Below, in pieces: positions 1-64,000 of a stretch of DNA of 64,000 nucleotides. Under the pieces are notes generated by a model that saw nothing but the letters and a program-made list of their open reading frames with translations, made no database searches and was not told the DNA's origin. The position numbers were made by a program, and so were the translations under genes. Source of the stretch: Schmidtea polychroa (taxonomy: Eukaryota); assembly GCA_044892525.1 (NCBI GenBank), contig CM097885.1, positions 157,108,001 to 157,172,000 of the forward strand. The letters run 5' to 3'. Each line of letters begins with the position of its first letter. Within the stretch, counting starts at the first letter, position 1.

Positions 1-543
1 CCCTCTTTAGGGGCACAAATCTTAGTTGTAACTAATATAATAGTCCTTTTAATGCGTATCGGTTCTCATAATTATGTTTATTTTTATTGAGTCGGTTCTC
101 TTCAGAGTCCTAAATATTTTATTGTGAATGTGTGTATAGGTCCTCTTTAGGACTGCAAATATTTCTATGACCTTAATTTGCCCTAAAATCTACACCTTTA
201 TTCATTAATTAAGCACTTCAAAAAAAATTATCTAGAATATAGCAATTGTAATAAATAGTTTGATTATTAATCCTTTAATTCAATTTGCAAAATATATACA
301 AAATTTTAAAATTAATATGAAGTAATTTCAACCTAAAATAAAGAAAATATATTAATCAATATAGTCAAGATGAGAACCAAATGCCTATAAATAAATAAAA
401 TGCTTAAACATTATTCAATATGATGAGTCATCAAATCGATCTTTATCCTCAGCAAATCAAAACGAAGTAATGTGTGCATTGCATATTCGTGTATGTGAAT
501 TCGTCCGTAATTCATTATTAACCAGAGCGTTCGTAAGCTACAT

Positions 544-915
544 CAGTGCTCGAAGTGAGGCGGGATAGCCGGGATATTATCCCGGCATTGATTATGTAGG
601 CGGAATTGCATCCCGGCACTTCATTTCATATAATCTATAGGTTTATCCCGGTACTTATTTCATTTTATAGGCACACAAATACTGCAATTAAGGTCACACA
701 TAGTACATCCATATATGTATGTATATATATATTCTTTATTCTCTATTCAATTAAGAATTTCCTTATGGGTGGACACCCCCCCCAAAAAAAAATTTGTTGG
801 ACACCCCCCAAAGTTTAGCAACACCCCCAACTGAAAATTTCTGCATAAAAGCCTGGAATCCCGGGTGCCACAGCATGCCTATCCCGGCACATATTTTGTT
901 CCACTTCGAGCACTG
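544..915. mobile_element. hAT-type MITE (372 bp)
   Basis: Perfect 14-bp TIRs CAGTGCTCGAAGTG (544-557) / CACTTCGAGCACTG (902-915). Perfect 8-bp TSD AGCTACAT (536-543, 916-923). Repeated ATCCCGG motifs internally. Confidence 0.92.
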
Positions 916-1626
916 AGCTACATAATACCAAAAGTGACATCTTATGACCCCCTCACCCATTGTAACAGACTTAGTAAATTTTCCACTCTGTCTCGCGCAT
1001 TTGTAACACTCCGCAACAAATTCTAAGACCCCTTCCATCTCAAAAGCATTATGTAATTTACGAACGCTCACTAATGAAATTTATCAATTTTAAAAATTAA
1101 CGGAAATATAAATTTTTCACTTGCAATGTTTTCCTTAATATCATTAAAAATTCGAGGGATATAAAAATTTGAACGCATTTGAAACATTTCCTTTTCATCT
1201 ATCAAACTGTGATGTTTACCACATTGTCGGTTAATTATTTTCTTGGTAGTACTGTTTAACTGTCTAGTTGATTTGATATTTGATTGTAGAGATTTCGTTT
1301 TTGAATCATCATTTTTTCTGTACAGATTAGAATAACTCTGATTACTATTCGGAAGCTATTGAAAATGTTATGATTTTCTAATTTTGGCAAAATAGTTATA
1401 TAACTTCTTGTAATTCCGAAAAACTAGTGTCTAATTCTAACGATTCTGCAAATGTTTCGGTGTTTTCTACGTGATTATTAGTACTTCCAGCCAATTGGCA
1501 AGCAATAGTCCCCATTAATTGAATCAATTGAGGCTTGGATAATTCCATTACTAACTTTTTACTTAAATCGAAAATATTTTTTCTTGATAATTGTATTTTT
1601 TTTGCTCTTTTAGTATTGTTTTCCAT
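763..1626 (-). pseudogene. Decayed ORF of unknown family, interrupted by the MITE
   Basis: Three consecutive open minus-strand segments (MENNTKRAKK..., ...RQCGKHHSLIDEKEMF...KIDKFH, ...VAECYKCARQSGKF...CHFWYYVA) separated by stops or frameshifts. The last runs into the MITE TSD at 916-923. No family recognised. Confidence 0.3.
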
Positions 1627-2221
1627 TTAGAAAATCTACAAACATAAATTAGAATATTAATATACTAAATTATGATTGAATAACCTAATAAGTATAACAA
1701 AAGCAGAAATTATTACACAAATATTCAATTTAAAATAATATTGATAATCATGACAACGTTTAAAATTTTTCCAATTTAATTAGTTGATAACTAAATTTTC
1801 GTTTCATTAAAAGCAAATTTATGTTTAAACAAAAATGTGAAATTTATTTTATTTTCATATCAAATTACATATGAAAATTTGTTTTTCAATCAACACGAAT
1901 TTTCAGCATTTCCGTTTTCAATTATTAATTAGCTTAAATAAAAGGAAATAATTATTTTATTTTTGAAAGTAATTTTTTGCATGCTAAATTATTTGAAAAA
2001 AAAAATAAAAAGAATAAGATTTGGAAATTTTATGATGGAAATGTCGTGTTTTTATGAAAATGGTTTGAGCTGATAATCTATTGTCCTAAACCGGATTATA
2101 ATTTGAATTATTACTACTGCTGCATTGGTTAGGTAATCAACATAACACAAATTTGCCAAACATAAGGACAAAACTTCAAATCTAATACTAAAATAAATCA
2201 AGGTAAAATCGAAACAGAACT

Positions 2222-2690
2222 TCAAAGTATCCTAAAAAACAAAGATACTATACAAACACGAAACAAAACCACACGAAACTCTGTTAGTTTTTCTTTAGTC
2301 ATTTCAGTCCTGAAATCATTGAACCAATTTTTAAAAGAATTCTCCATCTTTTCTATGGTTGCTACAAAGTTGCTTCGTATCAATTTTAGTTTGCATTGCT
2401 TCTCTATAATTTCTAATGTTTTAAAATGAATTAGGGTACCATTTTTATGTCTTTTGCAAATCACTTTAAGTGATTTATGAAAGAAAACACTGATTCTAGG
2501 AGAGTATTTACCATCTGCTTTCTCTTCTGCAATCTTATATTTAAATGATTTTAAAAAATGGCAATAGTAAAATAAAATTTATGCAAGGCGTTTTTAAACT
2601 GCTCTTTTGAGAACCAAGGAATCTTTTTAAATAAAATTAAAACCGAATACTGGGCTTTTAACTATTCCATATAAAACAAAATGACTGTGA
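2222..2690 (-). pseudogene. Decayed ORF of unknown family
   Basis: Protein-like minus-strand reading (KKIPWFSKEQFKNALHKF / fs / HFLKSFKYKIAEEKADGKYSPRISVFFHKSLKVICKRHK...SFKNWFNDFRTEM) with one frameshift in a T run. Confidence 0.25.
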
Positions 2691-2781
2691 TAAAGTACTT
2701 TTACCATAATATTTGGTTTGCTATTTAATTACTTAATCCTTGATTTTTACAACTTTTGACGAGAATGTTTGAGGATCTAGT

Positions 2782-3720
2782 TGTTGGGCTAAATTGTGAA
2801 GTGGAGGGAAACTGGGGAAAATCGGGAAACGAACCTCGGAAAAATAAACGAAATATAATAAAAAATAAATTACCATCAAACCTCAATAATAAATAAGGAA
2901 ACAATAAAATACCCATAAAAAGAAATAAGAATAAGTGATAAATAAATAAAGCCCTTAAGAATTAGAAATGGGACATAAGAGAAATGAGTTAAAGCACAAT
3001 AAATAAAGTAGAAATAGAATAAGCAAAAAGTAAGAGAAAATAAACGAGAAATTAAAGCAATAAATAAAAAATAAAAATATCTTTAAGTTTAATTAAAACA
3101 AAAATTGTATTATGATAAAGTAGCAGTGAACCCGCAGAAAAAATAGGAGAAAAATAAGAAAAATAGGAAAAATAAATAAAATAATAATAAGAAATAAGTT
3201 AAGTTATTAAAAGCTAATATATTATAATAAAAACATAAAATAATAATAAATATTAAAAATTAAAACCTAACTAAGTCCTGATTGGACGAAAAATAGTATA
3301 TAAGAAACGCGAAAAATCAGTAGAGTACCACTTTAACCAAAAACTCTACAGGTAAAATTTGTTAAACTTATCACTACCACTTTAACCAAAAACTCTACAG
3401 ACGACATTCAGGACCTACTCATCAAGATACTCTACAGAACGTGACTTACGAACCACTACGAAGAATCAATTTTAGAAAACGACCCAATCGATTTAGGAAG
3501 AAGTTCAGTAATCTTACTCAAAACAACCTGCGCGTTAATCGATTAGCTCCAGTTTCTTTTCCAAATCTCAAAGTATGTTAAGTATTTGTGGATTAGTTTT
3601 GTATGATTAAATTTAATGAATATCGATGATTGATTTTAATAAATTTTTTGTAAGTAATAAGAATAATTTCATTTAATAAATTTATTTAAAACTAAAAACT
3701 GCCTTTCTTCATGGTGCCGA
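2782..3720 (+). mobile_element. Possible LTR plus primer-binding site
   Basis: Starts TGTTGGG (2782), ends TTCTTCA (3711), and is followed at once by TGGTGCCGA (3712-3720), matching the first 9 nt of a tRNA-Phe-type PBS. A-rich body with an internal direct repeat TACCACTTTAACCAAAAACTCTACAG x2. No matching second LTR was found. Confidence 0.35.
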
Positions 3721-3735
3721 CGACGGTACCCTCTG

Positions 3736-4950
3736 GTGATTTCAAGGATGATGCCAAATGGAGAAGTAGCCACGAGGAGTTTTTATGACATGCATCTAGG
3801 AGATGTTGCGAATATATTGGAACCGGAGAAGGTGATGATGATAAGAGAGATATTTGCTAATGCTGAAAATGAATATATGATCGAAAATAAAAATGGAAAA
3901 GCATCATTCTTGGAACCCAGATGATATGGTCGCCGGGTATTTTGATTTATTTATTTTATTCATCATTTATTTCATCATTAATGTGATTCTAAGCGAATAT
4001 CTAATTTTTGAATGTAAAGGAGTTGATTGGTCCCTCATGACGGTGCAAGAATGGCGGCAGAAATGAATGCCTTATTGGGTGTGTCATGAGGGGTGATGAG
4101 ACTCGGTAGATGAAAAAATCCCAGTTGCGAAGAAACGATTTTTCCTTCACTCAGCGCGATCGTTAGGAGGAGAATCCTATCATTTCGTCCAGTTACATAG
4201 AGATTCCTGATTTTCGTATAGGAAGTTTATATTTCCAACTGAGGTTAAACCCAGATTAGATCGGTATAAGTATTTAAGTCTAACGAAACTTCACATAAAT
4301 CGAGGAAAATCTTCTAGGAGAATCAGCATGACGATCAGAATAACTGAGGAGGAATCTTGACAATCACCGTTTGCGATCAAACCCAACTGTTTTCCACAGC
4401 ATAATAAGTTCATGAGTTATTGCCTGAGTTTGATTGCCAGCACGTTAGCGACGAAATCCAGTATCGATGCACTTTTAGGTTAAATCAGTCACTTGCATAC
4501 TGCTGATAAGTTTTGGTTCTCTAACCAGAAAGTAAATAAAACAGTAGAAATTATCAGTTACTTACGGTCGAAATGAGGGAAATCGCTATCAGTGCCAGTG
4601 ACCCGATTTAGACAGCTTGATAAGGTTCCCGATAATTAATGAGGGCGGTTGTCGTAATCTGCGAGCGACTTATCTTTTTCCAGCGTCGAGTAGATACCGA
4701 TTTGTTTTTCCTTGTGACTTAAGTCCGAACACAGCAGCTGTCCGGGGAGGTTTCGATAATTTATCCGGCGAGTAGACGGTGAGTGAAGGCCGTTGGGCGA
4801 ATGAACTGAAAATCTTATCCAAAATCGACCTGACTTAGAAAAAGCTGAAACAAAAATTAATCTCATCCATTTAAAATCATGGATAATTTACATCGTTAGA
4901 ATTCATAAGTCCTCTAGATCAGCAAGTAAAATTCTGACGTGTCTGAAAAC
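3736..4950 (+). pseudogene. GC-richer decayed coding region downstream of the PBS-like site
   Basis: 62-aa ORF 3736-3924, then a stop-riddled but protein-like plus frame (...KPRLDRYKYLSLTKLHINRGKSSRR...). No gag, RT or integrase motif recognised. Confidence 0.2.
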
Positions 4951-5022
4951 TCTGACCGAGATGCTATAATTGTTTTCGTTAAGCACAATGACATGCATGC
5001 TTCACCACTTAGGCAGATTGTA

Positions 5023-6172
5023 CACCCGTTTCCACATGTTAAAAGTCTTTATAATACATGTTGGTGTGTTCATCTATCGATGACTCACCATTTATGAGAA
5101 TGTTTATTTCATTTTTTCATTCTCAATTCAATTTTATTTATGGTTTTAGAAGTAAGTTTTTTAAATTTAAGTATATTTTAAGGCTTGAATTTTGATTTCA
5201 TATAATTATGAGATCATTATTCAAGCTCTTAAATATTACTTGTAATCAGCATTTATAATATATTTATAATATATTGATAATATATTGATAATTAAATTTC
5301 AGGTGCTTTTTTAGGTATTTTATGATATGTTATGAATTTGGAATTATTTCAATAAAATGTAAGTTATATATATTTTTAACTAAAAAGAAATAAAATAATC
5401 ACCAAAAACATTTATTTTTTTAAGAAATAATGGTTCCAATCGATTTTTTGGAGATTCCCAGTAATCTTCCAAAATCTTTATAATTTTCTCCATTTTCATA
5501 TGGATTGATGAGACGGATTTTGTCATTTTCTGAAATTCTTTGAAAATATTATTTTTTTTTTAGTTATTAAAATTTACGATTTTCGAATTTTTTTCTTCAA
5601 TTCCAAAAATGTCGATGGAACTTGTTGAATATCTTCACACAAAGGCGTTTGACTAGAAATATCTGATATGCTGTAAAATATTTTAATTATTTGTAATTAA
5701 ATAAAAAAATTCTTACATTGTCAGATCTTCACCTTCGCAAAATGGAAATGTCTCCAAAGAAATATCTGAAAATCTAAAGAAATATTAACTTCAAAAATAT
5801 TTTATAAATAGATCTTTCGATGTTTTGTCGTCCATTTCTCAAAAACTCAAAGTTGAGTTGTCAGATTCAAAATCCAAATTTTTTTCAGCCATGAATTTTA
5901 ATAATTTTAAATTAATGATATGTTAACAGTATGTTAATGACTCTCTACTTTCGGAACAAAAAAAGCTATATTAAATTTGCGTGTATTTTATATTATGTGT
6001 CCTGTGTTTGTATGTAAAATTATTTTTCTGTCACTTTCTCAATTCCTATAATAAAACTTTCTACATTCGGAACATTAAATTTTTGCACACAGGTAAGTTT
6101 GTGTGTTGCTATAATATAATTTTATCGATTTTTTTTTAGATTATAGAAACTCTTATATTGTGGAAACGGGTG
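5023..6172 (-). mobile_element. 1.15-kb non-autonomous Tc1/mariner-type TIR element, copy 1
   Basis: Perfect 14-bp TIRs CACCCGTTTCCACA / TGTGGAAACGGGTG, flanked by TA (5021-22, 6173-74). Body nearly identical to 56139-57260. Confidence 0.9.
5420..5892 (-). pseudogene. Inactivated copy of the 4-exon HTH gene
   Basis: Same exon structure as 56516-56991, but exon 1 has CGA>TGA and the intron-1 donor is GT>GA. Same terminal TCT-TAA stop. Confidence 0.8.
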
Positions 6173-6923
6173 TAGTGAAAAGGCTGACGTCACCATTACA
6201 TAACATTAGCAAGGAAATATTGAGGCTGCATAATTAAGCAGTTTGATTTCGTCATTAGCAGACAGCGAAACAACCAGGGGTGAGAAAGTACAACTTGATG
6301 ACAGATAGAGTAGGCATGCATCACAATGTGTTAGGCCATATTAGTAACATGAATAGATGACAACATTTCCACCCGACCGCTTACAACTCCGCGTCGCTAT
6401 GACAACTTTTTCCGCGAAAATTTAAATAAATTAAGTTCACAATTTCCGATTTGAAACAAACCAAATATGCTTTTCTGATCTAATTACAACTCTAATAGAC
6501 CCGTCTAACGTAAAAGGACTCCTACCACACGGCATTTCTTTTTTCTATAATACAACTCGTACATACTCTGGCAAAGTAAAAGCGTCATGAGAGAAACGTG
6601 ATTATTAAAGTATAATAACAATAATGAGAATTAATAGTGACCACCATGGTGAATAAATAATCGTAGAATAAATGTATAAGTCAAAGTTAGAATAAATGAA
6701 TTATTTTTGTGGAATTCCCGTTTTCCCCGCATAAAATTTTAAGGATTGTGTGAATTAATTTTGAATGTTTGAGGCCTGAATAAGTTAATGGATGGTCGTT
6801 AGTATGCAAAGGCGAACTATTTTGAGTTTATGGATGAGGGAGGTGACAAAACTCGCGTCATAAACGTGTGATTATCGATCGACAAAAGTTTGTAAGACAT
6901 GTGTAAACTTTTTTAATCTTTAG

Positions 6924-7685
6924 ATGACTACTATAACCAATACTGGAAAAACTCTTCGTCCCTGCTTCTCCTGCGCCGACAAAAACGCTGACATCGCGCA
7001 GCTTCAACTCTACATCGGGGCACTTAAAAGGAGAATAGATCTCTAGGAGGGTACGTGGTTCTCCCCGCCACAAATGAAGGAGGAGCGTAGTAAGATCCTG
7101 CGACTGGAGCATTGTCGCGATAGCCTCCTGGAGGAGAGCCGAAATCAACGATTAACGATAAAGGCCCAGTCCGAAGCCCTCCACAAGGTTTATACGGAGG
7201 CAGAATTGGCCAAGAGAGTGCGCGAGTTTCCTGTCATCGACGGAACAAATGCTTTTCCCTTCCACCATCTGTCATCTTCAGCCTCCACCACAACTTGTCA
7301 AGGGCACGGTCCACATCTACCGCCCATCCCAGCCCCAGTGCTGTCTGGATACCTGCCCATGAAAGGTGGCCCATCTGACCCAATTCTGGCCCCGATTCTC
7401 GTGGCTCCTACCGTCAGTACGGTTGAAGAAGAAAATCCGCCACCCCGAAAACGAAAACATCCAACTCGGGCCGAGAAGAATAGAAAACGCAGAGATGCGA
7501 TAAAGGCGCTCGAGGCATCATTATCTGCAGCGCAGTCAAAACTGACCGAAGTAGCATCTACCCATTCGATCCCCTCGAAGGAAATTTTTCACATTGTCCC
7601 GGCCAACGGCATTAAATTTGTCTCGGATTGTCGATTGCCGGTCGACATCGATGAGATAATTGTCGATGGGGAAGATTTCGCCTAG
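6924..7685 (+). CDS. EGTWFSP-family coiled-coil/basic protein, copy A (253 codons, one in-frame TAG at 7044-7046)
   Basis: ATG 6924 is in frame with track ORF 7074-7685: MTTITNTGKTLRPCFSCADKNADIAQLQLYIGALKRRIDL*EGTWFSPPQMKEERSKILRL... Followed by a Pro-rich linker and basic PRKRKHPTRAEKNRKRRDAIKALE. Alignable to 14065-14550. Confidence 0.6.
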
Positions 7686-8071
7686 AAACAATCCAAGCCG
7701 ATCTAGATTTTCTCTTCGAGTTGTGATTCAGTTTGTAAACGTCGGTGACGCTGAATGTTCAAATTGATTAAACGTTGTTGAACTTATCCTTGATAGTGCT
7801 GTAACTACTTTGTGTTTTTCGATGTTAATATATTTTTCTGTTCGATTTTGTCTTGTGAAGCTTCAGTATGATTGATCTTAGAAATCAGGTTAAACGAAAT
7901 GATACTGTGAGATGAGTGAAATCTGGAAGAAGGTCGTTCCCTTGGACCAGGATCGAACCGTGATTGATGTATGAATGGGGGTAAGTCCTTCTAAGGCACC
8001 ATGGAACCTGAACCGCGAGAGGGTTATCAGTAGTCCTAAGGTAGGGGCTCACCTGTTAGCCAACTCCAACC

Positions 8072-8115
8072 CGTGTGGGCAGTACCAACGTGGAACATCG
8101 CCACGGGCTCACGCG
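8072..8115 (+). other. Conserved two-stem structured motif, copy A
   Basis: P1 CGTGTGGGC (8072-80) pairs with GCTCACGCG (8107-15; 2 G-U). Loop AGTACCAA (8081-88). P2 CGTGG/CCACG (8089-93/8101-05). Single G 8106. Same architecture at 14829-14869. Confidence 0.65.
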
Positions 8116-8236
8116 TGGGAATATTCGGATGATCATTTGGTGTATGCATGGGAAGTGTCTGAGCTGAACCATGAGGTCTGACATGTTGATGGTTATGCGT
8201 GTATGGGTTTCTTCTCCCTCATATGCCAACATAGTG

Positions 8237-9046
8237 CAACGGTTCTTAAACGTAGGTCGCGACCCACTTTTGTGTCGTGGAGCATTTTTTCTTGGGTCGC
8301 GGAGCATTTTGACAAATTGAGGCAAATTTAATATTCTTTGAAAATTTTTTTACATTTCAAGCGAACTTTAGTTTAAAATTTGCTTGATAAGAAAATTCTT
8401 ATGACTATTAACAAAAAATAGCTTTTTAGTGATCATTCAGAAGAAAGTTTAAAAATTAAATTTGTTTATTCTTAAGAGTATTGTTTAAAATATTCAATTC
8501 AAAAAATTAATACAGAAATTTACATAATTTAAAAAACTGTATTATAACTTTCTATTTAAAAAAATTATTAAAATTGAAAATTTATATTCCTCATTATTAA
8601 AAAGCATGAATATAAAGAAAAATATTTGGATTTGGGATTTACATATATAATTGTAAAAGGCGAATATAGGCCTCAATGTGTTTTATGTGGCACCATTTTA
8701 AGTGCCGAATCAATGAAACCAAATAAATTTCGAATGCATTTTACGACAATGCACAAAAATTTTTAATTTGACGAAAAAGATCAGAATTTCTTTAAATCAC
8801 AAGAAAATTTAATAAAAAGGCAACGTTTAGATGGGCCAGGAAATTCAAGTTTTTTTAAATATTACTAAACAGGCATCATTAGCTTCATATCATGTCTCAT
8901 GGCTGATAGCGAGGCAGAAGAAAGCTCATAACATTGCAGAAGCATTAATTTTTTTGAGTACTTTAATTATTTAAAAATTTTTTTGGGTCGTTTGGAGAAA
9001 TATTTTAGGATTTTGGGTCGTGACCAAAACTCCTTAAGAACCGCTG
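8237..9046 (+). mobile_element. Buster/Charlie-type hAT internal-deletion derivative
   Basis: TIRs CAACGGTTCTTAA / TTAAGAACCGCTG. TSD ACATAGTG / ATCTAGTG (6/8, central TA). Frameshifted N-terminal transposase: GFTYIIVKGEYRPQCVLCGTILSAESMKPNK...H...KQASLASYHVSWLIARQKKAHNIAEALI. Confidence 0.88.
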
Positions 9047-11169
9047 ATCTAGTGCTTCTAGATGTATAAAATATCATAAAATGGGAAACAAAACCTTTAC
9101 TTTTACTGTTAATGATTGGCGCTCAATCAGTCAAAACAAAAACTAATTTAATGATGTCTGTTATGTGTTATCTGATGGTTTTATTTTATTTATTTACCCT
9201 ATTTATAGTTAGGTTTTAGAAGTAAATATACTATATTATGTTGATTACTATTTTCTTTTGTCAATTTATGCTAGGAAGATTTGTTGAACCCGACAGCGTC
9301 ACATGTGTTGGGCTAGAACTGATTTCTAGACCCAAACTTCTAATTGTGACTGAAATGTGTAGGTACATAACATGCAAAAAAGCAAAAAGTATAGTTAAAT
9401 ATTAAACATACACCAAATAAACAATGGTAATTAAAGGAAGAAACAACAAAAAATAAACACAGAAATTAAATAAAATTATACCAAAAGCAAGACGTTTTGC
9501 AAAATCGAACTCAAAAATAACCAAATAAACATAGAGTTACAAAAAAACAGACTCGAATAACTTAAAAGACGGTAAAAACAGTAAAAATTCCAGAAAAACC
9601 CAGAACATTCCATAAAAATGGCGATGACCATCACAAAAGCCATCTAGAACAATAAAAGTTAGAGAAAATAAATAAATTAGTACTAAAAATAAAAAAATCT
9701 TAAAAAGAAATTCATAAAACATCAGTTAAAATAAAAATAAAATTAAAATTAACATGGAATGTTCTGGAACCGTTCCAAATCCATCATGGACGTCAAATTA
9801 ACGAAAAATAATTAAAAAATAAAAATTTAAAAATAAAAACAAAAATTATGGCACAAAATTGCCATTAAAAATATCAAAATCGCAAAATAGAAAATTCTGG
9901 AATAAAAAGAATTCGAGTTTGTTTTAATGCATCAACACATACACGTGTACTTGCACACACAAAAATAGGTACATATACTGACACGTTTCGGTCACAATTA
10001 AATCCATTTTATGCCAAATTTTTGTCAACAACAAATCGATAGTGAGTATTAATGTTCGATTGTATTTTTATCTTATGATAGTAATTATACGTAATTTTGA
10101 TTAGAAAATTAATTATGTTTTAGCCAAGTCGTTTTTTGAATTTTCTTTTGGGGGTGTACGAATGATCAGCGGCGTACTGGTATTCCTGCGTCGCTGTTCA
10201 GTCCTGCATCCAAATTAACTTAAATTCTCATAGGACAACATGCAGACATGCATTATTGATATTATATTGATATTATATTATATGGTTTTTTTGTTCGGGT
10301 CCTTCGGAGGTTGAACCACTTCATGGTCCTACCATGGAGTTAAGTCGAAGAAACCCTCCGCCTGACTCTTCTTATTTATTAAAGGTCAGCCGTAAATGGT
10401 TGACTTACTATACAACATTAAGGTTTGTCCTAGTGGTCCCAGTGGGGCTGCGAAAGCAATAACTCTTACCGACCTTTTACGTAATACACAATTAAAATCA
10501 ACATTTAAAATCATGGACAACAACTCTACACTAAGGTCATAATTTGAGTAGAACTCATACCCAAACTTACACAATTCTGCAATCACATTAATGTAGCTGG
10601 TTGATCAGTAATAACAATTTTAGTTATGCTTAGACATATGCCGAATTAGGTTTTGTAATAGAAGCTTATGGTAATCGAAGTAATAGAAATGATAAAGATA
10701 TTCGGCCTACGTCTAAGTAGAACTTAATCTAGATAGGTCTTTGAATTAATTATAAGGCTAACAAATTCAATGTAAATGTAGATATTATAAATCTAACAGA
10801 GTAAATTACGAATCCAAGTGCCCATCTTAGAATATTTATAAATGTATAATCACTTAATTATAAAAAGTTTCGATTAATCATAAAAATATAAGTTATAAAT
10901 AATTACGGGATTTTAGATACAAATTATACTGATCCTGAAAATATAAATTAGTAGTGGAGAAATTTTGATGATAAATTATAGACGAGGGATAGTAATAGAT
11001 AAATTTTAGTATAAAAAGTCAATTAACTTGGAACTAGTTATATATAGGTTATAGATGCGTTAGAACTCTGAAATTATAACCCATAAATAGTACCAAGAAA
11101 TCTGTAAGAAATTTGGAAACAATGTTGATCATAAAAAGGAATTCATAAAGAGGTATATAAAGTCGACTA

Positions 11170-11440
11170 TAAAATTATAAATCATAAAATATAAAATTAT
11201 AAATTATAAAATATAAAATTATAAATTGTAGAATATAGAATTATAAATTATAAAATATAAAATTATAAATTATAAAACATAAATGTATAAATGGTAAAAT
11301 ATAAAATTATAAATTGCAAAATATAAATTATAAAATATAAATTTCTAAATTGTAAAATAAAAAATTATGAATTGTAAAACGTGAAATTATAAATTATAAA
11401 ATATAAATTTGTAAGTGGTAAAGTGCAAAATTATAAGTTG
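11170..11440. repeat. Degenerate AT-rich minisatellite
   Basis: Tandem ATAAAATT/ATAAATT-based units. Confidence 0.75.
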
Positions 11441-11616
11441 TAATTCCTTATATATGAATGCTCACAAAAATAAGTTATAAATGCTTATATAATAGTTTAC
11501 AGCTAGGTACAACTATAAATTATAAAAACTATGACTGTTAATATTGTTGAAATTATTATTATTACTATTATCATTAGTATTATTACTATCAATATTATTA
11601 TTGTTATTATTATTAT

Positions 11617-12389
11617 CAGTGCTCGAAGTGAGGCGGGATAGCCGGAATATTATCCCGGCATTGATTATGTAGGCGGAATTGCATCCCGGCACTTCATTTC
11701 ATATAATCTATAGGTTTATCCCGGTACTTATTTCATTTTATAGGCACACAAATACTGCAATTAAGGTCNNNNNNNNNNNNNNNNNNNNNNNNNNNNNNNN
11801 NNNNNNNNNNNNNNNNNNNNNNNNNNNNNNNNNNNNNNNNNNNNNNNNNNNNNNNNNNNNNNNNNNNNNNNNNNNNNNNNNNNNNNNNNNNNNNNNNNNN
11901 NNNNNNNNNNNNNNNNNNNNNNNNNNNNNNNNNNNNNNNNNNNNNNNNNNNNNNNNNNNNNNNNNNNNNNNNNNNNNNNNNNNNTCAATTAAGAATTTCC
12001 CAAGCAGCAGTAATGGATAGGTAGGTATATTCTCTTATTTATTTTAGTTAAACCAGCAAGTTGTTTGTTCAGTTATTTATACTGCGACCCCCTCTATATA
12101 TAATGTGTCTATATATAAAATTTGTTGGACACCCCCCAAAGTTTTGCAATACACCCAACTGAAAATTTCTGCATAAAAGCCTGGAATCCCGGGTGCCACA
12201 GCATGCCTATCCCGGCACATATNNNNNNNNNNNNNNNNNNNNNNNNNNNNNNNNNNNNNNNNNNNNNNNNNNNNNNNNNNNNNNNNNNNNNNNNNNNNNN
12301 NNNNNNNNNNNNNNNNNNNNNNNNNNNNNNNNNNNNNNNNNNNNNNNNNNNNNNNNNNNNNNNNNNNNNNNNNNNNNNNNNNNNNNNNN
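11617..12389. mobile_element. Second copy of the CAGTGCTCGAAGTG hAT MITE, broken by two N gaps
   Basis: 11617-11768 and 12118-12222 nearly identical to 544-915. Gaps at 11769-11984 and 12223-12389 hide the right TIR. About 115 bp of extra sequence at 12001-12117. Confidence 0.8.
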
Positions 12390-13475
12390 TAATTATTATT
12401 ATCAATAACTCAGATATTCGCGTATATACCATTAGTCATGAATGTATTATTAATTATATATGTTATGGTGATATCTATCGGTCGTATATATAAATGCTAT
12501 ATAAATTGTATATTATTATTATTCTCAGTAATTATTAATTATAAAAAATCAATATCCCGATCTAATATCGATTTAGGGATTTCCCCAAGAAATTAAATTT
12601 AGAATTAACCCTGTGATCCAATAGGAAGGATCAAAATTCTCGAAAGGTATTTTTAGTAACACCCCCCCTGGGAGAATGTCACCATCATTCGGGTCGCCTG
12701 GGGATATGGGTGAGGGGGTATGATCCACTACACAAGCTAATACCAAATGGATAATCAAACATACAATTGTTATTAAATTAACATAGACAAGAAACAAAAG
12801 AATTATTATAATTTTTATTCGAGCAATAAATTACCATGCACGATCTTTATGAACAAAAAATCATGATTCCTGACCAAGAATCGTAGGACGAGTTCCAGAA
12901 GCTGAACCTCGATATCTCCAGCTGGAAAGAATAATCATCAATTGTCCCTAAATTGAAATACATGATAAATGCATAAATTACCTTAATATATAAAAGATGC
13001 TGATCCCACTTATAACGAGTACAACCAGAGGAAGAGTAAGTGAGCAAGAGACTGAGCTCTTCACTAGTACCCATCGCCTGATGTACCCGCGGCTAGTGGA
13101 ATTATTCATAATTATTGAATTATCTGAAAAATTTAATATATATAAATTCAAATTACCAACTAGTGGTAATAAATTTTTTAGGATTAAAATAATAATTTAA
13201 AACAAAAGTAATTTTTGTGAAATTGTCGGTCGAGGCATAGATTTTCTAGCCTTAATGCTTAACTTTGATAAAATTCTTCTTTAATTTAACTAATTAAAAA
13301 GTATATCAATAAATTGAATCGAAAATTTTAGGTTAGAAACATTTATTTTAATTATAATAAATTTGGTAGTTAGAGTACTATTTGTTTTAAACAAGAAAAT
13401 TTTGTATATTTTATCGTAACGTCAATTTATAAGTCACATTGGTTATGCACGGGTCTTAATATTTATACTACAGGC

Positions 13476-13825
13476 ATGTCCCAATCAGATGATTTCAGCG
13501 ACGGAGAAGCCGATCGGCAAATGATCACCCGGCTCCGTACTCTTACATTTGGTACCGTATCCACGATTGGAATCGTGGATTGGACCTTGATAACTTCGGC
13601 CCAGTTATCCGAAGTGGCCATGAACCTGATGCCCCGGCGTGGGTGAAAACGGAGCCGGAGAACAATGCGCTACAAGAGGCCAGTGATGTAGAAGCCGCTC
13701 AGGTCCGGCTTAAGAAAATCGAGTTACAAATCCGGGCAAAGAGAGAGGGAGTGTCCCTGGAGGAACTTGAAGAAGCCGAGGCACCCCCACGAAAGAGAGG
13801 GAGGCCCCGCAAGCGCCAAACGTGA
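13476..13825 (+). CDS. Small AT-hook protein (probably one frameshift near the 5' end, or a spliced 5' end)
   Basis: Frame open 13493-13825: ...YSYIWYRIHDWNRGLDLDNF...WVKTEPE...RLKKIELQIRAKREG...PPRKRGRPRKRQT*. Contains AT-hook core KRGRPRK and psi-K-x-E motif VKTE. ATG 13476 (MSQSDDFSDGEADRQ) joins this frame if one A is restored in CAAATG. Confidence 0.55.
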
Positions 13826-14064
13826 TCGTTAGATGACAATTAACTTAACTTAGTCATTTCAATCATCGATTGCTTCCTAACTAAATCATAGGAATCATCT
13901 GGTGTTTGTTATTTAAATAAAGTATTTCTTGTAGTTTTGTAATTCAAGTAGGTGATTGAGCGAGTACAATAGTGTCGTAAGCGGTAAAGCACTAATGTTA
14001 ATTAATAATTTTATTACTTGTTTGTTCTAATTCTGTTTGGTATGAATGAAATTAATAACCTTTT

Positions 14065-14550
14065 ATGCTTTTAGTGTATAAATTAATGGAAAACCTGCGA
14101 CAAGATCGGGAGCAGGCCCAAAAACAAGCTGACGAACTCCGTGTCCGAGTTGATAAACTGAAAAGGAAGTGCCGGGAGTTTGAGGGGACCTGGTTTAGTC
14201 CCAAGGCAATGAAAAAGAAGACAGCCCAGATTCTCCAGCTACAGACACAAGCCGCCCAAGACCAAATGAAGATCCGCGCCCTAAAATTGCAGGTGCGCGC
14301 GCTCGAAACCGAGCGAAACGAGCAGTTTGTACAGGAAGCTGTGGCAAGGCAAATCCGGCCGCTGACCGTTGAACTGGCAGCGATATATCCTCCAGCCGCT
14401 GAAAGTAAACCTAAGCGAAAGCGGCTAGCACGGAACATCAGAGAGAAATTAAAGAAGGCCAGATTGGCCGAATACGAACGACAAGTCAATTCGTCAACAT
14501 TACAAGCGTCTACGACGGGGCTAACCAGCTCTACCAACAAGCCGATTTGA
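14065..14550 (+). CDS. EGTWFSP-family coiled-coil/basic protein, copy B (161 aa)
   Basis: Uninterrupted GC-rich ORF: ...LRQDREQAQKQADELRVRVDKLKRKCREFEGTWFSPKAMKKKTAQILQL...KPKRKRLARNIREKLKKARL. Alignable to 6924-7685. Confidence 0.65.
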   Translation: MLLVYKLMENLRQDREQAQKQADELRVRVDKLKRKCREFEGTWFSPKAMKKKTAQILQLQTQAAQDQMKIRALKLQVRALETERNEQFVQEAVARQIRPLTVELAAIYPPAAESKPKRKRLARNIREKLKKARLAEYERQVNSSTLQASTTGLTSSTNKPI

Positions 14551-14828
14551 ACTTTTATGAATTTCGTTTTGTATATTTTTGTAGTGTGTTTTGTATATTT
14601 TTGTAGTATTAAAATAATACATATTTTTGTAGTATTAAAATAATACATGATATATTTTATTATATGATTGCCTGAGGAATGAGAGTTTGTGTGTAAGGTT
14701 GGGAAAACAATTTCGATAAGGGACCTGAGGAAATCGGACATAAACCTTCTAACGGTAGTCCGTGAACCCATAGAGTACTCGACAATTATAGTGCCTCGAT
14801 GCGCTCACTTTTTGCGAGTACTCAACCC

Positions 14829-14869
14829 CTTGGTACAGTACCAACGTTGATTACTCAACGGGTACCAAG
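14829..14869 (+). other. Conserved two-stem structured motif, copy B
   Basis: P1 CTTGGTAC (14829-36) / GTACCAAG (14862-69). Loop AGTACCAA (14837-44). P2 CGTTGA/TCAACG (14845-50/14855-60). Single G 14861. Confidence 0.65.
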
Positions 14870-15980
14870 CGGAAAACAATATTGTATCCTGGGTTACGCT
14901 GGTAACAGCATAAAATCGTAATTATTCAACCACCAGTAACCCACCACATGTAAAAATATGTGGCGGGACAGTTGGGGTGCCTGTTCAAATAATAATAAAG
15001 TTAAAATATAAAATTAAACAAATTTAACAAACGATTTACAATTCTAACTTTTATTGAACAAAGAAACAAACAACCTGAGTTAGCTTCCTCGGTAGTACTT
15101 TGATTGATGAGAACGACAGGGTCTGATAAAATAAATAATTCAGAATGAATAGTTCGTTGATTGATTTGAAATATCACAGGAATGGAAGGAAATTCAATAA
15201 GAATGTATGATGTATTGATAAATTTTGAAGTACTCAAGTAATGTTCGCAGATTAAATTATTTCCTTTTGATTTTTAATCTTTCTATTTCTTGGATTTATT
15301 TTTTTTCGATTTTTTTATTTTCTATAGCGATAATTTACTATAGTAATTTTTTTTGGGCTATAGTAAATTTTACTATAGTAAATTATCGCTATATAGTCTT
15401 TTTAAATATTTCGTTATTTCGACCCTTCGTGCCAGAACCCAATGATAACGAAAGCCTAATTGGGATTTTACGATCGTTGATAAAAACCATAAAAATATAA
15501 CCATTTTGCTATCATTGATAAAAACCATAAAAATATAATAATTTACTACAATGTCTATCTCATTTTTGGTTAGAAATTATATAATTGCTTTTTAAGAGGT
15601 TGCAAAGCTATTAACTCTTCATGAATATATGTAAGTATTACATACTGATCTAGGAGGCTAACTTTTCAATATCCTCAATGTCAAAAACTAGGGAAATTCC
15701 CATTGCTATTTCATGTCTTTAGTTTGTTGATTTGCAAGATCTGCAGCCATTTTAGTCATTCTGTCATAAACTGTTTTTGTAGATATTGGGGTGTTCAAAG
15801 TGTTTATATATATTCTACCATGGCCAAAAATCATTTTTTGATATATTTACCTTATGCAAATATTTAATTTATAATATTTTTCTTTCTTATATAGAAATAA
15901 TAATAGATAGAAAAAAAGATAATAAGAAACATACGTAAATATAAATTTATGGGAGAATATTCTCTTAATAATATAGCATT

Positions 15981-16066
15981 TAAAAAATTGACTATGAATC
16001 GTAAAGATATCCCTGTTTTTTTTTGATATTCACGAATTTTCAACACGGCCTTTTTCAAGTGATTTT
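15981..16066 (-). repeat. Dispersed ~85-bp repeat resembling a Penelope-like terminal repeat
   Basis: Reverse complement reads CACTTGAAAAAGGCCGTGTTGAAAATTCGTGAATATC...GATTCATAGTCAA. Related copies at 24686-24743 and 31274-31446. Confidence 0.55.
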
Positions 16067-17969
16067 AATAATATAGGTTTATTTATTTTAAAGTACAAAA
16101 TAAATAATTAACATTCTTTTTTTGTTTTGCACATAAAGCTCGGTGGGTCGGTATATATTTACTATTAGTTTTAATATTCAAGTGTCTATATTTCTTTATA
16201 TTCTGAAAATCATAATGTCTCAGGGACTTAATTTTCATTTTATTCAATTTTGGTTTATCATCAAGGTACCAAAATGCAAATTAAATTTGGAAAAATGCTC
16301 TTGTATATAATAATTAAAATAATCCCGGGTTGCCGATCCATAGTATATAGCATTTGTCATAGATTATGGTGACAGACTGGTGATGGGAATAATATCCTTG
16401 AAATCTATTTCATCTGTTTGGCCTTTTAGTGTTTTTATTTTATATTACTTTGTATTATGTATATAGGAAAAAATTATAAACTTATTTGTTTTAATAAATA
16501 ATACAAGAAGACAAAAATGATTATATTTATAAAAATTATAGAAATTCCAAATATTCATAAATTATTATCAAATTTACAATATTAGTTTTTTTTAAATGTT
16601 GTAAAGTAAAGTTCGACATGTTGAAGTTGTTAAAGGTCTATTATAAAATTTAATTCTACAAAATTGATCCATTTCCTAATATTGTTGCCCATATTTAGAT
16701 TATTATTCACTTTTAATTTCGATTAGGGATTTTTTTCAAATATTCCATTTAAACAACTTACAATCGACGAAAAACAAGACAAATGTGACAAACTGTTAAA
16801 ACAATAATATCAAATTCTATTTTAATAGATTGGATCAAATGAAGTGTTGATCTGAATCATGAACATGCAGCTGTGATAATTATTGCAATCATGTGGCTAA
16901 TTTGCAAACATTTCCCAGCGGCTGCCGCTCTCGTCAACATTCCGAGCCATGTTACTAAAAGTTTTTCTTAATTAAAAAAATTGTTAGATTTGTAATTTTA
17001 TAATTTTTCTTGCGTAATTCAGATTTATTGACGTTTTTGTTTTAATATCACGTGGAAAATTAATTTTCCATTTCCTCAATCTATTAATATTATTATTTAA
17101 TTGGAATTATTATTCCGAATTCCCATTATGGTTTCAGGAAAACCTTATTTCTTCAAAATTTGAGCGACCTTCCCTCTAGGACAAGAGGATCTCTGCGTGG
17201 AAAGCCAAGATGCTCAGTATAGGCCGTATAACCAAATGTGCAAGTGCAACATTTTTACACTTCTGCACAATTGGTGACTTCGTAGTTGATGTTATATTTT
17301 AATTTCATTGCTGTTTTTATTTTAGAAAATTCAAATTAAATTCAAATAGTAAACATTTTGTTTGGTTTGGTGATTTTTGGCGTGCGCACTAGCTTGTGAT
17401 AACTCTGCGGGGCTTTCAAAAAAAATGCGCTTCTGAGCACACACGCAGTTTAGAGAGAACGTTGTTGATGAAGTTTGAAAATTATAGAAAAATTTAGAAA
17501 AATTATTTTAATTCATAAAAATAATAAAAAATATAAAAAATTTAATAGTAATCTTTTTTGAGGTTTTTAGCAGGTAACAAATGAAAAGATAAATACGAAT
17601 ACAATAATATAATTGCGACATAGGTATACTAATTAATTAACAAAATAATCACTTTATATGATAAACAAAATCCTTAAGTATGCATTTTCGCATTTTTTTT
17701 AATTGGGATAAAATAATTTTAGTTTATTCTTTAGTTTTCTGAAACATTTCTTATTTTTAGAAGTTAGCTACTATAAAAGAAAAGGGAAATTTTTAAAAAT
17801 CGAATTAGTGATAGTAGTAGATATGTTATCCTCGCTCAACCAAGATCACCCATAGTTAAATCCAACTCAGGCTTAAAATTCTTCAAATCAGACATAAAAT
17901 TATTATTATACAAGTTTTTAATTTTCTACCAAAATGTGACAACTCACTTATTTAAACAAATTCAGATAT

Positions 17970-19410
17970 CTAACTCTCTTCTTCATAAGAATTTTTCCAC
18001 TTCTTCAGCCACTCGATTTTTCTTTCCTTCGTTCCTTCTTGTGAATTTAGTTCGACTCGATGAGGTGATACAAATTTGATGATTTTATATGGGCCATCGT
18101 ATTGCATACCATCCTTGTGTCTGTTCTGCGCTTCTTTACGTACGAGTACCTCCTCCACCACCTCGAAAACACGAGTGCCCCTCTTTTCTTATCCATAGCT
18201 CTCATAGTGTCTGCGGCTTTACTCGAGCTAAATCGCGTCTTCGATTCTTTCGCTTCTTGATATCTCGGCTTGTTTCAGGTTAGAGTGTAGGTTAACACTC
18301 CGTCCATAAATTATCTCAAATGGTGATAAACCTGTAGCACTTTGTCGACTGCTATTTATAGTGTACTCATTTCTGCGTAGAAGTTCGTGCCAGTTTCTCT
18401 CTTTACATCCACCTGCCAATGTTGCTGTAATAAGATCTCTTATCGTTCGTATGGCTCTTTCGGCTAAACCATTTGATTAGTGCTGGTAAGGTGAGCTAAA
18501 TTACTGTTTGATTCCAAATTTCTGTAGCTTCTGTCTTAGGAAATTCCCTTCGAAATTGTGGCCTCTATCTGTTAAAATGCTCTTCGGTTTTCCGAATCGA
18601 TAGATCCAACTATTAGGTATCGTTTTGAAAATTGTCCCTTTGTCTTGCTTTGTGATTGCAGTTAAAGAAACCAGTCTGCTAAACCGGTCCACCATTACTA
18701 TCATATATTTTTTATGACGTTTATTTTCATGTAAGCCACATCAATAACAATCTGTTCTAAGAATTCAGAGTTATATCTAGTAATAAATGTTTCCTTGGTT
18801 CTTGTCCGATCGATCTTTCTCTTAGCACAGGTCTCGCAACATCGTAAACAGAGTTGGATTATTTCTTTCATTTTCGGTCTATAAAATATCTTTTCCATAT
18901 AATTAAATAATTTCTTAACTCCGATGTTCTTCATGTAGGCCTGCAGATATTTCTGGGATTAACATTAAAATATTTTTGTTCTTTTCTACTGTTATTAATC
19001 CTCCATCAATTCGTGTATTTTTTACGTTAAAAGGAAAACAATTTTTTTTTACCCGTGTTTATCCATTTTCCAATATCTCGAAACCAAATGTCCTGTTGTT
19101 GTTATTCCCATACTTTTTCCATAACTTCTGTTCTTTTGATTATATATATATATATATAATCTTTGATTTTTCTTCCATAGCTTCTTCATGTCTTGTTTGA
19201 AACTGGTTGGAAATCATCCATCTGCATTCGAGTGTTCTTCACCTTTCCGATATTTTAGTTCAAAATCATATTCCGACAGGTTAGCTATCCATGTTTGATA
19301 CTTCTAGCTTATTGGTGTTTTTGTAGTGTTTAAGAAAACCGATGCTTTGTGGTCGGTGCGAATTATTAATTTCTTCCCGTAAAAAATATTCTTTAAAATG
19401 CTTTATTAGA
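17970..19410 (-). mobile_element. Ty3/gypsy pol remnant (RNase H end plus integrase), frameshifted
   Basis: IIRTDH...WIANLSEYDFELKYRKGEEHSNAD; zinc-binding CETCAKRK; IVIDVAYM; VMVDRFSR; FGKPKSILTDRGHNF; ATGLSPFEIIYGR; GPYKII. Stop at 17970. Confidence 0.9.
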
Positions 19411-19645
19411 TGTTTGATTTCTTGAATTAATAACATTCATAATATTTCAAAACAAAATAAAACACAAAATCTCTCTTATTTAAACAATCTCTGTTTTTAG
19501 CTTTGAGGATATTTTCGCACGCACGACTTAATAATTGAATAGGCAATATTCGTACACAAGCATTCAATAAATATTTTATATTTTAATTTTTAATCATTCT
19601 TAAATATATTTAATTTACTATATTAATTTATAATTTTATTATCTA

Positions 19646-21353
19646 CTGTAAAATCCCGAGTATAAGTTGCAGCGCGTATTAGCTGCAGATGACATTTTTA
19701 TAAAAATGTATTTTTTAGTCCTATAAACCGCAGCACATAGTAGCTGCACCATTTGCGTTGAAAACACATGATTTTTAAATCAGCAACCTATCATTAAAAA
19801 ACAAATTTCACCGTGACAATAACCATTTTGTTTTAATCGTTTACATTGTTTACATTGTTTACATTGTTTATTGCACTGTTTTGAATCCTTGATTAAAATG
19901 GATAACGATTCTGAACAAAAACAAAAGAAACAACGAAGATCTTTTAGTTCAGCAAAGAAAAAAAGAAGTTATTGAATAAAGCTCGTCTGTTCGGAAACAT
20001 ACGGGGGTTGCAAGACGATATGATATTAATGAAACTGTTATTCGACGATGGATCGCCCAAGAGTCTGTTATCAAAGCAATGAATCCAAATCGAAGATCTT
20101 TGCGTGGTGGTAACGCTATATATCCGGAATTGGAAACGAAATTACACGAATGGATCCTAATTCAACGTGAACGAGAACTTCAAGTGTCGGTTGTTCGAAT
20201 TCGTTTACAGGCACAAGTAATTGCCAAAGAGATGAAAATTGAAGGATTTGTCGCGAGCTCTCAATGGACTGATAATTTCATGAAACGCAAGAATATTTGT
20301 GTTCGACGGCCTACCACGAAGCAACAATTACCGAAAGATTGGGAATTTCAGATGGCCAAGTTTAGAAGCACCATCGCAGATTTAAAGAAGGATTTGCCCG
20401 ATAATCAAATTGTTAATTTTGATGAAGTGTCCATTCAATGTGACATGCCTTTAGGGTACACAATTGAGACTAAAGGTGCCAAAGAGGTCCGAATTAAAAC
20501 TACAGGACATGAGAAAAAACGATTTACCGTCAATCTATGTGTTCTCAAGGATGGTACTAAACTTCCGCCATTTGTTATTTTAGGCACAAAGAAACATCCA
20601 AAGACTTGCATTCCTGAATCAAAGCTTGTTATTGCAGCTAATGGATCTGGGTGGATGAATCATGAAACTCTTGAGATATGGCTCAAGAAAGTATGGAAAA
20701 GTCGAATTACATTTCCTCCAAAGACACCATGGAACCAGGATCCAAAAGTACCATCATTGCTTTTATTGAAATATGCATCGCTCACATCTTGACAGTACTA
20801 CACTTGATAAAATTAAGAAGGAATCCAAAGTAGCTTTCATATCTGCCGGATTTACATCAAAGGTGCAGCCATTAGATCTTACTGTTAACCGTTCGTTCAA
20901 GTCAAAATTGCGCAAGAAGTGGGAGGATTGGATCATTAAAGAATATGAAAACATCAAACATACTAAGTCCGGAAATATGAAAGCAGCTTACTGGAATACT
21001 ATTTTCGAATGGATTGTTTCTTCTTGGGAAGATTTTAACCTTTCCACCATTTTGAATGGTTTTTATGTTGCATTCGGTGAAGACGACGATGTTCTTGAAA
21101 TTGAAGAAAATGAAATCAATGTGAACGAGTCTGATCCAAACATTGTAGAATTACTAGAAAATTTCACTTTTATTGACAATGAAAAGTGTGATGGTTTTGA
21201 GGAGTGTGATGTTGAAAATTGAAATAAATAATCTTATCTTCGATTTGAATTGTTTTTTAGTTGTATAAGCTGCACATCATATTAGCTGCAATTCAGAATT
21301 GTTGCCTTAATGTACGTATTAGCTTATGTTAGCTTATACTCGGGATTTTACAG
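19646..21353 (+). mobile_element. pogo/Tigger-family DNA transposon, full length, frameshifted transposase (19898-21222)
   Basis: TIRs CTGTAAAATCCCGAGTATAAG / CTTATACTCGGGATTTTACAG with TA both sides. CENP-B-type HTHs (VARRYDINETVIRRW; YPELETKLHEWI) and DDE_1 motifs NFDE and VQPLDLTVNRSFK. Frameshifts near 19970-20005 and about 20770. Confidence 0.93.
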
Positions 21354-21469
21354 TACTTTTATTATATTATTTAAATCTATTTAAAACTGGAAATCAGATA
21401 GTAATTCTATTTAATTACTTTCACATCCCCCTTTTTAAAGGCTTTAACTAATCTATGTTTCTTACAAGC

Positions 21470-22120
21470 CTTTTCCATTCCATATATATAATCTTTGATT
21501 TTCTTTCCTTGGTTCTTCATGTCTTGTTTGACACTGGGTGCAAATCATACTTTTTAATCTTGATAGACTATTTGCATTCTAGTGTTCTTCACATTTCTTA
21601 TATTTTAATTCAAAATCATATCCCGACAGGTTAGCTAACCATGTTTGGAACTGCGGACTGAATGGCGTTTTTGTAGTGTTCATGAAAACCAATGCTTTGT
21701 GGTCGGTGCGAATTTTGAATTGTTTTTCCATACAGATATTCTCTAAAATTCATGACGTATTCATGTACGCGAGCAGTTTTTTCCTGGTTACACAGTATCC
21801 CTTTTCATGTGATGACATATGTCTCGAGCCATAAGCTATGATAGATTCTTCTCCATCTTCTGTAATTTGACTTAAAACTGCACCAATGGCTCTGAAACTA
21901 GTATATGTGTCTAATATAAAAGTCCTATCTTCTCTTGGAAGATCAAGGATAGAAGCCTCGCACAACCGTCTCTTCAGAGTTTGGAAGCTTTCATTGCATT
22001 CTTTAGTCCAATTTATATCTTAAATGTTGTCAATGGATGACGCAGTGTTTTGCTAATACCCAGGTTACATTTTGTTTTAAATAGCTTCTAAATCCACAAT
22101 TGCGCCCAACCATGACAGGT
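21470..22120 (-). mobile_element. Ty3/gypsy RT/RNase H remnant related to 17970-19410
   Basis: FILDTYTSFRAIGAVLSQ...IAYGSRHMSSHEKGYCVTRKKLLA...KIRTDHKAL...WLANLSGYDFELKY. Sequence overlaps and resembles 19100-19400. Confidence 0.85.
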
Positions 22121-22599
22121 GCTTCATTTGTAGCTATTGAGATTATATTTATATGTCATATCGTTTTAATAAATGTATCCTCAGATATTTGTTTTGTTGT
22201 TATTATTGATATAATTTTAGATAATAATTATGGTATATAACTGACAAGCTATTATGTATGTGTCATGAATATTAAAAATATATAAAATATAAAATAACAA
22301 AAAAAATAATATGTAATACTATTAATAATAATAAAAATAGAAAATAAGTAAAATAAAATAAATAATTAATATAAATAAAATGAATTTAAATAAAAATATA
22401 TAATTAAAAAAATTCAAAATTAAAAAAAGAACTAAATAAATTAATTAATTAATCAAATTAAAATAATTAAAAAGAATTTAAATAAATAAAGAATTCATCA
22501 ATTACTATTATTTAGTAAGTAGTAAGGGGTACCAAAAAGTCCGCCAGTGGTGACACTATTATCTACTAACAAAGATTCAAGTGAATTTAGCTTAATACA

Positions 22600-24100
22600 T
22601 TTCTTTTGGTGCGCATAGCCTGAGTTTGACAAGAATGACTGCAGTCGAATACTGTACTATCTGAACTGTTTTGGAATTTCGAAAAACAGTTGTCGTTCAA
22701 CACAGCTTTATCACAAAAATTGTTAAAGTTTCAAAAACATGAAAAGATAAAAAGACAAATGTATAACACAGTTGGCCTGAAGTTAAGCGGTCAGTAAGAC
22801 ATAATGCAATAACAGTATTTTATGATAAATGTAATGGAATAATACAAGCATTAAAACAATTATTAAGTTCAAAACAATTAGCAAAAACTTGTTAAAAATA
22901 TGAGAATTTTGGAAATACATTCTACAAAATATTAGTATTATTAATTCAACTTTACAACAGGCTGCTATTGGATAATGAAAGTCTCAGAAAGCCTTTTATT
23001 ATATGTAAAAGTATGTGAAATAATTTCCTTGAGTTTGTAAATTCTACAAAAAAGCTTCCATCAACATCTAATATTTCATAGTGCAATAAATATTGACCCA
23101 ACCACAATCTGGGTTCCTCAAATAAATTTTTATTCAAGTTTTCTATGGGGTTATCAATAAATTATAGGGCTTACAAAACGAGATTCCATAGCCATGGAGT
23201 TGGTATAAAGAGACATTTGACATGACTCCACAATATCTCGTATTTATTTATCAATTCTTTTTTGTTAATTGTAAATGACACTTCTCTTTAGCCACTTCAA
23301 ATTAGTTTAGCTTACAATAATCCATCCAAACCTCCTTTTAATAGTATTAGAGAAACTAATATAACTGTCTGTTAAAATCAAGTCTCAATAATGTTATACG
23401 TATGACCTTTAAAAGAAATGGACTTACAGGGATCTAGTTTGAAGGCTGGACATGGCTGGTCATTATGCAGTAGAAGAAAACCATCAATGACGTCCAAAAT
23501 CAACTGCTTTGTTTTCCGAAAGAAGATGATTTTGGTGACCCATGTTCCAATAAAACCAAGAAGTAATTTTATTGTCAACAAAACACCATCATAACAAAAT
23601 TTACGTTGATCAACGAAAGAAATCATTTATAAACTTTTATTGAAATTCCAAAAAATAAGGAGTTGATACTTTGGACGACCTATGTCATGTCTTTTCTTCC
23701 AAACGGAAAACTAGGCAATGGCCAAAAGCCCAATTTTATGATATAATTGGTGGACTTATGTAGCAGCTAATATCGTTCGTCTCAATATTTATCCCGAATG
23801 GAATGATACAAAGCCGAATTATCGCCACAAAATTATCTGCGAAAATTTGATAGTTAGTGTTTAACATTCAAAGACGCACTTCTACAATTCTCTCAAAAGC
23901 TATGAGGAATTTAATGAATAAGGTTTTGTCTAAATAAAACTGAGATCGGCATCAGAATCAAATTCAACTAAGGCTTCCTCAGATATCCAAGTGTAGATGA
24001 TAGATCGAGACTTGCAAAACCTTTTATATTCTCTGTCAGTTGACGGCTTAGCAGATTGTTTTAAACATGTCAATAAAAGAATGGAAATTTTTACTTTTCT
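22600..24100 (+). mobile_element. Heavily decayed piggyBac transposase
   Basis: Plus-frame VILLSTKH...FY*NSKK*GVDTLDDLCHVFSSKRKTRQWPKAQFYDII (about 23560-23750) matches the piggyBac GGVD...RRWP catalytic block. Boundaries approximate; TTAA/CCC ends not found. Confidence 0.7.
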
Positions 24101-24685
24101 TAAAGATATAGTATAAAATATAACAATTAAAAGACTTTTAAATTTTCGACATTGCCAAAATCTAAATTTTCAGAGTTGCATTTTCTGCCAATTTATAATT
24201 AATCTGCGTATTTTATTTATGATTTACTTTATGTGAAATTTGATGACCTGATGTAATCTTTGAACTCAAAATTATATGTTAGAATAATAAGAACATTGTT
24301 GACAAGAATTAATTTCAAAAAAAAATTTTAAAATAATTATAAANNNNNNNNNNNNNNNNNNNNNNNNNNNNNNNNNNNNNNNNNNNNNNNNNNNNNNNNN
24401 NNNNNNNNNNNNNNNNNNNNNNNNNNNNNNNNNNNNNNNNNNNNNNNNNNNNNNNNNNNNNNNNNNNNNNNNNNNNNNNNNNNTAGTCGAAATTTCTTTC
24501 ATTAAATGCATTATTTGCAGCAAAAGGCTTTAATTATCATTTTATTGTTTTAAATAATGATAATAATAATAATTATAATTATTATTATAAGAACTTTTTT
24601 TTCTTCCAATTTCACCACTGATTATCTTTTCCATTGAATTCATTAAAAAGAGATTTTGAAGACTATAAATCAGCAAATATTTTCA

Positions 24686-24743
24686 AGTGAAAAGGCAGTG
24701 CCGAAAATTCGTGAGTATCAACAAACATCGATATATTACTGAT
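24686..24743 (+). repeat. Copy of the Penelope-like terminal repeat next to an N gap
   Basis: GTGAAAAGGCAGTGCCGAAAATTCGTGAGTATC...ATCGATATATTACTGAT, near-identical to 31371-31430. Gaps at 24344-24483 and 24744-24997. Confidence 0.6.
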
Positions 24744-25350
24744 NNNNNNNNNNNNNNNNNNNNNNNNNNNNNNNNNNNNNNNNNNNNNNNNNNNNNNNNN
24801 NNNNNNNNNNNNNNNNNNNNNNNNNNNNNNNNNNNNNNNNNNNNNNNNNNNNNNNNNNNNNNNNNNNNNNNNNNNNNNNNNNNNNNNNNNNNNNNNNNNN
24901 NNNNNNNNNNNNNNNNNNNNNNNNNNNNNNNNNNNNNNNNNNNNNNNNNNNNNNNNNNNNNNNNNNNNNNNNNNNNNNNNNNNNNNNNNNNNNNNNNATA
25001 GCCCATAAAATGGATCACCCTGAAAAATTTATGACAGCTGTCTTTTCTAACAAAAAAATTGAAACAAAAAAAGTGCAAGTAGAACATCTAAAACAAAACT
25101 TTTATAAATTTATTGTATTTTAAATGTAAATGACATTCGCAATTCTAAACTCAACATATTATGCAAGTCTTGATCTAGATATTTATCTTTAATCTTTCCA
25201 TCTAAAAAAATGTTACATCATACGTGACGCAAGTTTAATTGAAACAATAAAATGCTAGTTATTACAATTTCTTATTTCAGTTTAAGCACAAGCGATTTAG
25301 TGAAAAACAGTCAGAAATCGGTATATTAAATTTCAAGCCTTTTCCAAACC

Positions 25351-25743
25351 ATGATCACCCCAATTTTGATGAGATTCTTAACCATCATCTTGTTACTCAG
25401 TTCAATGATTGTTTTACTGGTGCAAACTGACGATTATAAATCAGAGAAATGGAAACTCATGTTTTCCGCTTTTATCGGGTTCCCATTTTTATCTGAGCTT
25501 TTCCTTTACGTGCTCCATCTCAATGGGATCGGAGCAAATATTCAATGGACCTTCAATCTTCAAAGGACCCTTATTGGAATTGGATTGGTATCTCTGATGA
25601 TTTATTTGAAAATTATCAACTATTATGAAGACTACAATTTTGCCTCAGCGGTTTTGCTGGGTGGTTCAGTAGGTATTTTACAGATTATTTTCAACACTTT
25701 CTATTTTGAAGAAAAGTTAGTCGATGATTCGGTTCAATTGTAA
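25351..25743 (+). CDS. Intronless 130-aa protein with about 4 hydrophobic helices, function unknown
   Basis: ATG-to-TAA intact ORF, less AT-rich than flanks. Four hydrophobic stretches and an acidic tail (FEEKLVDDSVQL). Confidence 0.65.
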   Translation: MITPILMRFLTIILLLSSMIVLLVQTDDYKSEKWKLMFSAFIGFPFLSELFLYVLHLNGIGANIQWTFNLQRTLIGIGLVSLMIYLKIINYYEDYNFASAVLLGGSVGILQIIFNTFYFEEKLVDDSVQL

Positions 25744-28700
25744 ATTCTGTCTGATTTCGTATGAAAAATATTATTATTCCATGTTCCGTGTTGTAGAAAT
25801 AAACTTTGTCGTTTAATCACATTTGTTCACTGACATATTATCAAATGTTACAATTTATTTTTACTAAATTTAACGTTTGCAATCCTAAACTCAGCTATAC
25901 TATTCACATACTTAATGTCCTTACTCCAATGGTGTTTAATAGTCTTTTCCTCCTTCATTTAGTGCTATTTATAGATAACAAAATATTGACTGTTACACTG
26001 GCTCTAGGAGGAGGACATCATTAAAAACCTTGACAATAAAAGATTTTTATGAGCGTTCTTTCATCAATTTCATGGGTGGGTGTATACAAAATTAAAACGG
26101 TTATTAAATAAATTGAGTATTGGAGATTAAATCTAGCCAACGCACTTGGAGTGCAAAGTGTGAATTTTAATTTGAAGTATATTTACTTTTCTTTTGATTT
26201 GTAAGCGGTATTTATATGTCAAGATTGGAAAATATTTATCTTGCATACCTTGTCTCTTTATATATACCTTTATTGCTAAAATGGTATGGCTACCTTGTAC
26301 TTTTGAGAAAGTTCAATACTTTGTAATCTTGCATTCACAAAGGAAAAATAAAACTTATTTGTGTTGAGCACGAGTAGTCAGATGACAAGTTGTTTCCTGC
26401 CTAACTTATTTATTAGCCAAACAGATCTATGAGACGTACATGGTGAGAAAAAGATTGTGTTTTTAAGTTTGGGATTACGTAGATGAATAAAAATAAAATT
26501 TAAATTCATAGAAATTCTAGTGCAAATCAATAAAAATTCTGAAAAATTAATTAAAATTTGAAAAAAATCGAACAATTAATATTTTCGAAAAGAAAACAAA
26601 CAAAATGTTAGAAACAAATATAGTAGTTTTCAAACAATGGAAGTCTCCAGATAATGTCAATGCTTAATTACAAACTAATTAATTAAAATATTGTTGACGA
26701 CATCAACTGTCTCAGTAGGAAAACAAAATCACTGAACTTGACAGGCGTAATATCAGTCTTAAGCAGCGACAAAGCATTTAAAATTTATTTTATTCATTCA
26801 GATGGAAAGTTGGAAAATAGACTCGAGAAAAGAAGGTGAATAATGTCAGGGTAGCAGATGTGGAAATTATTTTTCTTATTATAAAGAAAAAATTGACTAT
26901 ATTTCCTACCCTGGCCTAAGATAAAATTAGACAATCGATTCATAAAAAGTGCCTTTGTATTTTGAAATATAGTTTGAGATGATTTTCCTTCGGATTACAT
27001 ATCAATTGAATAAAACAATATTATCAATTAATGAATTAAACAAATAAATTACTAAATTAATTTTTGTTTTTGGTTATTGAGTCAACAGATGAATTTGAAT
27101 TGTGAAAAGTTATTTTTTGTAAATAAAAACTAATTGTGTCATGTCTTGTTGTTTTGAATAAGAACTTGTTTTTCTTAATCAAATGCAAATTTGGTTTTGC
27201 TTTAATCGCTTTCGTATTCTCTTGGCCAATTCAGTAAAATATTTTTATTTTAACTTTTTAATCAAAGTTTTACCATTTGCTTTTACAGGGTTTTTCCCCA
27301 TTCATCATTCCCTTTAATGAGAGCTATCATCTCATTATCTGAGATGTCCATGTAATACACGGACTATTTCTTTCCTTATTCAATTATTTTTGTTAAATTG
27401 GTTTGCTATCTCTTTTCTCGACATAACCTCGCAATATTTTGGTAAAATCTCCAATTTCCTATTTTGACCTTCATTCCCTGATATCTTCAATGATTTATGA
27501 GTTTCATTTAAATACTAATAAGATTAATTAGTTAATTTCATTATTTGTTTTCCGTTCGAGACCCTCATAGGAACGTCTCATTAATTTAAAATTATTTTAA
27601 ATGTCTTCAGATTTTCATTTGCAACCGGTAAGCACTTTTCCTTTTATTTAATACATTTTTGTATATACAATTAAAAAACAAGGTATTTTTTTAGTTTTGC
27701 AGCTTCATAGTTGGATCCTTTATAGTTTCAATATCTTACCGTTTTCCAATTTCAGTGTTGTTCCTTAGTATTATACCAAGTCCCCTTTGAGAGTCAATTA
27801 CAAATGATAATGTAATGAAAAAAATTGAATTCTTTTTGAACCCAACTAAATTTATTCATATAAACCGAAGTTATTAATAATATTTATACTAGATTGTGAA
27901 AGACCTACATTTAAGTTGTTTATAATATTTATACTAATTATATTAAATAAACTTTATATTTTTTTTTAATTAAAAATTTATAATAGAAATCTGTTTCAGT
28001 TACTTTTAAATTTATATTTATTTTTTAAATTTTTATTTTATTGAACTGAAAAATTAATATTTGTACTTGTACGAGTTGAAATTTGATATTTATTTTAATT
28101 GTGTCTATTATCTAGTTATAATTAAAATAATAATATAAAATATTGCAAAAGTATATCAATTCCTCAAATTGTCTTCAGAAATATATTTATTAAAATTTTT
28201 GACTATTTATTTGAAAAATGTTTTAATTAATAATTTTTTTTGATAAATTTAAATATTATTGGTCTGTTAAATTTTAATTTTGTATTTAAACGAATTGAAA
28301 TTTGATATTTATTTTAATATTTCTAATTATCTAGTCATCATTAAAACAACAATATAAAATATAAATATATCTTTTGTCAAAATATGATCATTATTAAAAT
28401 TTTTAATGAATATAGGTTTAATTATAGGCAATTTTCAAGAGAAACGTTCACTGCGTTAATTTTAGTAAGTTGCTGTACTTGAAAAGAGTAGTACATAGGT
28501 GTAAGCGTAACAATCTGATTCTAAGAGTTATTAGATTTTCTATCATTTTCAAAATTATATTCAAATATAATATGAAGAGAAATAAAAAGAATATTGAAGA
28601 TAATACCTGCCCTTTAATTTTATTCAAAAGAGTTAATTTTAAAATGTCTAGTATCTAGACATCCATGACCTCTCAATTTCAGAGGATGATATTAATTATT

Positions 28701-29602
28701 TTTCTGAACCTATTAAAGAATTTTGGCTGTGTCCCTCATGTAATGTAAAGTAAGCTTTTTACAAAGCATAAAGTTGCGTTCGTAAATAAACAAAACTTCA
28801 AAATGATTTTTACGAATTTATTTACGAACATTATTTTAGGTGTTTCCAGTATGAAAGTGGAACGACTCTTGTCAGAACGCTCCTTTAATATTTGTATGGA
28901 AATTTATATTATTTTTAGTATTTTTTGAATAAAAAATTTTCTTTTTTGTGCTTTCTTTTTTTTGAATTGATGTCTCAACACTTTTTTCTCACTACTTTTT
29001 TTTAATAATTTAACATAAACTTTTACTATCTCCATTATCCAATATTTAGTTTCAATTAATTATTCAATTAATTAGCCAATTAATTGATGAAATATTACGC
29101 ACTTGATATTGAGTGATATTATTTAGCTATGATTATAATTTGCTATTTCTTTACTATTGTCAAAAAGTCATAACTAGGACTTTTCAGAGAAATTATATGA
29201 CCAAGGGCAAACCATATTTCTGATACTATTCAAATTTATTAAAATCTATTAGAAATAAAGTTTAAAATTTTTTTTAGATATTGCATTTTTGGTATTCAAG
29301 ACATATATTGAATTAACTAAGAATAAATCTAAGACTGAAAATTTATTATATCTAATAAAAAAGACATTATTTAAACAAATAATGTTTTAAGATGAATTTT
29401 CATAAATGTGAATTACTTAATTACTGCAATGTGAAATAAATCAACTCACACAGCAGTGCTTTTACTAAACATACACCTAATTAAATTTTATTTAATTAAA
29501 ATTTGTGATTAACTTTTTAATTAATAATATGATACTTTATATTTAAAATTAACTTTTAAAATTAAAAGAAAGCACCACCCAAAAACCCTATTAAGATTAT
29601 GA

Positions 29603-31122
29603 GAAAGTGCCGCTCGAAAATTCGTTTAACGATATAATTCGACATTATTCCTGCCATCATCAGGTAGGATAGAATAACTATAGAAATTATTGATTTATTA
29701 ATTATATATTTTTAATAAAAATATTTTATTTTGTAAAAACTATAAGTTATAATTTAATTAATAAATAATCTTTTTAATTGTAGCAATTAGGAAAAATGAA
29801 ATTTTAAAATATTGAAATTTAAAATTATTCAATTTAATAATTTAATAATTATTTAATTTAACAATAACAATCCATACAAAAAACTATTTAAAAACTGAAT
29901 TTTGATCGTTAATTTTGGGATCCAATGACTTTATCAAAAACGCTTCACAATTTACACGTTCCCAATAATTATTGAAAGTTTTTAATAAAATTTCAAAATC
30001 AGACATACCAATTTTTCTCTTACATCCCTTATTGTGCTCACTAATATTGTTCAATGGGTTCAGTCTATAATGTTCTCGAGCTCGAATACGGAAATGTAAT
30101 TGGGTGTAATGTAATGGTTGTAATGCCACATACATTAGAAATGAGATCAGAAAACAATCCAACTTAGACTTATTAATAAACATACTTTACTTTACTTGAA
30201 TTTGACATAATCTTATAATTAAAATTATCCAACTGCTTACAAAGAAAAAGACCATGAACGATAAATCGATCCCTTCTCTTATACTTGAATTCACAAAAGC
30301 TTTTGGGTGAATTACAGAAACCAGTATTGGTTGGGTTTTTATAATTCTTTTTGTCGTAGTGTTTCTCTTTGCGTTGTATTAACAAATCCAAGAAACCAAG
30401 TGATGATTTTTTTTCTCAGTTTCACATGTGAGTGCAATGTTTTTATGTAGACTATTCATATAATGCAAAAATGGCTCAATATGCCTCTGATGGTCAAATA
30501 TAAGAAAAATATCATTCATATACCGTTTTAAAACAGTGGGTTTCATAAATTGAAAAATGAAATTTTCTTTTCTAAACTTGCTAAAAAATTGAAGCCATTG
30601 TTGGTACTAAAGGAGAACCCATAGCAACTTCATCTCTTTGTTGATACCATTTATTACTGAAAAGAAAATTGACTATTGAAGTAGCAAGAAAATCACGAAA
30701 TGCACTCCCATCCAAAATATGATGTTCAGAGATGTTTTCATTCCATAACAAGTAACATAAATCAATAGTTTCAACCAATTGTACATTAATAAACAGACTA
30801 CAAACATCAAACAAAACCATAATTTTATCGATACTTTGTCTATCATATTGTGCAATGCAGGAAATAAATTCAAAACTATCTTTACATTCAAACTCAGATC
30901 GTATTAATGGTTTTAATAATCCATTCAAATATTGGCTCTTTTATACTGAGCAGCACCAACCATGGATAAAACAGGTCACATAGACACATCATCTTTATGG
31001 ATTTATGGAAGCCCATACCTTTTTGCTGGTTGTTGTAATTTCTATAGTTATTTTATCCTACCTGAAAATGACGAGGAAACTGTCGAAATATATCGAAAAA
31101 CGAATGTTTGAGTCGCGCTTTC
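29603..31122 (-). mobile_element. 5'-truncated Penelope-like retroelement (RT + GIY-YIG) flanked by inverted terminal repeats
   Basis: RT: MVLFDVCSLFINV..ETID, YQQRDEVAMGSPLVPTMASIF (30581-30928). GIY-YIG C-half: RAREH...SDFEIL...RVNCEAFLIKSLDPKIN (29884-30183). About 87-bp inverted repeats at 29603-29690 and 31036-31122. Confidence 0.85.
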
Positions 31123-31273
31123 TTATAATTATATTGTTGACATGTATATTTAAATATTTATTTTAAAATTAAAATTAATATTTTTATGTTAATTCTCTTT
31201 ATTATTTTAATTTAATATTTTTTGAATATTTTTTCTAAGTTTTATATTTAAATTAATGTTAATTGTATTTATT

Positions 31274-31446
31274 AAAAAATCGACTATGAATCGATAAAGA
31301 TATCGATATTAATTTTGATATCCATGAATTTTCAGTACAACCTTTTTCGAAATTTCGGATCAAAATCACTTGAAAAGGCAGTGCCGAAAATTCGTGAATA
31401 ATAAAAAAACATCGATATATTTACTGATTCATAGTCAATATTTTAA
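31274..31446. repeat. Head-to-head inverted pair of the ~85-bp Penelope-like repeat
   Basis: Left arm GACTATGAATC...CATGAATTTTCAGTACAACCTTTTTCG is the inverse of right arm CTTGAAAAGGCAGTGCCGAAAATTCGTG...GATTCATAGTC. Inverted symmetry extends into the AT-rich flanks. Confidence 0.7.
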
Positions 31447-31519
31447 TAAATACAATTTAAATTAATATTTAAATTTTGAGAAATATAAGTATATGATTAA
31501 GAATGTTTTATGCATTATT

Positions 31520-31525
31520 TGTTAA

Positions 31526-31602
<77 letters not shown>
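31520..31602. repeat. (ATT)n microsatellite
   Basis: Direct reading. Similar tracts at about 11555-11616, 58137-58200 and 59636-59722. Confidence 0.95.
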
Positions 31603-31604
<2 letters not shown>

Positions 31605-32568
31605 AATATAATTTATCATTTATGTATTATATTTATTAAATTTATTTTCTTTATTTTTCATAGGTAATTGAACCGTGAACAAAAATTATTGGTGAACTCC
31701 AACATTACGAAAACACTGAGATCTGGAGCAGTTACCCTTTCTTGAATCAATGTCTTTAAGAAATACCAGAGCTTCTAGAACTGTGACTTGTTGTACTCAT
31801 TGACTCCTGACAATATTTTGTCACTATTTGTTAAGTGTTTTAAATTGAATTTTTGAGTTCAAAAGTACATTTTAAAAATCTAAATGTAGATAAAATTATA
31901 AAATTATTTTCTAATTATAAATAATGAAATAAATGGTCAAAATTAATTTCTCAGCCTTATTAATTAAAACAAAATAACAAACACATTTGTGAGAAAGTTG
32001 TTTTAATATTCATTTCATTTGTTATTTGTAGATTTTCACTGACACGCGTAAATATTCACAGGCAAAAATTATCAAAATTTTTCTTGAGATTTTCTGTTTG
32101 CTTTTTTTCTGAATTTTGTTTTGGACAGCATTTACAAATTTGAAAATTTCACAATCAGTGACGCAATTGCATCCAGTTTAATGTGAGTTTGCTGTTGCAA
32201 AATCAAACAGTGCTCCAATGTGAACAAACAAAATGAAATATTATTTTATATTGCTTGAAAAAATGTCAATGAAAAGCAACACAAAAATTGTTCACATTTA
32301 ACATTTCACTTCACAATCAAATGTTGATTATCATTATATATAAACATTATATATAAATATAAATTTAAATAGACTTAGTGATACATATCGTGGATTTGGA
32401 ATTTATCACAGAGTTTGTTGAATTGATATATTCCTTTTGTTGATTTTATCGCTGCCAATTCAGGTTTGATACAGTCGCAGCAATGCATTGATCATTGTAT
32501 TCAATTGCAATTGTTGTTTGTAAGTCAGAATGTGTGCATGCAAATGTATGTATGGGTTATGTGCAACA

Positions 32569-32680
32569 TTCATTCCATTTGTCAGTCAGTGTGTGTGTGC
32601 GTGCAGTATCCATTCCATTTGTCAGTCAGTGTGTGTGCGTGCAGTATCCATTCAATTTGTCAGCCAGTGTGAGTGCATTC
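32569..32680 (+). repeat. Three tandem ~40-bp units upstream of the fibrillin ATG
   Basis: CATTCCATTTGTCAGTCAGT(GT)nGCGTGCAGTATC repeated about 3 times, ending about 150 bp before ATG 32829. Confidence 0.85.
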
Positions 32681-32828
32681 ATACAAGCTGTCAACGCTGA
32701 GTAATAATGTAACCTTAACAGCGACTGTCTTTGTCTATGCAACGAACCGCTGCGATATTTCAGATCAGATCAATAAAGGCTTCTTTATAAGGTTTAGCTA
32801 CTAATATTTCAAAGGTAATATTTTCTTC

Positions 32829-35800
32829 ATGATTCTATCGTTTGGTCTACTATCAATTTTTGGATTATTTTTCGTTCATTTTCAAACCGTTTATAGCGAG
32901 TTTGTTTTTATGAATAAAATTCAAGCTTGTAATTGTCAGTGAATATTTTAGAAGCCATATTTGCGGGGTCAATGAAAACTCATTTGTCTGTTGTTCTGGA
33001 TACAGGCTAGACAGTGATGGAGATTGTACAATTCGTGAGATTTTTGATTGATATTTAATTTAAAATTAACAAACTAAATTGATCTATCAACAGCAATTTG
33101 CGTCAATCGCTGTGGAAGAAATGGAGCATGCGTCAGACCGAACACGTGCCAATGTTCTAATGGAATGATTGCGTCTTCTTGTGATGAAGAGGATCAGAAT
33201 AATAATGGATCCCCTAACAATAATGGTAAGTCACACGATTCAATGGTTATGTGGCTTCAAACATTGTTCTTTATTTATTAAGATAATGAATGTCGAAACA
33301 ACTGTAACAATGCCGGGACATGTGTCAATGGGAGATGCCAATGCAAACCGGAATTTACTGGAGAATCGTGCTCAGGTAGTTTATTTTTCATTGTGATTTA
33401 AACTATTTTAAATTTTGAGACAAAAGAAATTTAAAGAGGATTTTATAAAATCTTTTTGACGAAAAGGATTAGATATTGTTTATGAAAGCTCATTTCTCTC
33501 ATATCGTGTTCTTTGCAGTGGATGTGTTAATTATGCTTGGATAAAATACTGTGAAATGTCAAATTTCAAAAAATGAGTATCCACCAATAAAGGCGCGGCA
33601 AATATATGCGCAGATAAATCTATATCGAATCGTGAATTAAGTATTTATAACTAGATTCTATAAAAGGCATATAGTGATTAAAAAAAGATATGGGCTACAG
33701 TCTTTCGCCGAACATAGCGCCTAGGCATTATGTTCGAATTAAATGTGTGAAAACTCTAAATATGACACACAACCAAGTTTTGTCATATGACACATTTGCT
33801 TGTTGGGTACTTTACATTAAAAAATAAAAATTATATACGAAATTCCAATCTGTTGCGATTCAGATTTGCTGATTACATTTTTTTGGTTATATTTTTTATA
33901 ATTTTCGTAGTAAGCAATGACAATTCAAAATATCATGTTTTGACTACTTCTACTTTTACTGAGCAATGTGTTTACGATTTGACAGCACATGAATAAATGT
34001 TACTTTATGAAAAAATTTCAAGTTTTTAAAAAAAAATTATAGAAAATTAATACTCCTCTTACAAATTAACCAAGTGAATGTTTTTAGCACGCTATTTCGT
34101 AAAGGTAGACTTTTTAATTTTAATTAATTCAAAGATCATTTCATTTATTTTATATTTTATGATTTCAGCCATAGCCATAGAATGTCAAATAACCTAAAAA
34201 GAGAAATTTAGGAAGAAGTATTACAATAATAAAAATAGTTGTATATTTCTGACATCTTGACGGCTTTGATTATTTTAAATTGAAAGTATCATTTTCATGG
34301 ATAGTGAATAAGTTTCATATGGAATTTTGAAAAAATCAAAGTATTATTAAAAAAATAAATATTGAATCACTTCAACAATGTTTCAAAGATTTGGGAAATT
34401 GTTTCATTTTTACCATAGTTTTATCAGTTTTGCTTGATAATCAGAGATTTCTTATGTCATTTATAGCCCTGAGATTTCAAGCGAAAATATTAAAAAATTC
34501 GATTTTTTTAATTCAATCTTTTATTGTCTATTTAAAAAAATGAAGTAAATTTCTTGAACTAGAAAATCTTATTTTTTTGATTAATAAGTTTAACAACTGA
34601 ATATTTAAACAGTAACTTTATTTTACAAATGGCTAAATTAAACTTCTCGGGGTACATAAATAAATTAATTAATTAATTAATAATTAAATAAATAATTAAA
34701 TAATAATAAAATAATAATTCAATAATACGCCGATCAAAACTATATATTTATTATTCGGTATATTATTCTGTACAAAATAAAATATTTAAATATTAATTAA
34801 TTAATTAATTAATTAATTTATGTACCCCTGAAAAGTTTGCTATAGCCCAAATTTTAATTATCTGAAATGAGGAAGGGACAATTTATGGTTATGGAGATAA
34901 TATAGATAAATGTTTATTTGGTAAAAAGGTGTGAATTTTCCGTATAATATTTTCACTTCAGATACAACTACGATATAAAAATTATTATCTGCAAGCAAGG
35001 AAGATTTTGTTGAACATGAGTGATACACTGAAAACCCTCGTATCAAAATAAGAGTTGAGACTATTTATAAAAGAAAATTTTGTCAGTGAATAATAGAAAA
35101 AAGAGTCTAAATACATTGTTACCCTTTTATCAATTTCAGATATAGCTTCAAATAATCGCTTTTATCATTTCTATCATTTATCATTTTCACCATTTCCATG
35201 CACACATTTGATGAATCGGTTATAGGAAAATGTAATTGCTGATAAAGATGGGTATTTTGAAAAATTATTAAATTATATTTTATTAACTATTAATAAACTT
35301 TCTAATATAATGTTTTGAAACACTGTAACCACTATTTTCATATTAAATCCCATAACTTTTTAACGAAATCACTAGGTGGATTGATAAGTCTTTGATCTAC
35401 AAGGGGAAAAGCAGTTTTTGAAAACTTCTATTTTACTATTCAACATAGACTTCCTTAAGCTTAAGCAATTTCATCTAACGGTTTCAGATTTTTTAAAACC
35501 ATCAAAAAATAGAATTTGTCAAACCCTCCGAATTATGAATCTGCTTCCCATTCCATTTCTTCGTTTGACTAAAATCCCCTACCTATAAGCAATCTCATCA
35601 AGTTTTTGAATAAGAAAAAGTCACTTATTTCATCTTCAAATGTGATCGTTTTGCTTAAAGTTCCTTTTTCAACGATACAGTAGTGCTGAGCAATATTTAC
35701 CGGCGATTGTTCTATCTTTTTGAATATAGACGATGAATATTAACCCATATCCGTCCCAAAAAAATGTCTTTCACTTTCCCAGTAGATAGTTGCGTTTTTG

Positions 35801-38800
35801 GTCGTTTCGGAGCATTTATTAGCTTCTACCTATGTTTTTACTGCTTTGCTGGCTCTGTCATGAAGTAATGGATCCATGTTTCATCATTGGTGATGTATTG
35901 CCGCAAACATTAATATGAATCACATTGAAAAGCTTTAAACATTGGCAGGAATCATCAACTCGTTGTTGTTTTTGATCGTTTGTTAATGAACCTACTTTGC
36001 AATCACCTTTTCCATAAACATGTGTTCATGAATACTTTTAAAAACACGTTTCGAATTTCTTTTGTATTTTTTATGAGTTCCAAAGTACTTGACTCACTGC
36101 GTTTAACGTCTGTAATTCTCGTACAATCATGTCTAAATGCATTATATCAAAAAATAAAACTGATTTTGCTGGTGCAAATTCATTATAATGTTTATCAAGC
36201 CATTCCTTTCGTTGCACCGTTAACACAAAAAAGTCATCTTTTTTGATTGTTATAGTAAATAAACGGTTTAATTTAAATGGTTGTCAATATTTGAGATTCA
36301 GATCTGAAAATTTAAATTTTGTCTCGTAACATAATACTTTATAAAATCATATATATTTTATACTTATGAAGCGATCTCTTGCCAAGACCAAAGACTTACC
36401 AAATCGCCTAGGATATATAAAGAGAAAAGGACAATTAGATTTTATTACAATATCATAAAGTTAAGAGAATTAAACAATATTAGTCTTACTTTTATTCTTT
36501 TCACACAGAAATCGTAAATGGTGAATGCTTTCTAAATTTATCGAGAGGAATATGTATGAAACATCCATATGGTTTTCAGTTATCTAAAGAATTATGTTGT
36601 GGGGCATTTCAAGTTGCTTGGGGGGATCCATGTCAACGTTGTGAATTGGGAAGATGTGAGAAAGGATTTATCGAAATTGATGGAATTTGTCGAGGTATTC
36701 GATTTTAAAATTTACCAGGTTATAATTGCTATTAAATGTTTTAGATATTAACGAATGTCAGTGGCCTCAAATATGCAAATCTGGAAAATGCATAAATGAA
36801 CGTGGATCATTTAGGTAATTGTTAATTTTTTGGAGTAAATATAAATATTATATTCATTTATGTAACTAACACTTTAGTAATAATAAGCACATAATGAAAT
36901 GAATTATCTTTGTAGGAACATAAGACTGATATTTAAAATATATTCATAAGAAAATCCAGGATCCGACGAAGTTAATTTACCATAAACAATTGATTTGTCA
37001 TTCAAGATCAATGAGTGATTATTGATCCAATTATATTTTATATAGTTGCAATCAGGGGTGATTTGATGTTCCTTTGAGGATTTGTAATGCGATCGGATAT
37101 TTCGAATATTGATAGCGCATGAGAATCCAAGATAGAAGTGAGACATCGACCTTCATGACGAGCTGATGTTTCGAATATTGTAATATTGGGTTTTAGAAGT
37201 GACGTAAAATTGATAAAATTCCATGGTTTAATATACATTTTGAAATAAAAAGCGGCAATGTTCGAAAGAAAAACGAATATTAAAACAACGTGATTTAATT
37301 TAATAATGCATTTGTAATTTAATTATTAAATTAATATATTTATTAATTGGAATGTCATTAATTGGAATTTTATAATACAGATTATTTATATAATCTGTAT
37401 TATAAAATGATTTTATTATCGATTAAAAAAATATTATAATTATTTTAAATTATATCTCTGTTTATTGACCATATCAAACAAACAAAACCATAGTATTCGC
37501 AAAAAATTATTATGTTATTATCTGTGCAAAATATTTGGGGTATTTATTATAATTGTTGTATAACCTTCGAATGACCTTTTGGTATATGAATATTTTTACA
37601 TATTTTAATTGGTTCTAGCTGTAAGGTAATGAAAAGGAATAATGAAAATGAAATATTAAAATTTATTGTATATATAAAACTTTGCTCTAGGCTGTTACTA
37701 TTTTCATTCATATTATTTGTATTATTTATATATATATTAGTAAAAATTGTTTTAATTTATTATATTTTAGATGTCTGTGTTCTTCTTCATATCAATTTGA
37801 TCCAATCCAGGCCGATTGCGTTCAAATGAAAAGTAAGCAACAGTTATATATGATATTAATCGTTTGTAGTTGAATAATTATGCTGCCGATGCGTAAAATA
37901 GTATCATATTTGACCATAATAGATGATATTTCATAATTTTATTGTCATATGATGGTAAGAATAAATTAACCATGACTAGTTGGTAAATGATGCCAAATGT
38001 ATTATTGTACATATGAAGTGCAAAATTTTTAAAACTCATTTTTTCTAACCACATTTTGTTCCACAAACGAATATATTAGGATTCCAACATTTATCGTTAA
38101 TTTCGTTCTTGAATGTTATGATACCCTTCTGCAAGGGACGTGTTATGCCCTAGGTTGTACATGCCTTATCATAATAAGTTCAAAAAGTGCAATTAAGTAG
38201 TGACACTAATTGGCTGACTTATTTAAAATTTATCAGAGTAAGATTTTGGTGAAATTCCCAATTCTTATAGCTAATTTTTCTCTTTCCTTCTACTTCAACA
38301 CTTCCAAACTACCTATAAGAAGTTCATTGTCTTACTTGGTTCATTTGCATCATCGAACGCTGTATCAAAACTTCTGCACTTAACTAATGGATCAAAAACA
38401 ATCTTGATTAAAGATTTTATCTCATTACAGTTAATTTTTTCGAAATATCTTTTTTGCCATTTTTCGAACTTTTAATTTGATTTTACATTCGTCAACATTT
38501 TAATGAATGATTCATGAATTTATTGATGGTAGTATGATCCAAATTTAGATCAAATTATGATTCATTTTATTGAGTTTGATTTTGAGTTACTGAATTGAAA
38601 TGGATGTTGTTTGTGTTGATAATTTCGGTGAAATGTTGATGACAAATGTTGATGTGATTTAGAAAAATGTGAACAAATTCCGAATCTGTGTGGACCTGGA
38701 ATGGACTGTGTTTCGTTATCAATATACAATCACCTTTGTAAATGTTTACCTGGCTATGTGAAATCTCTCGATGGAAAATCTTGTAAGTACTAATTGGTTT

Positions 38801-41800
38801 GTTAATCATAATAAAAAACAATTTCATAAAAAATGGTTTAAAAAGTTTTTACAAAAAAATCTTACTAAACGAATTTTCCAGTAATTAAACTCATTCTAAA
38901 TTCTTTAATTCTTTTCACCATTGAGTTTTCTCTCTTCATTTATTTTCAATAAAATATCTCTGAAATCTGAATCTATTTCCATTTTAACTATTTAACTGTT
39001 TCTGGTGAATATACTGGTTATGAAAAATATATTGTTTGTTTAATGACGAGTGCATACAATGACAACAACATGTATACTCGAAACATTGAGAACTTATGTA
39101 TAAAATAAAAATGAAGGAAAAGAGACAGTTTTGGATAAACAGTACTCTCATTCTCTTATATTTATGGAATTTAATATTGCTCATTGGTTGTTGAGGGTCA
39201 CGTATTCAGGTAACTTATACTGGTGACGGCTGGCATATAAACATTGTATTTAATAGATCTTTCATTGTTTAATTCTGTATTCTGTAGCTAATAAATAATA
39301 AATTACACTATTTGGTTTTATAAAAATTAATAAAACTGAAGAAAAGGATTTACATCGATTGTTTAAATAATAAGTATGGATATTACAGGGTTTTTACCCG
39401 TATTTTGACAATCTAATCTCTTTTATTGTCAATATAACAATTTAAATTGACAATATAAAGTGTTTTATTGACAATATTAAATTCAATTTTAAAAATTTAA
39501 ATATATTTTTTGACAAATTTGTAAAAATGAATCAAAAAAATGAATTCGAGGAGAATTCTTTAAATAACACAAGTGTCGAAAATAATGAAAGCGAACAAAT
39601 CCCACATCCGACCACCGATGTAGAAGTTCCAAATAAGGTTCCAATACAAAGGCGAAGGAATCAAACTACATCGAATGCTGATAGTGAAAGATTATTCGCT
39701 GCGTATGCAATACAAACATTCATTACTGATATAAGCCGCGTTCTCGTCGTAAAAGGAACAACAATATATGGCATCCTGAAAATATATATTGCCAATGGAA
39801 TAATTGAAGCCAGCAAGAGAGGTGGTGAACAACGTAAGAAGTTTAACGATACACGAAAGTGCAAGTAAAGGAATTGGTTGATGCGAATTGCGCCCAATCG
39901 TTAAGCGCTCTTGTAGCAAAAATATTTAATGAATATGGTGTGCGGGTTTCCAAAACTTATGTTCACAATTTATTAACTTCCTTTAACTAGTCGTTTAAAA
40001 GACTTCACCAAAATTCCTGAAAGATGAAATTCTACTGATGTAATTTCCGCAAGAAGCAACTACGCACTTAATTTTAGTTTTGTTTTAAGTTTATATTTTG
40101 AGGAAGTACTTATATTTATTGATGAGATGGAATTTAATGTTTCAATGCGAACATCACGCGTAGGCAGCCATATACTAAAAACGTACCGAACATTCGATCG
40201 CTTAATATATCGATAATTTGCACAATGAATAAACGTGGTTTAATTTTCTATAAGTATCATAATCGCGCAATTAATAAGGAGTTATTTAATGAATATATTA
40301 AGGAGTTTAAGTAGATTTAAATTGATAAGGAAATTTTTTGAGCATTATATATTATGGATAATGTGAAGTCCAGAAGTTATCAACACTATTATTGAGGAGT
40401 CAACAGAGCTAAGGAATCTATCACCGTACTCGCCTCTTCTCAACCTTATTGAGAATATTTTTAGCAAGTTGAAGGAGATTATAAAAATGGCCAATCCACA
40501 GAATGAAACAGAGTAATTGGATGCTATTGCTAATGGAAGTACTCTGGTGACTGCAAACGATTGTGCTGGATATTTAAGAAATATGTGGATTTATATACCA
40601 AGATGTATTAATAGAGAAGTTATAGTTGATTAAATAGGTTGTTATATTTTTGGTCAAAAATTGTATTTATTCTGTCAATAATATATTTTACATTGTCAAA
40701 GTATGCTTATATTGTCAATTAAAATAATTATATTGTCAATAAAAGATTTTATATTGTCAAATTAGGGATTAAATCCCTGTAAATGAGCTATTTTAAATAA
40801 GTCAAATGTAATAATCAGAATATCAGTGTCGTCTAAACAACAAAATATTGGTTGAAGTTCTTGCTGAAATCATGTCAAGATATCGAACGATACGATGGGC
40901 GAGGATCTAAGAAGGCTGACATCGAAGAGTGGCAACTAATAAATTTCCAGCGATTGACTAGTATATTTGATGGCGAAACACTGAGAAAATGTCAAAGATA
41001 CCATAACGACCGATGCAAAAGTCAAAAATAGTTTTAAATACTTTCACCATTTCCAAATCAATGACTGACAAAATCAATCATTTGTCAATTTTCGAATAAG
41101 AAAAATATTAATAATTCACAACACCTGAGATTCATTTAGGAAGAGAATTAGTTGAAGTACTAAAATCAAGGCGAAAAGGACATTACGCAAAACCTCGTCG
41201 CAAACAAAGCGCGAGATGTGAAATTAAAAGAACTTTTACTCACAAAGCTGGAAACAAAAATTGAAGAAACAAGAATGGTAGGGAAAATTTATGAAACTAG
41301 TGGAAATGCATGCTGTAAAGCTAAATATGTTAAAGCTATCTGCCAACGCATATATGCGAAAGTAACTGAAGGTGGATAAATGAATGTGCAGCATAAATTA
41401 CAAGATACAAGACGTACAACAGGGGTTCTCAATTAATATAATAGCGCGGAACATCATTTACATGATTTTTTACGCGGAACACTGACAAAAAAATACTGGC
41501 ACACAATGAGTGAACAATCACAAATTACTATAAATCTGTCGTAAACGTAAACAATGCCTTCTTATAAGCAAAGAAAATACCACGCGCAACAATAACAAGC
41601 AATAAAAACACTTTTATATTTGTATGTTTATATATCTGTGTAACGGCTTTCTTATTGAATCATCTTATAAAAAATTAATTGAGGTTTTTGATGATATGTA
41701 TCTTAAATGCAAATTTAAAAATAAAATATCATTTTTTCGCGGAACACGGGTTGAAAACCACTGACGTACAACATCACCAAGAAAACGATAAGAAGAACCA

Positions 41801-44800
41801 GTAAACCTCTACCAATCAAGGAAAGATGAATATCTAATAAAAACATCAAAACAGTGCTTGGAATACCATAAAACTAAAATGGATCAATTCCAGAGAGATC
41901 AATTTACTAGAGTAAAGATAACAATAAACTTCCTAATGGGAAATTACAAACCGTTTCTGTTAAGAATATAGCAAAAATATATAAACGAAGATGTTATGGG
42001 ACTCGGGTGCACCAGTAATAATGATGAGCAAGAGTTTATGGGAGAAAATAGGAATGCCAAAACTTCGATCTTGTGGAATATTATTATGTGGAATTTTTAC
42101 TGCCTGGGAAAAGAATCAATGGGATATTTAATGATTCCAGATACAAAGAACCATAAAAATAAGAATATTACAATAAAAATCTTAAAATAGATCAAACCCG
42201 AATTCATAGGTGGTGTTAATACAATGAAAGAGTTTATAGTAAAATTAATGGAAATCAACAACATAGAAGCCATGTGAATAAGATTTATACTAATGATTAA
42301 TAAATAAAATAAATAACCCTCATCCGGATAATGTGAATTCAACAAAACAGAACTATTCTTTCTTGAACACTCAGCTAAAAGAAATGGTATTTAATCAAAC
42401 AAAAAAGATCAAAGAAATAGAAAAAGCGAAAATACCAAAATGCTCATTCAAATTTACAAGTTATTACATTAGATTCATAAAGAGCTATGTAAGGATTACG
42501 GAACCACTATATGCAGCAACATCAGGATGTGAAAAGATATAATTTGGACTAATAAATAAAATGAAAGTTTTAATAGCGCACGAGAAAGGTTACTGTATAA
42601 TTGGGAAGGAACTCTTAGCGGTATGAATATGTTATGTATTTTAGGCCATTTCTTGACGGAATCAAGTTAATATTTCACACAAATCATAATCCACTGGTGT
42701 TTATGAATTCCACAGACATCAATTAACTTACAATTTCAGACACGGGTGACTAACCTCGCTAAATATAACTTTGAGCTGAAATACAGAAATGAAGAAGACC
42801 ATTCAAATGCGTATGAGTTGTAGAAACTAATATGCATGTTTTGGACGCAATGCCAAACAAGGCATGAACAAGTCATAGAAGACAAGTCAAGGGTTAGGAA
42901 TTAGTACAGCAACAAAATAATTTTTAAATTCAAAGAACTACGAGAAATGCAAGGAAATTAGCCGGTGCCGAAAACAAATAATTGTTTTCTGTTTAATGCA
43001 TAGAATGCAAAAATTGACGGAGAATAATTAGCTGTCGAAAAGAACAACAATTAATGTTGAATAAAGGTTATAAATACAAGTTTTTAATTGATTTGTCTTA
43101 AAGATTCAAAATACTTTAATAAATTTGAGAATTTTAGGCTCAAAACCTTCGGCCACCAAATACAACATGTGTCGATTTTATGGGCCCTACGTATGTCATT
43201 TCGGAAAATGTATAGCAGATGGTTATAACTACAAATGTGAATGTAATCAGGGCTATATAGCGTCAAGTGATGGTAAATCCTGCAAAAGTGAAATTTATGA
43301 GATATAAATATAAATGATTATCATTTCGTCTATTATCAGAAACAGTTGACTTTTGTACTCGATATAGTGGTGTGGTTTGTCCTAACGGGAAATGTGTTTC
43401 GTTATCCAACGATTATATTTGCCAATGTGATCCTGGTTATACATCGTCATATGACAGGAAGAAATGCACAAGTTAGTTTATTTTGTTTCGGAGGATGATT
43501 TACTTTTTACATAGGTATATGTGATTTATATCCAAGAAGTCTCTGCCCGGATGGTCAATGCATTCCTCAGTCAAACAATGGTTATGAATGCCGGTGTCTT
43601 CCAGGTTTCGCACTGATGGGTAAAGGCAAACAGTGTCGAAGAATAATGAGCGACCAATCAGGTAGCAGTTAATTTTATTATAATTATTAAATAACTAGCA
43701 TTACTACACAGCTGCACTACGGATCTTAATCTTGTTATACGTAATAATGTCAAAGGATATACATTTGATATATTCAAACAAAATCTATTAATTTAATAAA
43801 ATTTTTATTTTAAAATCTAAAATTTGTGATTTCGAAATCTAAAAATTTAAATCAAGAATATACCAAAATTTGAGAATACTATTTTATCTAATTCCTTAAA
43901 TTTGAATACTCTTTGTAAGTTTGATTAAATATTTTGATGAACGTTTATTTGTAGTCCAGTTCCAGTCATTTGGCGGCCCTAGACAGAGCTACAAGTTGGC
44001 TACTCTACCCATATATGATATATCAATGTCACCATGTCAATGACTTGGAGGAAAACTTATTTTCGGTTTTTTTTCGAGTTTTTTATATAAGTATCGATAT
44101 TACATGTAAAATATTATCTTTGCATCAATATTTTATCCATTCATATTTTACTTAGTTTGTCAGATAGTTTATCACAATTTTCTAAATTATATATCGAATA
44201 AACTGAAAAATAATTAAAAATATTTATAAAACGACGTTGTTACATAATTATTATTTTTTAATTTCAAAAAATATTTTTTAGATGCTTATTTAAATTATTT
44301 TGCAAATTTGGCGGCCCTGTGCAGCTGCCTAGTCTGTTTAACGGAAGAACCGGGTCTGTTTATATATAGCAAATTAACAGATGTCATTTTCTGCTAGAAC
44401 TACTCATTTAATATTCTCCACTTTGAACTAAACATTATCTCCTTTTATATTTTTTATTCTCCCCATGAGAATAATAAAGTCTTACTTTCGAAAATCTTTA
44501 TGACTATTTTTTTATTTCAGAAATAAGTCCTCTATCTTCAAATGAAGATTCAAAATCTTCTCAAGGTGACATTGACTTTTGTTCCTATTCATACTACAGG
44601 GATCAATGCAATGGTGGAGCTTGTATAAATATGAAAAATCATTATCGTTGTGAATGTCTTCAGGGATTTGTTTTGGAAAAGCAAGGCCAAGCATGTAAAG
44701 AAAAAGGTATAAAAGTTTCATATCAATATCTAATATTAATGTTTCAATAGTTGCATATAAGACAAACCAAATGAATGATGTAGCTAGTAGTTTTAATTTA

Positions 44801-47542
44801 AAAACACAATGTGATAAATTTGGATCATTTCTGTGTAACAATGGTAGATGTATCGAGTCTGGTTCGTCTTATCAGTGTCAATGTAATACTGGATACCAAG
44901 TATCATTGGATGGAAAACAGTGTTCAGGTATTTATATTATCTTCAATGTTTCAAGCAAGTACTTTTAGATATTGATGAATGTTCAATGAATCCATCAATC
45001 TGTGATCAAGGAACTTGCATCAACAGTCCTGGGAGTTATCAATGCAGCTGTTTTGATGGCTTCACGATTCATAATATGCCAGGAGGACCAAAGTGTTATG
45101 GTAATTTCAATATGAATTTCTTTCAAATTTCGCTGCCTTTAGATCGAAATGAGTGCACTGAAACAACATCACTCTGCAAAAACGGAATCTGTAGAAATAC
45201 CCATGGCTCCTTTGAATGTCAATGTAACTCTGGATATATTTCTTCAAACAAAAAGCAGGATTGTGTTTCCGTGCAAGATAATTCAGGTTTAACAATTTTT
45301 CTAAAAAATAAAATTAAAGAAATTATAGTCAACATATAATTATTATTTGTCATTTTATAATATTAACTTAAAACTTTGACAACAATTCAAATTATTTCAT
45401 TTTTGCTTTGTTGGACAAAAGCTAATAAAAATAACACGGTGCGTGGGGTGTTACAAGAAATTAAGCAATAAACATGAACGCACTATTGCTGAAAATCGAA
45501 TAAGACAGGTCAACATTCGTAATAGTAAATGCTTAAATATTATTATATCGAATGCTTCAATGGGCTTCATAAAAGTGTGGTTAATTTTTCAATTATATTT
45601 ATTGTTTTTGATCTTAATTATTCCTGTCCAAAAAAATAGTTTAAAAGCAGAGTCATTCTTGGGGCTATTATTTGTAGGAGATTCGTAGGGTTTCTAATAA
45701 CTCTAAATAATCATAAAAATCCACAAAAAGTCAAAGGTTTAAAACAATCAGTCTGACGGGTGAGTGATTGTAAGTGTTAATAGAAAAAGTAAGATTAAAC
45801 ATTATTTCCATTTAAAACTAAACTTTTAAAATTTTAAAATCACGAATTTATTGATTTAATGTCTTAAATGAAGGAAAAGAAATGGAAAATACTTAGTCAG
45901 TGAAGATAAAAAATGATTTTATTGGTAAAAATAAACGAGGACAAAACTTTTATGTGTTTGGCAAATGTTATTTTATATTACATTTGATAAAAATGGTGCT
46001 CACGACTTGGGTTACACGGGGAAAATCTTTTGATTTAAAAGTATAATAAAAATAAATGAAATTTTAAAATATTGCATTAATGAAATATTTCAGTATTTTT
46101 GACGCCATGGAAAAAATCGCTATAAAATATAAAATATTTGTGATGGTTATATGATTTCATTTGATTGCATCGAAATTTAAAAATAAAATTCCTAAAGGTT
46201 TTATAAGTTGAAATTGTAAAACCATTTGTAAAATTATGGAATTCATTGTTGAATATGATATCCAAACAATATTTGATAGTCAACAGTTTAAAAGTAAGCA
46301 AGATTTTTAAAAGCGCCACTGAAGCATTACAGTAACGCGTTCATATAAAGCGGTTTTATAGGGATATTTGTCATAATAAAATAAAATTTTAATTTATTTT
46401 TACGGAAATGACAAAAAAAAATATTTTAAAAAGAATTGAAAAGTATTGCATGTATTTTATTAGGATGTAAGTGAGTTGTTCTGAATTAGAAATAAATTTG
46501 TTTTAATAATTAGAAGCTAATAAAAAATCACTTTTGAATTTGGGTACAAATACTTCAAAAGCTTTTTTGTATAGGGAATTTTTTTCTCACGGATTTTCGT
46601 ATAGGGTATTTTGGGTTCAGGCTTTTTCGAACCAGTTTATGGTCTCATGAATTTTTGAACTAGATAACATAGCTAAATAACACTGAAGTGAACCTAAAAA
46701 CCCCAGAATATTTAGTGTGAGTTTCACATTGACATAAATCCTGAGGCTTCCTGCTGACTCTAGACTTTTTATCAAGACTTTAAATTTCAAGACAAATATA
46801 CTGCTAAAATACTATTCCTCACTTTGTTTCCCAACTCTTAATAATCATAATGTAATAATTATATTTATTTATTATAAGCTTTATAATTTATTGTTTAGAG
46901 GAAAATTAATTTTTAAAAAATTTGTGGAAAACCCATTAAAAATGAGTTTTAACACAAATATTTCACTCACTCTTCAGTAGAATTCTGGTTGCGCCTCTGT
47001 TACTTTGTCATTTGCAGTCTCCGCTAAATCACTAAAGCACAGGGGTTATCATTGAAAAAATGTTGAATTATTTTGCGAAATAAATAAAATTTTTATCAAC
47101 AGATCATTTAATAACATTTTCATAGATCAAAGATACGATACAGAGTCTACAAAAATCTGCAAAAAATGCTCCCATTACTGCAAATTTTCGAATGGGGTAT
47201 TCAAATGTTCGTGTCCAAACGGACTGGATGCAGTACTGGAAACAGGGTACTGAATTCTAATTCCATAATTAATTGAATCGGTTCTAATTTGATAGATTAT
47301 GTGCCAAAGTGTCACAAATAGTAGATGTTCAATTCGATATTCCTGACAATGTCAGAGTTAAGCGCAACACCCATCCTAGCTTAAATAATGTTTATTTTGA
47401 GGTTGTTTCTGCAACTGATATAGAAGATTTCCGATCCAATGTGACAACACAGTTCAACGATATTGTCTTGGACAAATGCGAATCCTGGACAGAACATAAA
47501 CCGAATTCTGGAGTTCGCTGTTTTTATCATAAGATATCATAA
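32829..47542 (+). CDS. FBN: Miniature fibrillin, 17 exons, 739 aa
   Basis: Exons: 32829-32899, 32952-33034, 33094-33225, 33283-33375, 36509-36694, 36745-36814, 37771-37832, 38663-38782, 43138-43287, 43340-43471, 43515-43661, 44521-44706, 44784-44927, 44969-45100, 45143-45286, 47126-47246, 47296-47542. Total 2220 nt, all GT-AG, phases compatible. Domains: signal peptide; fibrillin N-terminal HICG..CCSGY...CTIPIC..C...C.RPNTC; 2 EGF; hybrid/TB domain (GECF...LCCG...AWGDPCQRC...CEKGF); 9 EGF of which 3 are cbEGF (DINEC, DIDEC, DRNEC); terminal EGF-like; RVKR furin-type site; short tail. Confidence 0.9.
34631..34847. mobile_element. Small foldback MITE in fibrillin intron 4
   Basis: Imperfect TIRs GGCTAAATTAAACTTCTCGGGGTACATAAAT / ATTTATGTACCCCTGAAAAGTTTGCTATAGCC. 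CAAAT on both flanks. Confidence 0.7.
35375..36408 (-). mobile_element. Decayed, internally deleted mariner (DD34D-type) in intron 4
   Basis: Imperfect ~20-bp TIRs (TA)GGTGGATTGATAAGTCTTTG / CAAAGACTTACCAAATCGCC(TA). Remnants ITNDETWIHYF..P..Q, IFWDGYGLIF, GF*SNEE. Confidence 0.85.
37880..38500 (-). mobile_element. Possible Mutator-like transposase remnant in intron 7
   Basis: Frameshifted HNTSLAEGYHN..FKNEIND...NPNIF resembles the MULE C-terminal TNN..EG.HN...PNI motif. Boundaries approximate. Confidence 0.3.
39386..40779 (+). mobile_element. IS630/Tc1-like DNA transposon, full length, decayed ORF from 39527
   Basis: TA|CAGGGTTTTTACCC...GGGATTAAATCCCTG|TA, with long imperfect TIRs containing TTGACAAT repeats. 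HTH, then FIDE, IMDN, LSPYSPLLNLIENIFSKLK. Confidence 0.88.
41420..41763. mobile_element. Buster-type hAT MITE (344 bp)
   Basis: TIRs CAGGGGTTCTCAA / TTGAAAACCACTG. Perfect TSD ACGTACAA (41412-19, 41764-71), central TA. Confidence 0.92.
41980..42900 (+). mobile_element. Decayed Ty3/gypsy pol fragments in intron 8
   Basis: MSKSLWEKIGMPKL (protease region); YYIRFIKSYVRITEPLY; HEKGYCIIGKELLAV; HTNHNPL; KYNFELKYRNEEDHSNA. Boundaries approximate. Confidence 0.7.
43952..44358. mobile_element. hAT-like MITE in intron 11
   Basis: Right end ...CTAGTCTGTTTAACGGAAGAACCGGGTCTG, degenerate left end TAGTCCAGTTC. TTTGGCGGCCCT near both ends. TSD TTTATTTG / TTTATATA (6/8). Confidence 0.55.
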
Positions 47543-48599
47543 AGACTTGATTTGCCTCCTCATTAAACTAATAACATGCCATGACAAAATATTATTAACA
47601 GGATATTCGGATCCCAACGGTTTTATTTCACGTTTATGTATGCATTCATATCTTGAATCATCTTGATGCTGTAAATTTTCACGATGCATTGACGCTCGCT
47701 TGAGACATAAAGATTTATTAATACATTATAACATTTTTTATTCTTACTCAACTTCTATTTTCTCTACATTTGGCATTGTGCTTGGCTTGGTGAAGAATTT
47801 ATATCAAAAGGAATGTCACAATCATAAATTATTAAAATTAAAAAAGTGAAAGGAAATTAATTTAAATATAAAAGTATATTGATGTATAAAATGGTAAAGT
47901 TTTGCTGAAATCCTATAATAAGCAAAGTTGAAACTCGTTCTTACAATACCGGTATTGTTTTCGATTTCGGGATCCCGGTACCGAGATTGTCAAATACCGG
48001 AACCTCCAGTGCTAGCACTGATATCGACATTGTCAAATACCGGAACTCTCAATGAGATGCTGATATCGAAATTTTCTATTTTTAATCACATTCTCTATCT
48101 GTAATCTATTTTATTATGAAAAAAATAATATTTTCCGTATTACATGCCAAAGAACTCAAACAATTAAATTTTAGAATCTCTATTGATGTCATTTAAGTAT
48201 AAATTTTCAAGTTCCAAACGCTCTCTAACAATTCAAGAAGGCTATTTCAGCTTTTAAATTATTTTGTCATAATATTTAGAAACTACAGCGATATATCTTT
48301 TAGTAAAATCTTCTTTGGAATAATCATCCATTTCATCCTTATCAAAATAACTTTCAATTATTTCAATGATTGGTATTTTGTACGAGATCTTTAACAGTCA
48401 AAGTTGAAAGTCATGTATAATGCAAAGTCGCTGATCTCATTTTCTCCAACTTCAAACTTCCTTCATAATTACCCCCCCCCCAATTAGTTATGATACTCTA
48501 CACTAGATCTTCGTCTTTGTCCTTATTAAGTTTTCTAACAATACAAGATTATCCAAGGTTCCAAAACATCTTTACACTTATTTTGTACACTTATTCTTT

Positions 48600-49210
48600 A
48601 AACTTATTTGAACCCATTGATTACTTTAATTTTAAAATTTGGATCATAATTAACTTATTTGAACCCATTGATTACTTAAATTAAAATCTTAGACCATAAT
48701 TTACTTTAATTTAAAAATTTGAACCTTAATTTAATTTAATTTTTTAGTACCTTAATTTACCTATTTGAGCCCATTCATTACTTTAAATTAAATATTTAGA
48801 CCTTAATTTACTTTAATTTAAAAATTTGGACCATAATTACTTATTTGAACCAATTGATTACTTAATTTTAAAATTTGAACCATATTTTACTGTAATTCAA
48901 AAATCTAAGCCCTTAATTTACTTTAATTTAAAATTTTAGACCATAATGTCCTGAGACCTTAAATTACCATGCTTTTTTAGTGATAGTCGGATTTTGTATT
49001 GAAAATATCCTGAGACCTTAATTTACTATGCTTTTTTATTGAGTACCACCTTTTTCTATTGAAAATCCCAGGACTAAGGAGACCCCCTCACTATAATCTG
49101 AATAATCCTTGGCTTTTTTAGTGATAGTTCGATTTTGTATTGAAAATCCTTGGATCAATCGAGACACCTTCACTATAGTCTGAAAAAAATTTATTTGTAT
49201 TGAAAATTCC
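48600..49210. repeat. Compound degenerate tandem repeat
   Basis: ACTTATTTGAACCCATTGATTACTT-type units interleaved with GACC(A/T)TAATTTACTTTAATT units, then ~60-nt CCTGAGACCTTAA...TATTGAAAAT units. Confidence 0.75.
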
Positions 49211-51027
49211 AAAAAGCAAAAAAAAAAGTAAGTTGCAGCAGAACCCCCCCCCCAGGGGTCATTGCTGTGGAGGGCTACTAACTACCTACTAATATTGTTA
49301 TCAAATTTGACTGATTTTAAATTCGTATTAGTATTAATATACTTCCTGATAATATCAGCTTGTTTAAATTTAACTGGTTTATGAATATTGAACCTAATGA
49401 AAAAATGACCTTGAGAAGAGAAGATATTGACACAGAAATCTCACGATATCCTGTATTCTCATCTCATTTAACACAGTGCTTATTGACGAATGTCAAACTC
49501 CCATGAATTCTTCCTTAAGTTAAACATCTCCATTTCTTATAACAACTCAATGATTTAATATAAAGTCATAAGGGCTGATCCCAATGATATACCAAGTATT
49601 CTGTAAAGTTAAGGGGTTCTAATCGATTATGGGATAAGACGTCTCAAAACTGCTGGAAGAAATCAGCCAAAAGAAAAACATCCAATTTTAAATAAATCCA
49701 CTGATAATTCATCAAAGTTATACAATCGATTTCTTGACAAATCAGTTGCGCCTTTTAATATCTTTCTTCCTTGACATCTTTTCAAAATGGTAGCAACTCC
49801 GTGGTTAAAATTCCAGAGCTTCTTGACTTGTATCATAATTATATGGATATACTCTTTTTTATTCCAATATAGTACCATTCTTCACTTTTGTTTTGATAAT
49901 ATTTGCTCCGACTTTCTTCATTTTTTACTGCCCCCAAACTAGTATTAAAAGTAGATACCAATTTCCATGACTTTATTAGTCGAATCATTTTAGTTTCGTT
50001 ACCAAAAATATAATTGGAATCAGATTCAGATGAATATTCCGGAATTTCTGAGGCCATCACCATTTAGTAACGTCATGATTTTTGCAAAAACAGATTTGAA
50101 ATATTAAATAAATATTCAAAAATAAACTAAATGAAGTTTTGAATTTTTTAATGCTAGAATTAAAAACTGTTATATTTACTAACCATTATTACTGAAACTG
50201 AATCCATGTGTATCATTTGTGTACTATAGAACACACCTACGGGCCACAGGCTACTACGTCAAATAAAACGTCATTGGTATTTTATGCGTTGTACGATTAA
50301 CAATTGTTTAGGGGCCCATGAAATGCTTTGCCTAGGGGCCCGGAATTGCTTTCGGCGGCCCAGTGTACATATGACATGGAATATGATAATAACGAAATGC
50401 ACATTAGAGCACATCATACGAATTTTTCGATAATCATTCGATGAATAGAAGTTTGGTGAATAGGAACATTCGGTGTGTTGTAATCTTTTGAAGATTTTGC
50501 TTCACAAAACATTTTATTGAATACGACTCTCCTATTTTCAAGTTATTTGAATATTCAAATGCAATAGTGCAGTCTCCATTATCTGAGCGTAATTGTTGAT
50601 TTGTCCGTGTTATATCCGTTGACTGGACGTTCGTTTGGATTAATCTATTGTTATTTTCAGTAACTAATGTCTACCATAGAATAATATGTTTTCATTTACT
50701 CGTTCCACTTGATAACTTGAAAACTTTTGATAAAGACTTCATATAGGACTGACATCACCACAAAATTTCATAAATGTCCGGCTGATTGTTTGTTTAAAAA
50801 TTTTAGTACAAATATTGATTTTTTCACCAATTAACATTTTTATATGTTTTTATTTTTTTTATTTTGAGTAATAATCATATTACTGATTGCCATATAAATA
50901 AATTTAATGATATTTATAAATCCCATGTAAGTGTTTTAAAAAATGTATGTGATATAAGATATCAATTGAATATTCAATTAAATAATTTAACTTTTTATAA
51001 GATGGGTGGGTCATTTTGAAATTGAAT

Positions 51028-54000
51028 TAGGGTTGTTAAACGAAAATCGGAAATCCGATTTTCGATTTTGAAAACGATTATCGGTTTCTTTATTTCACAA
51101 AACGATAATCGGTTTTGTTTGACTTTTACATATTATACAGATAAATTGAATGCCGGGAATTTAATTTTGTTCATTGTTTACTACTGTATCCATTCAATTT
51201 TACCGACAGAAAGGGGCAGTTTTTTTCAACTCGTCAAAACTCCTTACAACGTGTTTGTACATGAGTCAATCTTTTCAATTATCCCATTCCTGTAACAACG
51301 GCAAGAGGTTGCTCTAGTATTCCAACATATCTCACCGACTGACCAGTTATTTGTCAGTTGATGTCCGTAATCGGCAACCGCTGATTTGTTTTATACAGCC
51401 CCTGACAGGTACTGTGCCCATTAAATCTTTTAATCGGGACCAGCTGAGGCCAAGGTTGTGGTTGTGTGTTTTAGTATTTGCATTTTGCCGGTTTTGTTTG
51501 GCAACCTGATATTTGTTGCCGAAATCGGCCACCAAAGATTTGATTACTGCAGTCCATAACAGAAGCTTAGCTATTAACCCCCTTGACAGGGACTAGATGT
51601 GGCCGAGGTCGGCGATTTTGTGTTTAGTCCGTGAAGGTCTATTTTGCAATCTGATATCTTGCATCTGCGAACCGGTTAAAAGTTTATTCTGGTTTTAACT
51701 TAAAACCAGAATAAACTGAATTGCATACCGCATCATCTTCATGAAAGCCAGATGTAAAGAGATCGAAAGACATGTGCCATTCCTCGAATCATAATGTTTG
51801 GTTGTTTACCCATTGAAATATGGAAGAGAGTTGGACACTAGGACAAACTTCAAGTTTGGGTGACGACCATTCTCAAATTTATTCAGTTAATTGATCTTTT
51901 GACAATGTCTAAGAGGCTGCTCAGGTCGAAGTAAATTGATTTTCGGGATTTTAATTTATGACAAGATTTTGGAAAGTCCAATCCATGGTTCAAATCTACT
52001 ATAAACATATAAACTGTTATATAATTTCCATTCATTCAGTTAGTTGCTCTTGTAGTAGCTGTTATTAATCCATATAATTGAAAATTGCGGTTTAGTTTGA
52101 ATATTACGTAATATTCAATAAACATTTTTTATATTATCTAAATCAATACAAAATCAGTTTAAATTTATGGGTTTCCGTATAAATAAGTCTGACGTCTGGG
52201 ACAATTTTGATAAAATTTCGGCGACGATGGCACAATGTAAGCTCTGTGCACAGCAAATAAGTAGGAGTGGAGGTACTACGACTGGTTTGCATGCACATTT
52301 GCGTAGCAAACATGGTGGATTAACAACATCTTCAAATACTCAAACACGATTGACTGCATTGATTACAACACAAAGAAATTGTCCGAGTAGTAAACAGGAA
52401 AAAATTACGGCTGCTGTTGCGAGATTGATTTCCGAAAATATGTTGGCAATTTCGCTCGTGGAATCGAAATCCTTCCGTGAATTGATGGCGATAGTGGAGC
52501 CAGGATATCGTCCTCCGTGTCGTCAGACGATGACAGCACGACTAACAGCAATGAAAAATAATTTAGTGGTCAAAATGTCGAAATATATCCATGAAAATGT
52601 CAAGGACATTGCGATCACTACCGACATCTGGACTAGTGTCACCAATGAAGCTTATCTCAGTTTTACTGCAAGCTACATTGATACAGACTGGAATATGATG
52701 ACGCCTGTTCTTGGAACAATTCTGATGACTCAACGCCACACACAAGCCGTCATTGCTGACCATCTATGTAGTATAGCTGATGAATGGTCAATAAAAGAAA
52801 AAATTGTTGCATGTGTCCATGATGGTGCATCCAACATCAATCATGCAGGCAATCTCAATGGATGGTTTGACGTTCACTGTGCGGCGCATAAATTGCAACT
52901 TTGCATCAATAATGCAATGGGCTCCCATGTTGTCACGGATCATCAAATTTCCAAATGTATATCAGCTGCAGCACGAATAGTCGGACATTTCTCACATAGC
53001 CCAATGGCAACGGGGGAGCTCCTGAAAAGACAGTTGTCCATGGACAAGGATAAAACGCCACTAAAACTTATTCAGCACTGTAAGACTCGTTGGAACAGCG
53101 TCTATGACATGTTTGAACGACTAGTAAAACTGAGATGGCCAGTAGTTGCAGTATTGAGCGACAAAAACGTGGTGAAATTGAACGATGCCAAAACGTTGGG
53201 CATGAAGGACGATTATTGGCAACTGATGACTGAATTGCTCCCTGTTTTAAAAGCGTTGCAGATCGTGACGTCCGTCATGTCAGCCGAAAGCCAGCCATCA
53301 GCCTCTTGTGTTTTTCCCATGTTATGGGGACTCGTGAAAAATCATTTAACCATTAAAGAAGAAGATTCTGACATTATGGGTGAATTTAAGAGAGATCTTG
53401 CTAAGAATATTTCACGTCGTTTTGGATTAGAAAATAATGAAACAGCAAAAAACGAATGCGTTGTTGCATCAATTCTCGATCCGATGTATAAGCATCTTCC
53501 TGGATTTCCGGACGATTTCAAAAAGCTGGCGTATGAAAATGTCCGTCATCTCATCAGACAGCTGCCAGATTGCCCCGAACAGCCGAAGACGAGTCGGGAT
53601 GAAGATAACATGATCCCACCAACTAAAAGATCACGACCAAATCATGATGCAGTTATGTTTCTCCTTGGTGATAGTGCAGCACAACAGGCGCCAGAGGAAT
53701 CCGACTTTGAATATTACGTCAAATCATTATGGTCGACAAACTCAAGTGAAACAGCCCTGGAGTGGTGGAAACATAATATGAAACTTTTCCCCAAAACAGC
53801 TATTCTTGCCCGGAAGTTCTTATGCATTCCTGCAACCTTAGTGCAATCGGAACGATTATTTTCGGCCACTGGACGTCTGATAACCAAGCTTCGTAACCGG
53901 CTCCTTCCAGATCATGCAGAATCTTTGGTCTTTTTGAATATGAACCAGGACTTGTCTGATATTTAAAAATAAAATCGAATTTAGTACTTACTTTTAAATG

Positions 54001-54367
54001 TTTACACTTTGGAATCTTTGTTTTTGATATCTATGGTTTCGATATGTTTATGTTTAATTTTAAAATAAGGCCGCCGCAGCACCGGAAAGTTTTATTTTGA
54101 TTTATACTTTAGTATATACAGGGAAAATTACCGAAGAAATTGAAAACAAATTTACTTATATGCTTTAACTTTTTACATAAACAGTCAGTTCATATTCTCC
54201 TTGTGTGTGGTATAAACTTTGAATAAAACTAATTATACTATACACGTGCGTGAATAGTAATAATGTAAGTAGCTTTGGTTATGCAAAGTGCAAACGATAA
54301 TCGGTTTAAAATCGGATTTATACAAACGATAATCGGATTGCTCGAAAAACCGATATTAACAACCCTA
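51028..54367 (+). mobile_element. Full-length autonomous hAT element (3340 bp)
   Basis: Perfect 12-bp TIRs TAGGGTTGTTAA / TTAACAACCCTA. Perfect 8-bp TSD AATTGAAT (51020-27, 54368-75). Subterminal AACGATAATCGG-type repeats at both ends. Confidence 0.96.
52167..53966 (+). CDS. hAT transposase (ZBED1/ZBED4-like), 599 aa, intact
   Basis: BED finger VWDNF...CKLC...HLRSKH; ITTDIWTS (D); VHDGASN (D); CAAH; TRWNS; SERLFS (E); C-terminal dimerisation block RNRLLPDHAESLVFL. Confidence 0.96.
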   Translation: MGFRINKSDVWDNFDKISATMAQCKLCAQQISRSGGTTTGLHAHLRSKHGGLTTSSNTQTRLTALITTQRNCPSSKQEKITAAVARLISENMLAISLVESKSFRELMAIVEPGYRPPCRQTMTARLTAMKNNLVVKMSKYIHENVKDIAITTDIWTSVTNEAYLSFTASYIDTDWNMMTPVLGTILMTQRHTQAVIADHLCSIADEWSIKEKIVACVHDGASNINHAGNLNGWFDVHCAAHKLQLCINNAMGSHVVTDHQISKCISAAARIVGHFSHSPMATGELLKRQLSMDKDKTPLKLIQHCKTRWNSVYDMFERLVKLRWPVVAVLSDKNVVKLNDAKTLGMKDDYWQLMTELLPVLKALQIVTSVMSAESQPSASCVFPMLWGLVKNHLTIKEEDSDIMGEFKRDLAKNISRRFGLENNETAKNECVVASILDPMYKHLPGFPDDFKKLAYENVRHLIRQLPDCPEQPKTSRDEDNMIPPTKRSRPNHDAVMFLLGDSAAQQAPEESDFEYYVKSLWSTNSSETALEWWKHNMKLFPKTAILARKFLCIPATLVQSERLFSATGRLITKLRNRLLPDHAESLVFLNMNQDLSDI

Positions 54368-56138
54368 AATTGAATATAAAGCACGTTAATAAAAGAAATT
54401 TTAAAAGTATCACGTGCCAATGGTAGGATGTTAGGAATTTTCGGGAAAGTTTCTTTGCAGATAAAATTTAAAGATAAGAAAATAATCGACGAATTTGTTT
54501 ATCCAAAGAAATTTTGGGGTTGTCTAGATTTATATAATGTAAAGTTTAAATGCACAAAAATCTGATTGAGAAATAATAAAAAGCTCAATGAAACAAAATT
54601 GAAAAAATAATAATTGAAGTGGGAAATATAGTGCCTGAAACACGTCCATTCAATTTTATTTAATTGTTTAAAATTAAATTCCAAATCCGTTTTTAAAAAT
54701 AACAAGTATTTAAATTTTGTTTTAATATTAATTAACACCACGTTTTTTGTATATCGAATGTATAAATGCATCAACATCAATTTTTCTGTTCTTCATATAT
54801 TTCTGTGCTATTAGCGTTCAAAGTTCACCTAATCGAAATATCAGATCACATTTTTCCTCTTTTTTTCTTTTTTCCTTTTTTTAGTTTATTTTTTATTCAA
54901 CTTTTTTTTTGATTTTTATTTTATTTTATTTATTTATTCTTTGATTTTTTTGTTTTTATCATCTTTATTTTTTGTTATAATTATTTTTATTTATTTATTT
55001 AATTTAATTATTATTTTTTTACTCTTTACTTTTTCTTTATTTTTTCTTTTTTTGTATCTTTTTTTACTCTTTTTTAATTTTTTTAAATTTTATTATTATT
55101 CTTTTTTTTCGTTTTATCACAATTAAAAATAACAAAAAAATAAAAAGAGATTCTAACCGGAATCCGTAGAATTCATTTTTCTGAACCTTCCTAATATACA
55201 GAAACAACCTGAAAATGAATTTTATGTAATGGGGAAATTTTAGATAATTCAATTTGTTTTTTTTATACCAAATTTCTTTCGTTTCGAAATGAAATTCAAT
55301 TATTTGTAAACTCTGTCCACAATTATTATTTTGACTAATATAAAAATGTATTTTAGTTATTTTTAAAAAGTAAAAAGTCCGTATTTTATTTTTATATAAT
55401 TAACCGATTTAAAATATTTTGTCAAACACCAGAATAATAATTCACGATTTTTCCGTCACTCCAGCGCCTCTTTTAGAACCTCAGGGCCTATGGCAGTACC
55501 CAAACTAAGGGCTCTATTTATTTCATTTTTTTAAATAGTATCGTAATTTATTGAACACAAACTTCTCGACCTGTTTTCAATGTAAATTCATCAATAATAT
55601 GATCAAAATTAAGATTTTTAGCTAAATCGCTATTTATATGAAGCATTCCAACGCTGTTGAGACGACTGAAATATGCGGCGCGTTAAATAAGTTAAAGGAA
55701 ACCAACGGGAACGACTTAAATTCTATTACAAAAAATCTTCCGAAATATTTAATTCTCTGCCGAAAACACGTCACATTGTTTATAACAGTAATAACCCACC
55801 AAAGTTAAAGATAAAGAGAGCCAAGACTCAAGGTAGAAAGGCTTTTGAAAAGATTGTAGCAAAAGCCCAAATATCCAGAAGAAATGTAGCAACTAACAAA
55901 ACATTATTTAAAATTAACTTAATAATATCAGAGAAATTATGAACATGTAATCGGAAAACTGGTAGATCCTAACCCGAGATGATACAATAGATCAGTGGTT
56001 CTCAATTAATATAAAAGCGCGGAACACCATTCACATGATTTTTTTACGCGGAACACTGACAAAAAAATACTTGCTCACATTGAGTGACCAATCACAAATT
56101 ACTATAAATCTGTCGTAAACGTAAACAATGCCTTCTTA

Positions 56139-57260
56139 CACCTAATTCCACATGTTAAAAGTCTCTATAATACATGTTGGTGTGTTCATCAATCGATGAC
56201 TCACCATTTATGAGAGAGTTTATTTCATTTTTTGATTTTCAATTCAATTTTATTTATGATTTTAGAAGTAAGTTTTTTAAATTTAAGTATATTTTAAGGC
56301 TTGAATTTTGATTTTATATAATTATGAGATCATAATTCAAGCTCTTAAATATTACTTGTAATCAGTATTTATAATATATTGATAATTAAATTTCAGGTGC
56401 ATTTTTAGGTATTTTATGATATGTTATGAATTTGGAATTATTTCAATAAAATGTAAGTTATATATATATTTTTAACTAAAAAGAAATAAAATAATCACCA
56501 AACACATTTATTTTTTTAAGAAATAATGGTTCCAATCGATTTTTTGGAGATTCCCAGTAATCTTCCAAAATCTTTATAATTTTCTCCATTTTCAAAAGCA
56601 TTGATGAGACGGATTTTGTCATTTTCTGAAATTCTTTGAAAATATTATTTTTTAAAAATAAGTTATTAAAATTTACGATTTTCGAATTTTTTTCTTCAAT
56701 TCCAAAGATGTCGATGGAACTTGTTGAATATCTTCACACAAAGGCGTTTGACAAGAAATATCTGATATGCTGTAAAATATTTTTATTATTTGTAATTAAA
56801 TAAAAAAATTCTTACATTGTCAGATCTTCACCTTCGCAAAATGGAAATGTCTCCAAAGAAATATCTGAAAATCTAAAGAAATATTAACTTCAAAAATATT
56901 TTATAAATAGATCTTACGATGTTTTGTCGTCCATTTCTCGAAAACTCAAAGTTGAGTTGTCAGATTCAAAATCCAAATTTTTTTCAGCCATGAATTTTAA
57001 TAATTTTAAATTAATGATATGTTAACAGACTCTCTACTTTCGGAATAAAAAAAGCTATATTAAAATTGCGTGTATTTTATATTATGTGTGCTGTGTTTGT
57101 ATGTAAAATTATTTTTCTGTCACTTTCTCAATTCCTATAATAAAACTTTTAACATTCGGAACATTAAATTTTTGCACACAGGTAAGTTTGTGTGTTGCTA
57201 TAATATAATTTTATCGATTTTTTTTAGATTATAGAAACTTTTATATTTTGGATTTAGGTG
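56139..57260 (-). mobile_element. 1.12-kb non-autonomous Tc1/mariner-type TIR element, copy 2
   Basis: Ends CACCTAATTCCACA / TTTGGATTTAGGTG. TA duplication shown by the empty site CCTTCT-TA-TAAGC in the 41420 MITE copy. Confidence 0.93.
56516..56991 (-). CDS. 4-exon, 113-aa acidic + HTH protein (transposase-like DNA-binding domain only)
   Basis: Exons 56991-56918, 56872-56816, 56769-56677, 56633-56516. Three phase-2 GT-AG introns of 45, 46 and 43 nt. 342 nt in frame. Ends ISENDKIRLINAFENGENYKDFGRLLGISKKSIGTIIS*. Confidence 0.75.
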
Positions 57261-58144
57261 TATAAGCAAAGAAAATACCACGCGCAACAATAACAAGCAA
57301 TAAAAACACTTTTATATTTGTATGTTTATATATCTGTGTAACGGCTTTCTTATTGAATCATCTTATAAAAAAATTAATTGAGGTTTTTGATGATATGTAT
57401 CTTAAAAGCAAATTTAAAGATAAAATGTCATTTTTTCGTGGAACACGGGTTGAGAATCATTGTGATAGATGAACAAATGAAGTTCGATCTCTTGAATGCA
57501 ATTTAGTTGGCCATATAAAAGATTATCAGTTTATTACCTCGTTCTTTAACGAAGATTCATCCAAAATCTTAAAGAGTTCAGCGAATGATTTCCTACTACT
57601 TGTCTGCATTACACAAATAATATGTTATGAGCCTGATGATATATTTTTGTAAAAAAAAAGAGAGTCAAAGATAAATCTTTAACTAATCAACGGAGAGACA
57701 ATGAAAAATATAGCGATATATGAAATATAAGTCATCATTAATCGACAAGCATGAGGCTTTCATTGAAAATTTTGCAGCAAAACTAAACCAATGTTCTCTA
57801 AATTTTTCAGAGAGAAATACGGAGAGAATCCATAAATAAACCAATCATCTATTGTAAAGAATTAGTACATGGTTTATGTTTGAGACGTGTGGAAATAAAT
57901 GTGGGGGCTCTGTTTACAGAATGTTAAATAAACTTCTCCAGGATTATCTTGATGAAACAGAAGGCAACCTAGATATGCTAGTGGAATTTAAATGCAAAGT
58001 CATGCAAAAATTTTGTTAAAAAAGCATTGTTGGGTCAAAACTGTAAGCCACATTTTTATGATAATATTTAAATTTAATTATTCAATAGTTCTTTTCTTCC
58101 TCTGTAAGATCATTTATTTTGATTATTTTTATGTAGTAGTAGTA

Positions 58145-58200
<56 letters not shown>

Positions 58201-59131
58201 TTTAAATATCCAGTTTCACGATACTTTAAAATTAATTTATGAAATTTTCTTTTATTTCTTGGACATTCGTTCCTGAAATCATAAATAAGGTAATTAATAA
58301 TTCAAAATATTAATTATAAATTCAATTGGAAATTCTGCCGCCGATCAATTTAATAAAATTTTTCACTGGGAAGATGCCCTGTGCCATCCACGCCTTTCCA
58401 GTAGATTAGTTCAGGAATCGAATCCCAATTTCAACACCGACTAACTGATCCATTCGTTAATTCCTCATTTTTGATCGACATCGCAGCAGTTTAATTTTCT
58501 GATTGAAATTTACTACATATGATAGTCGATTTCTAATGGACATCTCCCCAGCACCGCATGCGGCTGGCCTGGTCAAGCCATGCTTGTAGAAAGAACAGGC
58601 GAATCGGATATCTCTATTGGCTTACTCATAACTAGTTCTATCCCTGATTTTATCGATCTTGCTTCCTGCGGAAATCTTAATCTTCTCAACGACATTTTTT
58701 TGCTCCATTGAATTAAGCTGAATTATTGTTTTCATCAAGACGAGATTGCCATCGACCGATTAAATATTGATGAAGTTGGAAATTTTCTAAGATGGAAACT
58801 ATCTAACACGAAATGCTTTGCGTTCCATTATTATTAGACTAGGGAAAACCTGGATATAAATAATTCATAAAAACAACTATTACAATTGATTTTGTTACCG
58901 ATTCTTTAGTAAATTATTTACAATATTATTTTCGAAGCTTTGTTTTATATTTTATTTTTCAGTTAACTTTTAGATTTCTACAAAACATTTCAGCTTAATG
59001 CATGATTGTTTTCATTTGGCTTTATTTTGTCAACCAATCACAATTCCATTAATCCACCAATAGGAATCGCTTAAATAATTCTCTTAATCTACTTCGATTG
59101 ATTTCACAGGATTCACAGATACGGTAGCATT

Positions 59132-59201
59132 ATGTGCCAACTGATCAATGCTATTTTGATCTCGGTTTTCTCAATTGTAAATAGCAGAGTTCCCAATTAC
59201 G
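59132..59201 (+). CDS. Possible first coding exon (signal-peptide-like) of an unresolved gene
   Basis: MCQLINAILISVFSIVNSRVPNY followed by a strong donor G|GTAAGT. No phase-compatible next exon identified. Confidence 0.3.
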
Positions 59202-59644
59202 GTAAGTTTGTCCTTTGTAATTATCATAAAGTTTTTGATGGGGATTGTAAAAAATATTTTTTAAAGAACCATTAATTCAATTTTTCATTATTGAAATTTT
59301 ATAATTTTTATTAGTTTAATTTTTTTAAAAAAATATTTAAAAAATATTTAATAAATAAAATAAGCAAAATTTTATGTAAAAAAAGTTATTGTGAAACGTG
59401 ATTTATCAATATATTTCTTCAAATTCCAAATTAATTATAAAAGATTTTTTTCGTATTATGCTAATTGTCTTGGAGTTGAGTAGAGATGTCATTATTGATA
59501 ATATCTGGTTTACTAATTAAAACAAAACTCTCTGTTTTTATTTATTAGAAATAATTGATTTGAATTTTATCTAATTAAATTTTTATTTTTTTATAAAAAT
59601 ATTATTGTTATTTTTAGTATAAAGTTTTTTCTATTATTATTATA

Positions 59645-59715
<71 letters not shown>

Positions 59716-60316
59716 TACTACTAAAGCCGCTTCAAGGCAATAGCGAAAAAAGTACAGAGCCAGGGCTCAAAATTCGTTCTATGTAAAAATTATAAATGAC
59801 TTGTTATAAATGCAGAAATATTAATTGTCTCAACATTTTTGATGAATTTGCATAAATGGAAACAGGAAAAGTAAAGTTGAAATAATTATTATTGAATATA
59901 TATATTTATTTATTTAATTATATTAAATTTTATATCAAGATTATGTAAAATATTCTTTTTATCTAAAAAAATTGCAAATTTTACTTATTTTTATTTATTA
60001 AAGAAATTCGGGGACAAAATTAAACATCGCCCAGGGTAGATGAGATTTTTACTGTTTATTCTAATTTTCCATTATATTATTTTGTAATGTCTATACCAGG
60101 GGTTTTCAAATTTTCGATTAGAGGGCCCTACTTTTAAAATTGTAAATTTTCACGACCCACCAACCACGCCATGAGGCAAATGTCTGTCACTATTTCAAAA
60201 GAAAAGTAATCAAACATTAAGATTTTCCTAAAATCTTTTTTTACTCTCTCTATATTAACTTCGCTGATGTTTGTATGTTTATATGTGCCACACAAATTTT
60301 GTGAGACCAAACTAAC

Positions 60317-60754
60317 GGTTCTAGGGCAATTCGTAGCGGATATTCGTCGCGGACAATTAATTTCAAAGACAACATAAAAATTGGAAAAATATATGGTGCT
60401 ATTGATTTTTTATAAATTAATTGAATATTAAAATATAATAAATTTTAATTTTTTCAATTAATTTTTCTTATGTAATGGAATTGCGTTCAAATCGATAAAA
60501 AATGGCAAAATTTATAAAAATAACAAATAATTACCCATTAAGACTGACTTATTATTATTTAGTTGTGGTATAAATTATAATTATTAAATATAAATTTAAA
60601 CCATAACATTTATAATAGTATAGGTTTGCTTGCTTATATACATATAATATTAATAACACAATAAATGATTTATTTTATTGTTTTCATATGTATTACAAAT
60701 TTCTGCACCGAATTGTCCGCGCCGAATTGTCCTGCGACAAATTGTCCGGTTACC
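60317..60754. mobile_element. MITE with GGACAATT-repeat TIRs (Mutator-like or hAT)
   Basis: Imperfect ~45-bp TIRs GGTTCTAGGGCAATT...GCGGACAATT / AATTGTCCGC...AATTGTCCGGTTACC. TSD AAACTAAC (60309-16, 60755-62). Confidence 0.75.
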
Positions 60755-62799
60755 AAACTAACTAACCTTCCGTGATCGAATTGAGCTGAAATTTGGCAAG
60801 TAGATTTGTTGTCGAGAACACTGCATGCCATCAACATTTCAGATCGGCTCTGATCACAGAAAGTGGGTTAATTTAAAAAATATTGATATGTCAAATCTAG
60901 TGTTATTTCCTTATTTCAATATAAATTCTTATCTATTCATTAACTTCTGATTAAAGAGATTAAACGTAATTAAATCTAAAATATGTAGAAACGAAGAGAG
61001 TGAAATAGAGTTTCAAAAACCATGTTTTTTATGATTGATTTTTATTTTATTCTTTTTTACTTATGTGTAATAATATATTTTGACTATATTTTAAACCATA
61101 AAAATTTTGCGATAAAGATGTGAAAATTAATAATAATATTATTATTATGTTAATTTTGAGATTTTAATCGCTTTCTGTATATTTGGCTTCATACGGAATT
61201 CGATAGCGTTCTTTAGGAAATATAAGGCAATTGGTTCTTTAGGGTCGTGATTCCAAAACATAAAAAAATCGAAAATTTACATAGTATCAAAGGAAAGCAA
61301 TGAAAATGAAAGAATGATAAAAAAAATTCATCTCTATATCTGAAAAAATATTTATTATTCCATTCAAATTGGTCATTTTAATTGTAAAAAATATGCAAAT
61401 AAAACCTCTAGATAAATTATTTGAAATTGAATTTGTTTATTTGCATCATAATTGCGATACTCGAATTAGAAACCTCATTGAAATCGGGAATTTTATGCCT
61501 CAATAATTAGGATTTTTATTTTGTTGTTCACAATTTAGTTGATTTTTTCTCCTAATTTCTAATTTATTTTTTAATAGAATACTTTAAAATTTCTTGCAAT
61601 TTTGAATTATTTGTATTTTTTCTAGTTAAACTTTCAATTCAGATATTGCAAAGAGAATATTTTTTATTTTTTATTTTTTATATTTCATTATCAAAAATAC
61701 CGAAGTCTCCGTGATATATTTCCTTTCTCAATATTGTCAGAAATGGAAAAAAATGATTTTTTGCATAATTTTTGTATTTTGTTAAATTAATTATGCCATT
61801 GCAAAATTATTATATTCAATAAAAATCTGTTTCAATAAATTAAACTTGTTGACTATTTGAAATTTTTATTATTTGAAAGTTTTTATTATTTTTATTACTT
61901 TGTTTTAAATGATATAATATTTTTTATTTTCCATTAACAAAAATTTATTTTCTGACAATTTCTCACCTAAGAAAATTGATAATAAATAACCAAATGATTT
62001 TCAATTAATTCTTTCTTTCAGAACTACATTTTTTCTAAGGAAATTAAATCTTGGAAAGTTTCAAGATTATGAGATAATCTGGTGTCTGGGGGTCGAATAT
62101 TCGAAGTCGACATCTCTAGCGACTAAAATTATTATTTAGTATTAAATCTTTGATGGGTTTGATATTCTAAGCGAGTCACATTTTGCATATTTTCTAAGCA
62201 ACACGAGAATTTCATGAAGCATTCTGGACAAATATCTATTGGAAAATAATGAAAAGTAAAGCGCAACTTGTCTCTTTAGCGATAATTATTAGGAGGAAAT
62301 AAAATGAAAATTATTTTAAGAAAATGACATGAAGTTGCCAAAGTAAATGTTTATTCAATTTTAAAAAGTTCACATAAGGAATAAAAACTATATGGAAGGC
62401 TGCCTTCAAACACTATCCAAAAATATATTTCTAAGATGTTGCATTTGATATTATTCAAAAATTAATAAAAGCAATATTTATTTAAAGGTGGCAATGTTGA
62501 ATATAAATAGAAATAAAACCAAAATGGAAGATTAGAAATCAGCTGTACATAAAACTTTCATAGAATGTTAAGATCAAGAGAAGTACTAGTACAGAAAAGT
62601 CAAGTACAAAATGAGGGAATCCTAAATTTTAAGCGATATAATTGAAAATAAGAATTGGCTAAAACTTCGTCAATCATCAAACCTCAAGACCAATTGAGTT
62701 GCAATTTCTTTAAAAAAATGTTTCCTGATTTTTATTTCGGTATTGATAGCAAATTAAATGCCTATAACTTTCTTCATTCCATCCCATTTTTTTTGTCCA

Positions 62800-63146
62800 A
62801 GCCTAGCGCCCTAGGCGAATTTTTATGAAGCGCCTACCTTAAAGAATGCCAACTGAAACATTATGTTTTAATAATTTAAATTTCTTAATTCAACGAGTAG
62901 GTATTTCATAATAAATTTTCTATTGAGTGAAATAAAAAATTTGTCCATTTCAAAATATAATAATATATGCAGTTTCAAAATACATAAATAATAGTACAAA
63001 ATCATATAGGAGTGACAATTGTGAAAGAGAAAAATTAAAGATATCATAATAAATAATTTTTTTTATATATTCGAGAAATAATTTAGAAAAATATTTTTGC
63101 GCCCTAGGCGGCCGCCTAATTCGCCTATATGGTAGAGCCGTCCCTG
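62800..63146. mobile_element. Right-end fragment of a GC-tipped hAT-like element
   Basis: GCGCCCTAGGCG twice and terminus ...GGTAGAGCCGTCCCTG. Left end not found. A similar orphan end lies at about 50310-50364. Confidence 0.4.
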
Positions 63147-64000
63147 CAAACAGAAAGAATATAATCAACTCTTTTATTGTTAGAGAGTTCAATTAAATTA
63201 TTATTTGACTAAGTAGGCGTGAATATTTTATTATCGATATTAATAATAATTATTTAAATTATTTTTAAAAAGCAGTTTGTTTAAATTATAGAAAAAACTG
63301 ACATTTTTGAATTTAAATAAATGAATATTAACTCTTATATTTATTAACAGCTTAACAATGCCAACTATGACTAAAGTTAAAAAACGGGAATTCTAATCCC
63401 GAGAATCCCAAATCTCGAGAAACAAGATATTCAAAAATCTCGAATCTCGAAAAAATCATGCTAGAGAATAAAAAAATCTATTTAATTATATAATATAATT
63501 CTCATATATTATTTAATGGATACCCTAGTAAATCATAGGGTTAGAATTATGGAGAACTAACTACGAAAACACTAGCAGAAATTTATAGTAGATCTATTGT
63601 ATGAAAAGTAAAGGAGAACTAACAAAAACTGTTTTCATTGCTTTTTTTCATTTTATTTTGAATTCATTCATCCCATTTTACCAAATGTTGCCTTGCAGAG
63701 ACAGCAGATATTGGAACGTTCCCTGTGATAATTGTCAATAAAAACTGGCGTTGAGAGCCACCAAATTCTTTGTAGTAATCCGTTTGCTTTCGTGTTAACC
63801 ACTTGCAACCAAAAGTGGTTTTGGGAAATTAATTCTCATAAAATTTATGGAATGCTACTTGGGAGATTTAATTTAAGCCGTGAGAAATTCTTTCCCACTT
63901 GAATGGGAAAAATAATTCAATCGATTCAATGTTCTCAGCGTGTCATATTGTTCCTATATACATAATTTTTTCAGTAAATACTAAATTAAAAATTTCTTTG

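Follow-up and report, generated by a model that had tools for sequence, protein, structure and literature searches.

Two diverged members of a multicopy family of small GC-rich genes in Schmidtea polychroa, tentatively read as the protein of a mobile or virus-derived unit

LINE-1 ORF1p and the ORF1-only elements of the HAL1 type encode a small protein in which a coiled coil for oligomerisation is joined to a basic nucleic-acid-binding part. HAL1-type elements carry one ORF followed by a 3' untranslated tail, have no enzyme of their own and occur as dispersed intact and decayed copies. The two ORFs described here, copies A and B, lie in a 64-kb window of Schmidtea polychroa DNA (the whole stretch that was analysed) and resemble these elements in all of these points, as far as the protein is concerned by prediction. 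They differ from them in that Pfam Transposase_22 is unmatched at E <= 1, and a globular RRM/CTD-like domain is absent from the AlphaFold2 (AF2) models, for which Foldseek returns nothing from the PDB. No clear poly(A) tail or target site duplication (TSD) was found for either copy, and no parent LINE or other parent element carrying an A/B-type ORF was identified; at the end of island B, tail B gives way to an AATAAA and an A-rich stretch.

The delta antigen of the Kolmioviridae is comparable in size (160-210 aa) and layout, with an N-terminal coiled coil and arginine-rich and proline-rich segments, and the unit that encodes it is GC-rich and measures about 1.6 kb. However, Pfam HDV_ag is unmatched, the A and B copies are chromosomal DNA, and neither island holds a delta or hammerhead ribozyme (Rfam, E <= 10). 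Island A is not predicted to form a rod either, with a minimum free energy of -445 kcal/mol against -461 kcal/mol for shuffles and a median pair span of 32-45 nt. A delta-like agent was rejected on the fold, the ribozymes and the HDV_ag result. Flatworm genomes also contain endogenous viral elements, and foreign GC composition has been used as an argument in the case of densovirus NS1 insertions (PMC13055364). These are, like A and B, coding islands with a GC content far above their AT-rich flanks, but A and B show no similarity to NS1 or any viral protein and have no viral neighbours. As to LTR retrotransposons and retroviral gag, Pfam gag and zf-CCHC are unmatched, and the islands have no long direct repeats on their flanks.

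Two further groups share only the basic part. The bZIP proteins have a basic helix, and Jun (AP-1) chains were the only PDB matches of note for the A+B profile. These matches are not significant (E 0.7-7) and are lost with a 12-sequence profile, Pfam bZIP is unmatched, and the predicted basic helix of about 30 residues has no heptad run of zipper length. Arginine-rich-motif RNA-binding proteins (Pfam REV) have an arginine run in a short helix. One of the 12 family members matches this model at 19.1 bits, which is below the cut-off of 22 bits and is a compositional likeness only.

The initial annotation had described A and B as homologous ORFs whose conservation looks driven by the protein, and both statements are borne out. 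The piece of A after its stop matches B at E = 1e-6 in BLASTP, and a tblastn search of copy B against the entire window hits 6924-7235 (E = 2.8e-7) and no third place. The Smith-Waterman score of 106 compares with 35.8 +/- 5.3 for 2000 shuffles (maximum 62), and the maximum for local-block shuffles is 66. With the motif masked, the score of 55 (shuffles 34.8 +/- 5.2) is reached by 5 of 2000 shuffles. One could argue that two coiled-coil-like ORFs resemble each other by chance, as their common richness in K, R, E, Q and L raises alignment scores. But none of the 2000 shuffles reached the unmasked score, local-composition shuffles included, and independent relatives connect both copies, so chance similarity has a negligible probability and we consider it refuted. 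No similarity between ORFs A and B is detectable at the DNA level. Within the shared seven-residue motif, around which the DNA had been described as alike, only 14 of the 21 bases are equal, and five of the seven codons are different synonymous codons. All seven base differences are synonymous, and the serine is taken from two codon families. The conservation between A and B is therefore at the protein level. By sequence comparison, copies A and B are true homologues and distant relatives.

Copy B is matched by P0001 and P0011 with 48% identity over 100 aa (E = 1e-27). Copy A is a single reading frame with no detected frameshift; P0002-P0010 match it in one frame (tblastn, E 5e-11 to 6e-13), and relatives align in one frame over 6924-7574. 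The copies are 6.4 kb apart. Two runs of N (11769-11984 and 12223-12389) fall in the spacer between them, within a copy of a repeat that is unrelated to A and B and has its other copy at 542-894. As these runs break neither ORF, the only uncertainty they bring is the distance from A to B. Neither the family HMM nor tblastn with copy B found a third family copy within the 64-kb window, and an exact look-up of the proteins of the window in the protein collection gave no match.

The profile search that the initial annotation had proposed did extend the family. Ten relatives were found among 1.84 billion protein representatives, P0012 was added by a later search, and the family now has at least 13 sequences. 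A word-index protein search with copy B alone gave no match, and with a 7-sequence profile P0001 was the sole match. Two relatives are the same intact 157-aa protein of the short type, near-identical, and lie on two environmental contigs. These contigs come from different samples, carry the intact GC-rich relative and share the same end base. Ten relatives are gene models in which the module is fused to further sequence, in nine of the ten to a recognised domain, each time a different one (SNF, GDC-P, Peptidase_S8, CRAL_TRIO, Actin, Ribosomal_L21p, CH, Y_phosphatase and DUF4371/hAT). Nine gene models with nine different host Pfam domains imply dispersed copies. P0002, P0007 and P0012 are truncated or abruptly diverging copies, copy A carries one stop, and the family includes both intact and broken copies. 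A second module in P0012 is not significant.

The family is thus real, multicopy and dispersed. It comes in a long type like A (about 250-300 aa) and a short type like B (about 160 aa), and the short type is conserved over its full length between B and P0001, start included. A check of substitution rates among the copies had been suggested. Between B and L001 the synonymous sites are saturated (pS 0.86) and pN is 0.43, and these substitutions place the family protein under purifying selection. The family is seemingly restricted to flatworms, with no homologue outside this narrow group among the 1.84 billion representatives, and its copy number may be low, at about 13 known members. The view that the family was unrecognised still stands, as Pfam, PHROGs, PDB sequences and the Foldseek libraries contain no match. 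There are no relatives in IMG/VR or the JGI metagenomes, and nothing was found in the literature on the A/B family, on the ENA sample accessions or on mir-753 in planarians. These observations are best explained by A and B being old, diverged members of one multicopy family whose genes are small, GC-rich and apparently free of introns.

The AF2 models of copy B and of the piece of copy A after its stop agree with the earlier description of helices, a Pro-rich linker, a basic stretch and a helix. In the predicted fold, two long helices meet in a kink where the conserved T-W-x-x-P motif lies; a disordered Pro-rich linker, an R/K-rich helix and a disordered end follow. Both a coiled coil and a basic R/K-rich region are thus predicted. 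The long helices reach pLDDT values of up to 97, pTM is about 0.3, and the models consist of helices and disorder only. Foldseek found no structure match at E <= 0.001, PDB and BFVD included.

The GC-rich islands noted in AT-rich DNA proved to be real against the 29% GC of the window (Table 1). GC3 of the family ORFs is 52-60%, compared to 29% in a host EGF exon and 32-40% in the hAT, pogo and integrase ORFs of the window, and a composition foreign to the 29%-GC host is supported. The ORFs and the non-coding tails are GC-rich although DNA similarity between A and B is lost, which a recent arrival of two lineages explains more easily than long residence in a 29%-GC genome does.

Table 1. Features of the two GC-rich islands, numbered from the first base of the window
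Feature	Position	Strand	Evidence
GC island A: copy A, AT-rich spacer, GC-rich 3' tail; 1560 nt, 46% GC	6821..8380	+	GC-island scan, 100-nt GC profile
Copy A, long-type family member, one in-frame stop	6924..7685	+	ORF list; family HMM E = 1e-62
Tail 3' of copy A, GC-rich (47-55%), apparently non-coding	7880..8330	+	GC profile, no Pfam match
Conserved 3' block in tail A, containing the 12-mer CAGTACCAACGT and possibly a short hairpin	8047..8095	+	Local alignment
GC island B: ORF pair C, AT-rich spacer, copy B, AT-rich spacer, GC-rich 3' tail; 1624 nt, 42% GC	13400..15023	+	GC-island scan and profile
GC-rich ORF pair C: acidic first part, basic second part, AT-hook-like end; one frame change	13476..13825	+	ORF list
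Copy B, an intact ORF of 161 aa, family member of the short type	14065..14550	+	ORF list; AF2 model
GC-rich 3' tail of copy B	14670..14980	+	Sequence, GC profile
Conserved 3' block, tail B (corresponds to 8047-8095)	14803..14851	+	Local alignment, 12-mer

Both units have the same order of ORF, AT-rich spacer and GC-rich tail, and a conserved block of about 50 nt is collinear in the tails. Its alignment score of 33 compares with 19.1 +/- 2.3 for dinucleotide shuffles (maximum 30 in 1000), for two sequences only. The 12-mer in this block occurs in tails A and B only. Tail B folds more stably than its shuffles (-122 against -97 +/- 6 kcal/mol). A coding function of the tails was rejected, since neither a tblastx comparison of the two tails nor a tblastn search with the family proteins found similarity at the protein level, and the tail ORFs have no Pfam match. 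ORF pair C has a GC3 of 57-59% and a sub-threshold AT_hook as its only Pfam result. We rejected it as a third family member: hhalign finds no relation, and its basic end matches copy A only weakly in tblastx (E = 0.014).

What kind of gene is this? Our leading, still tentative reading is a small non-autonomous unit, mobile or virus-derived, that encodes the A/B protein and no other. Such a unit would consist of the ORF and its tail, about 1.3-1.6 kb in all, and would either resemble a retroposon or descend from a virus-like agent. Going by the models and the composition, its one protein would oligomerise through the helices, and the arginine-rich helix might bind nucleic acid, with the element's own transcript as the most likely target, by analogy with the RNA coating of LINE ORF1. 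The conserved 3' block could serve as a cis signal and the copying enzyme would be supplied in trans by another element. On this reading copy A would be in decay and copy B potentially still functional. A mobile or viral-type origin had already been proposed in the initial annotation. In its favour are the true homology, a family of at least 13 sequences unmatched elsewhere, the foreign GC3, the occurrence of both intact and broken copies, and members next to at least nine unrelated host domains. Purifying selection, the collinear 3' block, the predicted architecture and the sub-threshold REV match of one member also speak for it. The expected termini and TSDs did not appear, as the searches for TIRs, LTRs and TSDs around islands A and B gave only AT-rich chance matches and no TSD of at least 9 nt. 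Neither island contains or adjoins a reverse transcriptase, polymerase, transposase or integrase, the metagenome collections named above hold no relative, and the tandem spacing would fit a host cluster. The window's own duplications revealed no empty site, and A, B, C and L001 have no promoter-like words in common in their upstream regions.

The main competitor, which we find unlikely yet worth serious attention, is a lineage-specific host family that grew by duplication and encodes small nuclear proteins, coiled-coil and basic, such as regulators of chromatin or transcription. The two copies would then be paralogues in tandem, with A as a pseudogene, and the 3' block would be a conserved regulatory element of the UTR. 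Two copies on the same strand at this distance do look like a tandem cluster, and long-term purifying selection, the full-length conservation of the short type and the missing hallmarks of mobility all suit a host gene. The same is true for the acceptor-like TTTTAG at the ORF starts, from which A and B could be spliced host-type genes, for the intron-like AT-rich spacers between GC-rich blocks, and for the weak likeness of the basic helix to Jun. But a host family would have to keep its GC3 and GC-rich tails, far from the 29% of the host exon, through saturating divergence. Its copies, several of which are truncated, also adjoin at least nine unrelated genes, it has no homologue beyond the narrow group, and the AF2 models show no helix of leucine-zipper length after the basic region. 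A different origin, with a clearly smaller probability, is that of endogenous viral elements, that is, DNA copied from the mRNA or the small genome of a flatworm virus-like agent with a phosphoprotein- or delta-antigen-like layout. The foreign GC composition, the unit of about 1.5-1.6 kb, the coiled coil with an arginine-rich region and the shared end base of the two environmental contigs would agree with this, but viral protein families and BFVD structures have no match, IMG/VR has no relative, no ribozyme was found in the islands and no other viral gene lies near them. The folding of island A, no better than shuffles (pairing 0.55-0.61, median pair span about 40 nt), also speaks against this explanation.

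A narrower form, in which the 1.3-1.6-kb units are chromosomal copies of a virus- or satellite-like flatworm agent that also exists extrachromosomally, seems highly improbable; the contigs would be its free form and the block with its hairpin a replication or packaging signal. A small circular DNA replicon or satellite of the Rep type was suggested by the 12-mer beside a short stem, which we take to resemble a nick-site loop, and was rejected as no Rep was found anywhere. Also highly improbable is a link to hAT transposons, where the module would be an accessory ORF or N-terminal exon and A and B remnants keeping that part. In gene model P0010 a zinc finger, DUF4371 and a hAT dimerisation domain directly adjoin the module, and a further stretch after the module is common to P0010 and P0005. 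P0010 is, however, one of ten gene models, and as eight others join the module to equally unrelated domains, it is probably another chimera. There is also no hAT-like sequence next to A or B, there are no TIRs or 8-bp duplications, and the window's own hAT (52167-53966) belongs to a different, BED-type family and is 38 kb away.

The family has a practical consequence for flatworm proteomes. Ten deposited gene models carry the fused module, nine of them with an unrelated domain, which makes the family a recurrent source of chimeric annotation. Should A and B be host genes after all, they would represent taxon-restricted nuclear proteins whose unusual, maintained GC bias needs an explanation. 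If the unit is mobile or virus-derived, as we tentatively favour, its protein would add a family without detectable relatives to the element-encoded proteins that coat nucleic acids, and GC islands would be a compositional marker of recent arrivals in planarian genomes.

The ORFs of copy A (long-type) and copy B (short-type) are diverged members of one unnamed family of arginine-rich proteins with a predicted coiled coil. BLASTP relates them at E = 1e-6, and a tblastn search of the window with B gave A as the sole match (E = 2.8e-7). Their local alignment scores 106, compared with 36 +/- 5 (maximum 62) in 2000 shuffles and a maximum of 66 for shuffles of local composition; chance similarity is excluded. 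When the shared motif EGTWFSP was masked, the alignment score was exceeded in just 5 of 2000 shuffles. No similarity between the two ORFs is detectable at the DNA level, and within the motif 7 of 21 bases differ, all seven differences being synonymous. The resemblance is conserved at the protein level. The initial annotation had proposed both the homology and its protein-driven conservation, with a comparison against shuffled alignments as the check, and all of this is borne out. Copy B is an intact ORF of 161 codons. Copy A runs in a single frame, interrupted by one in-frame stop, and no frameshift was detected in it; it was searched as separate pieces or as the whole frame with X at the stop. 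The two N runs lie within the 6.4-kb spacer between A and B and touch neither ORF, leaving just the A-to-B distance uncertain.

A profile built from A and B matched 10 proteins at E <= 1e-3 among 1.84 billion representative proteins. The top match, P0001 (2e-19), is an intact short-type protein of 157 residues. It shares 48% identity with B over 100 residues, starts at the same point and is almost as long. It is near-identical to P0011; the two are encoded on GC-rich contigs of environmental origin (P0001 on L001, P0011 on L002), which come from two separate ENA samples (ERZ2271643 and ERZ2270917) and whose 3' ends fall at the same base, 21 nt past the stop of the short-type ORF. The remaining nine matches are UniParc gene models, in which the module is fused to a Pfam domain that is unrelated and differs from model to model: SNF transporter, glycine-cleavage P protein, subtilase, CRAL-TRIO, actin, ribosomal L21, CH domain, tyrosine phosphatase and DUF4371/hAT. 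The module's place within these models varies (N-terminal, internal or C-terminal), and their host parts are K/N/I-rich. The most plausible reading of the models is as chimeric predictions spanning dispersed module copies. A later search added P0012, a further truncated family copy. Searched back on the window, long-type models match copy A only (E 5e-11 to 6e-13) and short-type relatives match copy B; a family HMM found no third copy there, and no relatives were found in IMG/VR or the JGI metagenomes.

The expectation of a wider family stood for the profile. Among 12 aligned family sequences, the exact seven-residue motif is common to A and B only. The tryptophan at position 4 and the proline at position 7 are present in all 12, threonine at position 3 in 11 and glycine at position 2 in 10. 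The other positions vary: position 1 is E in 4, K in 5 and L in 3 sequences, position 5 is F in 7, T in 3 and S in 2, and position 6 is S in 6, A in 3, P in 2 and R in 1.

The AlphaFold2 model of copy B (mean pLDDT 77.5) predicts a helix at residues 2-43, a two-residue break within the motif, a helix at 46-107, a short linker, a basic helix at 119-149 and a disordered end. In the post-stop piece of A a long and then a short helix are predicted, next roughly 80 disordered, proline-rich residues, followed by a basic helix and again a disordered end. These models agree with the order of coiled coil, Pro-containing linker, basic stretch and helix described from the sequence alone. Neither Pfam nor PHROGs holds a family common to the members, Foldseek gave no match at E <= 0.001, and sequence profiles of the PDB returned coiled-coil and Jun matches only, all non-significant. 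A sub-threshold match of Pfam REV to the arginine run of one member was treated as compositional. The first impression, in which no transposase, RT, gag or host family was recognised, agrees with these searches.

Features of the window and their coordinates
Feature	Position	Strand	Description
Copy A	6924-7685	+	long-type
Copy B	14065-14550	+	short-type
Island A	6821-8380		GC-rich block with ORF and 3' tail
Island B	13400-15023		GC-rich block with ORF and 3' tail
3' block	8047-8095 (A); 14803-14851 (B)		collinear between tails
Acceptor-like sequence, A	6915-6926		TCTTTAG directly before ATG
Acceptor-like sequence, B	14065-14090 (L001 144-190)		TTTTAGTGT at codons 3-5, then in-frame ATG, common to B and L001
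ORF pair C	13476-13825	+	island B, 240 nt upstream of B; GC-rich; frame changes once
Tandem duplicate	14595-14646		26 nt, perfect; AT-rich spacer 3' of B
Inverted repeat	15323-15393		29 nt, 93% complementary; 300 nt beyond island B
N runs	11769-11984; 12223-12389		
Repeat copies	542-894; 11615-12222		first at window start, second holding both N runs; readable flanks 99% and 97% identical
hAT transposase	52167-53966	+	intact 599-aa ORF, BED zinc finger and hAT dimerisation domain, 42% GC
pogo/Tc5-type transposase	20079-21222	+	HTH_Tnp_Tc5 and DDE_1, split over two overlapping ORF pieces
Retroelement integrase (rve) fragments	18231-18925	-	several frames
ORF	30581-30928	-	candidate partial reverse transcriptase by eye; no Pfam match at E <= 0.001
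Calcium-binding EGF domains	44920-45339	+	probably host exon(s)
mir-753 precursors (Rfam)	5174-5235; 56290-56351		81 and 72 bits
Duplicated 1.1-kb segment	5021-6164; 56137-57252		holds the mir-753 precursors; 94% identity, about 51 kb apart
Short repeat	15980-16069; 31272-31446		82-86% identity; once near island B, twice inverted near 31.3 kb

Both islands have the same order of a GC-rich ORF, an AT-rich spacer of 120-195 nt and a GC-rich tail of 300-450 nt. One block is collinear between the two tails; it scores 33, where 1000 dinucleotide shuffles reached at most 30, and a 12-mer inside it has no other occurrence in the window. By direct inspection of the sequence, a 5-bp stem could form in the 3' part of this block in A as well as in B; at one position both bases of the pair differ between the copies (G-C in A, T-A in B). 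Since this predicted stem comes from two sequences and copy A gives no energy signal, we regard it as a lead only. Coding potential was not found in the tails by any test run (tblastx between the tails, tblastn with family proteins, Pfam on tail ORFs). ORF pair C begins acidic, continues as a helix and ends in a basic, AT-hook-like stretch; neither relatives nor a profile link to the family were found. The islands gave neither a ribozyme nor a rod-like fold.

The window is rich in transposon remains, and the short repeat listed twice may be a miniature inverted-repeat element. The intact hAT ORF could be a complete and young transposase gene. The mir-753 family was described from the planarian Schmidtea mediterranea; taken with the base composition and the K/N/I-rich host parts of the gene models, its two precursors suggest that the DNA is planarian or from a near flatworm relative.

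The family evolves under purifying selection, as judged from its codons: between B and L001, 86% of synonymous sites differ, which is saturated, compared with 43% of non-synonymous sites. Third codon positions (GC3) are 52% GC in A, 54% in B and 60% in L001/L002; the EGF exon, our reference for host composition, has 29%, and the window's other transposon ORFs have 32-40%. The non-coding tails of A and B have 44-55% GC in a window of 29%. A and B have lost DNA similarity to each other, yet their GC remains 20 points over the genome, non-coding parts included. Because this excess persists despite such divergence, it is more easily accounted for by a recent arrival of two old lineages than by long residence; a selected or conversion-driven bias is a possible alternative.

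The most likely reading, which we hold tentatively at somewhat under even chances, is that A and B are small non-autonomous mobile or virus-derived units. This keeps part of the original proposal of an undescribed mobile or viral-type element: the family has no known match, is dispersed and has foreign GC, but no terminal repeats, long terminal repeats or target-site duplications were found around either island. The main rival, tandemly clustered host genes of a taxon-restricted family, draws on this lack of mobility hallmarks, on the adjacency of A and B on the same strand, and on the acceptor-like sequences found where the ORFs start; these may be splice or trans-splice acceptors. The dispersal and composition of the family speak against this rival, which we hold to be somewhat less likely than the mobile reading. 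Endogenous viral copies are improbable. An accessory ORF of a hAT element is the least probable of these readings.

If A and B are indeed mobile units, their single protein would oligomerise via its helices and its arginine-rich helix might bind the unit's own RNA, in the manner of LINE ORF1 proteins. The 3' block would then serve as a cis signal, and the enzyme that mobilises the unit would be supplied in trans.

What the first reader, a model, noticed from the sequence alone, without database searches (positions are those of the whole stretch)
8030..14869. Covarying structured motif (P1-AGUACCAA-P2-G-P1') downstream of both EGTWFSP ORFs
Seen: 387 nt after the copy-A stop (8072-8115) and 279 nt after the copy-B stop (14829-14869), in the same orientation, lies the same fold. 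The outer stems are almost entirely different in sequence yet both pair (CGTGTGGGC/GCTCACGCG vs CTTGGTAC/GTACCAAG). The inner hairpins also differ yet pair (CGTGG/CCACG vs CGTTGA/TCAACG). The 8-nt loop AGTACCAA and the opposing single G are invariant. Both copies are preceded by AACCC, an upstream hairpin and GTAGTCC (8030-36, 14755-61), and followed by AATATT. The cores do not match hammerhead, twister, pistol or HDV-like ribozymes as I know them. Inference: a cis-acting RNA (or ssDNA) element, such as a replication/packaging signal, protein-binding site or new ribozyme, paired with the orphan protein. This is the best candidate for an undescribed system here.
Basis: partly seen in the sequence, partly recalled or inferred. 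Interest (0 to 1): 0.87.

Follow-up and report, generated by a model that had tools for sequence, protein, structure and literature searches.

The report
Conserved two-hairpin RNA in flatworm 3' UTRs
Two very diverged copies of a small flatworm-specific coiled-coil gene each carry, a few hundred bases after the stop codon, the same ~100-nt two-hairpin RNA fold with an invariant 8-nt internal loop. It matches no known RNA family, but with only two copies available its function remains inferred.

Summary
Both sites (A 8017-8118, B 14773-14872, + strand) fold into the same architecture: an irregular upstream hairpin, a 2-3 nt linker, then CC-P1-AGUACCAA-P2-G-P1'-N-GG. Nine base pairs differ on both sides yet still pair, five of them in P1. 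The fold exists only as sense-strand RNA, because copy A relies on G.U pairs. A covariance model built from either copy alone finds the other as the best hit in the window (E about 5e-5 and 3.5e-6). The rest of the 3' regions is not alignable above chance. Rfam gives nothing, including no ribozyme family. Pattern scans of viral and metagenome contigs give only chance hits without the stems. The upstream ORF is a helical-hairpin plus basic-tail protein with only two distant relatives. One relative is joined to the N-terminal half of a parvin exactly at a shared splice-acceptor-like site, so the ORF looks like a self-contained terminal-exon or trans-spliced cassette found at unrelated loci. Copy A's ORF has one in-frame stop. 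My best reading is a selected cis-acting 3'-UTR RNA that displays an invariant loop for a trans-acting factor, possibly its own protein. A new ribozyme or a mobile protein-RNA module is not excluded. No further copies could be reached with these tools.

The parts
6924..7685 (+). Copy A ORF (EGTWFSP-type module). It reads in one frame from an ATG directly after a ctttag acceptor-like site and is broken by one in-frame stop.
   Evidence: family HMM 1.9e-46 for the part after the stop
8017..8066 (+). Copy A domain 1 (H1), an irregular hairpin: outer stem, 1-nt 5' bulge, 3-bp CAG/CUG stem, then an inner 6-bp hairpin with a 6-nt loop followed by unpaired CAC.
8070..8118 (+). Copy A domain 2: CC + P1 (8072-8080 / 8107-8115, 9 bp including 2 G.U), invariant loop AGUACCAA (8081-8088), P2 hairpin (8089-8105), opposing G (8106), 1-nt bulge, GG (8117-8118).
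14065..14550 (+). Copy B ORF, intact, 161 codons from the first ATG. The acceptor-like ttttag ends at 14074, and the next in-frame ATG is at 14086.
14773..14823 (+). Copy B domain 1 (H1): 9-bp outer stem, 1-nt 5' bulge, 3-bp CAA/UUG stem, then an inner 5-bp hairpin with a 6-nt loop followed by unpaired CAC.
14827..14872 (+). Copy B domain 2: CC + P1 (14829-14836 / 14862-14869, 8 bp), invariant loop AGUACCAA (14837-14844), P2 hairpin (14845-14860), opposing G (14861), 1-nt bulge, GG (14871-14872).
8137..8143 (+). Copy A downstream word complementary to the invariant loop (7 bp including 2 G.U). It is a candidate pseudoknot partner and weak evidence only.
14900..14904 (+). Copy B downstream word complementary to the invariant loop (5 bp), at a similar distance as in A. 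It is a candidate pseudoknot partner and weak evidence only.

Best explanation
This is a conserved, roughly 100-nt, sense-strand RNA structure in the 3' untranslated region of a small flatworm-restricted gene family.

Two adjacent irregular hairpins act as a scaffold. Their helices are free to change sequence as long as they pair. Their terminal loops are free to vary. Their internal unpaired residues are fixed: the 8-nt AGUACCAA strand opposite a single G in domain 2, CAC next to the inner hairpin of domain 1, and the AAC(C) linker.

That pattern is what is expected of a recognition platform, where a trans-acting factor reads the displayed internal loop and thereby controls the fate of the mRNA in cis (localisation, translation, stability or 3'-end handling).

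The most economical candidate factor is the protein encoded just upstream. It is a helical hairpin with a lysine/arginine-rich helix, which would give autogenous binding.

Shown: the shared fold, the compensatory changes, the strand and RNA specificity, the position after both ORFs, and the absence from known families.
Inferred: that the region is transcribed as part of the ORF's mRNA, that a protein binds the loop, and which protein does so.
For: - Both copies give the same minimum-free-energy fold, on the + strand only. Copy A as - strand RNA, or as DNA on either strand, loses it.
- Nine pairs change on both sides with 96.7% pairing, against at most 1 such pair and 25-48% pairing in slid controls.
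- Reciprocal single-copy covariance models recover the other copy at E 5e-5 and 3.5e-6 as the top non-self hit in 128 kb searched.
- The best local alignment of the two 3' regions is exactly this element. The 220-330 nt between stop and element align no better than shuffles, and blastn finds no other similarity between the loci.
- A coding explanation fails. The frame that reads through the shared 12-mer stops inside P2 in copy B.
- ORF homology is real but remote. The family HMM finds only these two copies in the window, and both carry the element.
- The protein model is helix 2-38, a turn at the conserved GTWF, helix 43-104, then a basic helix 118-147.
Against: - There are only two copies. 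Covariation statistics on two sequences are weak in principle, and the alignment used for counting was fitted to the structure.
- There is no transcript evidence, so 'UTR' is inferred from position and from a downstream AATAAA in B.
- Copy A's ORF carries one in-frame stop, so in A the element may be a relic rather than under current selection.
- Nothing shows protein binding. The basic tail could equally be a nuclear localisation signal.
- Relatives' 3' regions were unreachable, so co-occurrence beyond 2 of 2 is unknown.
Confidence: 0.5

Rival explanations
1. The ORF plus its structured 3' RNA is a dispersed, possibly mobile or virus-derived cassette. It would consist of a splice-acceptor-bearing ORF and an RNA signal used for copying or packaging of its own transcript.
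For: - The module is G+C-rich (50-56%) in a roughly 29% G+C genome, like the transposon ORFs of the window.
- It occurs at unrelated loci. There are two sites here without parvin exons, and one relative is joined to the N-terminal half of a parvin exactly at the acceptor-like site.
- One copy is decayed, with one stop.
- The protein, a coiled-coil plus a basic tail, is of the general type of nucleic-acid chaperones.
Against: - No terminal inverted or direct repeats, target duplications or poly(A) tails flank either unit.
- No polymerase, integrase or capsid gene is nearby. Pfam, PHROG-independent searches, PDB sequence and fold searches give no viral or transposon relative for the protein.
- There are only 2 copies in 64 kb and 2 relatives among 1.84 billion representatives.
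- The copies are far too diverged for a recently active family.
- No structural match was found in viral or metagenome contigs.
Confidence: 0.2
2. The element is a small self-cleaving ribozyme of an undescribed class. Two helical domains each carry a conserved internal loop, and these could dock to form an active site, processing the 3' end of the transcript.
For: - The conservation pattern (variable helices and terminal loops, invariant internal-loop residues in two adjacent domains) is the pattern seen in small ribozymes.
- The position downstream of an ORF is compatible with 3'-end processing.
Against: - No match to any Rfam ribozyme model even at E up to 10 on the 150-nt cores.
- Roughly 15 invariant unpaired residues in two copies cannot distinguish catalysis from protein binding.
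- No tandem or circular arrangement typical of ribozyme-bearing repeats is present.
- There is no data on RNA ends.
Confidence: 0.08
3. It is an independent small non-coding RNA gene, or a short structured repeat of SINE or MITE type, that happens to lie downstream of both ORFs.
For: - The element is compact (about 100 nt) and self-contained.
- The distances from the stop differ (387 vs 279 nt, or 332 vs 223 nt to domain 1).
Against: - No internal or upstream polymerase III features were verified and no T-run terminator follows either copy.
- ARAGORN and Rfam find nothing.
- A repeat family would be expected elsewhere in 64 kb, but both models find only these two sites, each after a family ORF.
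Confidence: 0.1
4. It is a DNA-level signal, such as a cruciform or single-strand hairpin at an origin or transposon end, or a palindromic protein-binding site.
For: Copy B is perfectly Watson-Crick and folds on both strands. It contains a 15-nt palindrome spanning P1 and the loop.
Against: - Copy A needs G.U pairs. With DNA parameters it does not form the shared fold on either strand (z about 0), and the palindrome is absent from A.
- No element termini were found.
Confidence: 0.04
5. It is a chance resemblance of two unrelated hairpins.
For: The sequence-only local alignment score is only 2.6 sd above shuffles, and some shuffles reach it.
Against: - Reciprocal covariance-model E-values are 5e-5 and 3.5e-6.
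- The identical 12-mer sits in identical structural register.
- A second homologous hairpin lies at identical spacing.
- Both sites lie in the same orientation after the only two family ORFs in the window.
Confidence: 0.02

Closest known systems
Protein-bound structured elements of eukaryotic mRNA untranslated regions (iron-responsive element, SECIS element, histone mRNA stem-loop)
   Same: It is a short hairpin in an untranslated region. Its helices covary while a few unpaired residues (an internal loop or bulge) are invariant and are read by a specific protein. It acts in cis on the mRNA that carries it.
   Different: No Rfam model of these or any other cis-regulatory family matches. The loop geometry (8 nt opposite 1 nt) and the second, adjacent conserved hairpin are not features of those families as I know them. 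The binding protein is unknown, and the element is restricted to a tiny flatworm gene family.
Autogenous operator or packaging hairpins of RNA phages and retroelements, where a coat or Gag-type protein binds a hairpin on its own RNA
   Same: A small basic, oligomerising protein is encoded next to a conserved hairpin on the same transcript, and the hairpin has fixed unpaired residues.
   Different: This is a functional analogy only. No homology of the protein to any coat, Gag, ORF1 or delta-antigen-type protein was found. There is no replicase or reverse transcriptase, no element boundaries, and no hits in viral contigs.
Small self-cleaving ribozymes built from two helical domains with conserved internal loops (hairpin-ribozyme type architecture)
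   Same: Two adjacent helical domains each carry a conserved internal loop. The terminal loops and helices are variable.
   Different: The Rfam hairpin, hammerhead, twister, twister-sister, pistol, hatchet, HDV-like and related models give no match at E up to 10. Catalysis is untested, and the domain connectivity is a simple tandem of two hairpins.
Tetrahymena group I intron P5/J5-5a segment
   Same: It contains the same 9-10 nt string around AGUACCAA.
   Different: This is coincidence. In that intron the string is mostly helical, no group I model matches here, and nothing else of an intron is present.

Membership tests
Conserved structured RNA (generic criteria) | Same secondary structure predicted independently in each homologue | tested here: met
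   The single-sequence MFE folds of A and B are identical in architecture.
Conserved structured RNA (generic criteria) | Compensatory base changes that keep the pairs | tested here: met
   9 of 33 pairs change on both sides and 96.7% of cells pair. Slid controls give at most 1 such pair. With only 2 sequences, no R-scape-type significance is possible.
Conserved structured RNA (generic criteria) | Strand and RNA specificity (G.U pairs) | tested here: met
   Copy A folds at -42.3 kcal/mol on the + strand and -29 kcal/mol on the - strand with a different structure. The DNA-parameter fold is lost.
Known self-cleaving ribozymes (hammerhead, hairpin, twister, twister-sister, pistol, hatchet, HDV-like, hovlinc; Rfam 15) | Match to the family covariance model | tested here: not met
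   There was no ribozyme hit at gathering score in the window, nor at E up to 10 on 150-700 nt around each copy.
Known self-cleaving ribozymes | Site-specific self-cleavage | not testable with these tools
   There is no RNA-end or biochemical data.
Rfam cis-regulatory UTR elements (SECIS, IRE, histone 3' stem-loop and others) | Match to the family covariance model | tested here: not met
microRNA precursor | Match to a miRNA family model, or a hairpin without a large asymmetric loop | tested here: not met
   The only hit is mir-7360 at 13.6 bits against a gathering score of 47. An 8-nt/1-nt internal loop is atypical.
Transposon or ssDNA-element terminus (TIR, LTR, Helitron-type 3' hairpin, rolling-circle origin) | Terminal repeats or element boundaries next to the hairpin, and a hairpin stable as DNA | tested here: not met
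   No terminal inverted or direct repeats were found around either unit. Copy A does not fold as DNA.
Delta-antigen-type protein with an adjacent ribozyme (viroid-like or delta-like agents) | Protein related to a delta antigen, an HDV-fold ribozyme, and a rod-like self-complementary unit | tested here: not met
   The PDB sequence search returned no such protein, there is no HDV-like Rfam hit, and there is no long-range self-complementarity. I had the hepatitis delta antigen in mind, and no named hit came back.
tRNA or tRNA-derived SINE | Cloverleaf detected | tested here: not met
   ARAGORN found 0 genes in the window.
EGTWFSP-type protein module (provisional family: A, B, P0001, P0002) | Conserved C-R-x-x-E-x-[TS]-W-F-x-P-x-x-M turn between two long helices, plus a basic R/K-rich segment | tested here: met
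   HMMER 3e-21 (P0001) and 9e-4 (P0002), tblastn 1e-27 and 7e-8, the alignment and the AF2 model.
EGTWFSP-type protein module | The RNA element follows the ORF in every member | tested here: inconclusive
   2 of 2 in the window. The contigs of P0001 and P0003 end 21 nt after the stop. P0002 has no DNA on record.

The most novel reading that the evidence does not exclude
The ORF and its two-hairpin RNA form a self-contained protein-RNA module of a kind not yet described. One form would be a new class of self-cleaving or otherwise catalytic RNA. The other would be a dispersing cassette that enters host transcripts through its own splice acceptor, with its protein recognising the invariant loop on its own RNA.
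Probability: 0.1. Interest if true: 0.85.

Novelty: new variant of a known kind. Interest (0 to 1): 0.5.

Why it matters
Very few structured cis-acting RNA elements are known from flatworms, and none is in Rfam for this motif. This is a clean case: helices covary around an invariant internal loop, next to a lineage-restricted protein of unknown function. It offers a concrete, testable handle on post-transcriptional control, or on a protein-RNA partnership, in planarians. If the element turned out to be catalytic or part of a mobile cassette it would be a new class. If it is an ordinary regulatory hairpin it is still a new RNA family worth a covariance-model census.

Tried and rejected
1. Known RNA families. 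I ran Rfam at gathering score on the window and at E up to 10 on four sub-regions. Nothing relevant came back.
2. More copies by DNA pattern. I scanned for AACCC-N7-CAGTACCAACG(T). There were 9 hits in viral contigs and 40 in metagenome contigs, none with P1/P2 pairing, so all are chance. I did not scan the bacterial/archaeal genome collection, which is irrelevant for a flatworm element.
3. More copies by protein. The word-indexed search with B, P0001 and the C-terminal part of P0002 found nothing new. The full HMMER search found only P0001 and P0002. Exact look-ups of window ORFs, including the antisense 239-codon ORF and the hAT ORF, show this genome is not in the contig collection.
4. Protein identity. 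Pfam, the PDB sequence search and AF2 plus Foldseek gave only generic helical-hairpin matches (E > 0.04).
5. tRNA or SINE idea. It was prompted by a B-box-like word near 7947, but ARAGORN found nothing.
6. Transposon boundaries. No terminal repeats were found.
7. Residual homology of the rest of the 3' UTR. It is not above shuffles, and the chain of shared 8-9-mers I first noticed there is chance.
8. Weak extra covariance-model hits (566-637, 11639-11710, 51036-51118) are unrelated hairpins.
9. A full-text search for the loop string found only siRNA sequences and the Tetrahymena P5 coincidence.
10. I tried by hand to splice the upstream G+C-rich ORF of locus B (13580-13825) to the main ORF. 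No in-frame GT donor fits, so I dropped the idea.

- I also recalled a stretch of a parvin. None was entered into a tool or used as evidence. All family tests rest on tool hits.
- An early script printed a translation in which the stop of copy A is visible.

Full report
**Context**

The window is AT-rich (about 29% G+C) and eukaryotic. It contains:
- two Rfam mir-753 precursors, a planarian microRNA family;
- an intact hAT transposase ORF, a pogo/Tc5-type transposase split over two ORFs, and an EGF-domain exon;
- four runs of N.

It is most likely planarian. The genome itself is not in the contig collection available here.

**Gaps first**

The two gaps inside the finding's span (11769-11984, 12223-12389) lie between the two copies, in AT-rich sequence whose edges are repeats also seen at 542-894.
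- Copy A (ORF 6924-7685, RNA element 8017-8118) lies wholly in the uninterrupted stretch 1-11768.
- Copy B (ORF 14065-14550, element 14773-14872) lies in 12390-24343.
- Nothing in the observation reads across a gap. Only the spacing, linkage and relative orientation of the two copies rest on the scaffold.
- The ORFs that the mechanical list shows at 11679-12493 run through N and are artefacts.

**The observation**

The distances from the stop codons (387 and 279 nt) and the quoted strings are correct.

Folded alone as RNA, both + strands give the same structure:
- two C-G pairs, then a one-base bulge on the 3' side;
- P1 of 9 bp in A, including two G.U pairs, and 8 bp in B;
- an 8-nt unpaired 5' strand AGUACCAA;
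- a P2 hairpin (5 bp with a 7-nt loop in A, 6 bp with a 4-nt loop in B);
- a single opposing G.

The 12-mer CAGTACCAACGT is the longest word the two loci share. It occurs only at these two places in the window. A descriptor scan of both strands (loop with up to 2 mismatches, P1 of at least 6 bp, P2 of at least 4 bp) returns only these two sites.

**The element is larger than described**

Immediately upstream, separated by 2-3 nt, each copy has a second irregular hairpin (A 8017-8066, B 14773-14823) with the same layout:
- an outer stem, then a one-base 5' bulge;
- a 3-bp stem (CAG/CUG in A, CAA/UUG in B);
- an internal loop, then an inner hairpin beginning AGU and ending GCU around a 6-nt loop, followed by unpaired CAC.

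A GCUCAC block lies exactly 21 nt before AACCC in both copies.

GTAGTCC is inside this hairpin in A but 18 nt upstream of it in B. AATATT occurs 178 times per strand in the window.

**Is it more than chance?**

- A covariance model made from copy B alone finds copy A as the best non-self hit in both strands of the window (26.5 bits, E about 5e-5). The next unrelated hits score 15 bits or less.
- The reciprocal model from A alone finds B at 35.7 bits (E about 3.5e-6), with the next hit at 16.9 bits. The weak extra hits are unrelated hairpins.
- On the model-fitted alignment, 96.7% of cells are standard pairs and 9 of 33 pairs differ on both sides: five in P1, one in P2 and three in domain 1. 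When the 3' partners are slid by 1-3 columns, only 25-48% pair and at most one such pair appears.
- Sequence alone is only marginal. The best local alignment of the two 3' regions is exactly this element, but it scores only 2.6 sd above shuffles.
- The 220-330 nt between stop codon and element align no better than shuffled sequence. blastn finds no other similarity between the loci.

So an island of structure is conserved in otherwise unalignable sequence. The caveat is that two sequences do not allow a proper covariation test.

**RNA or DNA, and which strand?**

- Copy A's + strand folds at -42.3 kcal/mol (z -2.1). Its - strand folds at -29 kcal/mol into something else (z +0.9).
- With DNA parameters neither strand of A forms the shared fold (z about 0).
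- Copy B is all Watson-Crick and uninformative.

The shared fold therefore exists only as sense-strand RNA, the strand of the ORF.

A coding explanation is excluded. The frame that reads through the shared 12-mer ends inside P2 in copy B, and the substitutions are compensatory rather than synonymous.

**What is upstream?**

- Copy B encodes an intact 161-codon ORF. Copy A has the homologous frame with one in-frame stop.
- The two share the turn motif and a basic segment but little else (tblastx 4e-7, blastp 1e-6).
- Pfam, the PDB sequence search and the word-indexed protein search give nothing.
- A full HMMER pass over 1.84 billion representatives finds just two relatives.
  - P0001 (157 aa, 3e-21) comes from two low-coverage metagenome contigs that end 21 nt after the stop.
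  - P0002 (416 aa, 9e-4) matches alpha-parvin over residues 107-259 (PDB 9uiu_A, 8.5e-22; Pfam CH). Its homology to B starts exactly where B's sequence follows a ttttag.
- All three genomic copies have such an acceptor-like site just before the homologous part, with an ATG within 0-25 nt after it. The P0001 contig also has a GTAAGT donor-like site about 118 nt upstream.
- The window has no parvin exons.

My inference is that the ORF is a self-contained terminal-exon or trans-spliced unit that occurs at unrelated loci. P0002 is either a real alternative last exon or a gene-model fusion with a nested gene. That planarians use spliced-leader trans-splicing is from my own knowledge, not from a tool.

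The AF2 model (pLDDT 77) is a long helical hairpin with the conserved GTWF at the turn, followed by a basic helix. Foldseek returns only generic helical hairpins at E > 0.04. A family HMM finds only A and B in the six-frame translation of the window, so ORF and RNA element co-occur 2 of 2.

**Comparison with what is known**

- Rfam 15 gives no match at gathering score, or at E up to 10 on the cores, for any ribozyme, cis-regulatory element, intron or small RNA. ARAGORN finds no tRNA.
- No terminal repeats bound either unit.
- Scans of viral and metagenome contigs with a 16-17-base pattern return 9 and 40 hits, none with the stems.
- The loop string occurs in the Tetrahymena group I P5 region, which I regard as coincidence.

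**How it most likely works**

The conservation pattern is helices that covary, terminal loops that vary, and fixed internal unpaired residues in two adjacent domains. That is the signature of a scaffold presenting a specific surface.

I commit to a cis-acting 3'-UTR element read by a trans-acting factor (confidence about 0.5). The upstream basic helical protein is the most economical, but unproven, partner.

A downstream word complementary to the loop lies at similar distance in both copies (A 8137-8143, B 14900-14904). This leaves room for a pseudoknot, but it is weak evidence.

Rival explanations and my confidence in each:

| Rival | Confidence |
|---|---|
| Dispersed or mobile protein-RNA cassette | 0.2 |
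| Independent small RNA or structured repeat | 0.1 |
| New self-cleaving ribozyme | 0.08 |
| DNA-level signal | 0.04 |
| Chance | 0.02 |

**Verdict**

It is a new RNA motif of a known general kind.

Interest is moderate (0.5). It is limited by n = 2 and by the absence of any transcript or functional data. The decisive evidence is a genome-wide covariance-model census plus transcript-end and structure-probing data.

- The script printed a translation in which the stop of copy A can be seen.

Noticed in passing
window 5021-6164 and 56137-57262: This is a ~1.14-kb element with 35-nt terminal inverted repeats, present twice at 94-97% identity. Each copy carries the Rfam mir-753 precursor hit (5174-5235, 56290-56351), so this planarian microRNA family sits inside a transposon-like repeat. 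The sequence flanking the second copy is contiguous at 41404-41763, which looks like an empty site.
   Followed up: partly
window 52167-53966 (+): An intact 599-codon hAT transposase ORF (BED zinc finger plus hAT dimerisation domain) lies in a 40-45% G+C island.
   Followed up: partly
window 20079-21222 (+): A pogo/Tc5-type transposase (HTH_Tnp_Tc5 plus DDE_1) is split over two overlapping ORFs in different frames, so it is probably a decayed copy.
   Followed up: partly
window 13476-13825 (+): A G+C-rich block (42-56%) lies 250 nt upstream of copy B's ORF. It holds an 81-codon ORF ending in an AT-hook-like basic motif that weakly resembles the basic segment of the family (tblastx E 0.076). 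I could not connect it to the main ORF by an in-frame splice, and it is not recognised by the family HMM.
   Followed up: partly
window 14052-14771 (-): A 239-codon antisense ORF covers the whole of copy B's ORF. It is probably a by-product of the codon composition of a coiled-coil gene, and it is not on record in the contig collection.
   Followed up: partly
window 11106-11640, 542-894 and 11615-12222: A 22-nt-period tandem array lies next to the first gap. The gap edges are 97-99% identical to 542-695 and 789-894, so the gaps sit in a repeated segment. I did not use this to infer the missing letters.
   Followed up: no
window 44920-45339 (+): An exon-like ORF with calcium-binding EGF domains is probably part of a host gene.
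   Followed up: no
window 14595-14646: A perfect 26-nt tandem duplication, plus a third partial copy upstream, lies in the AT-rich part of copy B's 3' region between the stop and the structured element.
   Followed up: no
L050 39-46 versus window 14766-14773: The word CCATAGAG lies just before the donor-like GTAAGT upstream of the P0001 ORF, and also at the start of domain 1 in copy B. This is probably chance. The covariance model finds no element in L050 or L051.
   Followed up: partly

Follow-up and report, generated by a model that had tools for sequence, protein, structure and literature searches.

A 1.1-kb element in the genome of Schmidtea polychroa carries a four-exon frame of 113 codons that is best explained as the relic 5' part of a transposase gene, left behind in an ordinary internal-deletion derivative of a Tc1-like transposon and decaying neutrally; we give this reading a probability of about 0.8. 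The element lies on the forward-strand stretch of 64,000 nucleotides analysed here (the window), and its features are collected in Table 1.

On this reading, the full-length parent would have contained three mini-exons encoding an acidic N-terminal extension, followed by a large exon with a paired-type helix-turn-helix (HTH) and a DDE domain. A deletion starting midway through HTH helix 3 and reaching to the last ~16 codons would then have joined the two ends out of frame, producing an immediate TCT-TAA stop. Both terminal inverted repeats (TIRs) were kept, and the derivative was, we infer, mobilised in trans by the transposase of a full-length relative. Insertion would have taken place at TA, here into another miniature inverted-repeat element (MITE), and the copies would have decayed neutrally afterwards; spliced transcripts would be possible, and nothing indicates that their peptide is needed or selected.

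The element and its insertion site

The TIRs of the window element have 35-nt arms that are 83% complementary and similar across copies, and TA flanks both sides in nearly all copies (31 compared). The MITE into which the element is inserted has a second, uninterrupted copy in the window, and there a single TA (41563-41564) stands where the copy at 56k holds the element. TIRs, TA on both sides and a single-TA empty site together establish the 1122-bp element as a real TA-duplicating insertion, which bears out the preliminary description of a TA-flanked TIR element of 1.1 kb. The window's two members of this MITE family, with CAGTGGTTCTCAA at their ends, comprise one insertion target and one empty site. 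Near-full-length copies of the element elsewhere in the genome (a 781-Mb assembly with four very large sequences) show 95-97% identity, and the surroundings are AT-rich (window ~27% G+C).

With a TA duplication and TIRs, and with a partial first HTH as all that it retains of a paired-type HTH and DDE/D transposase, the window element is a non-autonomous member of the Tc1/mariner superfamily. MITEs are usually shorter than ~800 bp and lack coding capacity; the window element, at 1122 bp and with a 113-codon remnant frame, lies outside that definition.

Table 1. Features of the element, its predicted gene and its host MITE (window positions; minus strand is gene sense for the element)
Feature	Positions	Strand	Basis or remark
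Non-autonomous Tc1-like element, internal-deletion derivative, 1122 bp	56139..57260	(-)	TIR pair, genomic copies, alignment to 1.99-kb relative
5' TIR in gene sense, CACCTAAATCC...	57228..57260	(-)	TA directly after at 57261-57262
3' TIR, CACCTAATTCC... (inward reading)	56139..56171	(-)	TA directly before at 56137-56138
Exon 1, 74 nt: ATG + 24 codons + 2 nt, acidic N-terminus	56918..56991	(-)	Matches L039:1143-1216
Intron 1, 45 nt, GT..AG, phase 2	56873..56917	(-)	Retained in 12/12 full-length relatives
Exon 2, 57 nt (FSDIS..FCE..)	56816..56872	(-)	Direct reading; duplication test; X2 contig end
Intron 2, 46 nt, GT..AG, phase 2	56770..56815	(-)	Direct reading; full-length relatives
Exon 3, 93 nt (ISDIS..., KKKIRK at end)	56677..56769	(-)	Direct reading; X1, X2 contigs
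Intron 3, 43 nt, GT..AG via upstream AG, phase 2	56634..56676	(-)	Relatives' frame; X1 contig end
Exon 4: truncated first (PAI-type) HTH of transposase, then TCT-TAA	56516..56633	(-)	Pfam match, translation
Deletion joint creating stop, ATTATTTC / TTAAAAAAA	56516..56530	(-)	Comparison with L006d, L039
Last ~16 transposase codons, LKKINVFGDYFISF*, one frame off HTH	56476..56523	(-)	ORF 56476-56622 against L039 C-terminus ...CIKKINVYGDYFIYKYKNI*
Second window copy of element, gene broken, variant TIR CACCCGTTTCC	5023..6172	(-)	Alignment to 56k copy
Host MITE (~340 bp, CAGTGGTTCTCAA... TIR), left half	55994..56138	(+)	Alignment to uninterrupted copy
Host MITE, right half	57261..57466	(+)	Alignment to uninterrupted copy
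Host MITE, uninterrupted copy = empty site	41423..41763	(+)	Alignment; repeat families D10, D13, D14

Two TIR variants occur in the window family, CACCTAAATCC/CACCTAATTCC and CACCCGTTTCC, exemplified by the two window copies and by loci L016, L020, L024 and L026, and some copies are mixed, with a different variant at either end. Members of the window family and of its siblings are often nested or abutting (L006:1392-3738, L012:500-1510, L029:520-1525, L005:2620-3600 and L009:560-1520), part of which may reflect bias in the picking of candidates; in one example of nesting, a window-type copy splits an older sibling. The copies at L002 (contig C69) and L003 (contig C2) are identical, including ~25 nt of flank on each side, and may represent duplicated or uncollapsed assembly.

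The window also holds traces of other transposons. An uninterrupted 599-codon open reading frame (ORF) at 52167-53966 (+), with a local G+C content of 40%, looks by translation like a hAT/ZBED-type transposase, and two adjacent ORFs of 237 and 149 aa at 20079-21222 (+) resemble a pogo/Tigger-type DDE transposase that a frameshift has broken in two.

The gene model and its full-length relatives

The minus-strand model comprises four exons, 113 codons plus TAA (114 with the stop), and its introns all run from GT to AG in phase 2. Direct reading reproduces the frame of 113 aa over three phase-2 introns of 43-46 nt that had been described before, and the structure proves to be inherited from a full-length gene. 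The translation of exon 4 likewise agrees with the preliminary description, as does its HTH: in a Pfam search run exon by exon rather than on the joined spliced protein, exon 4 matched HTH_SB (E 4.8e-4, profile positions 8-43 of 53) and HTH_28 (E 7.3e-4), both under the gathering cut-offs. The likeness drawn there to an IS630/Tc1 transposase ORF at 39527 is not upheld, as that ORF gives no Pfam HTH match and no tblastn match to the window family. For the same ORF (39527-39868 (+), 113 aa), no DDE ORF was seen downstream.

Exons 2 and 3, suspected earlier of being duplicates, do represent a duplicated intron-plus-exon unit: their score of 14 compares with a maximum of 13 in 1000 shuffles, and so exceeds all 1000. 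The duplication is also present in the full-length gene, and is therefore old and not peculiar to the window element.

At introns 1 and 3, a TTTCAG that looks like a stronger acceptor follows 8 nt downstream of the one in the model (at 56865 for intron 1, ending at 56626 for intron 3), and its use would lead to an early stop. A model built from the window sequence alone therefore hinges on the AG chosen, and the choice of the upstream AG is justified because the full-length relatives need it: for intron 3, the upstream acceptor is the sole one that keeps their 338-codon last exon in frame.

These relatives were reached through a diverged copy (L006:2631-3738) that adjoins a window-family member and keeps 82 codons of exon 4; a genome search with that 82-codon piece returned many matches lying within open frames that run for 332-341 codons. 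Among these is L039:863-2851, a TIR element of ~1.99 kb whose TIRs start with CACCTAA. From its ATG at 1143, the gene has exons of 74, 57 and 93 nt and introns of 45, 45 and 43 nt, with phases as in the window element, followed by a last exon of 1015 nt (338 codons) that matches HTH_SB (9.2e-8) and DDE_3 (6.7e-19). Upstream of the HTH this large exon offers no in-frame ATG, and its open frame starts only 4 codons upstream of the acceptor; accordingly, a 412-codon transposase requires exactly the splice pattern first read from the window. All six splice sites are kept in 12 of the 12 full-length copies examined, and every feature is kept in 2 of them.

Comparison of the two lineages (window family against L039) gives a pN/pS of 0.39 for exon 1, 0.65 for exon 2 and 0.23 for the HTH. 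Values below 1 argue that these exons were coding while they belonged to a working transposase. Purifying selection is visible between lineages only, as expected from the time when the exons still belonged to a functional gene.

Several further observations concern the full-length family itself. L039, and also L036 and L048 among others, are full-length Tc1-like elements of ~1.99 kb, some of which are open throughout, with 99.7% protein identity to L039. Four exons separated by three introns of 43-45 nt make up their transposase gene, which encodes an acidic N-terminal extension of ~75 residues and contains the motifs IDECGF ... HDNASIH ... LNPIE, in which the apparent spacing from the second D to the E (putative catalytic residues) is 28 residues, compared with 34 in Tc1. 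A literature search for DD27E to DD30E yielded nothing relevant, and a PDB sequence search with the large exon of a relative gave no catalytic-domain match, the only hit being a weak one to the Sleeping Beauty PAI subdomain (6URS, E 0.45).

The window element aligns with the 5' ~760 nt and the 3' ~390 nt of L039 at ~78-80% identity: its ends are co-linear with the full-length element, and the interior is gone at a discrete joint, L039 being a sister lineage and not the exact parent. The joint falls inside HTH helix 3 (…ACC ATT ATT TC / T TAA AAA AAT AAA TG…). The transposase tail that follows it is readable only one frame off, which identifies TCT-TAA as a by-product of an out-of-frame internal deletion. 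The preliminary description had noted that both window copies share this stop and had placed the truncation before their insertion; this is confirmed, and the joint is in fact family-wide. It had also reported that no DDE sequence remains, which is correct, although the final ~16 codons of the transposase are still present, out of frame.

As a consequence of where the frame stops, helix 3 of the predicted 113-codon product has no C-terminal half, and the second HTH is missing altogether. The chain ends at about residue 46 of the 57 in the Sleeping Beauty PAI subdomain, as judged from a relative aligned weakly (E 0.45) to PDB 6URS.

No full-length element with the window family's own HTH emerged among the genomic matches displayed. 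In searches with the family's helix-3 and HTH words, every displayed match entered the deletion joint or point mutants of it (16 of 16 for one pattern; 100 listed of 222 for the HTH word); the pattern with 16 matches accepted any letter except the joint's C at the next position, so that a longer continuation was covered. The full-length family that was found differs from the window family at TIR positions 8-12, with CCGCG as opposed to AATCC, ATTCC or CGTTT. The exact parent of the window family may be extinct, or may be another of the full-length lineages that the genome search returned, which show 72-83% identity and open frames of 329-337 codons.

Sister derivatives break at other points, as the members of a swarm of deletion derivatives would be expected to do. 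In L006d the fusion follows the start of the second HTH and apparently took place at an AAATG microhomology; the L012d type joins helix 1 to the C-terminal region and has lost exon 2 together with part of exon 3 and most of exon 4; and the L028d type shares 86% identity with the window family. A 29-mer spanning the window-family joint occurs exactly 173 times in the genome and a 24-mer of the window-family HTH 222 times, the latter implying at least ~220 copies; allowing for 3-4% divergence between copies, we estimate the window family at a few hundred (the 4357 candidates of the first genome search include related families). The HTH-less joint of the L012d type, at 634 occurrences (<=1 mismatch), is more abundant than the window joint, so amplification is independent of the HTH frame.

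Decay, splicing and alternative readings

Selection on the frame was assessed in 31 near-full-length copies, a biased sample in that they were the ones closest to the window copy, with changes scored against the majority state. The whole gene model is intact in 17 of the 31 (45% broken), and the majority state is still an open frame of 113 codons. The gene had been called intact on first description, and this holds for the copy at 56k; it fails for the second window copy, in which a CGA>TGA change introduces a nonsense codon into exon 1, donor 1 is lost (GT>GA) and further amino-acid changes occur. Across the sample, 15 synonymous, 81 non-synonymous and 9 nonsense changes were observed, as against a neutral expectation from the non-coding spectrum of 39.8, 129.3 and 10.7, respectively; the ratio of non-synonymous to synonymous changes (N/S) thus exceeds the neutral expectation. 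Variation at codon positions 1, 2 and 3 is 1.42%, 1.15% and 0.53%, so that the third position varies least, and private substitutions per site per copy number 0.0081 in exons, 0.0085 in 5' non-coding sequence, 0.0068 in 3' non-coding sequence and 0.0045 in introns. By N/S, nonsense count and density of private substitutions among the 31 copies, the frame is not kept by selection: the window-family copies are young and are decaying neutrally. Among the outcomes that the preliminary description had named as speaking against its proposal are broken frames in most copies and a dN/dS near 1. The copies come close to the first, at 45% broken, and bear out the second, with N/S above the neutral expectation and 9 nonsense changes where 10.7 were expected.

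Indels are ~5 times rarer in exons than in the flanking non-coding parts, and introns are equally indel-poor; as introns share the scarcity, its source is repeat-poor sequence rather than the reading frame. When neutral decay was simulated at the rate of the flanking non-coding parts, 27% of copies were predicted to be intact, compared with 53% observed. Selection was considered as the cause of this excess and rejected: the excess is due to indel-prone repeats and shared variants in the flanks, the introns being as indel-poor as the exons.

A third outcome named at the outset as adverse, an absence of spliced reads, is not what was found, contig ends on exon borders providing indirect evidence of splicing. 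The material consists of assembled contigs from two runs, X1 and X2, whose RNA status is a guess (probably RNA). Among 32 listed contig ends, five coincide to the nucleotide with predicted exon borders (56769, 56677 twice, 56633 and 56816), where ~0.17 would be expected by chance. In X1, a 93-nt contig is exactly exon 3 and another ends at 56633; in X2, one contig match stops exactly at 56816, its 30 further letters matching nothing here, and another ends at 56677. None of the borders hit is variable among the 31 genomic copies, and intron 1 appears in the contigs in unspliced form only. De Bruijn-graph contigs break at sequence branch points, so that ends on exon borders are an indirect sign of coexisting spliced and unspliced forms. 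This suggests splicing of introns 2 and 3, the latter at its upstream AG; transcripts of the derivative may be spliced, with their inherited splice signals intact.

Several findings count against the reading as a neutrally decaying relic. The majority frame is open and is retained by about half of the copies sampled; exons are indel-poor relative to the flanks; the contig ends suggest splicing, so a peptide could be made; the 31-copy sample is biased; and the search revealed no full-length partner with the window family's own TIR variant and HTH.

Some of these findings would suit a repressor comparable to the KP derivative of the Drosophila P element. Inhibition of a transposon family by truncated transposase is exemplified by KP and by dominant-negative mariner mutants, and in Sleeping Beauty DNA is bound by the first 57 residues. 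On this alternative, a few hundred frame-bearing copies would yield a spliced 113-aa peptide (acidic, with KKKIRK and a partial PAI HTH) that binds TIRs or transposase and damps transposition. An open frame both in the majority state and in 17 of the 31 copies, the HTH_SB-like match and the contig-end signs of splicing at introns 2 and 3 are in keeping with this, but we consider it unlikely, because the stop arose by accident at an out-of-frame joint, helix 3 is without its C-terminal half and the second HTH is missing, purifying selection is absent among copies, an HTH-less sister derivative is commoner, and the searches turned up no cognate full-length partner to repress. It is similarly doubtful that the frame-bearing copies, about half of those sampled, together supply a pool of TIR- or transposase-binding peptide that throttles transposition; were this true, an out-of-frame deletion would have given rise to an accidental KP-like self-limiting system in a flatworm-type genome. 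The preliminary description had proposed a mobile, spliced dominant-negative protein or small transcription factor. Its mobile Tc1/mariner-type element and its DNA-binding-only piece of transposase stand; a selected role is not supported, given neutral decay, an accidental stop and a cut helix 3.

Less probable again is that the 5' 760 bp are kept for cis-acting sequences needed in mobilisation, such as an inner transposase-binding repeat, with the open frame as a passenger. The 5' non-coding part and the introns are conserved between lineages as much as the exons or more, and a TIR-like motif ~100 nt inside the 5' end (window 57130-57165; L039:950-985) varies between lineages as the outer TIR does (TTCCGAA against GCCGCGAAA). 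This inner repeat lies ~190 nt upstream of the ATG, however, so that the exons are not required, and the exon-depleted L012d-type derivative is still abundant. A motif scan for an inner TIR-like repeat, at <=7 mismatches, recovered the two outer TIRs only. As an observation in its own right, the inner motif could mean an IR-DR arrangement with lineage-specific transposase binding.

Finally, that the frame is an artefact of free splice-site choice in AT-rich DNA, with no gene structure behind it, might be argued from the better-looking TTTCAG acceptors at introns 1 and 3 and from Pfam matches under the gathering scores, but sequence comparison with the full-length relatives has already largely refuted this and we hold it to be highly improbable, as the identical model is required for their ATG and open 412-codon transposase at ~78% DNA identity, between-lineage pN/pS is below 1 and contig ends fall on exon borders.

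Significance and comparison with known systems

The reading of the 113-codon frame as a transposase relic bears mainly on annotation: the frame should be masked as transposon, and not entered as a host gene or small transcription factor. The window family and its siblings amount to hundreds to thousands of such pseudo-genes in the 781-Mb genome. More generally, function should not be deduced from the presence of an intact spliced frame in a young repeat: here such a frame persists in about half of the copies sampled, and their substitutions show no selection on the protein. The wider interest is modest and attaches to the parent gene, with its three introns, duplicated mini-exon and unusually short apparent D-to-E spacing; the sister set is a natural setting in which to compare deletion derivatives that carry an HTH remnant with those that do not.

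KP has a complete DNA-binding and dimerisation region and demonstrated repressor activity. The window element resembles it as a deletion derivative that keeps the N-terminal DNA-binding part of a transposase and has lost the catalytic part. It differs in that its HTH is cut in helix 3, so that the 113-codon frame does not encode a complete DNA-binding domain of the kind found in a KP-type repressor, and in showing no sign of selection.

Like Sleeping Beauty and other Tc1-like transposases, the full-length relative combines a PAI-type HTH (HTH_SB 9.2e-8) with DDE_3, and insertion is at TA; unlike them, its gene has three short 5' introns, an N-terminal extension of ~75 residues and a duplicated exon.

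The closest parallel is with internal-deletion derivatives of Tc1/mariner elements. Microhomology-mediated deletion as the seed of MITE families has been described for a mosquito Tc1/mariner element (PMC3814204). The window family has the features of internal-deletion derivatives: TA duplication, TIRs and both ends in common with a full-length element, a discrete joint, several sister joints and hundreds of copies. In contrast to a classical MITE, however, the window element is 1.1 kb long and retains the first 113 codons of its transposase together with three spliceosomal introns.
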